A stretch of DNA of 64,000 nucleotides from Eledone cirrhosa (GCA_964016885.1 OZ024747.1:19344001-19408000); one strand, 5' to 3'; shown: positions 1 through 64,000, counted from the stretch's first letter. A program made the numbers and translations. Notes: generated by a model from the sequence alone, not told the origin.

Positions 1-179
1 AATCGATTTTGAACATACAATCATATTATGAATAATCCATCAATATTTAACTGCTGTCTCTCATTAGATTCTCTAGTTAATACATTTTAGTTAAATTTTC
101 ATCTCTTATTTTTTAATTTCTTTTATATTTCCACAACTTCATTTCCAATTCACTTCCGATGTATTAATAGTTCTTTATA

Positions 180-358
180 ACATTGGCAGAAGGAGTAAGT
201 CGATTATAACAAACCCAGTATTTGGTTGGTATCTTATTCACCCCGAAAGGATCAAAGGCAAAAGTTGACCTCAACAGGCTTTGAACTCAGAACGTAAAGG
301 GCTGGAATGAATACTGCTTGTTATTTGTCCGATGTTCTAAGGCCAACCCGCTGCCCTT
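180..358 (-). mobile_element. tRNA-derived SINE copy (octopus-type family), decayed
   Basis: Reverse complement contains GAGTTCAAA (B-box-like) followed by GTCAACTTT..GCCTTT.ATCCTTTCGGGG, shared with copies at 48191, 55570, 57279 and 61645. Confidence 0.75.
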
Positions 359-380
359 CACGATAGATAATGGTTTAGAC

Positions 381-668
381 CAGTCATGGGCAACCTGCGG
401 CCCGCGAAGCTTTATGAATGGCTCGCCTAAGTCACCTAAGTGAAATCTTTCTGATTTTTTAACCTAAACTTTTCAGTCGTAATGTATATTTCTATCATTT
501 TTACGATCTAGGAAAACAACGTGTACGAATTCTGAAGAAACAAATCAAAACAACCCGAGTTACCGCCCCTTTTTATGTGGGCACGAATGTAAATTAGCGT
601 TTGCGGCCTGCCTGATGATGAACCATATCTCATGCGACCCGCTTCTCGAAAAAGGTTGCCCATGTCTG
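381..668. mobile_element. Non-autonomous hAT (Charlie-like) MITE
   Basis: TIRs CAGTCATGGGCAACCT / AGGTTGCCCATGTCTG (15/16 match); perfect 8-bp TSD GTTTAGAC at 373-380 and 669-676. Confidence 0.9.
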
Positions 669-700
669 GTTTAGACACAAAGTGAATGGAGAAATTCAAT

Positions 701-793
701 TTAATTGACCCCCGAAAGGATGAAAAGTAATGTTAGCCTCGTTGGGATGAGAACTCAAGAGCATTTGTCTGACGTTCTAACGATCCTGCCAAT
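701..793 (-). mobile_element. SINE fragment, same family
   Basis: GACCCCCGAAAGGATGAAA...GAACTCA...CTGCCAAT matches the reverse complement of the family. Confidence 0.65.
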
Positions 794-873
794 GGACAAG
801 GACACTGATTTAGCGGAGGGGCGTAAGCATTTGATTAGATACACCTTATTATATTAAGGATATCCCTTTTATT

Positions 874-977
874 GGCGGCGAATTGGCAGATTTGCTAGAA
901 AGTCCTGTAGAATGCTTTGCGGTATTCGTTTCAGCTCTCTGCTCTCTGAGTTCAAATCCCACCGAGGGTCAACTTTG
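874..977 (+). mobile_element. SINE 5' fragment
   Basis: GGCGGCGAATTGGCAGA head, then CTGAGTTCAAATCCCACCGAGGGTCAACTTTG. Confidence 0.7.
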
Positions 978-985
978 AGATTGTT

Positions 986-1046
986 TGCGCGCGCGCGCGC
1001 GTGTGTGTGTGTGCGCGTGCGTGTGTGTGTGTGTGTGTGTGTGTGC
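986..1046. repeat. (CG)n/(TG)n microsatellite
   Basis: Direct reading. Confidence 0.95.
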
Positions 1047-1834
1047 GTCTGTCTGTGTTTGCATATGCATATATGCATGTAAATACATGGTCGATAAAAA
1101 TATGTTCCACTCTAGTGCTGGTGTCGATTCTTTCTCTGTCGCTTCCTCACTTACATTCTTTCACTCTCAATATCCTTCTCTTGAAGAAATATATGCTGGA
1201 TTCAAACATGAAGAGGAAATGGTCTCCGCCAGGCTAGAAACGTCGTATGTCAATACAGCGCTCCTATGAAGGGAGTTACGCGGCCATACATACTTACACA
1301 CTTCTTTTATAGACTCCGGAAACACAAAATCTAATCTTCAATAAAATTTGAACTGAAATGGCAAAGTTTCACACAGTTTTATATTGAGTTAAAATACGCG
1401 CAGGTTTAAATAGAACTTATTTCTAGTAGCTATTATCATATATTTTTTCATTCAATATGTTTGTCAATATTTATTTTCATCAGCTTCAGGTGCAATTCAC
1501 ATTCAGAAGTATCCATATAGAATGATAACAAAACTTATATTAATCCGGTTGAATCTTTAGAAGAAAGGATAGTTAAAGATTTTTGGCTCTTATCTTTTTT
1601 TTTGTGTGTGTACTTAATATGAAAGATAATGATGAAATATTTATAAGAGAATACTTGCTACTCCATCATTCAAACTGATGGAAATGTCAGAATATCGTTC
1701 AACTGCATAAAGTTGATTAAAAGAAATCAAAACAACAACAAATATAAAATATATAAAAAAGTAAGAACAACACAAAATGTAATACATGTAAACTATTCCA
1801 AGGTTGAGGAAATGAATTTTGCATCTAGTAATGT

Positions 1835-7166
<5,332 letters not shown>

Positions 7167-7407
7167 GTGAGTGTGTGTGTGTGCGCGTGTCTGTGTTGGT
7201 GAATGGGTGTGGGTGTGTGTGTGTTTGGGTCTGTATATGTGTGTGTGTGTGTTTGAGTCTGTATACTTTCAATTCTGATGTGTGGATTGAGACTTCCTTT
7301 ATAGCTATTGCATTAAAAGTACCCAATATTCATTGAAAATTGAATATTTGAGAACAGCTTCGCTGGAGAATTTTCCTAGGTGAGATAACATAGGAATTTT
7401 AATACAT

Positions 7408-7863
<456 letters not shown>

Positions 7864-8245
7864 GAGTAAATTTGAAAGTGTGTTACTACTCAGGCACAAA
7901 CGGAGAAGAGCTCTTATACGGAGAAGAGCTCTTCTTTTAAGCATGTTGTATTGAAAAAACACTTCGTTATAATTTTAGGTTCTTTTAATATTTTTTACTT
8001 TCCTATTTCCTCCTTGCAGTTTGTTTGGAGCAGTTGGCAGAATATCCATTAAAGTCGTTTTCAACACAACGTTTAATACAATAGCTATAAAGGACGTCTC
8101 ACACAACACAAACACCCCCCCCCCCACACACACACACACATTCAAACATACACACACAAAAGTAGTTATGGGTTCAACCTAGGGTGAAATTCAAAGCAAG
8201 TGGAAAATATCCAATATTGCAGTTGAGTAGAAAAATATTTATTCA

Positions 8246-8296
<51 letters not shown>

Positions 8297-8314
8297 ATAT
8301 ATATATATATATAT

Positions 8315-8604
8315 AACCAAAGATTAGTATGGTTCGTTGATTACTTAATGAATACAATTTTACAATAGATTAGAAGCACTCAACAAATAGTTTTCCAGTT
8401 TTTAATATTATTCAAAATATTAACAAATGAAAAATATTCTCATAATCAAAATATATACTTTATTATGTATATTTCAAAGGTACTTTGTTGTTTTTTAAGT
8501 ACGTCCTCATCAGACAAAATATATGATTTGATATATGACGTACCGCTACGGTCTTGATTATTCAATTCCAGTACTGACAATACTGGAATTGAATAATCAA
8601 GACC
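8315..8604 (-). mobile_element. Short PLE-derived (pLTR-like) insertion with hammerhead motif and terminal 24-bp hairpin
   Basis: Homologous to 12629-13052; hairpin arms 8550-8573/8581-8604; flanked by (TA)n-rich repeats. Confidence 0.7.
8458..8519 (-). ncRNA. Minimal type I hammerhead ribozyme motif
   Basis: Minus strand TTTTGT-CTGATGA-GGACGTAC..GTACCTTT-GAAA-TATACA-TA-ATAAAG. Confidence 0.6.
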
Positions 8605-8642
8605 ATGTGTGTATATATATACATATATATATATATATATAA

Positions 8643-8692
<50 letters not shown>

Positions 8693-8695
<3 letters not shown>

Positions 8696-9049
8696 AAAAG
8701 TGAGGTTTTTTTTACAAAATGAAAAATAACGGAGGTGTCCTACACGAGTGAAAGTATAAAGAAAAAAAGATGAAATCGAAAATGCAACTGGAGTCTTATT
8801 TAAAAAAAAATATATATATTTATTTGGTTCCTTTACCGGTTTCGCAGTTCTTCTGCTTTTCAAAAGTAGAGTTGAGATGGAGGGTCTGTGGTTTTTCTCA
8901 CTCGGTAGATGTGAGAAAAACCACAGACCCTCCATCTCAACTCTACGTTTGAAAAGCAGAAAAACTGCGAAACCGGAAAAGGAACCAAATAAATATAATA
9001 TTTTTTTAAAAATAAGACTCCAGTTGCATTTTCGATTTCATCTTTTTTT

Positions 9050-9056
<7 letters not shown>
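8693..9056. mobile_element. Fold-back pLTR-like insertion in (TA)n with degenerate hammerhead
   Basis: ~147-bp arms 8755-8901/8911-9056; minus strand reads TTGAAAA-GCAG-AAGAA-CTGC-GAAA-CCGG-TA-AAGG (core mutated). Confidence 0.7.
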
Positions 9057-9128
<72 letters not shown>

Positions 9129-9151
9129 CATGTACAAATACATATGTATAG

Positions 9152-9186
<35 letters not shown>

Positions 9187-9190
9187 TATG

Positions 9191-9222
<32 letters not shown>

Positions 9223-9262
9223 TATACATATGTATTTGTACATGTATATATATATGTATATA

Positions 9263-9311
<49 letters not shown>

Positions 9312-9545
9312 ATACATATATATATATATAAATATATATATATACATATATATATACATGTACAAATACATATGTATAGATATATATATATATATATGTA
9401 TATATTATATATATACATATGTATATATATATACATATATGTATATATATATATACATATATATATATGTATGTATATATACACGCACACACACACATAT
9501 ATATATATAAATATATATGTATTTGTACATATATATATGTGTATG

Positions 9546-9596
<51 letters not shown>

Positions 9597-9605
9597 GTGT
9601 GTAAT

Positions 9606-9686
<81 letters not shown>

Positions 9687-9693
9687 TATATAA

Positions 9694-9738
<45 letters not shown>

Positions 9739-9749
9739 TATATAAATAA

Positions 9750-9782
<33 letters not shown>

Positions 9783-9800
9783 TATATATATACATATATA
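9057..9800. repeat. Complex (TA)n region with inverted/duplicated 28-bp TACATGTACAAATACATATGTATAGATA blocks
   Basis: Block near 9127, its reverse complement near 9219, and a direct copy near 9354. Confidence 0.8.
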
Positions 9801-9883
9801 TATTTATTAAAATAACAGATTAAAGTTTAAGCAAAGTCTTCAATTTTATTATTATTAATATACATATATATATATATATATAT

Positions 9884-10304
9884 TCGGTAGATAAGGAAGC
9901 AAATCAACTCAAGCACTCGATGCCATATTACTTCTTCAAAATAAAGATGACGGAGTAGATTTAGAATGAGGAAAATGTGTAGTTGTGGATGTTAATGAGT
10001 CCTTTATTATAGAGCCGTTATACATATTTCCATGTCGGATAGATATCCTGATTTCATCAGACAGCCAAATTGAGTAAAAGGTAACGTTTCCGAGGCAATT
10101 ATGGGTTGAAGGGAGTGGACTAAATTAGATTTATGTTTGGACAACCAAAGCATAAATCTTTTTTAGTCGCTCCCTTCAACCCATAATTGGCTCAGAAACG
10201 TTTCTTTTACTCAATTTTGCTGTCTGATGAAATCACGATATCGATTGTCATTGAAATATGTATAACGACTCATTAACATCTACAACTTCCCATTTCCTCA
10301 TTCT
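9884..10304. mobile_element. Fold-back pLTR-like insertion with hammerhead
   Basis: Arms ~9963-10140/10145-10304 with a 4-nt loop; preceded by (TA)n. Confidence 0.75.
10013..10066 (-). ncRNA. Type I hammerhead motif
   Basis: GGCTGT-CTGATGA...GAAA-TATGTA-TA-ACGGCT; stem I pairs, stem II is imperfect. Confidence 0.55.
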
Positions 10305-10326
10305 CGCTCTCTTCTCTCGCTCTCTT

Positions 10327-10384
<58 letters not shown>

Positions 10385-10393
<9 letters not shown>

Positions 10394-10779
10394 TAAGAGG
10401 AATTCCAACTTTGTCTGATTTACTCGTTTTATTTACATCCTTTAAAATATATATAATGGTATTATAATGAATAGTATGATAGAATATTAAATTCTAAGTG
10501 TTAATTGAACAAGTACTTTCATGCTTTCGCAATCTTCAGGTTCATGATATGTGGTGACAGTCGAGTTTTGCAATTTTCAACTGTTGAAAATTGCAAACTC
10601 GACTGTCACCACATATCATGAACCTGAAGATTGCGAAAGCATGAAAGTACTTGTTCAATTAACACTTAGAATTTAATATTCTATCATACTATTTCATTAT
10701 AATACCATTATATATATTTTAAAGGATTGTAAATAAAACGAGTAAATCAGACAAAGTTGGAATTCCTCTTATTAATATA
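10385..10779. mobile_element. Near-perfect ~195-bp-arm palindrome (pLTR-like) with a hammerhead in each arm
   Basis: Centre TTCAAC-T-GTTGAA at 10582; arms are reverse complements apart from a few 1-nt indels; lies between (TA)n tracts. Confidence 0.85.
10619..10657 (+). ncRNA. Minimal type I hammerhead ribozyme motif
   Basis: TGAAC-CTGAAGA-TTGC-GAAA-GCAT-GAAA-GTAC-TT-GTTCA. Confidence 0.75.
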
Positions 10780-10863
10780 ATCTTCTATACACAATCATAC
10801 ACACCCGTGTATATTTACCTATCTATATCTATATATATATACAATATATATATATATACATAA

Positions 10864-10977
<114 letters not shown>

Positions 10978-11045
10978 GAATTATTTCCGTAAAAAAGGTA
11001 AAGGAAGGAAGAGTGCTCTATGTATAGTTCAGAGCTATTTAATTA
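10978..11045 (-). mobile_element. Terminal fragment of pLTR-like family (also at 11362-11428 and inverted at 37771-37836)
   Basis: GAATTATT(T)CCGTAAAAAGGTAAAGGAA.GAAGAGTGCTCTATGTATAGTTCAGA.CTATTTAATTA occurs twice here, each after (TA)n. Confidence 0.65.
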
Positions 11046-11241
11046 TATATGTATATATATATATATATATATAATGTAAGAGGTGAGTTTTATTGTAGTA
11101 CAATAAAGCAATGCAGATATCGGATAAGAAGCACTCTACAGTTTGTAGGACTGGACTATACATAATATATAATATATATATAATGTTGATTTAAAACTGC
11201 ACTATTCACAAGTGTTTTTTAACCTTCATATCATGTCTTCC

Positions 11242-11312
11242 TATTTTATCTGATGAAAACACAAATGTTATTGCATGATGATATTTGTTTTTGAAATGCG
11301 CATAATAAAATA
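11242..11312 (+). ncRNA. Type I hammerhead ribozyme motif in a short (TA)n-flanked insertion (11077-11343)
   Basis: TATTTTAT-CTGATGA-long stem II-GAAA-TGCGCA-TA-ATAAAATA; perfect 8-bp stem I and palindromic loop III. Confidence 0.8.
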
Positions 11313-11588
11313 CATGGAACTCTTTATACCATCTTTTGATCTTATATATTATATATATATATGAATTATTCCGTAAAAAGGTAAAGGAAAGAAGAGTGCT
11401 CTATGTATAGTTCAGAACTATTTAATTAAACTGAACTGGAAGCCAAAATGAATTGTAAGGGGACTGATACTAGCTGTGTAGATCTTTGTACTCCTTACGG
11501 ACAACAATGGCGTGGAGAATGGTCGCTGGTCTTCCACGAAACTCTTTGCACGGTCTAGTATCTTGGAGAGAGAAAAATGGAAAGGGTT

Positions 11589-11589
<1 letters not shown>

Positions 11590-11661
<72 letters not shown>

Positions 11662-11688
11662 GAGAGAGAAAGAGAGAGAGAGAGAGAA

Positions 11689-11718
<30 letters not shown>
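11590..11718. repeat. (AG)n/(ATAGAG)n microsatellite
   Basis: Direct reading. Confidence 0.95.
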
Positions 11719-11724
<6 letters not shown>

Positions 11725-11743
11725 TAACGTATACATGGAAGTC

Positions 11744-12100
11744 TGTGTACATGGAAATAATGTGTACATGGAAATAATGTGTACATGGAAATAATGTGTA
11801 CATGGAAATAATGTGTATATGGAAATAATGTGTACATGGAAATAATGTGTATATGGAAATAATGTGTATATGGAAATGATGTGTATATGGAAATAATGTG
11901 TATATGGAAATAATGTGTACATGGAAATAATGTGTATATGGAAATAATGTGTATATGGAAATAATGTGTATATGGAAATAATGTGTATATGGAAATAATG
12001 TGTACATGGAAATAATGTGTATATGGAAATAATGTGTATATGGAAATGATGTGTACATGGAAATAATGTTTATATGGAAATGATGTGTATATGGAAATGA
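11744..12100. repeat. 17-bp minisatellite TGTGTAYATGGAAATRA, about 21 copies
   Basis: Direct reading. Confidence 0.95.
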
Positions 12101-12284
12101 TATATATCGATATTCTTTATGTTTTCATATACGTTTCTATTCTGAAACACATTGTGTCAGTTCTACCGGGAATATATATATAAATATATATATGTATGTA
12201 AAAGATAAACAGAAATAACAACACAATCGGTACAGTATATGGAAGGGATATATTAGGTTAACGATTGATATAGGAGGAAGAGGG

Positions 12285-12320
12285 TCTTAACGTTTCGGAC
12301 GCTAGTCCTTCACCAGAAAG
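12285..12320 (-). ncRNA. Hammerhead motif with one core substitution, in a pLTR remnant (~12200-12346)
   Basis: TTT-CTGGTGA-AGGAC-TAGC-GTCC-GAAA-CG-TTA-AGA. Confidence 0.6.
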
Positions 12321-12343
12321 AATGAGAAATAAAATAGATTGAG

Positions 12344-12378
<35 letters not shown>

Positions 12379-12483
12379 TCAGTTAATCGACTTTCGTCAA
12401 ATCGGACAGAGGAAAAAAAGATTCATTGGTCTTTCTAATTGTTAATACTATCTATCGGTCGCAACTCCAGTAAAAGGAGCGAC

Positions 12484-12590
12484 GTGAAATAAAGTGTCTT
12501 GCCCAAGGACATAAAGCATTGCCTGGTCCGGGAATCGAACTCACAACCTCACGATTGCGAATTAAATTCTCTAACCTCTCAACCATGCGC

Positions 12591-12591
<1 letters not shown>
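12484..12591 (-). mobile_element. tRNA-headed CORE-like SINE fragment
   Basis: AAGTGTCTTGCCCAAGGAC (CORE-like) plus reverse-complement GAGTTCGATTCCC B-box and GGCGCATGG head. Confidence 0.7.
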
Positions 12592-12628
<37 letters not shown>

Positions 12629-12630
<2 letters not shown>

Positions 12631-13044
12631 TTAATATGGTTCATTAATTACTCAATGAATATAGTTTTACAATAGATTAAAAGCACTCTACAAAGAAGTT
12701 TTCTGGAGTTATTAATATTATTCAAAATATTAATAAATGAAGACATTCACATAATCAAAATATATGTTTTTTTATATATTATTTCGAAGGTACTGTGCTG
12801 TTTTTCAGTACGTTCTCGTCAGATAAAATACACGAATTGATGTTATGACATACCTCAACTGTCCTGATGGTTCAATATTGCCAATACTGGAATTGAACCA
12901 TCAAGACAGTTGAGGTATGTCATAGATCAATTCATGTATTTTATCTGACGAGGACGTATTGAAAAAACAGCACAGTACCTTCGAAATATATATAATAAAA
13001 CATATATTTTGATTATGTGAATGTCTTCATTTATTAATATTTTG

Positions 13045-13052
<8 letters not shown>
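12629..13052. mobile_element. Fold-back pLTR-like insertion with a hammerhead in both arms
   Basis: Arms 12715-12876/12892-13052; homologous to 8315-8604; flanked by (CA)n and (TA)n. Confidence 0.8.
12939..13000 (+). ncRNA. Type I hammerhead motif
   Basis: TTTTAT-CTGACGA-GGACGTATTG..CAGTACCTTC-GAAA-TATATA-TA-ATAAAA. Confidence 0.7.
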
Positions 13053-13082
<30 letters not shown>

Positions 13083-13609
13083 TATATATATAATATATAT
13101 ATATATATACACTTGTGTATGTAGGTTATTTTGTGTATAAATTTACACCCATATTCTTTCATATAGGTATATTTATATGCAAATATGTATTTATGTATGC
13201 TTGCATGTATGTATATACGTAGAAATGTGTGTATATGTCTATCTCTCAAGTCCTTATGACTACAGCTATATCTATCTGAGGAGATGTCACTGAAAAAATA
13301 TATATAAAAGGCTTCTTTAACAAGTCAACAACAACAGCTGACTCTTAAAGATGCGAGAAGATGTTGATATCTGACATACGGAAGTCCAATATCGATGTCA
13401 TTGATTCATATATTCTTTAGTTGTAAACAACAACGTCAAGACAAAAAATAAACGCATTTACGAAAAATCTTCAAGTTTTACCAGTGAAATGAAGAATCCT
13501 TAAATTGGAATTCTTAACTAGATTTATTTCTTTTCCATTCTCTTATTTCCTTAACTTTATTATCATCATTGTGGAACAGTTGAATTTTGAGGTAGAAGAC
13601 ATTCACCTC

Positions 13610-13809
13610 NNNNNNNNNNNNNNNNNNNNNNNNNNNNNNNNNNNNNNNNNNNNNNNNNNNNNNNNNNNNNNNNNNNNNNNNNNNNNNNNNNNNNNNNNNN
13701 NNNNNNNNNNNNNNNNNNNNNNNNNNNNNNNNNNNNNNNNNNNNNNNNNNNNNNNNNNNNNNNNNNNNNNNNNNNNNNNNNNNNNNNNNNNNNNNNNNNN
13801 NNNNNNNNN
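13610..13809. other. Assembly gap (200 N)
   Basis: Run of n. Confidence 1.
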
Positions 13810-16800
13810 ACTGTCAAAGACTACTACCAAAGACTACTGTCAAAGACTACTACCAAAGACTACTGTCAGAGACTACTACCAAAGACTACTGTCAGAGACT
13901 ACTACCAAAAGACTACTGTCAGAGACTACTACCAAAGACTACTGTCAGAGACTACTACCAAAGACTACTGTCAAAGACTACTACCAAAGACTACTGTCAA
14001 AGACTACTACCAAAGACTACTGTCAGAGACTACTACCAAAGACTACTGTCAGAGACTACTACAAAGACTACTGTCAGAGACTACTACCAAAGACTACTGT
14101 CAGAGACTACTACCAAAGACTACTGTCAGAGACTACTACCAAAGACTACTGTCAGAGACTTACTACCAAAGACTACTGTCAGAGACTACTACCAAAGACT
14201 ACGTCAAGACTACTACCAAAGACTACTGTCAGAGACTACTACCAAAGACTACTGTCAGAAGACTACTACCAAAGACTACTGTCAGAAGACTACTACCAAA
14301 GACTACTGTCAGAGACTACTACCAAAGACTACTGTCAGAGACTACTACCAAAGACTACTGTCAGAGACTACTACCAAAGACTACTGTCAGAGACTACTAC
14401 CAAAGACTACTGTCAGAGACTACTACCAAAGACTACTGTCAAAGACTACTACCAAAGGACTACTGTCAGAGACTACTACCAAAGACTACTGTCAAGACTA
14501 CTACCAAAGACTACTGTCAAGAGACTACTACCAAAGACTACTGTCAGAGACTACTACCAAAGACTACTGTCAAAGACTACTACCAAAGACTACTGTCAGA
14601 GACTACTACCAAAGACTACTGTCAGAGACTACTACCAAAGACTACTGTCAAAGACTACTACCAAAGACTACTGTCAGAGACTACTACCAAAGACTACTGT
14701 CAGAGACTACTACCAAAGACTACTGTCAGAGACTACTACCAAAGACTACTGTCAGAGACTACTACCAAAGACTACTGTCAAGAGACTACTACCAAAGACT
14801 ACTGTCAGAGACTACTACCAAAGACTACTGTCAGAGACTACTACCAAAGACTACTGTCAGAGACTACTACCAAAGACTACTGTCAGAGACTACTACCAAA
14901 GACTACTGTCCAAGAGACTACTACCAAAGACTACTGTCAAAGACTACTACCAAAGACTACTGTCAGAAGACTACTACCAAAGACTACTGTCAGAGACTAC
15001 TACCAAAGACTACTGTCAGAGACTACTACCAAAGACTACTGTCAGAGACTACTACCAAGACTACTGTCAGAGACTACTACCAAAGACTACTGTCAAAGAC
15101 TACTACCAAAGACTACTGTCAAAGACTACTACCAAAGACTACTGTCAGAGACTACTACCAAAGACTACTGTCAAGACTACTACCAAAGACTACTGTCAGA
15201 GACTACTACCAAAGACTACTGTCAGAGACTACTACCAAAGACTACTGTCAAGACTACTACCAAAGACTACTGTCAAGAGACTACTACCAAAGACTACTGT
15301 CAGAGACTACTACCAAAGACTACTGTCAGAGACTACTACCAAAGACTACTGTCAGAGACTACTACCAAAGACTACTGTCAGAGACTACTACCAAAGACTA
15401 CTGTCAAGACTACTACCAAAGACTACTGTCAAGAGACTACTACCAAAGACTACTGTCAGAGACTACTACCAAAGACTACTGTCAGAGACTACTACCAAAG
15501 ACTACTGTCAAGAGACTACTACCAAAGACTACTGTCAAAGACTACTACCAAAGACTACTGTCAGAGACTACTACCAAAGACTACTGTCAGAGACTACTAC
15601 CAAAGACTACTGTCAGAGACTACTACCAAAGACTACTGTCAGAAGACTACTACCAAAGACTACTGTCAAGAGACTACTACCAAAGACTACTGTCAGAGAC
15701 TACTACCAAAGACTACTGTCAGAGACTACTACCAAAGACTACTGTCAGAGACTACTACCAAAGACTACTGTCAAAGACTACTACCAAAGACTACTGTCAA
15801 AGACTACTACCAAAGACTACTGTCAAAGACTACTACCAAAGACTACTGTCAAAGACTACTACCAAAGACTACTGTCAGAGACTACTACCAAAGACTACTG
15901 TCAGAGACTACTACCAAAGACTACTGTCAAGACTACTACCAAAGACTACTGTCAGAAGACTACTACCAAAGACTACTGTCAAAGACTACTACCAAAGACT
16001 ACTGTCAGAGACTACTACCAAAGACTACTGTCAGAGACTACTACCAAAGACTACTGTCAGAGACTACTACCAAAGACTACTGTCAAGACTACTACCAAAG
16101 ACTACTGTCAGAGACTACTACCAAAGACTACTGTCAGAAGACTACTACCAAAGACTACTGTCAGAGACTACTACCAAAGACTACTGTCAGAGACTACTAC
16201 CAAAGACTACTGTCAGAGACTACTACCAAAGACTACTGTCAGAGACTACTACCAAAGACTACTGTCAGAGACTACTACCAAAGACTACTGTCAGAGACTA
16301 CTACCAAAGACTACTGTCAGAGACTACTACCAAAGACTACTGTCAGAGACTACTACCAAAGACTACTGTCAGAGACTACTACCAAAGACTACTGTCAGAG
16401 ACTACTACCAAAGACTACTGTCAAAGACTACTACCAAAGACTACTGTCAAAGACTACTACCAAAGACTACCTGTCAGAAGAGACTACTACCAAAGACTAC
16501 TGTCAAAGACTACTACCAAAGACTACAGTCAGAGACTACTACCAAAGACTACTGTCAAAGACTACTACCAAAGACTACTGTCAGAGACTACTACCAAAGA
16601 CTACTGTCAAAGACTACTACCAAAGACTACTGTCAGAGACTACTACCAAAGACTACTGTCAGAGACTACTACCAAAGACTACTGTCAGAGACTACTACCA
16701 AAGACTACTGTCAAAGACTACTACCAAAGACTACTGTCAGAGACTAACTACCAAAGACTACTGTCAGAGACTACTACCAAAGACTACTGTCAAGACTACT

Positions 16801-19800
16801 ACCAAAGACTACCTTCAGAGACTACTACCAAAGACTACTGTCAGAGACTACTACCAAAGACTACTGTCAAAGACTACTACCAAAGACTACTGTCAGAAGA
16901 CTACTACCAAAGACTACCTGTCAGAGACTACTACGCAAGACTACTGTCAAAGACTACTACCAAAGACTACTGTCAGAGACTACTACCAAAGACTACTGTC
17001 AGAGACTACTACCAAAGACTACTGTCAGAGACTACTACCAAAGACTACTGTCAAAGACTACTACCAAAGACTACTGTCAAAGACTACTACCAAAGACTAC
17101 CGTCAGAAACTACTACCAAAGACTACTGTCAGAGACTACTACCAAAGACTACTGTCAAGACTACTACCAAAGACTACTGTCAAAGACTACTACCAAAGAC
17201 TACCTGTCAGAGACTACTACCAAAGACTACTGTCAGAGACTACTACCAAGACTACTGTCAAAGACTACTACCAAAGACTACTGTCAAAGACTACTACCAA
17301 AGACTACTGTCAAAGACTACTACCAAAGACTACGTCAGAGACTACTACCAAAGACTACTGTCAGAGACTACTACCAAAGACTACCTGTCAGAGACTACTA
17401 CCAAAGACTACTGTCAAGAGACTACTACCAAAGACTACTGTCAAAGACTACTACCAAAGACTACTGTCAGAGACTACTACCAAAGACTACTGTCAAAGAC
17501 TACTACCAAAGACTACTGTCAGAGACTACTACCAAAGACTACTGTCAGAGACTACTACCAAAGACTACTGTCAAAGACTACTACCAAAGACTACTGTCAG
17601 AGACTACTACCAAAGGACTACTGTCAGAGACTACTACCAAAGACTACTGTCAGAGACTACTACCAAAGACTACTGTCAGAGACTACTACCAAAGACTACT
17701 GTCAAAGACTACTACCAAAGACTACTGTCAAAGACTACTACCAAAGACTACTGTCAGAGACTACTACCAAAGACTACTGTCAGAGACTACTACCAAAGAC
17801 TACTGTCAGAGACTACTACCAAAGACTACTGTCAGAGACTACTACCAAAGACTACTGTCAGAGACTACTACCAAAGACTACTGTCAAAGACTACTACCAA
17901 AGACTACTGTCAAAGACTACTACCAAAGACTACTGTCAAAGACTACTACCAAAGACTACTGTCAGAGACTACTACCAAAGACTACTGTCAGAGACTACTA
18001 CCAAAGACTACTGTCAGAGACTACTACCAAAGACTACTGTCAGAGACTACTACCAAAGACTACTGTCAAAGACTACTACCAAAGACTACTGTCAAAGACT
18101 ACTACCAAAGACTACTGTCAGAGGACTACTACCAAAGACTACTGTCAGAGACTACTACCAAAGACTACTGTCAGAGACTACTACCAAAGACTACTGTCAA
18201 AGACTACTACCAAAGACTACTGTCAGAGACTACTACCAAAGACTACTGTCAGAGACTACTACCAAAGACTACTGTCAGAGACTACTACCAAAGATTACTG
18301 TCAGAGACTACTACCAAAGACTACTGTCAAAGACTACTACCAAAGACTACTGTCAAAGACTGCTACCAAAGACTACCGTCAGAGACTACTACCAAAGACT
18401 ACTGTCAAAGACTACTACAAAGACTACCGTTAGAGACTACTACCAAAGACTACTGTCAGAGACTACTACCAAAGACTACCTTCAGAGACTACTACCAAAG
18501 ACTACTGTCAAAGACTACTACCAAAGACTACTGTCAAAGACTACTACCAAAGACTACCTGTCAGAGACTACTACCAAAGACTACTGTCAGAGACTAACTA
18601 CCAAAGACTACTGTCAGAGACTACTACAAAGACTACCTGTCAGAGACTACTACCAAAAGACTACTGTCAAGACTACTACCAAAGACTACTGTCAAAGACT
18701 ACTACCAAAGACTACAGTCAGAGACTACTACCAAAGACTACTGTCAGAGACTACTACCAAAGACTACTGTCAAAGACTACTACCAAAGACTACTGTTAGA
18801 GACTACTACCAAAGACTACCTGTCAGAGACTACTACGAAAGACTACTGTCAAAGACTACTACCAAAGACTACTGTCAGAGACTACTACCAAAGACTACTG
18901 TCAGAGACTACTACCAAAGACTACTGTCAAAGACTACTACCAAAGACTACTGTCAAAGACTACTACCAAAGACTACTGTCAGAGACTACTACCAAAGACT
19001 ACTGTCAAAGAGACTACTACCAAAGACTACTGTCAGAGACTACTACCAAAGACTACTGTCAGAGACTACTACCAAAGACTACTGTCAGAGACTACTACCA
19101 AAGACTACTGTCAAGAGACTACTACCAAAGGACTACTGTCAAAGACTACTACCAAGAAGGACTACCAAGATACTGTCAGAAGACTACTACCAAAGACTAC
19201 TGTCAAAGACTACTACCAAAGACTACTGTCAGAAGACTACTACCAAAGACTACTGTCAGAGACTACTACCAAAGACTACTGTCAGAGACTACTACCAAAG
19301 ACTACTGTCAGAGACTACTACCAAAGACTACTGTCAAAGACTACTACCAAAGACTACTGTCAGAGACTACTACCAAAGACTACTGTCAGAGACTACTACC
19401 AAAGACTACTGTCAGAGACTACTACCAAAGACTACTGTCAGAGACTACTACCAAAGACTACTGTCAGAGACTACTACCAAAGACTACTGTCAGAGACTAC
19501 TACCAAAGACTACTGTCAGAGACTACTACCAAAGATCTACCTGTCAGAGACTACTACCAAAGACTACTGTCAAAGACTACTACCAAAGACTACTGTCAAA
19601 GACTGCTACCAAAGACTACCGTCAGAGACTACTACCAAAGACTACTGTCAGAGACTACTACCAAAGACTACCTGTCAAGAGACTACTACCAAAGACTACT
19701 GTCAGAGACTACTACCAAAGACTACCTTCAGAGACTACTACCAAAGACTACTGTCAAGACTACTACCAAAGACTACTGTCAAAGACTACTACCAAAGACT

Positions 19801-22800
19801 ACCGTCAGAGACTACTACCAAAGACTACTGTCAGAGACTACTACCAAAGACTACTGTCAAAGACTACTACCAAAGACTACCGTCAGAGACTACTACCAAA
19901 GACTACTGTCAGAGACTACTACCAAAGACTACTGTCAAAGACTACTACCAAAGACTACAGTCAGAGACTACTACCAAAGACTACCTGTCAGAGACTACTA
20001 CCAAAGACTACTGTCAAAGACTACTACCAAAGACTACTGTCAGAGACTACTACCAAAGATACTGTCAGAGACTACTACCAAAGACTACTGTCAAGAGACT
20101 ACTACCAAAGACTACTGTCAGAGACTACTACCAAAGACTACTGTCAGAGACTACTACCAAAGACTACTGTCAGAGACTACTACCAAAGACTACTGTCAGA
20201 GACTACTACCAAAGACTACTGTCAAGACTACTACAAAGACTACTGTCAGAAGACTACTACCAAAGACTACTGTCAGAGACTACTACCAAAGACTACTGTC
20301 AGAGACTACTACCAAAGACTACTGTCAGAGACTACTACCAAAGACTACTGTCAGAGACTACTACCAAAGACTACTGTCAGAAGACTACTACCAAAGACTA
20401 CTGTCAAAGACTACTACCAAAGACTACTGTCAGAGACTACTACCAAAGACTACTGTCAGAGACTACTACCAAAGACTACTGTCAGAGACTACTACCAAAG
20501 ACTACTGTCAGAGACTACTACCAAAGACTACTGTCAAAGACTACTACCAAAGACTACTGTCAAGACTACTACCAAAGACTACTGTCAGAGACTACTACCA
20601 AAGACTACTGTCAGAGACTACTACCAAAGACTACTGTCAGAGACTACTACCAAAGACTACTGTCAAAGACTACTACCAAAGACTACTGTCAGAAGACTAC
20701 TACCAAAGACTACTGTCAGAGACTACTACCAAAGACTACCTGTCAGAGACTACTACCAAAGACTACTGTCAGAGACTACTACCAAAGACTACTGTCAAAG
20801 ACTACTACCAAAGACTACTGTCAGAGACTACTACCAAAGACTACTGTCAGAGACTACTACCAAAGACTACTGTCAAGAGACTACTACCAAAGACTACTGT
20901 CAGAGACTACTACCAAAGACTACTGTCAGAGACTACTACCAAAGACTACTGTCAGAGACTACTACCAAAGACTACTGTCAGAGACTACTACCAAAGACTA
21001 CTGTCAGAGACTACTACCAAAGACTACTGTCAGAGACTACTACCAAAGACTACTGTCAGAGACTACTACCAAAGACTACTGTCAGAGACTACTACCAAAG
21101 ACTACTGTCAAAGACTACTACCAAAGACTACTGTCAAAGACTACTACCAAAAGACTACTGTCAGAGACTACTACCAAAGACTACTGTCAGAGACTACTAC
21201 CAAAGACTACTGTCAGAGACTACTACCAAAGACTACTGTCAGAGACTACTACCAAAGACTACTGTCAAAGATACTACCAAAGACTACTGTCAAAGACTAC
21301 TACCAAAGACTACTGTCAGAGACTACTACCAAAGACTACTGTCAGAGACTACTACCAAAGACTACTGTCAGAGACTACTACCAAAGACTACTGTCAGAGA
21401 CTACTACCAAAGACTACTGTCAGAGACTACTACCAAAGACTACTGTCAGAGACTACTACCAAAGACTACTGTCAAAGACTACTACCAAAGACTACTGTCA
21501 AAGACTACTACCAAAGACTACTGTCAGAGACTACTACCCAAAGACTACTGTCAGAGACTACTACCAAAGACTACTGTCAGAGACTACTACCAAAGACTAC
21601 TGTCAAAGACTACTACCAAAGACTACTGTCAGAGACTACTACCAAAGACTACTGTCAGAGACTACTACCAAAGACTACTGTCAGAGACTACTACCAAAGA
21701 CTACTGTCAGAGACTACTACCAAAGACTACTGTCAGAGACTACTACCAAAGACTACTGTCAAAGACTACTACCAAAGACTACTGTCAAAGACTACTACCA
21801 AAGACTACTGTCAAAGACTACTACCAAAGACTACTGTCAGAGACTACTACCAAAGACTACTGTCAGAGACTACTACCAAAGACTACTGTCAGAGACTACT
21901 ACCAAAGACTACTGTCAGAGACTACTACCAAAGACTACTGTCAAAGACTACTACCAAAGACTACTGTCAGAAGACTACTACCAAAGACTACTGTCAGAGA
22001 CTACTACCAAAGACTACTGTCAGAGACTACTACCAAAGACTACTGTCAGAGACTACTACCAAAGACTACTGTCAGAGACTACTACCAAAGACTACTGTCA
22101 AAGACTACTACCAAAGACTACTGTCAAAGACTACTACCAAAGACTACTGTCAAAGACTACTACCAAAGACTACTGTCAGAGACTACTACCAAAGACTACT
22201 GTCAGAGACTACTACCAAAGACTACTGTCAGAGACTACTACCAAAGACTACTGTCAAGAGACTACTACCAAAGACTACTGTCAGAGACTACTACCAAAGA
22301 CTACTGTCAGAGACTACTACCAAAGACTACTGTCAGAGACTACTACCAAAGACTACTGTCAAAGACTACTACCAAAGACTACTGTCAGAAGACTACTACC
22401 AAAGACTACTGTCAGAGACTACTACCAAAGACTACTGTCAAAGACTACTACCAAAGACTACTGTCAAAGACTACTACCAAAGACTACTGTCAGAAGACTA
22501 CTACCAAAGACTACTGTCAAAGACTACTACCAAAGACTACTGTCAGAGACTACTACCAAAGACTACTGTCAGAGACTACTACCAAAGACTACTGTCAAGA
22601 GACTACTACCAAAGACTACTGTCAAAGACTACTACCAAAGACTACTGTCAAAGACTACTACCAAAGACTACTGTCAAAGACTACTACCAAAGACTACTGT
22701 CAAGACTACTACCAAAGACTACTGTCAGAGACTACTACCAAAGACTACTGTCAGAGACTACTACCAAAGACTACTGTCAGAGACTACTACCAAAGACTAC

Positions 22801-25800
22801 TGTCAAAGACTACTACCAAAGACTACTGTCAAAGACTACTACCAAAGACTACTGTCAGAAGACTACTACCAAAGACTACTGTCAGAGACTACTACCAAAG
22901 ACTACTGTCAGAGACTACTACCAAAGACTACTGTCAAAGACTACTACCAAAGACTACTGTCAGAGACTACTACCAAAGACTACTGTCAAAGACTACTACC
23001 AAAGACTACTGTCAGAGACTACTACCAAAGACTAACCTGTCAGAAGACTACTGTCAAAGACTACTGTCAGAGACTACTACCAAAGACTACTGTCAGAGAC
23101 TACTACCAAAGACTACTGTCAGAGACTACTACCAAAGACTACTGTCAGAGACTACTACCAAAGACTACTGTCAGAGACTACTACCAAAGACTACTGTCAG
23201 AGACTACTACCAAAGACTACTGTCAGAGACTACTACCAAAAGACTACTGTCAGAGACTACTACCAAAGACTACTGTCAAAGACTACTACCAAAGACTACT
23301 GTCAAAGACTGCTACCAAAGACTACCGTCAGAGACTACTACCAAAGACTACTGTCAAAGACTACTACCAAAGACTACCGTCAGAGACTACTACCAAAGAC
23401 TACTGTCAGAGACTACTACCAAAGACTACCTTCAGAGACTACTACCAAAGACTACTGTCAAAGACTACTACCAAAGACTACTGTCAAAGACTACTACCAA
23501 AGACTACCGTCAGAGACTACTACCAAAGACTACTGTCAGAGACTACTACCAAAGACTACTGTCAAAGACTACTACCAAAGACTACCGTCAGAGACTACTA
23601 CCAAAGACTACTGTCAGAGACTACTACCAAAGACTACTGTCAAAGACTACTACCAAAGATTACCAGTCAGAGACTACTACCAAAGACTACTGTCAGAGAC
23701 TACTACCAAGACTACTGTCAAAGACTACTACCAAAGACTACTGTTAGAGACTACTACCAAAGACTACCTTCAGAGACTACTACGAAAGACTACTGTCAAA
23801 GACTACTACCAAAGACTACTGTCAGAGACTACTACCAAAGACTACTGTCAGAGACTACTACCAAAGACTACTGTCAGAGACTACTACCAAAGACTACTGT
23901 CAGAAGACTACTACCAAAGACTACTGTCAAAGACTACTACCAAAGACTACCTGTCAGAAGACTACTACCAAAGACTACTGTCAGAGACTACTACCAAAGA
24001 CTACTGTCAAAGACTACTACCAAAGACTACTGTCAGAAGACTACTACCAAAGACTACCGTCAGAGACTACTACCAAAGACTACTGTCAGAGACTACTACC
24101 AAAGACTACTGTCAAAGACTACTACCAAAGACTACTGTCAAAGACTACTACCAAAGACTACTGTCAAAGACTACTACCAAAGACTACCTGTCAGAGACTA
24201 CTACCAAAGACTACTGTCAGAGACTACTACCAAAGACTACCTGTCAGAGACTACTACCAAAGACTACTGTCAAAGACTACTACCAAGACTACTGTCAAAG
24301 ACTACTACCAAAGACTACTGTCAGAGACTACTACCAAAGACTACTGTCAAAGACTACTACCAAAGACTACTGTCAGAGACTACTACCAAAGACTACTGTC
24401 AGAGACTACTACCAAAGACTACTGTCAAAGACTACTACCAAAGACTACTGTCAGAGACTACTACCAAAGACTACTGTCAGAGACTACTACCAAGACTACT
24501 GTCAGAGACTACTACCAAAGACTACTGTCAGAGACTACTACCAAAGACTACTGTCAAAGACTACTACCAAAGACTACTGTCAAAGACTACTACCAAAGAC
24601 TACTGTCAGAGACTACTACCAAAGACTACTGTCAGAGACTACTACCAAAGACTACTGTCAGAGACTACTACCAAAGACTACTGTCAGAGACTACTACCAA
24701 AGACTACTGTCAGAGACTACTACCAAAGACTACTGTCAAAGACTACTACCAAAGACTACTGTCAAAGACTACTACCAAAGACTACTGTCAAAGACTACTA
24801 CCAAAGACTACTGTCAAAGACTACTACCAAAGACTACTGTCAGAGACTACTACCAAAGACTACTGTCAGAGACTACTACCAAAGACTACTGTCAGAGACT
24901 ACTACCAAAGACTACTGTCAAAGACTACTACCAAAGACTACTGTCAAAGACTACTACCAAAGACTACTGTCAGAGACTACTACCAAAGACTACTGTCAGA
25001 GACTACTACCAAAGACTACTGTCAGAGACTACTACCAAAGACTACTGTCAAAGACTACTACCAAAGACTACTGTCAGAGACTACTACCAAAGACTACTGT
25101 CAGAGACTACTACCAAAGACTACTGTCAGAGACTACTACCAAAGATTACTGTCAGAGACTACTACCAAAGACTACTGTCAAAGACTACTACCAAAGACTA
25201 CTGTCAAAGACTGCTACCAAAGACTACCGTCAGAGACTACTACCAAAGACTACTGTCAAAGACTACTACCAAAGACTACCGTCAGAGACTACTACCAAAG
25301 ACTACTGTCAGAGACTACTACCAAAGACTACCTTCAGAGACTACTACCAAAGACTACTGTCAAAGACTACTACCAAAGACTACTGTCAAAGACTACTACC
25401 AAAGACTACCGTCAGAGACTACTACCAAAGACTACTGTCAGAGACTACTACCAAAGACTACTGTCAAAGACTACTACCAAAGACTACCGTCAGAGACTAC
25501 TACCAAAGACTACTGTCAGAGACTACTACCAAAGACTACTGTCAAAGACTACTACCAAAGACTACCATCAGAGACTACTACCAAAGACTACTGTCAGAGA
25601 CTACTACCAAAGACTACTGTCAAAGACTACTACCAAAGACTACTGTTAGAGACTACTACCAAAGACTACCTTCAGAGACTACTACGAAAGACTACTGTCA
25701 AAGACTACTACCAAAGACTACTGTCAGAGACTACTACCAAAGACTACTGTCAGAGACTACTACCAAAGACTACTGTCAGAGACTACTACCAAAGACTACT

Positions 25801-28800
25801 GTCAAAGACTACTACCAAAGACTACTGTCAAAGACTACTACCAAAGACTACCGTCAGAAACTACTACCAAAGACTACTGTCAGAGACTACTACCAAAGAC
25901 TACTGTCAAAGACTACTACCAAAGACTACTGTCAAAGACTACTACCAAAGACTACCGTCAGAGACTACTACCAAAGACTACTGTCAGAGACTACTACCAA
26001 AGACTACTGTCAAAGACTACTACCAAAGACTACTGTCAAAGACTACTACCAAAGACTACTGTCAAAGACTACTACCAAAGACTACCGTCAGAGACTACTA
26101 CCAAAGACTACTGTCAGAGACTACTACCAAAGACTACCTTCAGAGACTACTACCAAAGACTACTGTCAAAGACTACTACCAAAGACTACTGTCAAAGACT
26201 ACTACCAAAGACTACTGTCAGAGACTACTACCAAAGACTACTGTCAAAGACTACTACCAAAGACTACTGTCAGAGACTACTACCAAAGACTACTGTCAGA
26301 GACTACTACCAAAGACTACTGTCAAAGACTACTACCAAAGACTACTGTCAGAGACTACTACCAAAGACTACTGTCAGAGACTACTACCAAAGACTAGTGT
26401 CAGAGACTACTACCAAAGACTACTGTCAGAGACTACTACCAAAGACTACTGTCAAAGACTACTACCAAAGACTACTGTCAAAGACTACTACCAAAGACTA
26501 CTGTCAGAGACTACTACCAAAGACTACTGTCAGAGACTACTACCAAAGACTACTGTCAGAGACTACTACCAAAGACTACTGTCAGAGACTACTACCAAAG
26601 ACTACTGTCAGAGACTACTACCAAAGCCTACTGTCAAAGACTACTACCAAAGACTACTGTCAAAGACTACTACCAAAGACTACTGTCAAAGACTACTACC
26701 AAAGACTACTGTCAAAGACTACTACCAAAGACTACTGTCAGAGACTACTACCAAAGACTACTGTCAGAGACTACTACCAAAGACTACTGTCAGAGTCTAC
26801 TACCAAAGACTACTGTCAAAGACTACTACCAAAGACTACTGTCAAAGACTACTACCAAAGACTACTGTCAGAGACTACTACCAAAGACTACTGTCAGAGA
26901 CTACTACCAAAGACTACTGTCAGAGACTACTACCAAAGACTACTGTCAAAGACTACTACCAAAGACTACTGTCAGAGACTACTACCAAAGACTACTGTCA
27001 GAGACTACTACCAAAGACTACTGTCAGAGACTACTACCAAAGACTACTGTCAGAGACTACTACCAAAGACTACTGTCAGAGACTACTACCAAAGACTACT
27101 GTCAAAGACTACTACCAAAGACTACTGTCAAAGACTACTACCAAAGACTACTGTCAAAGACTACTACCAAAGACTACTGTCAAAGACTACTACCAAAGAC
27201 TACTGTCAGAGACTACTACCAAAGACTACTGTCAGAGACTACTACCAAAGACTACTGTCAGAGACTACTACCAAAGACTACTGTCAAAGACTACTACCAA
27301 AGACTACTGTCAAAGACTACTACCAAAGACTACTGTCAGAGACTACTACCAAAGACTACTGTCAGAGACTACTACCAAAGACTACTGTCAGAGACTACTA
27401 CCAAAGACTACTGTCAGAGACTACTGCCAAAGACTACTGTCAGAGACTACTACCAAAGACTACTGTCAGAGACTACTACCAAAGACTACTGTCAAAGACT
27501 ACTACCAAAGACTACTGTCAGAGACTACTACCAAAGACTACTGTCAGAGACTACTACCAAAGACTACTGTCAGAGACTACTACCAAAGACTACTGTCAAA
27601 GACTACTACCAAAGACTACTGTCAAAGACTACTACCAAAGACTACTCTCAGAGACTACTACCAAAGACTACTGTCAGAGACTACTACCAAAGACTACTGT
27701 CAAAGACTACTACCAAAGACTACTGTCAAAGACTACTACCAAAGACTACTGTCAGAGACTACTACCAAAGACTACTGTCAAAGACTACTACCAAAGACTA
27801 CTGTCAAAGACTACTACCAAAGACTACTGTCAAAGACTACTACCAAAGACTACTGTCAAAGACTACTACCAAAGACTACTGTCAGAGACTACTACCAAAG
27901 ACTACTGTCAGAGACTACTACCAAAGACTACTGTCAGAGACTACTACCAAAGACTACTGTCAAAGACTACTACCAAAGACTACTGTCAAAGACTACTACC
28001 AAAGACTACTGTCAGAGACTACTACCAAAGACTACTGTCAGAGACTACTACCAAAGACTACTGTCAGAGACTACTACCAAAGACTACTGTCAAAGACTAC
28101 TACCAAAGACTACTGTCAGAGACTACTACCACAGACTACTGTCAAAGACTACTACCAAAGACTACTGTCAGAGACTACTACCAAAGACTACCTTCAGAGA
28201 CTACTGTCAAAGACTACTGTCAGAGACTACTACCAAAGACTACTGTCAGAGACTACTACCAAAGACTACTGTCAGAGACTACTACCAAAGACTACTGTCA
28301 GAGACTACTACCAAAGACTACTGTCAGAGACTACTACCAAAGACTACTGTCAGAGACTACTACCAAAGACTACTGTCAGAGACTACTACCAAAGACTACT
28401 GTCAGAGACTACTACCAAAGACTACTGTCAAAGACTACTACCAAAGACTACTGTCAAAGACTGCTACCAAAGACTACCGTCAGAGACTACTACCAAAGAC
28501 TACTGTCAAAGACTACTACCAAAGACTACCGTCAGAGACTACTACCAAAGACTACTGTCAGAGACTACTACCAAAGACTACCTTCAGAGACTATTACCAA
28601 AGACTACTGTCAAAGACTACTACCAAAGACTACTGTCAAAGACTACTACCAAAGACTACCGTCAGAGACTACTACCAAAGACTACTGTCAGAGACTACTA
28701 CCAAAGACTACTGTCAAAGACTACTACCAAAGACTACCGTCAGAGACTACTACCAAAGACTACTGTCAGAGACTACTACCAAAGACTACTGTCAAAGACT

Positions 28801-31800
28801 ACTACCAAAGACTACCATCAGAGACTACTACCAAAGACTACTGTCAGAGACTACTACCAAAGACTACTGTCAAAGACTACTACCAAAGACTACTGTTAGA
28901 GACTACTACCAAAGACTACCTTCAGAGACTACTACGAAAGACTACTGTCAAAGACTACTACCAAAGACTACTGTCAGAGACTACTACCAAAGACTACTGT
29001 CAGAGACTACTACCAAAGACTACTGTCAGAGACTACTACCAAAGACTACTGTCAAAGACTACTACCAAAGACTACTGTCAAAGACTACTACCAAAGACTA
29101 CCGTCAGAAACTACTACCAAAGACTACTGTCAGAGACTACTACCAAAGACTACTGTCAAAGACTACTACCAAAGACTACTGTCAAAGACTACTACCAAAG
29201 ACTACCGTCAGAGACTACTACCAAAGACTACTGTCAGAGACTACTACCAAAGACTACTGTCAAAGACTACTACCAAAGACTACTGTCAAAGACTACTACC
29301 AAAGACTACTGTCAAAGACTACTACCAAAGACTACCGTCAGAGACTACTACCAAAGACTACTGTCAGAGACTACTACCAAAGACTACCTTCAGAGACTAC
29401 TACCAAAGACTACTGTCAAAGACTACTACCAAAGACTACTGTCAAAGACTACTACCAAAGACTACTGTCAGAGACTACTACCAAAGACTACTGTCAAAGA
29501 CTACTACCAAAGACTACTGTCAGAGACTACTACCAAAGACTACTGTCAGAGACTACTACCAAAGACTACTGTCAAAGACTACTACCAAAGACTACTGTCA
29601 GAGACTACTACCAAAGACTACTGTCAGAGACTACTACCAAAGACTACTGTCAAAGACTACTACCAAAGACTACTGTCAAAGACTACTACCAAAGACTACT
29701 GTCAAAGACTACTACCAAAGACTACCGTCAGAGACTACTACCAAAGACTACTGTCAGAGACTACTACCAAAGACTACCTTCAGAGACTACTACCAAAGAC
29801 TACTGTCAAAGACTACTACCAAAGACTACTGTCAAAGACTACTACCAAAGACTACTGTCAGAGACTACTACCAAAGACTACTGTCAAAGACTACTACCAA
29901 AGACTACTGTCAGAGACTACTACCAAAGACTACTGTCAGAGACTACTACCAAAGACTACTGTCAAAGACTACTACCAAAGACTACTGTCAGAGACTACTA
30001 CCAAAGACTACTGTCAGAGACTACTACCAAAGACTACTGTCAGAGACTACTACCAAAGACTACTGTCAAAGACTACTACCAAAGACTACTGTCAGAGACT
30101 ACTACCAAAGACTACTGTCAGAGACTACTACCAAAGACTACTGTCAGAGACTACTACCAAAGACTACTGTCAGAGACTACTACCAAAGACTACCTTCAGA
30201 GACTACTACCAAAGACTACTGTCAAAGACTACTACCAAAGACTACTGTCAAAGACTACTACCAAAGACTACTGTCAGAGGCTACTACCAAAGACTACTGT
30301 CAGAGACTACTACCAAAGACTACTGTCAAAGACTACTACCAAAGACTACTGTCAGAGACTACTACCAAAGACTACTGTCAAAGACTACTACCAAAGACTA
30401 CTGTCAAAGACTACTACCAAAGACTACTGTCAGAGACTACTACCAAAGACTACTGTCAGAGACTACTACCAAAGACTACTGTCAGAGACTACTACCAAAG
30501 ACTACTGTCAAAGACTACTACCAAAGACTACTGTCAAAGACTACTACCAAAGACTACTGTCAAAGACTACTACCAAAGACTACTGTCAAAGACTACTACC
30601 AAAGACTACTGTCAGAGACTACTACCAAAGACTACTGTCAGAGACTACTACCAAAGACTACTGTCAGAGACTACTACCAAAGACTACTGTCAAAGACTAC
30701 TACCAAAGACTACTGTCAAAGACTACTACCAAAGACTACTGTCAGAGACTACTACCAAAGACTACTGTCAGAGACTACTACCAAAGACTACTGTCAGAGA
30801 CTACTACCAAAGACTACTGTCAGAGACTACTACCAAAGACTACTGTCAGAGACTACTACCACAGACTACTGTCAAAGACTACTACCAAAGACTACTGTCA
30901 GAGACTACTACCAAAGACTACCTTCAGAGACTACTGTCAAAGACTACTGTCAGAGACTACTACCAAAGACTACTGTCAGAGACTACTACCAAAGACTACT
31001 GTCAGAGACTACTACCAAAGACTACTGTCAGAGACTACTACCAAAGACTACTGTCAGAGACTACTACCAAAGACTACTGTCAGAGACTACTACCAAAGAC
31101 TACTGTCAGAGACTACTACCAAAGACTACTGTCAGAGACTACTACCAAAGACTACTGTCAAAGACTACTACCAAAGACTACTGTCAAAGACTGCTACCAA
31201 AGACTACCGTCAGAGACTACTACCAAAGACTACTGTCAAAGACTACTACCAAAGACTACCGTCAGAGACTACTACCAAAGACTACTGTCAGAGACTACTA
31301 CCAAAGACTACCTTCAGAGACTACTACCAAAGACTACTGTCAAAGACTACTACCAAAGACTACTGTCAAAGACTACTACCAAAGACTACCGTCAGAGACT
31401 ACTACCAAAGACTACTGTCAGAGACTACTACCAAAGACTACTGTCAAAGACTACTACCAAAGACTACCGTCAGAGACTACTACCAAAGACTACTGTCAGA
31501 GACTACTACCAAAGACTACTGTCAAAGACTACTACCAAAGACTACCATCAGAGACTACTACCAAAGACTACTGTCAGAGACTACTACCAAAGACTACTGT
31601 CAAAGACTACTACCAAAGACTACTGTTAGAGACTACTACCAAAGACTACCTTCAGAGACTACTACGAAAGACTACTGTCAAAGACTACTACCAAAGACTA
31701 CTGTCAGAGACTACTACCAAAGACTACTGTCAGAGACTACTACCAAAGACTACTGTCAGAGACTACTACCAAAGACTACTGTCAAAGACTACTACCAAAG

Positions 31801-33617
31801 ACTACTGTCAAAGACTACTACCAAAGACTACCGTCAGAAACTACTACCAAAGACTACTGTCAGAGACTACTACCAAAGACTACTGTCAAAGACTACTACC
31901 AAAGACTACTGTCAAAGACTACTACCAAAGACTACCGTCAGAGACTACTACCAAAGACTACTGTCAGAGACTACTACCAAAGACTACTGTCAAAGACTAC
32001 TACCAAAGACTACTGTCAAAGACTACTACCAAAGACTACTGTCAAAGACTACTACCAAAGACTACCGTCAGAGACTACTACCAAAGACTACTGTCAGAGA
32101 CTACTACCAAAGACTACCTTCAGAGACTACTACCAAAGACTACTGTCAAAGACTACTACCAAAGACTACTGTCAAAGACTACTACCAAAGACTACTGTCA
32201 GAGACTACTACCAAAGACTACTGTCAAAGACTACTACCAAAGACTACTGTCAGAGACTACTACCAAAGACTACTGTCAGAGACTACTACCAAAGACTACT
32301 GTCAAAGACTACTACCAAAGACTACTGTCAGAGACTACTACCAAAGACTACTGTCAGAGACTACTACCAAAGACTACTGTCAAAGACTACTACCAAAGAC
32401 TACTGTCAAAGACTACTACCAAAGACTACTGTCAAAGACTACTACCAAAGACTACCGTCAGAGACTACTACCAAAGACTACTGTCAGAGACTACTACCAA
32501 AGACTACCTTCAGAGACTACTACCAAAGACTACTGTCAAAGACTACTACCAAAGACTACTGTCAAAGACTACTACCAAAGACTACTGTCAGAGACTACTA
32601 CCAAAGACTACTGTCAAAGACTACTACCAAAGACTACTGTCAGAGACTACTACCAAAGACTACTGTCAGAGACTACTACCAAAGACTACTGTCAAAGACT
32701 ACTACCAAAGACTACTGTCAGAGACTACTACCAAAGACTACTGTCAGAGACTACTACCAAAGACTACTGTCAGAGACTACTACCAAAGACTACTGTCAAA
32801 GACTACTACCAAAGACTACTGTCAGAGACTACTACCAAAGACTACTGTCAGAGACTACTACCAAAGACTACTGTCAGAGACTACTACCAAAGACTACTGT
32901 CAGAGACTACTACCAAAGACTACCTTCAGAGACTACTACCAAAGACTACTGTCAAAGACTACTACCAAAGACTACTGTCAAAGACTACTACCAAAGACTA
33001 CTGTCAGAGGCTACTACCAAAGACTACTGTCAGAGACTACTACCAAAGACTACTGTCAAAGACTACTACCAAAGACTACTGTCAGAGACTACTACCAAAG
33101 ACTACTGTCAAAGACTACTACCAAAGACTACTGTCAGAGACTACTACCAAAGACTACTGTCAGAGACTACTACCAAAGACTACTGTCAGAGACTACTACC
33201 AAAGACTACTGTCAGAGACTACTACCAAAGACTACTGTTAAAGACTACTACCAAAGACTACTCTCAGAGACTACTACCAAAGACTACTGTCAGAGACTAC
33301 TACTAAAGACTACTGTCAGAGACTACTACCAAAGACTACTGTCAGAGACTACTACCAAAGACTACTGTCAGAGACTACTACCAAAGACTACTGTCAGAGA
33401 CTACTACCAAAGACTACTGTCAGAGACTACTACCAAAGACTTCTGTCAGAGACTACTACCAAAGACTACTGTCAGAGACTACTACCAAAGACTACTGTCA
33501 GAGACTATTACCAAAGACTACTGTGAAAGACTACTAACAAAGACTACTGTCAGAGACTACTACCAAAGGCTACTGTCAGAGACTACTACCAAAGACTACT
33601 GTCAGAGACTACTACCA
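13810..33617. repeat. 26-bp satellite (GACTACTACCAAA GACTACTGTCARA), roughly 760 units, with higher-order repeats
   Basis: Two related 13-bp halves; the 26-aa periodic translation spans 3 units; variant units recur at 2730-bp spacing. Confidence 0.97.
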
Positions 33618-33623
33618 GGGACT

Positions 33624-36541
33624 ACGAACACACAGACACACAAAATAGAGTAGATAATAACAATGAGCCAGAGGAAAGAGACAGGAGTAATAATGAGAGA
33701 CATAGAAACAACCATGAGGCTGTTGGTGGAAATAGAAATAGAAACAACACAACTAACAATAACAATAGCACTAGTACACATAAAGCAGCAGCCTGGAACT
33801 CTACTTTTTATAATCCCTCCGATAAGTCGTTTGACCTGCGACGAGTCCACGCCACGACTTTAGCTTTTAACAAACGCACGCAATCACCGTCGCAGGTCGA
33901 TGAAGGAACAGAAGGACAATTTAGTATAGCTAAATCTAAACTTAGAAATATTATAGAACAGTGTAGCAAGAAGCATAATAGAACGGAGGCCTAACAACTG
34001 GGAGAAAAATCTGCAAATGGCTTGCATAAGCTCATGCAGCGCTCGCGTAATGGAGAGATAGCATGCTTTCCAACAGACAAGTCTGGCAGAATGTAGGTTG
34101 ACAGTCTGCCAAACTACATCCAGGCAATACAACCCCACATCACTAACACAAGAGAAGTAACACCATAAGAGCATGAGGATAGAGAAATAGACCTCAATGC
34201 CCATATGGCGATGTGGACAAATATAATGCAGCCCAACAAAAGGACTGCCAACAACTTCCAGGCCTGGAACAACGACGTGCCAGCGTTGTATGGGCTTCGA
34301 AAAGACCATAAAACGGTCAGTGACCCTGTCACGGGACCACCAGCACGGCCAGTCTGTGGGGCTAACATTGCTAGTAACTACAGACTGTCCTACTTCCTCT
34401 CCCTGATCATACGCCCTATCATTGAAATGTCCCCAGATGTATGTGACAGCACGGAGGACCTCCTCAGCAGAATCGGCGAGAGTAACCGATCTAGGGATCT
34501 AACAAACTGCATAATAGGTAGTATGGATGTTGTGTCCCTGTATCCATCTATTGACGTGGATTTTGCTGTAGAGAAATGCGTAGAAATGATCAGTGAGAGC
34601 AATGTTGAGTGCCGTGGGATTGACACCGGTGAGCTGGGACTCCTACTTAAACTTACCTATAGTAATAATTATCTAGATACATATGACCTTAGCAACCTGT
34701 GCCCTACAAGACCAGCAAGAAGCAGACCACCTACCATTACCTCAATGGCCAAGAAAACCCACACAGATAGATGGAACGGGTGGACCAGAGCCATACGGAT
34801 CCCCGAAAACCACGATTAACTAAAGAAAATGCTGGGGGCCAGCATAAAATTAACCCTTAAGGAACATATGTTCAAATTTAATGGAAAAACATATGCCCAA
34901 GAGGAGGGAGCAGCCATTGGTGTTAGCATTGCAGGCGACATAGCTAACTTATTCATGGTATGGTGGGACAGTAGACTTAAACTTAAACTTAAAGAACAAT
35001 TAGAAGACCCCTTAACCCTGATAATGTACTCCCGCTACGTTGATAATATAAACATCCTAGTTAAAACACCCCCACTAGAGAACAGTCAGGAATTAGAGAA
35101 AACACAATGGAAAACATCCAGCAAATAGCTAACTCCATCCGCCAGAGTTTTAGAGTTACTATAGGCTACCCAAGCAAACACCTCAACCATCGATTACCTG
35201 TACGAGACACATAGCTCTGGTTAGATACCATTAATAACAAAAAAACAAATCCTCCATTTCCATTATGCCAAACCCATGACTTCCAAATATCTGATCCACC
35301 GAAACTCAGCTGTTTCGGACCATACCAAAATCAACATACTGATTGCGGATTTGGTACGGGTGATGAGAAACGTGTCCCGCATGTGCAACCCCGAAGAATT
35401 AGAGAGACATATACAACACTTCATCCACTGTATGCAGTTCTCTGGTTACAATCAGAGAGATAAAATCAGAGTGTATAGAGGAGCCAGAACCAAATGGGAA
35501 AAAATGGTAAATAATGACACAAATGGGACCTGCCCCTTGTATAGGAGCAAATTTTGGAACAGAATAGAAAGAACTAGGAATAAGGCTAATAGAATAAACT
35601 CATGGTATGATAGCAACAAATACCAGAGTGTAATGTTCATCGATACAACCCCTAGAGGTGAATTAGCTTACAAATTTAGAAGGGCCCTAGATAAACATAA
35701 ACTCAATATTAAGATAGTAGAAAGACCAGGTACCTCCATAGAAACACTTATTAGCAAGACATACCCTTTTGAAAGACCCCCCTGTATAGATAAGAAATGT
35801 ATAACCTGTAAATTAAGCCTCCATATTAACTGAAAAACTAGAAATGTAGTATATAGCATATGATGTACTGAAGGACAATGTAGAGACAAAAATAGAGTGT
35901 ACATAGGTGAGACAGCTCGTAGTGTAGGGGAACGGATAAACGAACACTGGCGAGACCTTCAAGATAGTACAGAATCATCTGTACTCTACCAACATGCTAA
36001 AATAGAACATAAGGGGAAATTAGAGAACATAGAAATAAAAATAGAATCTACACACAGAAAAGACACAATGTTTAGACAAATCACAGAGGCAATAAACATA
36101 AAAGAATTACAACCAAAATTAAATAGAAAACATGAGTGGAACAGCAACATCACAACTTACAATAAAGGACAAAATGAAAACACACACGCATATAGAACAA
36201 ACAACCAACCTGTAACATGTAAATAAACAAATAAATAAACGAATATAAACACACACAGACACCCGGATGTGGCGTATGCGCAGACTGAGCACACAACACA
36301 CACACAGAAACAAGATGGCGTAGGACAGAACAAAGGAGAGGCACAAAAACAAAGAAAAGAATCCCCAGTCATTGAAGAGGTCACAGAATGTGTGACGAAA
36401 GAACTTTGACAATATATAAACAACCATCTGGTTGTGGAACCAACCAACCAACCGGAAATTTATAAATTTTATTATAATAAATTGAAGTGAAAGCAACTGG
36501 TGCGTGTGTTTCTTATTGGCAACATGACCCTCCCAAAGTAT
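33624..36541 (+). mobile_element. Decayed, 5'-truncated Penelope-like retroelement (RT + GIY-YIG pseudogene with 3' pLTR)
   Basis: Colinear with 43400-46441; ORF fragments 34205-34819, 34829-35128, 35276-35833 and 35897-36226 separated by stops/frameshifts; YVDD mutated to YVDN; hammerhead core mutated (TTGAAGA at 36372). Confidence 0.95.
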
Positions 36542-37084
36542 CTGCAAGTTATGCAATTTAGAGATATACTGCATTTTAACGTCAGTAAACAAACTTTTGA
36601 ACAGCAAAATTGAACGTTCTCTATACTGTAACCATCGTTTGAAAACGACTTTTTCTTTTTTTAAATGCATATAATGTTACCTTTTCACACCAACGTTTGC
36701 AAATTTCTGTCTTATATGTTTATACACTAGATATGGCTTTCTATAATAATAGTACTAAACACTGTTTTTATGGACCCCTTTAGAAATAACCTGCTACTAT
36801 AATAGCCCTAATAACTTGTCTGTGACACTGTACCGCTTTGACCCCTCTAACTAAATTTTGTCCGAACAACACCACTAGAAGAATCTACTTCCCAGCCAAC
36901 CTTAACACGCCTCATTAAGCTAACTGCTGCCAAAACATTCTCTCTCCACAATCTCTACTAGTCTGACAGTCTTAAACCCTAAGACTCCCTCCACCTTACT
37001 CACTTCCCTCTTCCCCTTCTCTTCCTACCTCCCTCTTTATCTTTTATCTAGTGTATAAAATATTTTCATATCATTCTAATACAA

Positions 37085-37201
37085 AGGTCTGATGACATGG
37101 TGTGTTGGCTTACAGTGTACTTTCGGTTTTTGATAATATTTGTGTATTATTTAAATAGCGAGGTATAGGTAACTCATACACTATAGAAACAATTGTTACC
37201 T
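37085..37201 (+). ncRNA. Type I hammerhead motif with extended stem II, at the end of a decayed PLE-like 3' region (~36600-37240)
   Basis: AGGT-CTGATGA-CATGGTGTG...CATACACTATA-GAAA-CAATTG-TT-ACCT. Confidence 0.6.
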
Positions 37202-37343
37202 AATAAATTCTATATACCCGCATTTCAATTTCGTAAATTTTTTCTCCATATATATATATATATATATATATAATTTTTTCTCCATATATATATATATATA
37301 TATATATAATTTTTTCTCCATATATATATATATATATATATAT

Positions 37344-37498
37344 TTCATTATTTCTGAAGACGGCATATATATGTGTTTGGTATGTATATTTAATTTTGAT
37401 AGTTTGTATAATTTTGTATAATTTTGTACATAGATCTGTTGAATATGCATGCCAATTCTAACACATATATATCCTAGAAACGATCGTTAAATAATGAA
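37344..37498 (+). ncRNA. Type I hammerhead motif with ~115-nt stem II region
   Basis: TTCATTATTT-CTGAAGA-..ATATATATGTGTT/AACACATATATAT..-GAAA-CGATCG-TT-AAATAATGAA; perfect 10-bp stem I. Confidence 0.75.
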
Positions 37499-37552
37499 CT
37501 TTTTTTGTTTAATATAAGGAACTGTTTCATTGTTTTATTCATTATTTCTTAA

Positions 37553-37583
<31 letters not shown>

Positions 37584-37584
37584 T

Positions 37585-37836
37585 TATTTAATTAGAAAGT
37601 GAACAACACAAAATATAACTACTCCATTACCAAAGGTTTCTGGATCACAGACGATAATAATATACGTCTGGATCGGTCGTCAGACAGAGATGTTATATAA
37701 CATATTATTATCGTCTGTGATCCAGAAACCTTTGGTAATGGAATAATTATATTTTGTGTTGTTCACTTTCTAATTAAATAGCTCTGTTCTATACATAGAG
37801 CACTCTTTTTTCCTTTGCTTTTCTTTCGGAATTACC
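37585..37836. mobile_element. Fold-back pLTR-like insertion with hammerhead (minus strand, 37622-37689)
   Basis: Arms 37585-37663/37702-37780; CTCTGT-CTGACGA-..CAGACG/CGTCTG..-GAAA-CCTTTGG-TA-ATGGAG; terminus shared with 10978 and 11362. Confidence 0.75.
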
Positions 37837-37861
37837 TAACATATATATATGTATAGTTATA

Positions 37862-37962
37862 GGGAAGGTGTCAGTTCTTTTCCTATTATCCACCCTACTA
37901 CATTACGTATCGAGTACTTTGGCGCGTTATGATCCATCTGGTTTCTTACCCCACGTTCTTTG
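37862..37962 (+). mobile_element. Terminal fragment of the 38459/51038 family
   Basis: Reverse complement matches AAGAACCAGGTGGACCATAACGCACCAAAGTACTC. Confidence 0.65.
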
Positions 37963-37963
37963 G

Positions 37964-38030
<67 letters not shown>

Positions 38031-38271
38031 AATTAGTATATCTACGAACATATGTATACAGATGCATACCTATGCTTGCACATATATATATTTTGTCTTA
38101 GTAACTTTGTGGTTCTATGCAAGGGGATTTGGATTTGCCACTGACCAAATAGGCAGTGAATTTTGTCAATGTCTTGGAATTTAGTCCCCGCTCGCTTTTT
38201 TCCATCCACTGAATTATTTTTATATAAGTTCTCAGTGTCCTCGCATTGCCTGGGAGCTTAGCTGAGAATAG

Positions 38272-38352
38272 ACTCCCTGATGACGTAAGGTTTCTCTGTG
38301 GGTACGTTCCGTAACCATATTTATTCCCTTACAGAAACTAATTAGTTGGAGT
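38272..38352 (+). ncRNA. Type I hammerhead motif
   Basis: ACTCC-CTGATGA-CGTAAGG...CCTTACA-GAAA-CTAATTAG-TT-GGAGT. Confidence 0.7.
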
Positions 38353-38420
38353 GAAATTTTAGTAAGTAAGTCGATTTTCACAATTTTCTTATTTACGTCT
38401 TTCATATATATATATACGTC

Positions 38421-38458
<38 letters not shown>

Positions 38459-38460
<2 letters not shown>

Positions 38461-38670
38461 CGAAGGAAATGTGGTAAAGAACCAGGTGGACCATAACGCA
38501 CCAAAGTACTCAATATATGGGTACTTAGGGTAGCAGAGTGGTTAATAGTAATAGGAACGAGTAGGACCCCGAGGGCTGAGCTCAAGCCGTTTCGACTGCT
38601 AATTCTGGACATTTAGTCCAGAATTAGCCGTCGAAACGGCTTGAGCTCAGCCGTCGGGGTCCTACTCGTT

Positions 38671-38675
<5 letters not shown>
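38459..38675. mobile_element. Fold-back element in (TA)n, 60-bp arms
   Basis: Arms 38551-38610/38616-38675; homologous to 51038-51205. Confidence 0.8.
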
Positions 38676-38728
<53 letters not shown>

Positions 38729-38985
38729 CATGTGCTTGTCTATACCTTCGTATTAAGCGGCTCACTGACGTGAAATAATATGCTAACGGTTTCGTAGCTG
38801 TATCCGAGAAAGGAAGATATTGTGTGCCCGTATGCATACAGATGAGAAAGCCAAAGACTATTAACAATGTTTTTGATATTCAATTTTTGAAGATAATCTG
38901 ATTTAAAAAGAAATAATTTAAAATACTGTTAACATAAAAACGACAGAAAAAATTACACACATGCACACACACACACACACACACG

Positions 38986-39021
<36 letters not shown>

Positions 39022-39079
39022 ATACACACATATATATATGTATATATATTAATATATCTATCTATACATATATAGACAC

Positions 39080-39120
<41 letters not shown>

Positions 39121-39274
39121 CATATATCTATCTATACATATACATACATACAAATATACATATATATATATATATACATAAGCATATATCTATATATACA
39201 TATACATATAAATATACATATATATATATATATATATACATATACATACATACATATATATATATACCTACATA

Positions 39275-39321
<47 letters not shown>

Positions 39322-42123
39322 TTATCTATCAATCTTTCTACCTATTTATCTATCTATCTATTGTATATATGCAAATTAGTTATGCGCTTTATTGATTTTG
39401 ATTGTGTCCTCACCTCACACACACTTTTCCAATATTTTAGGAGCTGATCCTGAAACGTGTTAAGAAAATTTTCTTTAGCACCTCTGAGTATCTTTCAAAT
39501 AATTATTTACTTTTTCATTCGGTTGAATGATGGATATGCCCGAGGAGAAATGAATCCTACTAGCATAATTTGTGTCAAATGATAACAAATATCTTTCATC
39601 TCTTCTTTTGACACCTAATATATTATCCAAGACAATCAGATACTTTCAAATCTTTTTGTCTTGATTTTTTCTTTTTAAATTTAAACTATTATGTCTTCAA
39701 CTGTTAAATGCGAACTTCTACTTCACCACCATAAGTATCCCCCGTGTTCGTGAATTGTTCACAACATTGCCTTTCTGAGTGGAGAATTGTGGCTGCTTTG
39801 TTGTCGAATTAAGACTTTTATGTACTGTGTATGTTGTGTTATATGTTATATCGAGTGTTGATTGTTTAGCGTGTGTGATTCCTGGGTTCTGTTGATTGTA
39901 TAGAATATGAGTTATTTCAGCTGTTAATCGTACGAGTATTGTGTTATATTTTCCAGTGTAGATTGTGTATTATATTTTCTTTAAGGTGGTAAATTAACAG
40001 AATAGTTCGCACTGTGTGTATGCTTTGTGTTACCCATTCGGAATCTCACCGTTCTGATTTAAAACCCGGCTGAGATCAATTTTGCTTTTCAGAATTGCAG
40101 GTTCCATAATTGAACTACGAAAGTATCTCTCACCAATCTACCCATCCCCTCTTCCTTCTCTCCCCCTCTCTTCCGTGTTACATTGAGTAAAACTTCATTA
40201 AATTTACACGCGGCTAAAGAAGGTTCAGCTACTTGGACGCCTATTTCAGGAGGACGAATTCATATTTGAACAACTGAATGCTCACATAATTTCACCGAGA
40301 ATCCCACCACCATATGTGTTATGATATTGTATTCGACCTCGCTTATGCAGCGTAGCTGATGTGTGGCTTTTGTTATAGTGTTATATTATAAACTGGCGCA
40401 ACTTTGTTAACAACAGCATTGCTCATTCCGATGAAATTTATTAATATTACGTATAAAGTGATTGTTTCTAAATGTGGCACAAGGCCATCAAGTTGGGCGA
40501 AGGTAAAGTCACTTATGTGACGGGATATGAACCCAGAAAGTAAAGAGCCGGAAATATATAAAATATAAATGAATACATATGTATCAATAGTAAAATATTT
40601 CATTGCATTTCTTTCATCTAATGAAGTGCTCACAACATAAACTAAATTTGGTAATACAATCTGCCTCTTACATATATGCGTTTAGATTATGTATCGTAAA
40701 AGTGTAAACTTGTGAAAATCCTTTGTGAAAATAATTATCAATTGTTAACCAGTCTATCAATCAAGCATTGAAGCACTGACTCACCCACCCGAGCTTACAA
40801 ATCGCACTAATTTGATACTGTCGTGATAGCTGTCTATGGCAACAGGCAGGACTTTGGGAACATTCTAAATAGCATGTGTCGTGAAGCGGTGACACTGCGA
40901 AGCGGTGGAAACACTGGGGTCTTAATTGAGAATTTCATGCCTGCGATTTGGTGAAAATGCAGTTAAAAGGCGCTTGTATTTGGTAGTCTAATCGGTGAAA
41001 ACAAATGTTTACGATTCTCGGAACTTCTATCTTTGATAAATCTCACCTCACGTAATATACCATTGAGCGCGTCAGCGCCTGAATTTGGCTTTGGTCAAAC
41101 TTGGATCAATTTAAATCGCTACCTAGCGAAGAGAACTCATTAGCGGTACTATCTTCAAAGTCCTGATCATTACAATGTACAGCAGGGTAAATTAAGCAGC
41201 TACATATATGAACCACTTAATATTCATCGTTCGGCCCTCTGAACGAGCCATGCATACACAATGAATACCTGTCTCAACAAATGTATCAATTGTATAGAAA
41301 TAAAACTGCAATAATCTAGTTGAAGTTTTCTAGATTTCCCTTTTATTTTGAAGCCCGCTTTTCTCTTACTTCACAAACCGTGACATACATTACTTAGTTC
41401 AGGGCCGTTATAGCTATTTGTTTTAATTGCACTTTACTTATTTCTAATGCAAGGCTAGCCTTTTGATTAAAATCTTATTTCTAATCTCTTTAATTTTGTC
41501 TGTCATGTTTTCTAAATCATTGCTTTCATTCATTACGGTTGGCGCTAAAGGTCATTTCCTATTATTGTTACTTGGCAGTGTTAGATTCAGAGATGCTTGT
41601 TCTTTGTTTACTGCTAATTATCATTCATGTTATATTGTAGAGGCTGTCACATTTGTATTCTGTTCATCTTTGGTCTTGTTTGTGTGGTGTTCTGTTGCAG
41701 AATGGGATGGGTTGTGCCGTGATAATTTGGCTTCGTATTTCCCTGTTTATATTTTCCTGTCTAGCTAAAGTTGTTTCTATAAAATATCTGTTCGTATATT
41801 TAAGTTGTAGTCACAATTTTCCTCAGAACACCACGAATCATTCAAAAACAATATCGAGGTCAGAAACGGTGTTTTTGAAAACTAACTTTCTTATTGACAT
41901 ATCATTCATCGTGTCAAATATTTCCGTTTCTTTTATAAACATAATATTTCTCCTTCTTTTCAATTCGTGTTCTTTTGGCATTGGTTATTCTCTGTTGTTT
42001 TCCTCAATCTTGCTTAATGTCTTTCTCGTTAAATTTATCCTAGAGCGTTAAAACTCGCGTGCGTTCACCGAAACCGTTTCATCGACGAAAACCTCAAACA
42101 ATTACCACTTTTTTGTTGTTGTG

Positions 42124-42213
42124 CTTCTTCGTCTTCTTCTTCTTCTTCTTCTTCTTCTTCTTCTTCTTCTTCTTCTTCTTCTTCTTCTTCTTCTTCTTCT
42201 TCTTCTTCTTCTA
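42124..42213. repeat. (CTT)n microsatellite
   Basis: Direct reading. Confidence 0.95.
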
Positions 42214-42534
42214 CTACGTTGCAGCGTGTTATTTCCCGAAAGGAGGAAATAATGTTCGGTTTCATTGTTTCATCAAACTATTAAAAAGCTACTTTTGTCG
42301 ATTATTTGTAAGTGTGTATGTGTGTGTGTATGTATGTGTATATATGTAAGAATACCTGTATATTTATATAATGGTTTTACGTAACTATCTGCTATTCTTC
42401 CCTGTGATATGGTCACTCATTTATTCATAAAAAATCTGACCCATACATTCTTTCCACGGATAGACAACACAATGGAAGTGCTAATGGTATGGAGTTCCAT
42501 ACAGCCTTCAATTGGTCTACACGAATTATGTTCT

Positions 42535-42636
<102 letters not shown>

Positions 42637-42660
42637 AGAATATATATATATATATATATA

Positions 42661-45600
42661 GAGTATACCAATAGATATCCCGACAAAATTGACGGTATCA
42701 ACATGGCCGACACCTCATTATCTGAAGAGTTCAACAATGAAAATACCAACATTTATGGAAACACGGAAATAGATAATAATGAAATGTCTGTGTTACGTCT
42801 GCCACCCAAATTTGCGACATTCAAGAAGGTAAATATGATTAGTTGTCTGTCAGAAATAGAAAAATCATTTACGAAACTACGCTGGAGCATCAAAAACAAA
42901 AACAAAAGCAACAATATACGCACACACATATACAACACACATCCCAACAACAACAGACACACAGACACAAACAACAATAACAACAACAATAGCAACATAC
43001 CCAGATACAACACCAACAATAGCAACATACCCAGATACAACAGACACGCAGACACAAACAACAATAACAACACACACGGAGACAACAATAACAACAACAC
43101 ACACATCGACAACAACAGCAACATACCCAGATACAACAACAACAGACACGCAAACACAAACAACAATAACAACACACACAACAACGATAACACACACGGA
43201 GACAACAACACACATCAACAACAACACACATCAACAACAACAACACACACACATTCAATGCCTCTCACCACCACTACAATCTTAACAAACACACAGACAC
43301 AGAAAACAAGTAATGACAGTAGCACAGAAATCAGAGAAATAAGAGAAAGTAATAGGATTAAAAGGAGAAGGGAGACTAAGGACAAAGAGAATAACCAAGA
43401 CGAACACACAGACACACAAAATAGGGTAGATAACAACATTGAGCCAGTGGAAAGAGACAGGAGTAATTATGAGAGACATAGAAACAACCATGAAGCTGAG
43501 GCTGCTGCTGTTGGTGGAAATAGAAACAACACAACTAACAATAGCACTAGTACACATAAAGCAGCAGCCTGGAACTCTCCGTTTTATAACCCCTCCGATA
43601 AATCATTCGACCTACGACGAGTCCACGCCACGACTTTGCCATTTAACAAACGCACGCAGTTGCCGTCGCAGGTCGATGAACAAACAGAAGCACAATTTAG
43701 TATAGCTAAATCCGAACTTAGAAATATTATAGAACAGTATAGCAAGAAGCATAATAGAATAGAGGCCCAGCAACTGGGAGAAGAATCTGCAAATGGCTTG
43801 CGTAAGCTCATGCAGCGCTCACGTAATGGAGAGATAGCATGCTTTCCAACAGACAAGTCTGGCAGAATGTCGGTTGACAGCCTGCCAAACTACATCCAGG
43901 CAATGCAACCCCACATCACTAACACAAGAGAGGTAACACCACAGGAGCATGAGGATAGAGAAAAAACCCTCAATGCCCATATGGTGATGTGGACAAATAT
44001 AATGCAGCCCAACAAAAGGACTGCCAACAACTTCCAGGCCTGGAACAATGACGTGCCGGCGTTGTATGGGCTTCGAAAAGACCATAAAACGGGCTGGGAC
44101 CCTGTCGCGGGACCACCAACACGGCCAGTCTGTGGGGCTAACATTGCTAGTAACTACAGACTGTCCTACTTCCTCTCCCTGATCATACACCCCATCATTG
44201 AGATGTCCCCAGATGTGTGTGACAGCACGGAGGACCTCCTCAGCAGAATCGGCGCGGGTAACCGATCTGGGGACCTAACAAACTGCATAATAGGCAGTAT
44301 GGATGTTGTGTCCCTGTATCCATCTATTGACGTGGATTTTGCTGTGGAGAAATGCGTCGAAATGATCAGCGAGAGCAAGGTTGAGTTCCGTGGGATTGAT
44401 ACCAGTGAGCTGGGACTTCTACTTAAGCTTACCCATAGTAATAGTTACCTAGACACTTATGACCTTAGCAACCTGTGCCCTACAAGACCAGCAAGAGGCA
44501 GACCACCTACCATTACCTCAATGGCCAAGAAAACCCACACAGATAGATGGAACGGGTGGACCAGAGCCATACGGACACCCGAAAACCACGATGAACTGAA
44601 GAAAATGATTGCACATGCGGTAGGGGCCAGCATAAAATTAACCCTTAAGGAACATATGTTCAAATTTAATGGTAAAACATATGCCCAAGAGGAAGGAGCA
44701 GCCATTGGTGTTAGCATTGCAGGCGACATAGCTAACTTGTTCATGGTATGGTGGGACAGTAGACTTAAACAAAAACTTAATGAACAATTAGAAGACAGCT
44801 TAACCCTGATAATGTACTCCCGCTACGTAGATGATATAAACATCGTAGTTAAGACACCCCCACTAAAGAACAGTCAGGAACCAGAGAAAAACACAATGGA
44901 AAGCATCCAGCAAATAGCAAACTCCATCCACCAGAGCATTAGAGTTACTATAGACTACCCAAGTAGACACCCCAACCATCGATTACCTGTACTAGACACA
45001 GAGTTCTGGTTAGATACTATTAACAACCAAAAACAAATCCTCCATTCCCATTATGCCAAACCCATGACTTCCAAACATCTGATCCACCGAAACTCGGCCA
45101 TTTCGGACCATACCAAAATCAACATACTGATTGCGGATTTGGTACGGGTGATGAGAAATGTGTCCCGCATGTGCAACCCCGAAGAACTAGAGAGACACAT
45201 ACAACACTTCATCCACCGTATGCAGTTCTCTGGCTACAATCAGAGAGATAGAATCAGAGTGTATAAAGGAGCCAGAACCAAATGGGAAAAAATGGTAAAT
45301 AATGACATAAATGGGACCTGCCCCTTGTATAGGAGCAAATTTTGGAATAGAATAGAAAGAACTAAGAACAAGGCCAATAGAATAAACTCATGGTATGATA
45401 GCAATAAATACCAGAGTGTAATGTTCATCAATACAACCCCTAGAGGCGAACTAGCCTACAAATTTAGAAGGGCCCTAAAGAAACATAATCTCAATATTAA
45501 GATAGTAGAAAGACCTGGTACCTCCGTAAAAACACTTATTAGCAAGACATACCCGTTCCAAAGACCCTCATGTATAGATAAGAAATGTATAACCTGTAAA

Positions 45601-45954
45601 ATAAGCCCCCATATTAACTGTAAAACTAGAAATGTAGTATATAGCATAAGATGTACTGAAGGACAATGTAGAAACAAAAATATAGTGTACATAGGTGAGA
45701 CAGCTCGTAGTATAGGGGAACGAATAAATGAACACTGGCGAGACCTCCAAGATAGTAAAGAATCATCTGTGCTCTACCAACATGCTAAGATAGAACACAG
45801 GGGTAAATTAGAGAGCATAGAAATAAAAATAGAATCCACACACAAGAAAGACGCAATGTTTAGGCAAATTACAGAGGCAGTAAGCATAAAAGAATTAAAA
45901 CCAAAATTAAATAGAAAATATGAGTGGAACAGCAACATCACAACTTACAATTAA
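42661..45954 (+). CDS. PLE polyprotein: Asn/His-rich linker, reverse transcriptase, Cys linker, GIY-YIG endonuclease (first in-element Met at 42703)
   Basis: TDKSG, LYGLRKDHK, RPVC, MDVVSLYPSID, QEEGAAIG..IANLFM, RYVDDI, LPVLD; CIDKKCITC; NVVYSIRC..C..YIGETARSIGERINEH; ITEA..I..LKPKLN. The track ORF start (42409) reads through flank and (TA)n and is not genuine. Confidence 0.93.
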   Translation, partial: EYTNRYPDKIDGINMADTSLSEEFNNENTNIYGNTEIDNNEMSVLRLPPKFATFKKVNMISCLSEIEKSFTKLRWSIKNKNKSNNIRTHIYNTHPNNNRHTDTNNNNNNNSNIPRYNTNNSNIPRYNRHADTNNNNNTHGDNNNNNTHIDNNSNIPRYNNNRHANTNNNNNTHNNDNTHGDNNTHQQQHTSTTTTHTHSMPLTTTTILTNTQTQKTSNDSSTEIREIRESNRIKRRRETKDKENNQDEHTDTQNRVDNNIEPVERDRSNYERHRNNHEAEAAAVGGNRNNTTNNSTSTHKAAAWNSPFYNPSDKSFDLRRVHATTLPFNKRTQLPSQVDEQTEAQFSIAKSELRNIIEQYSKKHNRIEAQQLGEESANGLRKLMQRSRNGEIACFPTDKSGRMSVDSLPNYIQAMQPHITNTREVTPQEHEDREKTLNAHMVMWTNIMQPNKRTANNFQAWNNDVPALYGLRKDHKTGWDPVAGPPTRPVCGANIASNYRLSYFLSLIIHPIIEMSPDVCDSTEDLLSRIGAGNRSGDLTNCIIGSMDVVSLYPSIDVDFAVEKCVEMISESKVEFRGIDTSELGLLLKLTHSNSYLDTYDLSNLCPTRPARGRPPTITSMAKKTHTDRWNGWTRAIRTPENHDELKKMIAHAVGASIKLTLKEHMFKFNGKTYAQEEGAAIGVSIAGDIANLFMVWWDSRLKQKLNEQLEDSLTLIMYSRYVDDINIVVKTPPLKNSQEPEKNTMESIQQIANSIHQSIRVTIDYPSRHPNHRLPVLDTEFWLDTINNQKQILHSHYAKPMTSKHLIHRNSAISDHTKINILIADLVRVMRNVSRMCNPEELERHIQHFIHRMQFSGYNQRDRIRVYKGARTKWEKMVNNDINGTCPLYRSKFWNRIERTKNKANRINSWYDSNKYQSVMFINTTPRGELAYKFRRALKKHNLNIKIVERPGTSVKTLISKTYPFQRPSCIDKKCITCKISPHINCKTRNVVYSIRCTEGQCRNKNIVYIGETARSIGERINEHWRDLQDSKESSVLYQHAKIEHRGKLESIEIKIESTHKKDAMFRQITEAVSIKELKPKLNRKYEWNSNITTYN

Positions 45955-46143
45955 GGACAAAATGAAAACACACATAGAACAAACAACTTACAATTGAAAA
46001 CACACACAAAATGAAAACACACACAAGACAAAATGAAAACACACACACACATAGAACAAACAACCAACCAACAATAAATAAATAAATAAACAAACAAATA
46101 TAAATAGAAAAATAGAAAAATGAACACAAACACACACAGACAC

Positions 46144-46199
46144 CCGGATGTGGCGCATGCGCAAACTGAGCATGCAACCCACACACAAACAAAATGGCG
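46144..46199 (+). promoter_or_regulatory. Putative pLTR promoter cluster: ETS-, NRF1- and YY1-like motifs
   Basis: CCGGATGT (46144), GCGCATGCGC (46153), CAAAATGGCG (46190); equivalents retained at 36263-36320. Confidence 0.5.
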
Positions 46200-46245
46200 T
46201 AGGATAGAAGAAAGGAAAGGCACAGAAACGAAGAAAGAAATCCCC

Positions 46246-46290
46246 AGTCACTGAAGAGGTCACAGAGTGTGTGACGAAAGAACTATGACT
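46246..46290 (+). ncRNA. Minimal type I hammerhead ribozyme of the PLE pLTR
   Basis: AGTCA-CTGAAGA-G-GTCAC-AGAGTGT-GTGAC-GAAA-GAAC-TA-TGACT. Confidence 0.8.
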
Positions 46291-46441
46291 ATATATATAT
46301 AAACAACTATCTGGTTGTGGAACCAACCAACCAACCAGAAATTTATAAATTTGTAAATTTATAAATATATATTAAATTAAATTGAAGTGAAAGCAACTGG
46401 TGCGTGTGTTTCTTATTGGCAACATGACCCTCCCAAAGTAT

Positions 46442-46495
<54 letters not shown>

Positions 46496-46496
46496 A

Positions 46497-46556
<60 letters not shown>

Positions 46557-46559
<3 letters not shown>

Positions 46560-47252
46560 TTTGATAGCGCTAGTCTGTGATTTAAATTCAGGAATTTTAT
46601 ATTCTTTGAATAAAAAGAACCTTCTGACGAGAATCTCTCTTTGCAACGAAGGCCGTATGGTCTCCGTTTTATTTTTGGGATTCGAAACCGATCGGTAAAG
46701 GTAACTATAGTAGGTAAAGCCAATTTTTTAAAATTTATTTTGAAACTTTTTCATTATTTACTAAACCTTGTTTATATTTGTTCTGGCTCGTTAATTTATT
46801 AACCCGCCATTGAACCACATTGGCACTTGGTTGGACAATACGTGCGTACCTTGGCGCCTTGTGCGTGAAGGGACGTATTTCATATTACTACTACCTCCAC
46901 TAACGTTGAGAACAAACCGGGTCATTCCGACTGCTGCTGGCAACAGCGGTGGCTAGTTTGACCTACCTCCTTTTGCCTCTATCTTTGCTACGGCCCTTGA
47001 TAAACCTGTTCTACATCATCCACTCTCATCCCAGGAACAGTTTTTGATAGCGCTAGTCTGTGATTTAAATTCAGGAATTTTATATTCTTTGAATGAAAAG
47101 AACCTTCTGACGAGAATCTCTCTTTGCAACGAAGGCCGTATGGTCTCCGTTTTATTTCTGGGATACGAAACCGATCGGTAAAGGTAACTATAGTAGGTAA
47201 AGTCAATTTTTTAAAATTTATTTTGAAACTTTTTCATTATTTACTAAACCTT

Positions 47253-47258
<6 letters not shown>
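46557..47258 (+). mobile_element. Partial tandem (about 1.45 copies) of a 483-bp hammerhead-containing unit; retrozyme/mini-PLE-like
   Basis: ~220-bp direct repeats at 46557-46777 and 47040-47260; (TA)n on both sides; no RT ORF. Confidence 0.8.
46619..46702 (+). ncRNA. Type I hammerhead (second copy at 47102-47185)
   Basis: ACCTT-CTGACGA-GAATCTC...GGGATTC-GAAA-CCGATCGG-TA-AAGGT. Confidence 0.8.
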
Positions 47259-47289
<31 letters not shown>

Positions 47290-47294
<5 letters not shown>

Positions 47295-47854
47295 CAGGAA
47301 AGAAGAGTGACACGGTTTGCTATACCAAAAATGTTTTTAATCTCATTGCTGACAATTGTTTCTCTGAAATGGTAGGTCTAGAGATCGCTATCCGCCTGTT
47401 TTCGCGTCATTCGATCACCAATACATAGTTGTAACCAGTCAATTCATCAGAGATTGCGAGAATGAAGGGAATACACAGGCATGGCTTCTATATATAGTAA
47501 TGGAATTCAATCAGAACAATAACAACAATACTAGCAATGCTAGCAATAAATTATTTGAAATAATCACATCAATCTAAGTAAGAAATATAGATCTCTAGAC
47601 CTACCAGTTCAGAGAAACAAATGTCAGCAATGAGATTAAAAACCTTTTTTGTATAGCAAACCGTGTCACTCTTCTTTCCTGATTTATTATTACTCCAAGT
47701 GTTAACAACATAGAAATCACCGTGTACTCGCAGCATCACTATGGAAACGCCTTGTTGAGTCAAACTTAGCCAAGCGTTGATATCATCCACTACTCGGAGT
47801 ACCCTAACTGGACTACACCTAAGTGGACTACCTATAACAATAATCTGTTATCCC

Positions 47855-47855
<1 letters not shown>
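47290..47855. mobile_element. pLTR-like insertion with 97-bp inverted arms and variant hammerhead (minus strand, 47345-47520)
   Basis: Arms 47290-47386/47590-47686; ATTGTT-CTGATTGA...GAAA-CAATTG-TC-AGCAAT; (TA)n on both sides. Confidence 0.65.
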
Positions 47856-47908
<53 letters not shown>

Positions 47909-47996
47909 AAATGTGTGAAATCCTTGGTACAGTTAGGTATATTTGAAAAAGGAAAAGAATGACTTCACTTGTAGTTCTAAACAATTTGATTTAATT

Positions 47997-48375
47997 TTAT
48001 AATTGTTTCTACATTTGGCACAAGACCAGCAATTACTCAGTAGGTTACTGGTACTTTATTTTATCGACCCCGTAAGGATGAAAGGCAAAGTTAACCTCGG
48101 CGGGATTTGAACTCAGATCATAAAGGGCCGTAACTCGTTGCTGCAAAGCATGGCATCCGACTCTCTACCGATACTGCCAATCCACCATTCGGTGAATTGG
48201 CAGTATTGGTAGAGGGTCGGACATGCTTTCCAGCATAGTTACGTCCCCCTACGATCTGAGTTCAAATCCAGCCGAGGTTAACTTTGCCTTTCATCCTTAC
48301 GGGGTCGATAAAATAAAGTACCAGTAACCTACTGGGTAATTGCTGGCCTTGTGCCAAATGTAGAAACAATTATAA
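47997..48375. mobile_element. Head-to-head inverted pair of SINEs (47997-48186 minus, 48191-48375 plus)
   Basis: Two near full-length SINEs separated by ATTC. Confidence 0.85.
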
Positions 48376-48685
48376 CATTATGAGTTGGTAGATCTAGTAA
48401 GTTCTTTGTTAACTTCGGTGGGAAGATTTTAAAAGATTCCTGGTTAATTTTCCTGGAGAACTCTCTCGCATTCGTCGGTGGCGTATCAATATGTATGAGC
48501 CATTGCCTTTCCCTTGAACGTCATCGGTGGTGTGGAGAGGCGAGGCGTGGGTAACTGTTGGTCTTCGACAAACAACCTTGCCCGGACTTGTGCTTCGGAA
48601 GGAAACGTTCTAGGTGCAAATCCCATGGTCATTGGTGGCCGAAGGGGGTCTTTACCCTATATATAAATATATATATAAATATATA

Positions 48686-48885
48686 ATAACTAGAAATTGA
48701 TTAACATATATATAAACATGAATAATCAAAGGAGATAATTTTTACAAGTGTGTAACCACACATAGCTAGGTAGGTAACTAAATAAAGTTGACCAGAACTT
48801 CAAAAATATGTGTGGTTACACACTTGTAAAAATTATCTCCTGTGATTATTCATGTTTATATATATGTTAATCAATTTCTAGTTAT
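48686..48885. repeat. 79-bp-arm inverted repeat within a (TA)n-flanked insertion
   Basis: Arms 48686-48764/48807-48885. Confidence 0.8.
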
Positions 48886-50995
48886 AAAATGCTCGGACCT
48901 ACTCGTTAGAATCTTAGAGCTTATTTTCCTGGTGATATGGCGCATGTCTTTCTGGCATGACACCCATAATTTTGATTTAGATTAAATTCATTTAATTTAT
49001 CTTAATTTTGGATATAGATATATAAATATATATATATATATACACATCTATATCTATATGTATCTATCTGATCTCTCTTTCTCTCTCTCTCTTTATATAT
49101 ATATATTCTTTTTAATTTTTTATTTCAATACTCAACATTTGATAAGATCAATTTTAATAATACATCGAAACCGGTAATACTTTATACACTTTATATATAT
49201 TATAAAACTTTTTTATAAAAGAATTGTCCCTCTCATTTTTTTAATAATGTCATCTTTTCCACACGCTACGTCAACAGTCAATACCATCACACGCTATGTC
49301 AACAGTCAATACTGTCACCGGAATAACAACACCAATTGATAAATAGAACAGCAACAACTCACAGTGCACTCCCTGCCCTAACGCACTGATCTCTGAGACA
49401 GATATACAGAGTTGATAAACGTTATACATTGAAGTTTATATTTTGCATATAGGAAAGGATGTGGACGCTCTAATCCACCTAAACTAAAAAGGGACAATTT
49501 TCTTTAGGACCACATAGGTATCATTCACGGAGAAAGAGTTCTTGATATTTCCAGTCTTATTTAAAAAACCTTATCTTTATCTTATAACGTCATTTCATCT
49601 CATAGCTCGAAGCAAGATGGATCGGCATCCAATAGAGAGTTGGTTTGTCAAGAAAGAGCTGACAATAGGAAAGAATTCCTGATTTTGATTCTACTAGTTA
49701 TTCAGTTTTGTAAAGAGCGATTCCGCTGAATTATTCACTACAACAAAAATAACTGTATTTCTAATACCTCTGAATAAATTCCTATTCTGTCTTGAACTTG
49801 CATGGACGAGAAATATCTAATAGAAAATATGATTACAATCCAGTTTCTAACTTCTTAAACTAAATTATTATTTCATCTCGAATTTCCACAATTTTCAAAA
49901 TCTGTGATTAAATTATTATTACATCTCATCTTTCAAGGAACAAGATATTTTATATCTGAAGAAGTAATATTTCTCGACAGCGGCGTTCTGCTAGAGAACT
50001 GGTTGTATGTGGCGGATAACAATACGGTCACCAGATATGATGGTTGGTTGTGATATAAACGAGCAACTGCCGGGTGAATTAGCAACCTCTGACCAACAGC
50101 AGTAAACTACCAAGGGGATAGAGCAATAGGTGACACATTTAACATTCAAGAAAGCCCTAACAACCCAGTTATGTCGCTATAATGAGGCGAGTATTATATA
50201 CTTCATACCTTGATAAAAGCTTTGCCACTTTAACTGTATTTATTTGATGATAAAATTAACAAGAATCGAATTCACATTTGACCTATTTAAACTTAATTAA
50301 ATTACCTTCCAAACTAATTATTTAATTATATAATAATTATTCGAGATTATTCAATCTTATACATCTTCCGATTGAAATATGTAACCCTACCTCCCTTGTT
50401 TATACCTAACATTTCCTTTGTGTTTTCCTAATTTACTCTACTCCACTTTAATCTTACATTATACTTGTATATCCTATCATTTATTTTCATTGACTCACTT
50501 CCATACAGTTTGAATTTAAGTTGATGACGTATTTTATATGTGTTTCTTATGACATGACATATTTGTATTTAGCTCAGTGAAAATAGTCGGATTGTATTTG
50601 TTTCGGATCAAATGTACGATATTTTTCTGTCCCTAAATTATTTTAATCCTCTTTATGCTACTTAATATCACTATTATTAGAGCTTCAATTCCAATATAGT
50701 CTATATAATATATATATATATATATATATATTAGTATTATATGTATTATTTATGTAGTTTTCAAATTTGACAGTTTCATTGTTTCTCCACATAAACTGAT
50801 ATCTGAAACTTTTTGTAGATAACACATATACATAATTATTAATACAACACAATTATATTAACGGCAATGTGTTATTAAAAGATATGCAGATTATATATTT
50901 ATCTCGTTACATACTTTAACGGAGTTTAATGAATCTTTAAATGAACATTAAGAGATTTAACAGTAGAAAATATATATTCTAATATACGCATAAAC

Positions 50996-51037
<42 letters not shown>

Positions 51038-51041
<4 letters not shown>

Positions 51042-51200
51042 AACCAGGTGGACCATAACGCACCAGAGTGCTCGATACTTAGGGGAGTAGAGTGGGTAAT
51101 AGGAAAAGAGTCACGACTCCGACGGCTGAGTTCCGACAGCTACATCCGAACTGTTCGGATGTGGCTGTCGGAGCTCACCCGTCGGGGTCCTGACTCTTTT

Positions 51201-51205
<5 letters not shown>
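51038..51205. mobile_element. Fold-back element in (TA)n, 53-bp arms
   Basis: Arms 51099-51151/51153-51205, centre CCGAAC-T-GTTCGG; homologous to 38459-38675. Confidence 0.8.
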
Positions 51206-51273
<68 letters not shown>

Positions 51274-51294
51274 GCGTGTGCGTGCGTGTATCTA

Positions 51295-51585
51295 TAGCAA
51301 CAGTGGTGTACTCAACGCTTTAATGGATAACTATCCCTTTTAGTTGTGACAAGTAAAATGAAATTATCACATGATCCATATATCAGGTGCAATATGTCCG
51401 AACACCGAAGAGCCGAACTTCCACTGTCACCGTCTCCATCTCTCTCGCCCTCCCCATCTCTCTGTATTGTGAGCAAATGGGGTCCCACGAGCTGGTCGCC
51501 CCACAGCCCCGGCGGACAGAATGGAGAAGGCGTTTCCTCGGAGGATGGTAAGGGAGATGTGCTGGAAGAGCCATTCAATTTGGCA
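51295..51585 (-). mobile_element. 3' remnant of a CRE-clade-like non-LTR retrotransposon
   Basis: A minus frame not in the ORF track reads IEWLFQHISLTILRGNAFSILSAG, resembling the C-terminal F/LQRLSxxIxRGNA motif of CRE-type RLE elements. Confidence 0.6.
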
Positions 51586-51892
51586 TATTAACATTGATTT
51601 CACAGATATAAAGAAATATGTTTAAATTCTTATTTTCTATATCTACAAATTTAGACGTATTTCTTTTACGTCTGTGAAACTAATAGTAATACATGAGTAA
51701 GTAAATGTGCTTAGGCATATTTTTCAATTCCATATTATGCGTTTATTGCTAATTTCAGTCGTTAAACCCATTTTGTAATAGATAATTTAATTATTTTCAT
51801 GTTCATCTTTTTGTACATCATATGTTTACGAAGTTTTTGCAAAAATATCAAGTTTCATACTTCTTTTTAATTTACCACTACACATTGTAATT

Positions 51893-52076
51893 ATGTATGT
51901 ATGTATGTATGTATGTATGTATGTATGTATGTATGTATGTATGTATGTATGTATGTATGTATGTATGTATGTATGTATGTATGCATGTATGTATGTATGC
52001 ATGTATGCATGTATGTATGTATGTATGCATGTATGTATGTATGTATGTATGTTTGTATGGATGTATGTATGTATGT
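51893..52076. repeat. (TATG)n microsatellite
   Basis: Direct reading. Confidence 0.95.
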
Positions 52077-54573
52077 TCTTCTGGTTTTATAATTTCACAA
52101 AGTTTTACCAATAGAGAGAGAGTCGGTTTCTATCATAGACACAAGACTCTCTCATTAGAATTTACACAACATCAACTAGGTAGATATGTATGTATGCATG
52201 TGTAGATATGGATGTTATTGTATGTGTGTATGTGTATGTTTTGAGTTATATGTGTGCATGTGTATATGCTTTGTATCTGTACATGTGTATATGCAGTTAT
52301 TCGATGCAATATTTTTTGAATGTTTTACATATTTTTACTGTTCCATTAATGGATTGTACTTGTAATTTCCTAACTAGTTGTGTTATTTCTGTTCCTGTGA
52401 AGCCTAGCTTCTCATGATTTGTATTGAGGCAGTTACTAACATATCCCAGTGCCCCAATAATCACAGGCATAAATCTGAAGGTGTAATCAGGGTGGAGTAT
52501 CTGCAGATTTCTCATCAGTTCTGCATAAATATTCTCCTTTTCACTAATCTTTGATATTATATTGGCATCTGCTGGACAGCTAATTTCCACTACTGTGCAT
52601 GTTTTCTTCTCCCTGTCCCATTTCATAATATCTGGTCTGTTATGCCTGCACTTTATTGGGGTTTTTACTGGAACATTCCACCAGTACTCTTTCATATGAT
52701 GTACATGGATGTCTTCCACATTGTTGTAGCTTTTAATGTGTTTATTATCGGGGCTATCTTTTTTACGAACTGCATTGTACAGTGTTTTGGGCACTACATC
52801 ATGCCTCATGGGTAGATAGTACCACGATGACATCTTTGGACAGCTGCTGATGACATGGGTGATATCCTCGACGTTAGTTCTGCAGAGTTTGCACTTGTTA
52901 TCACATCTAGGTGTTTTGCCTGCATCCCTATCTCTTTTGTGAATCAGGTATTTCGTGCTAATCTCATGTTCCTGGATTGCAAAAGCGTATCTTTCAAAGT
53001 GGGAGCCAATATAGCGGTTGTTGGTCCAAGATAGACTACTTTCCTTATCTATATTACTCTCACTCTGGAGCTTCCTGGCAACATATCCATGCATGATTCT
53101 TTGTTGATAGGCATGCAGTTTTTCATCCATGGATTCACTGCGATACTGCTGAGCGACACCCCTGGATGTGAGTTTTTGATTATCACACAGGGAATATCTC
53201 TCAAGGAGTTCCTTCCCAACTCTCATGATCTTATCTGTTTCATGCAGATAGACTTGCTCGAGAAACGGGCTCCTACGCTTCGAGGTTCGTAGACGTTGTC
53301 GGAGAGATATGATGCGACATTCAAATGTTGTCTGGACTGATGTTAGGCCTCTGCCTCCCTGCTTACGTTTCAAGTAAAGGCGGTCTATGTCACTGTTGAT
53401 GTGGAAGTTTCCGGTGTTGTTCAGTATTTTTCGAGTTCCAACATCAACTGCTCGGATTTCGTCTATCGTCCAGTTGAGTATTCCAAACGTTGGTGTTAGG
53501 ACAGGCACAGCAAACACATTGTGAGCCACTGTTTTGTTTTGCGCAGAGAGTTCTGATGACCATATCTTTCTTAATCGGGTGTAGTATTCCCTGGTTACGC
53601 ATTCTTTATTACAGATACCATTATAGGATATGTTCTCATCTATCCCCAGGTATCTGTAACAGTCCTCATCAGATATCGGTGAAACAGTTAGGCCATTGAT
53701 GACAATGTTGCTCGATTGGGTTGTTGTTTTCCCCCGCTTTACAGTCATGTATGAGCATTTATCTTGGCCAAAATCTATTCCTATATCCTTTGAGAACGTT
53801 GTAACCAGTTCAAGATTTTTCTTCATCCCATCCATGTTCTTGGCTTAGAGTTTCAGATCGTCCACAAAGAAATTATGGGTTAGGTTCGTATTTCCTGTGA
53901 GCCAATGATGTATCCCTCACATTTCTTGAGTAGAAAGGACAAGGGGTTTAATGACAAGATGAATAATATCACAGAGAGACTGTCCCCCTGAAATATACCC
54001 CTGCAATATTTTATTTGTTCAGTGAAAATAGAGTCCTCCCTCTCTGTCTTTAACCTTAGGATAGTAGCCCAAGAAGAAGACAGCCTCTCTATGGCTCTGG
54101 CAATAATGTCTGGGACTTTAGCAAGCTGGAGGGCCTCTATCATCCAAGAGTGGGGAACAGAATCGAAAGCTTTCATGTAGTCCAGCCAGACTGTAGTCAT
54201 ATTCCTCCTAAGTTGTCGCACCTCCGACATCGCAGTTTTGTTGATTAGGAGTTGTTCAGCACATCCCCAAACCCTTTTCTTTCCAGCTGCTTGTTCATCT
54301 GTGATGATGTTATTATTTTCACAGTGATCTATGAGGAATAGGTTCAGCCAGGTTGTATATATCTTATACATCAGGTTCTGGCATGCAATGGGTCGGTAGT
54401 TTTTTTGCCAAGTGGCTGTCTTTGTTCTTGGGGACCAGTAATGTTTGTGCTAATGTCAACCATTCTTGTATAAGTGTATCTCCCTTAAGAACTTGTTGGT
54501 AGAGGTCAGTAAGATACCTCCGATAGAATATCAGTTTTTCGTACCAGTAACCGACAATCATGTCTCTTCCTCG
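52077..54573 (-). mobile_element. 5'-truncated R4/Dong-like non-LTR retrotransposon (RT, CCHC knuckle, restriction-like endonuclease), disrupted
   Basis: WLDYMKAFDSVPH, RGIFQGDSLS, FFVDDLKL, GGRGL, CKLC..EDITHVISSC, RHD, RPDI..VVEISCP; one stop and frameshifts; (TATG)n on both sides. Confidence 0.9.
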
Positions 54574-55569
54574 TGTATGTATGTATGTATGTATGTATGT
54601 ATGTATGTATGTATGTATGTATGTATGTATGTATGTATGTATGTATGTATGTATGTGTGTGTGTGTGCATGTATGTTTCTATGTATGTAATATAAATGCA
54701 TGTATGTATGTTTATATGTATGTGGGTTTATATGTATGTAGGTTTATATGTATGTATGTATTATGCAGAGATGTGAATGTGTGTCTGCGTGTGTAATTTA
54801 CATAACATAATAAACATGTCTTCAAAAACAAAACCCGCAATTTTACACATTGCTCTTTAGAATTATTTTTCCTTGGATTTGATATTTACATACAGTCATA
54901 TGAATCTAAATTACACCTGCGTTTGATTTTAATTTATTTTACTTATAATATTGTCCCAAAATACATAAACAAAAAAACTAATCTTTTTTTTGTACAATAA
55001 CAAAATTTGTATGATTTCAAACACTCCTATTTAATATGGTCTTAAATTTCTGTTAATAGTTGTTATGAAAATAACTTCGGTAAAATCGCACCTTAAATAA
55101 TTCTATATTTTTTTTTATTTTGCGTATATGCATATTTTTGCACAATAAAATCGATTCAAATTTCATTATTTACAACCAAGACGAAAATTGGTTTTCTTAA
55201 TGTCCGTTAATATTTTAAATGTATAGAGACATATATATATACAATGTCTTTCGAAATATATTCGTGTTCTCTTTTTAACTTAAACCAGTTCTTCTTAATA
55301 AATGTAAATGCATTTTGTTTTTCTCATAATGCGAAATAATTGTTAATATTATCAACATTAAAGTTACCAATATGACAGTAAATCGTATTGTGTATATAAG
55401 TTGTAGTACAATAAATATTTTGTAAACAGTCATTACAAACCTATACATACACGCACAAAAACACACGCGCACCTACACGCATGTGCACACACGCACACAG
55501 AAACAAACAAACACACACACACACAGACACACATATATATATATATACTTATAAATTTATATATGTATA

Positions 55570-55755
55570 GGATTGGCAGTATCGGTAGAAGGTTGGACGC
55601 CATGCTTTGACGCATAGAGTAACGGCCCTTGCCATTCTGTGTTCAAATCTTGCCGAGTTTAACTTTGCCTTTCATTCTTACGCGGTCGATAAAATAAAGT
55701 ACCAGTAATGCACTGGGTAATTGCTGGCCTTGTGCCAAAAGTGGAAACAATTATT
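55570..55755 (+). mobile_element. SINE copy
   Basis: GGATTGGCAGTATCGGTAG..GTTCAAAT..AACTTTGCCTTTCAT..GTCGATAAAATAAAGTACCAGT..GTGCCAAA. Confidence 0.85.
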
Positions 55756-57278
55756 ATCAATGGTAGTTGTAGTATAGATAGATAGAGAGTAATACCACTC
55801 ATTACAATATTTCGATCATCAGTGACTCACAGCAGACAGCGGAAGAGCGCGAATTGTCCTTATGTTTGTATTTCTCTTACGTTTTCTAAATACAGTACTT
55901 GAAATACCCACAGGCAAAAAAGCCACCAAAATCAGTTGGCATGACTTTAATCACTTCATTCAGAAATGGCGAATAATTGTCTGAGTGTTGTCTTCTTGGT
56001 ACGGAATCAAGTTTTAATTAGTTTGTTTCATTTAAAGAGTAAAGAAAAAATCTGCTTAGAATTAGGACTTATGACTTTTTTGTGTATATAATTTCTTTAA
56101 ACAACTTCAAATGAATGCACGCCTGCGTATATACATACGTACATACACCTTCCATACACAGTTAGACTCATACACACACACATACATATATCACACACAT
56201 ATTTTCCCCTTTTTATTATATACATATTCACACACGCCTTTCACTACATAAACTTACATTCATGCACACACATAGATAAACCCCACTAAGCAGACTTATA
56301 TTCACTCACACACATGCATATATCAAACACCTTTTCCTAGACATTTCACAACGCGCACGTTCGAAATTTTAACGTATTTTCATTACATTTAACTTAAATC
56401 TACCTTCCTAAGAAGTTATCTCCGATCGATCCTTTAAGCCTCTCACAGGGATACCCCCTTGATAATGAGTTTTTAAACCTGAAAATATTTGGGATTATTA
56501 AATTTGCTAAGGTAAGATTCTATTGATATCTTAACAGTTTTAATTTTTTAGTGCATTGTATGGTTTTCAAAATGATTTAAATTTGTGTTTCATATAAATA
56601 TATATATATATAAGAATAAACATATATTCATATATACATATATACATACATAGTATATACATATATATATATACACACAAAAAAATTGTATGTGAGTGTT
56701 TATGTATGTATGTGTGATTCATAGAACGTTCTAAATGAGCATATCTTATGTTATATTTACTTTCTTTACCGTTAATTATTTTCAAAAATCTAATATATGT
56801 ATCTTTACACTTAACGATAAATATAAAGTTATACAACTGACCTTTTGTGATATTTTGGTTATTGCCTTACACCAATTTTCGAAGATCTATTCAATTTATT
56901 ACATCAAATTTAACACTCTATGTTTGTGCATTTTTAGTCAAATTTCAGCTAAATAGCGTTATCGTTTTCGGTGAAAATGAATATCATAAAGTTTCAGTTG
57001 GCATTCACTAGCAGTAATTCAATTACTTAAAGCTGACAAGTGTTATTTTATAAATACAGCTCCAGCTTTCTTGAATAACGGTTGGTCTTTGATCATCTAC
57101 ATGATGAAGCCGTTTTAACGTTAAGGAAACGACGGTGCAGATACTTATCAAAAGTGTGAATGGTGCCGTAGTTAGGAATGATTTTAATTGTGTCTTTATT
57201 TGTCTCCGCGAATTTCGTAGTCCAGCCATATAAATATATTAACAGCTATAAAACTATTGTGTTATTGAGGATGACGTT

Positions 57279-57472
57279 GGATTGGCAATATCGGTGGAGC
57301 GTCAGAAACTATGCTTTGCATTCTGCGTTCAAATCTCGCCGAGGTTAGCTTTGCCTGTCATCTTTACGGCGTCGATAAAATAAAGCACCAGTAACGTACT
57401 GTGGTCGATTTAATCGACTTACCCCTCTTCCCCAAATTTGCTGGTCTTGTGCCTAAATCAGAAATCATTATT
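57279..57472 (+). mobile_element. SINE copy
   Basis: Same family motifs. Confidence 0.8.
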
Positions 57473-59382
57473 GATGTTGTTCCTGAGACCCATGTGAAAA
57501 TTGTAGCAGCATTTCCTTCAATAAAGATGATCTACCATAACGTATTTCAAATATAGTATAACCTGAATTACTGTAATTTCAACTAGATAAAATATTATTT
57601 AAAAGGAAATGGGCTGCTATTTCTAACATGCAATGCAACCAGGTAGATGATCGTTCTTTAACTTTGGATCGTGATTTCTTGATATTTAAATTGATATATA
57701 TTTTTACTACCCTTGGTACCCATAAGCAGCAGATCTGACAGACATCTTTGAGTGTTCAGTGTCTTTGCCAAGGAAACATCAGTGTATTGATCATTGGATA
57801 GAAATCAACAACCTTTCTGTCGGCTGATTGCCATCGTATTGGTTCGATGTAATTCATCTCTTATTTCCCACTTAGCAATTTCATTAGAACTGATTACTTC
57901 TAATTAAATTGAATTGTCCAACCTCACACAAAATAATTCCAATATTCACGGCATCGTTTAATGGCTTCTTTGGTTGAGTGGCTATCCCCAACCCACACAC
58001 ATGTGCCTTTTACCTTAATATAGAATAATAGTTTTCAATTATTGACCAAATAGACAGTTTTTCCTTATGTGCTAAGAATGAATAAACATCTAAGTTTTTG
58101 GCCCATGAGATTCTGTTTAACTTTCAATAGACAATATGATTTTATCTTGGAACGACATTAAATTTGCATAATAAACACCCACGAGAGAATTTATCTGTTG
58201 TCAGTCAGAAGTTATTATTTAGAACAAAACATGAGGATATATCATGTTCGAAGAACTTTAAGTAAAGGTATCAATATGGTTAAATCTATTTCATAAATGA
58301 ATAAGATCATCAATTCTTTGCGTTTATGATTTGGAAGAGAATTGTAATATAATTCGAAAGATTTTACCATTAATTGGCACAATAGATTTAATAAAACTTC
58401 TTTCAGCTTCGAAATGAAAATGATAATGTTCAGTTGCCTTGCATCAAACAGTTGGTCTGCATTGATGCAATAAAACATATCACAAGTGTAGTATATATAG
58501 ACTGGACTGTTGTAGAGTCTCCTCTATGGCAAGCTACAATTAGTGTCATGTTAAATGAAATTAGTCAATTGCGATCGAAATTAAATGGAGACTGCATGTG
58601 CAGACGGTATTGTCTATAATGTTTGGCACACATTGATATCTAATATTCCGAATGGTCCTTTGCCTAACTAAAGATAAACGAGTTGATAACAATCCATCGC
58701 TGCAAAATAAATAATAAAATTGAAAATAAATAAATAAAAATAGAAAGAAAATGAAAGAAAACATTCTTCTGTCAACGTTTTTCATTTTCACCTCACGATT
58801 CAAGATTAAATATTTGGAAAATAGGCAGATAACATGCTGCATACATACTCCACTGTTACACAAGACATAGTAACAAACATGTATATTTCTTCATAAATTA
58901 AGTCTCGAACAAATAAAGTAAACACAGAAAAAGAAGTGTAGAAAATAATATTCTCACAAAATATGAAATCTGCGCAAATCATATAGTAAAACTACATTTC
59001 ATAGTTATTTCCTTTGAATGTTCAACGTACAGCAAACTCACAAATACCATAAGAATACAAAGGAACGATAAAGCCTCTGCATGGCTTTACGATCTAGTAG
59101 ACAAAGCATCGGAATATATAATATAGTTTTTCGAAGAATGGAAAAGCAGATTAGATAATATACTCCTAGAGACACAGTGCCTCAAATGCAAACAATTAAG
59201 TAACTGGAATGAATTTGATGAAGGGTATTCTGGGTTGAACAACCATTGTAAATATTAATGACCCTCAAACTTTATTTATAAAATCAAATTAACCACAAAG
59301 CATACCAAAGAATTATACTACCTGGCTATAATTTGTTTATGGGAGTAATATTTATGTAGGAATACATATGTATATACATGTC

Positions 59383-59888
<506 letters not shown>

Positions 59889-60080
59889 GTCCCTGTCTCT
59901 TTCTGCCCTCCTCTCTCACTTTTTCTGACACCCCTCTCTCTCAGTATGGTTGTGTAATTAATATCGTCAATTGTCTTAAACTGAACCTAAATATATCTAA
60001 ATTAAACCTAAGCTATTCACGAATTAAGCAAACGTAGGCGATAAACCATTTAAGAACGCAGTCACTAGATTTATAACATA

Positions 60081-60940
60081 CTAGCAGTAAAGCCCGGCGT
60101 TGCTCGGGGTCGCTCAGTAGCTGTGTTAAAGTTACAATGTTAAGTTTCTTTTTTGGCTTAAAAACTGTAGTGTCTACTGTGCAGACTTGCAAGTGGTGTT
60201 TTTGATTAATATTCCCTCAAACAACAATATGCCTTATGAAGTTAAGAAAACATAACGATAACCCGAATGTTATAACAAAAGAGGATGCTGGGGATAGAAA
60301 CTGCACTGGTTATTTATTAACAAAGATCGAAAATGTAAACACTGCAACGCAGAGAAAAACATTAGCGTAACCAAATTATCAGTTATGTCTGTCTGCACGC
60401 CTATATCACCCCTCTGCACGACTGTCTGTCTGCACGCCTATATCACCTCTCTGCACGACTATCTGTCTGCACGCCTATATCACCTCTCTGCACGACTGTC
60501 TGTCTGCACGCCTAACGACGAAATATTTGCTTGTTTTACGTAGTCTTTAAATAGACTTGTTTTCAAGTAAAAATATTGTTTTAAAATGCTTTTAAATGGA
60601 AATGAAGCAAAACGGAAGCTTAGTGTTCGAACTGATGAATTTTGCAGGTCAATATTTTGCTGGCTCGACAACTGTTAAAGCCAGCGTAATTTTTTACGTA
60701 AGACGCTCAATGTAAACAGAACAAAGGGAAATAACTGATCACTTACGCTCAAAAATCGATACATTATATTCGATTTCGTCACATAGGGTGGGTCAATTTG
60801 AAATTTTTTTTTCCGATGTCTTCGCTAGGGCTCAATGTACAAGTATAGCAATTTCGGTGCAATTCCGTGAGAGATTCTAAGAGGAGATGTGTGCCAAAAA
60901 TCGATAGACAGACAGACAACCACAGTTTTATATATATAGA
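60081..60940 (-). mobile_element. Non-autonomous Helitron
   Basis: Minus strand: A|TC 5' end, subterminal hairpin CCCGAGCAACGCCGGG, 3' CTAG|T, no TSD; internal (CTGT)n and 37-bp repeats. Confidence 0.85.
60386..60513. repeat. 37-bp tandem repeat (about 3.5 copies) inside the Helitron
   Basis: TGTCTGTCTGCACGCCTATATCACCTCTCTGCACGAC. Confidence 0.9.
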
Positions 60941-61065
60941 TAAGGAAAGCAAAATCACACTCGATTTTTAAACGCCATCCAAACTCTCTCTGCAGATCCA
61001 CCAGCAACCTTCATACATTACTGGTATGAGGTTGCAGCAGTTAAATTACGTAGTTTCTATAAAAT

Positions 61066-61245
61066 GTTTCTACATTTGGCACCAGGCCAGCAATTATCCC
61101 AGTGTATTACTGATGCTTTATTTTATCGACCCCGTAAGGATGGAAGCACAGTTAACCTCGGTGGGATTCAAACTCCGACCATAAAGGGCCGTAACTCTTT
61201 GCTGCAAAGCATAGCATCCAGCCCTACCGATACTGCCAATCCACA
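61066..61245 (-). mobile_element. SINE with 16-bp TSD
   Basis: GTAGTTTCTATAAAAT at 61050-61065 and 61246-61261. Confidence 0.9.
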
Positions 61246-61644
61246 GTAGTTTCTATAAAATAATCTACGGTGCCATTGCGTAATTAACCATGCACCACAT
61301 AATCATGTCGAAAGCCCACATCTTCCCCGACCCTATATTACTAACGAACTCAATCCAACGTTCAGCCATTAACAGATATATAACAGATACTCTCTATAAC
61401 CAGAACATACATCAATCAAATCTAAATACATCAATCACCGGTTAATCTAATCTAATAACTATCCAGCTTAATGAACCAATTCCCTGAAATGTATAAATTA
61501 TAGAGGCTTATAATAAACATTATTTAATAAACCCTAGATTACACCATTTCATGGGAGGACGCTTGACCTTCAAAATGTTTGAATCTGCTACCCAGCACCA
61601 CTATTACCTCCTTTGATATCACTACCAATCATTATATCTACGTT

Positions 61645-61793
61645 GCCATGCTTTCCAGCATAGTTACGTCCCTTTACGGTCTGAGTTCAAATCCCGCCAA
61701 GGTTTACTTTACCTTTCATCCTTACGGGGTCGGTAAAATAAAGTACCAGTAATGCACTGGATAATTGCTGGCCTTGTGCCTAAAGTCGAAACA
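61645..61793 (+). mobile_element. 5'-truncated SINE with 14-bp TSD
   Basis: ATTATATCTACGTT at 61631-61644 and 61794-61807. Confidence 0.85.
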
Positions 61794-61805
61794 ATTATAT
61801 CTACG

Positions 61806-62632
61806 TTCTTCTGGTTTTATAATTTCACAAAGTTTTACCAATAGAGAGAGAGTCGGTTTCTAACATAGACACAATACTCTCTCATTGGAATTTACACAAC
61901 ATCAACTAGGTAGATATGTATGTATGCATGTGTAGATATGGATGTTATTGTATGTGTGGATGTGTATGTTTTGAGTTGTATGTGTGCATGTGTAGATGCT
62001 TTGTATCTGTACATGTGTATATGCAGTTATTAGATGCAAAACCTTTGGAATGTTTTACATATTTTTACTGTTCCATTAATGGATTGTACTTGTAATTTCC
62101 TAACTAGTTGTGTTCTTGCTGTTCCTGTGAAGCCTAGCTTCTCAAGATTTGTATTGAGGCAGTTACTAACATATCCCAGTGCCCCAATCACAGGCATAAA
62201 TCTGAAGGTGTAATCAGGGTGGAGTATCTGCAGATTTCTCATCAGTTCTGCATAAATATTCTCCTTTTCGCTAATCTTTGATATTATATTGGCATCTGCT
62301 GGACAGCTAATTTCCACTACTGTGCATGCTTTATTCTCCCTGTCCCATATCATAATATCTGGTCTGTTATGCCTGCATTTTATTGGGGTTTTTACTGGAA
62401 CATTCCACCAGTACTCTTTCATATTATGTACATGGATGTCTTCAACATTGCTGTAGCTTTTAATGTGTTTATTATCGGGGCTATCTTTTTTACGAACTGC
62501 ATTGTACAGTGTTTTGGCCACTACATCATGCCTCATAGGTAGATAGTACCGCGATGACATCTTTGGGCAGCTGCTGATGACATGGGTGATATCCTCGATG
62601 TTAGTTCTGTAGAGTCTGCACTTGTAATCACA
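61806..62632 (-). mobile_element. Second, shorter copy of the R4/Dong-like element (knuckle + RLE + 3' UTR)
   Basis: Colinear with 52077-52905; 5' end joins (TATG)n. Confidence 0.9.
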
Positions 62633-62706
62633 TGTATGTATGTATGTATGTATGTATGTATGTATGTATGTATGTATGTATGTATGTATGTATGTATGTA
62701 TGTATG

Positions 62707-63410
62707 TTTCTCTTTCTCTTTCTCTTAATTTTGAGTACATTTTTGACCGGCCACCCGGTGGCAAGGTTGTTAAAAAAAAAGAAATTGTCATCTCTTGAAT
62801 CGCAAGAATCTTTTGCAAATTTTGAAGGTGCCAGCTATCGCAGCCACTTGTAGTCTATGAATTAGGGAGCTGCGTTCTTCGTCCACAAATCCAAGTTGAG
62901 TTATACTTTGGTTCAAGCGGGTTGGTATATAACCTGTAGCTCTAATAATGATGGATATGAAGCTGAAGGTGTATCTTGGATACTGGATCTGCAACCTCCT
63001 CATCAATGGTCCGTAGATGTCCTCCTCTTGTATTTTTCTGACACCGTTGACATCAAGTGAACAGCTGATCTCTACAACAGAGCACGTTTGTATGTATGTA
63101 TGTATGTATGTTTTCTCTTTCTCTTAATTTCGAGTATATTTTTTTTTCACCGGCCACCTTCCTGGTGGCAAGGTTGTAAAAGAAAAGAAATTGTCATCCC
63201 TTGAATCGCAAGAATGTTTTGCATATTTTGAAGGTGCCAGCTATCGCAGCCATTTGTAGACTATGAATTAGGGAGCTGCGCTTTTTGTCCGCAAATCCAA
63301 GTTCGGTCATACTTTGGTCCAAGCGGGTTGGTATATAACCCGTAGCACCAATAATGATGGGTATGAAGCTAAAGGTGTATCTTGGATACTGGATTTGTAA
63401 GCTCCTCATC
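62707..63410 (-). mobile_element. Two tandem 3' fragments (62707-63089, 63111-63410) of a second R4-like family, separated by (TATG)n
   Basis: MRxLQIQYPRYTFSFIxIIIxATGY...GTFKICKxFL, homologous to the C-terminus of the 52077 element. Confidence 0.85.
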
Positions 63411-63574
63411 ATGTATGTATGTATGTATGTATGTATGTATGTATGTATGTATGTATGTATGTAGAGAGTGGGACTGGCTTTGTGCAGTGCCTTTGCTCAC
63501 TATAAAAGCTTCACGGCACAGGCATTGCTTTATATCTGGAGATCTCTCTGCACTTGTCGTCACATGGTACCATG

Positions 63575-63740
63575 GGCCCAGCACTATGTGTCAATAATTG
63601 TCACAAGTGTAGTGTTTGTACCAGAGTTTTCAAGTCGCTGGCTAGACTAAAAAGTCACACTCGTTCAGCGCATCGATAGGGGTTCTCCTATATGGATATA
63701 AACGGTAGTGGCCGTACTCGAAAACGAGTTGGCAGCCGCC
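63575..63740 (+). mobile_element. Probable RTE-clade LINE 3' end with C-terminal C2H2 finger and (ATGT)n tail
   Basis: HKCSVCTRVFKSLARLKSHTRSAHR* (63602-63679), short UTR, then (ATGT)n at 63741-63824. Confidence 0.55.
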
Positions 63741-64000
63741 ATGTATGTATGTATGTATGTATGTATGTATGTATGTATGTATGTATGTATGTATGTATGT
63801 ATGTATGTATGTATGTATGTATGTCAGGTGACACTTCAGCGCTACTGGTAACATGTATCATAGTACAACCTGTGCATGGTCGGTTCGTCAGCGACTACAC
63901 CGGCAACCGCACCAAGCTTGCTTAGTGAGGAGGGTGATTTTGGACTCCCTACAGGATGAAAAACAATACCCGTCAACGGGCGGAGTAACTCAGGAGAGTC

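Follow-up and report, generated by a model that had tools for sequence, protein, structure and literature searches.

The window, a stretch of 64,000 nucleotides of Eledone cirrhosa DNA, is animal DNA with many (TA)n tracts, foldback repeats and LINE pieces, and its SINE-like repeats presumably resemble those of octopus. Positions are counted from its first letter, and all sequence features described here lie on the plus strand. A satellite array occupies 13810-33625, a span of at least 19.8 kb, with a period of 26, approximately 760 units and 95% matches. The 26-bp unit is made of two 13-bp halves that have 10-11 of 13 bases in common; a half A alternates with B or C, and the variants E and F are rarer. 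The plus strand of the array is A/C-rich (A 7874, C 5372, T 3776, G 2789), and G-runs are absent from the opposite strand, with a single CCC across the 19.8 kb. The true left end of the array is hidden by a scaffold gap of 200 N (13610-13809), to the left of which the scaffold continues.

The array is long, homogeneous and organized in higher-order repeats, with interior variation of 0.31% beyond the five common half-units. The clearest higher-order duplication (28595-33136) comprises two identical blocks of 1812 bp, 28595-30406 and 31325-33136, at an offset of 2730 (105 units), and a block related to this 2730-bp duplication was found 3250 bp further left. The duplication may reflect either recent unequal exchange or assembly expansion, and the length of the array is therefore uncertain. 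Open frames across the array were considered as genes and rejected; the unit carries no stop on the plus strand. A satellite-derived peptide matched none of the proteins of 55-175 and 176-2000 residues, which is a weak test, and an exact 31-base satellite pattern had no match in metagenome, viral and prokaryote contigs; these are non-animal collections and are silent on how widely the satellite is spread.

To the right of the array lie two copies of a PLE, the second of which (copy 2, 42661-46445) has an open frame to 45954 encoding an RT, a Cys linker and a GIY-YIG endonuclease. The RT and endonuclease motifs can be read in its protein (P0001), which has 218 relatives, and are conserved in the alignment. 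The Cys linker takes the form C-x4-C-x2-C (residues 958-966 of row 1), and its cysteines are invariant in 7/7 rows. The two internal cysteines of the endonuclease motif (CCHH) are invariant in the same seven rows, while the histidines are found in P0001 and the full-length rows. In Pfam, P0001 had no match and RVT_1 was found in 2 of the 7 aligned members; solved structures returned two weak RT matches only. Among named proteins, the nearest to the element comes from Octopus vulgaris (66% identity). An earlier reading of this DNA, made from the sequence only, had identified the element as a PLE, and the RT, Cys linker and GIY-YIG motifs bear this out. That reading had also described copy 2 as intact. 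The frame is indeed open, but approximately 170 N-terminal residues seen in relatives are missing, and copy 2 is therefore also 5'-truncated. Its N-terminal region contains an in-frame insert of ~220 residues rich in Asn, His and Thr (42890-43560), which is much shorter in relatives. The insert is repeat-prone.

Neptune-type PLEs, in the available part of PMC8557442, have a C-terminal GIY-YIG domain, a CX2-5CxxC linker before the endonuclease and a CCHH endonuclease motif that is absent in the Hydra clade; a microsatellite insertion bias and a hammerhead ribozyme in the terminal repeat are also counted among the features of the type. Classified by these features rather than by a tree, the element resembles Neptune and neither Hydra nor Naiad. 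The RT, the C-x4-C-x2-C linker and the GIY-YIG domain with its internal Cys/His motif are shared with the elements of that source, as are the position of copy 2 in (TA)n, strong 5' truncation and, perhaps, a hammerhead-like fold in the 3' repeat. It differs from them, as far as the same text describes them, in the long N-terminal Asn-rich insert and in that copy 1 has no microsatellite at either end. The family as a whole is high-copy, microsatellite-seeking and heavily 5'-truncated: the (TA)n tracts on either side of copy 2 share a 9-base interruption, 112 contigs of sequencing run X1 continue as AACAA-(TA)n past the shared 3' end at 36541, and summed depth in X1 climbs 46-fold from the 5' part of the element to its 3' end.

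The hammerhead-like folds are minimal and predicted, at 36368-36410 in the 3' repeat of copy 1 and at 46246-46290 in that of copy 2. In copy 1 the stems are predicted and the core was recognized by eye against the consensus; its first base is unlike that of copy 2. The copy 2 fold was not significant when compared with shuffles (z -0.86), and an Rfam search over 33000-64000 gave 41 matches, none of which reached the gathering score, all of them being microsatellite or foldback noise and none a hammerhead. PLE hammerheads are reportedly the subject of one published study.

Copy 1 (33624-36541) is a dead element, 5'-truncated within the Asn-rich insert and 92% identical to 43400-45987 of copy 2. 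Across 2909 aligned bases the two copies differ by 211 substitutions (7.3% apart, 92.7% alike) and two 1-base indels. Copy 1 contains 7 stops in 840 codons, and its private decay is estimated at ~4.9% from non-synonymous changes and stops, or at 8.1% from stops alone. Of the 37 element rows listed for run X1, the 22 at 96% or more, where X1 disagrees with copy 1 almost completely, were used and 15 were dropped; copy 2 shares the X1 letter at all 22 of these sites, and the changes are therefore private to copy 1. At its 3' end copy 1 lacks the AACAA-(TA)n ending of the family and overlaps by one base with a downstream repeat, the flank (36541-37230) being the interior of another high-copy repeat. 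According to the portion of PMC11167929 that is accessible, a 3' tail is commonly optional in PLEs. Four listed X1 contigs carry 23 other letters upstream of 36541 in the flank repeat. These are missing here, and at the 5' junction also; the absence of the usual upstream neighbour of the flank repeat from the 5' junction indicates that DNA was lost or exchanged at the locus.

The array ends in CTACCAGGGACT, followed by AC and then by GAACACAC, and so runs directly into copy 1. The AC (33624-33625) is a 2-base overlap that can be assigned to either the satellite or the element, and this 5' junction has no (TA)n, no spacer and no target-site duplication. The direct fusion of satellite and PLE, as first proposed from the sequence, is thus as described. 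A satellite-element frame that continues across the junction (33527-33994) was considered as a gene and rejected; it is terminated by one of the stops in the dead element.

The satellite units next to the element are decayed. The last 130 bp of the array (33496-33625) contain 6 substitutions (4.6%, 95% interval 1.7-9.8%), compared with 4 in the 390 bp before the edge (1.0%) and 23 in 7399 bp of array interior (0.31%; Fisher p 8e-6). The edge value matches the private decay of copy 1, although this match in age rests on 6 substitutions and the estimate from stops alone is higher. The crowding of unique substitutions towards the junction provides internal support that it is real, and the junction is probably both old and real.

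The same observations bear on the possibility that the end of a satellite contig was misjoined to a repeat copy during assembly. Both sides of the junction are repeats, and the 1812-bp identical duplication is a potential assembly expansion. The junction stretch was partly present in 9 of the 12 sequencing runs listed, the best having 5 of 19 sampled words and none half or more, and no RNA run was listed as carrying it. No contig or read among those listed for four sequencing runs bridges 33624, an outcome that neither supports nor refutes the junction. Set against a misjoin are the unique substitutions and the distribution of small indel errors: off-register steps number 87 of 843 at 13.8-25 kb, towards the gap, and 0 of 647 at 25-33.6 kb, the 8.6 kb beside the junction. 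This is the pattern that would be expected if long reads were anchored on the element side. Furthermore, X1 supports none of the 9 private letters of copy 1 that were listed, nor 3 of the flank, and some of these lie far from the junction; X1 is therefore probably another individual or species. An assembly artefact is accordingly judged very improbable.

A 17-mer of the GAGACTA type at 43372-43388 of copy 2 had been reported to match the satellite at 13/17, which is as written, and the match extends to 26 bases at 43373-43398, where it is 19/26 to the A+C unit and 18/26 to the A+B unit. The latter is the type present at the junction, and the segment lies just upstream of the point at which copy 1 starts. 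At 17 bases the match is weak by itself: with all rotations of the satellite unit allowed, its score is reached at some place in the element by 242 of 300 shuffled units and within the 48 junction bases by 63 of 3000. Matches of 14/17 occur 5 times elsewhere in the non-satellite window. The 26-base version fared better. It is the sole best ungapped 26-mer match on both strands of the non-satellite window, and none of 3000 composition-keeping local shuffles reached it, while 17 of 300 did so anywhere in the element; positions equal to the 26-base match number 23 of 3732, and within the Asn-rich linker 23 of 740. The test window was picked after the match was seen.

Other scoring schemes gave less support. 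At 20 bases, 89 of 3000 shuffles reached the score, and at 20 and 30 bases the match is not the best in the element. Gapped scoring was weaker (2-69 of 1500 shuffles; 14-111 of 1244 positions equal) and found higher scores elsewhere in the element. It was weakest when only the junction unit type was used, 4-9% of element positions matching equally, which leaves room for chance. The shuffle p consequently ranges from <0.001 to 0.05, depending on the method. The truncated element could, on this basis, have been joined to the array edge by plain end-joining through the 2-base overlap, the likeness being a coincidence between two A/C-rich sequences. The gapped p values of up to 0.05, the results at 17 and 20 bases and the post hoc choice of window favour this explanation, but the local result at 26 bases and the fact that the only 19/26 match of the non-satellite window falls at the junction do not, and it is considered unlikely. 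The likeness is probably beyond chance, though modest and found after the fact.

A likeness beyond chance could mean that the satellite was born from the PLE, either by local expansion of the linker or by repeated copying of a short template, as the sequence-only reading had suggested; this could have happened here or in an ancestral family. The best ungapped 26-mer match of the element does lie at the junction, in an insert that is prone to repeats. Self-priming and template jumps have been proposed for PLE Asn-rich inserts in the available text of PMC3846280, and there are precedents for tandem arrays derived from PLE terminal repeats or from other pieces of transposons: non-LTR retrozymes from PLE terminal repeats form tandem arrays (10.64898/2026.07.22.740005), and arrays from transposon sub-sequences are on record (10.64898/2026.09.17.752431). 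As in those cases, insofar as the accessible text describes them, a tandem array here lies beside, and faintly resembles, part of a retroelement. The units there, however, are long and clearly homologous to the element, whereas the present unit is 26 bp, 69-73% alike, and resembles a coding insert with no ribozyme.

Several features of the satellite itself argue against such descent. A seed taken from copy 1's own linker should be approximately 93% like copy 2, and the identity between satellite and element of 69-73%, which is below the 92.7% between the element copies, is too low. The 7-8 mismatches in 26 are not expected from the 7.3% divergence between copies (binomial p 0.002 and 0.0004), and with an assumed linker divergence of 12% p is 0.03 and 0.009. 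The halves of the element segment (43373-43398) agree at 7/13, fewer than the satellite's 10-11/13, and the unit therefore looks like a doubled 13-mer; the best single match of the 13-mer to the element is only 10/13, and 10/13 matches are common, there being 36 in the element. Repeated template copying should produce units that are in register with the break, but aligning the likeness to the junction needs a 4-base gap. Expansion within a live copy would be prevented by the period of 13 or 26, which breaks the reading frame. Fast concerted evolution from the linker of an older family is possible.

The distribution of the satellite points in the same direction. It is abundant in X1 (depth at 33595: 49,286 summed, 3-12 for the single pieces listed), where the 9 listed private letters of copy 1 are unsupported, and this suggests that the satellite is independent of this locus, bearing in mind that contigs show presence and not absence. 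It is also present in runs X5, X6 and X8, at depths of 5-30. Element pieces in X5 are 92-99% like those of the window, and the proportions of satellite, element 5' part and flank in X6 are near those in X1; the signal in X5, X6 and X8 may be trace DNA of one animal kind, and these runs are not counted as other species. Judged from the letters of the unit and the insert, the satellite was probably not born from this linker, and the suggested seeding is not supported by the counts of mismatches, halves and register; birth from the linker, whether here or in an ancestor, is judged very improbable.

Two further explanations concern the array rather than the element. If an array had been inserted by homeologous recombination into an older and longer PLE copy, the 5' part of the element might lie within the gap. 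This would account for the likeness at the break, the left end of the array is unseen, and a precedent exists in mobile satellite insertions of 0.5 to >21 kb reported in an alga (PMC9977147, in its available part). The array edge shows as much decay as the element, so that such an insertion could hardly be much younger than the element itself. PLE sequence to the left of the array had been named as a sign of an origin within the element: no match was found in 1-13609, although the 200-N gap leaves the true left end of the array out of sight. As 5' truncation needs no special cause in this family, and no PLE lies in the sequence left of the gap, insertion of the array is thought quite unlikely.

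Alternatively, the array might be a chromosome-end repeat and the junction a healed break, comparable to truncated Athena elements capped by telomeric repeats. The polarity fits, in that the strand richer in G and T, read 5' to 3', points to the contig end and the decayed units are proximal, and the accessible part of PMC3846280 describes PLE 5' ends that are capped by telomeric repeats. The repeat array at a truncated 5' end and its polarity are common to the Athena elements of that text and to this locus, but here the element carries an endonuclease, G-runs are missing from the unit and the array is followed by more scaffold. The array contains one CCC in total, the scaffold goes on to the left of the gap, and kilobase duplications indicate recombination and not telomerase. 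In addition, a single telomere test in octopods reported the common hexamer, as far as the available parts of the sources go (PMC6160780, PMC13218726, PMC5646656), although by the same accounts it rested on weak or poor metaphases; that hexamer is absent from the 64-kb window. A chromosome-end origin is regarded as highly improbable and, of the explanations considered, the hardest to sustain.

The preferred explanation for these observations is that an existing satellite was joined to a truncated PLE by annealing guided by homeology, probably at insertion, with loss of the intervening DNA; a probability of roughly 0.55 is assigned to this reading. The junction, its 2-base overlap, the adjacent likeness of 18-19/26, the lack of a target-site duplication and the matching decay are directly seen. 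A join at the array edge had been offered earlier as the simpler alternative to seeding, and it fits best, with the likeness explaining its position: the best ungapped 26-mer of the element lies at the junction and accounts for where the join fell. The likeness is thus best read as what set the location of the join, and not as a sign of descent. It does lie 4 bases out of register, and the direct overlap is of only 2 bases, both of which count against this explanation.

The sequence of events under the annealing explanation would begin with a satellite array that existed before the junction. The element would have primed in the downstream repeat, and reverse transcription would have halted within the Asn-rich insert. 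The end of the unfinished copy may then have annealed to the satellite at the stretch of greatest likeness, the DNA between being lost. Subsequently, unequal exchange would have kept the interior of the array homogenised while the units beside the element decayed together with it. The join could equally belong to a later repair event, with an indistinguishable outcome. For Pen2 of Adineta vaga, a PLE 5' junction that arose through microhomology, with no duplication, is described (PMC3846280, in the part available). The truncated 5' end, the short overlap and the lack of duplication are common to the two cases; as far as that text goes, the present locus differs in that its partner is a long satellite, in that the 3' flank is another repeat and in that a longer imperfect match lies beside the join.

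A truncated retroelement joined to the edge of a satellite by short homology is known biology, of which this locus would be one more case. The gradient of decay at the edge dates the junction, and indicates that homogenisation reaches to within approximately 130-500 bp of it. A more far-reaching version traces an abundant octopus satellite back to 26 bp of the Asn-rich coding insert, first multiplied by a telomerase-related RT that copied a short template repeatedly, with the junction as a relic. This is very doubtful, but, if true, the satellite would be a record left in nature of telomerase-like activity by telomerase's sister group. Searches of the literature, by topic and largely among freely available papers, listed no 26-bp satellite of this kind and no satellite from a PLE coding insert. 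They likewise found no account of octopod centromeres, and the main text of a centromere preprint makes no mention of octopus. By its length, homogeneity and higher-order organization, the 26-bp satellite may be put forward as a candidate centromeric repeat for octopods.

The open-frame copy of the Penelope-like element (PLE copy 2) carries, in its N-terminal region, an in-frame insert of approximately 220 residues that is rich in Asn, His and Thr (42890-43560). When the related Octopus vulgaris protein P0002 was aligned with it, the same site was found to hold a shorter stretch rich in Asn, Ser and Gly. Asn-rich inserts have also been described in PLEs of a rotifer, at positions other than that seen here, and were reported there to be unseen in other retrotransposons (PMC3846280).

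Copy 2 is flanked by (TA)n tracts (42539-42660 and 46446-46556) that contain an identical 9-base interruption. This shared interruption looks like a long target-site duplication within a microsatellite. A 221-bp direct duplication (46557-46777 and 47040-47260; 98% identical) lies immediately 3' of the copy. The 3' repeats of both PLE copies contain a minimal hammerhead-like fold, located at 46246-46290 in copy 2 and at 36368-36410 in the dead, 5'-truncated copy 1, in which the first core base is altered relative to copy 2. Neither fold was matched in Rfam.

The window contains several other mobile elements. Foldback (MITE-like) elements with 94-96% arm complementarity are located at 12710-13057, 47289-47687, 47992-48380 and 48681-48890, and further members of the family represented by 47992-48380 were found at 55570, 61062 and 61644. 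Two pieces of non-LTR retrotransposon, both on the minus strand (52297-54449 and 61798-63411), encode a reverse transcriptase (Pfam RVT_1), after which a Cys/His motif and the motif of a restriction-like endonuclease were identified by eye; the segments 52068-52912 and 61798-62639 are 95.6% identical.

Tandem repeats include a 5.3-kb (TA)n array of 2665 copies with scattered CG variants (1836-7166) and a 17-bp minisatellite of 21 copies with 95% matches (11744-12098). The 26-bp-unit satellite fused to PLE copy 1 (13810-33625) contains kilobase higher-order repeats. Sequencing runs X1 and X6 contain gapped forms of the satellite, with gaps of 3 bases and of 1 base (window positions 33574 and 33595); the 3-base-gap variant was not found in the window's own array. 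The satellite is present at high depth in run X1, and is a candidate octopod centromeric or heterochromatic repeat.
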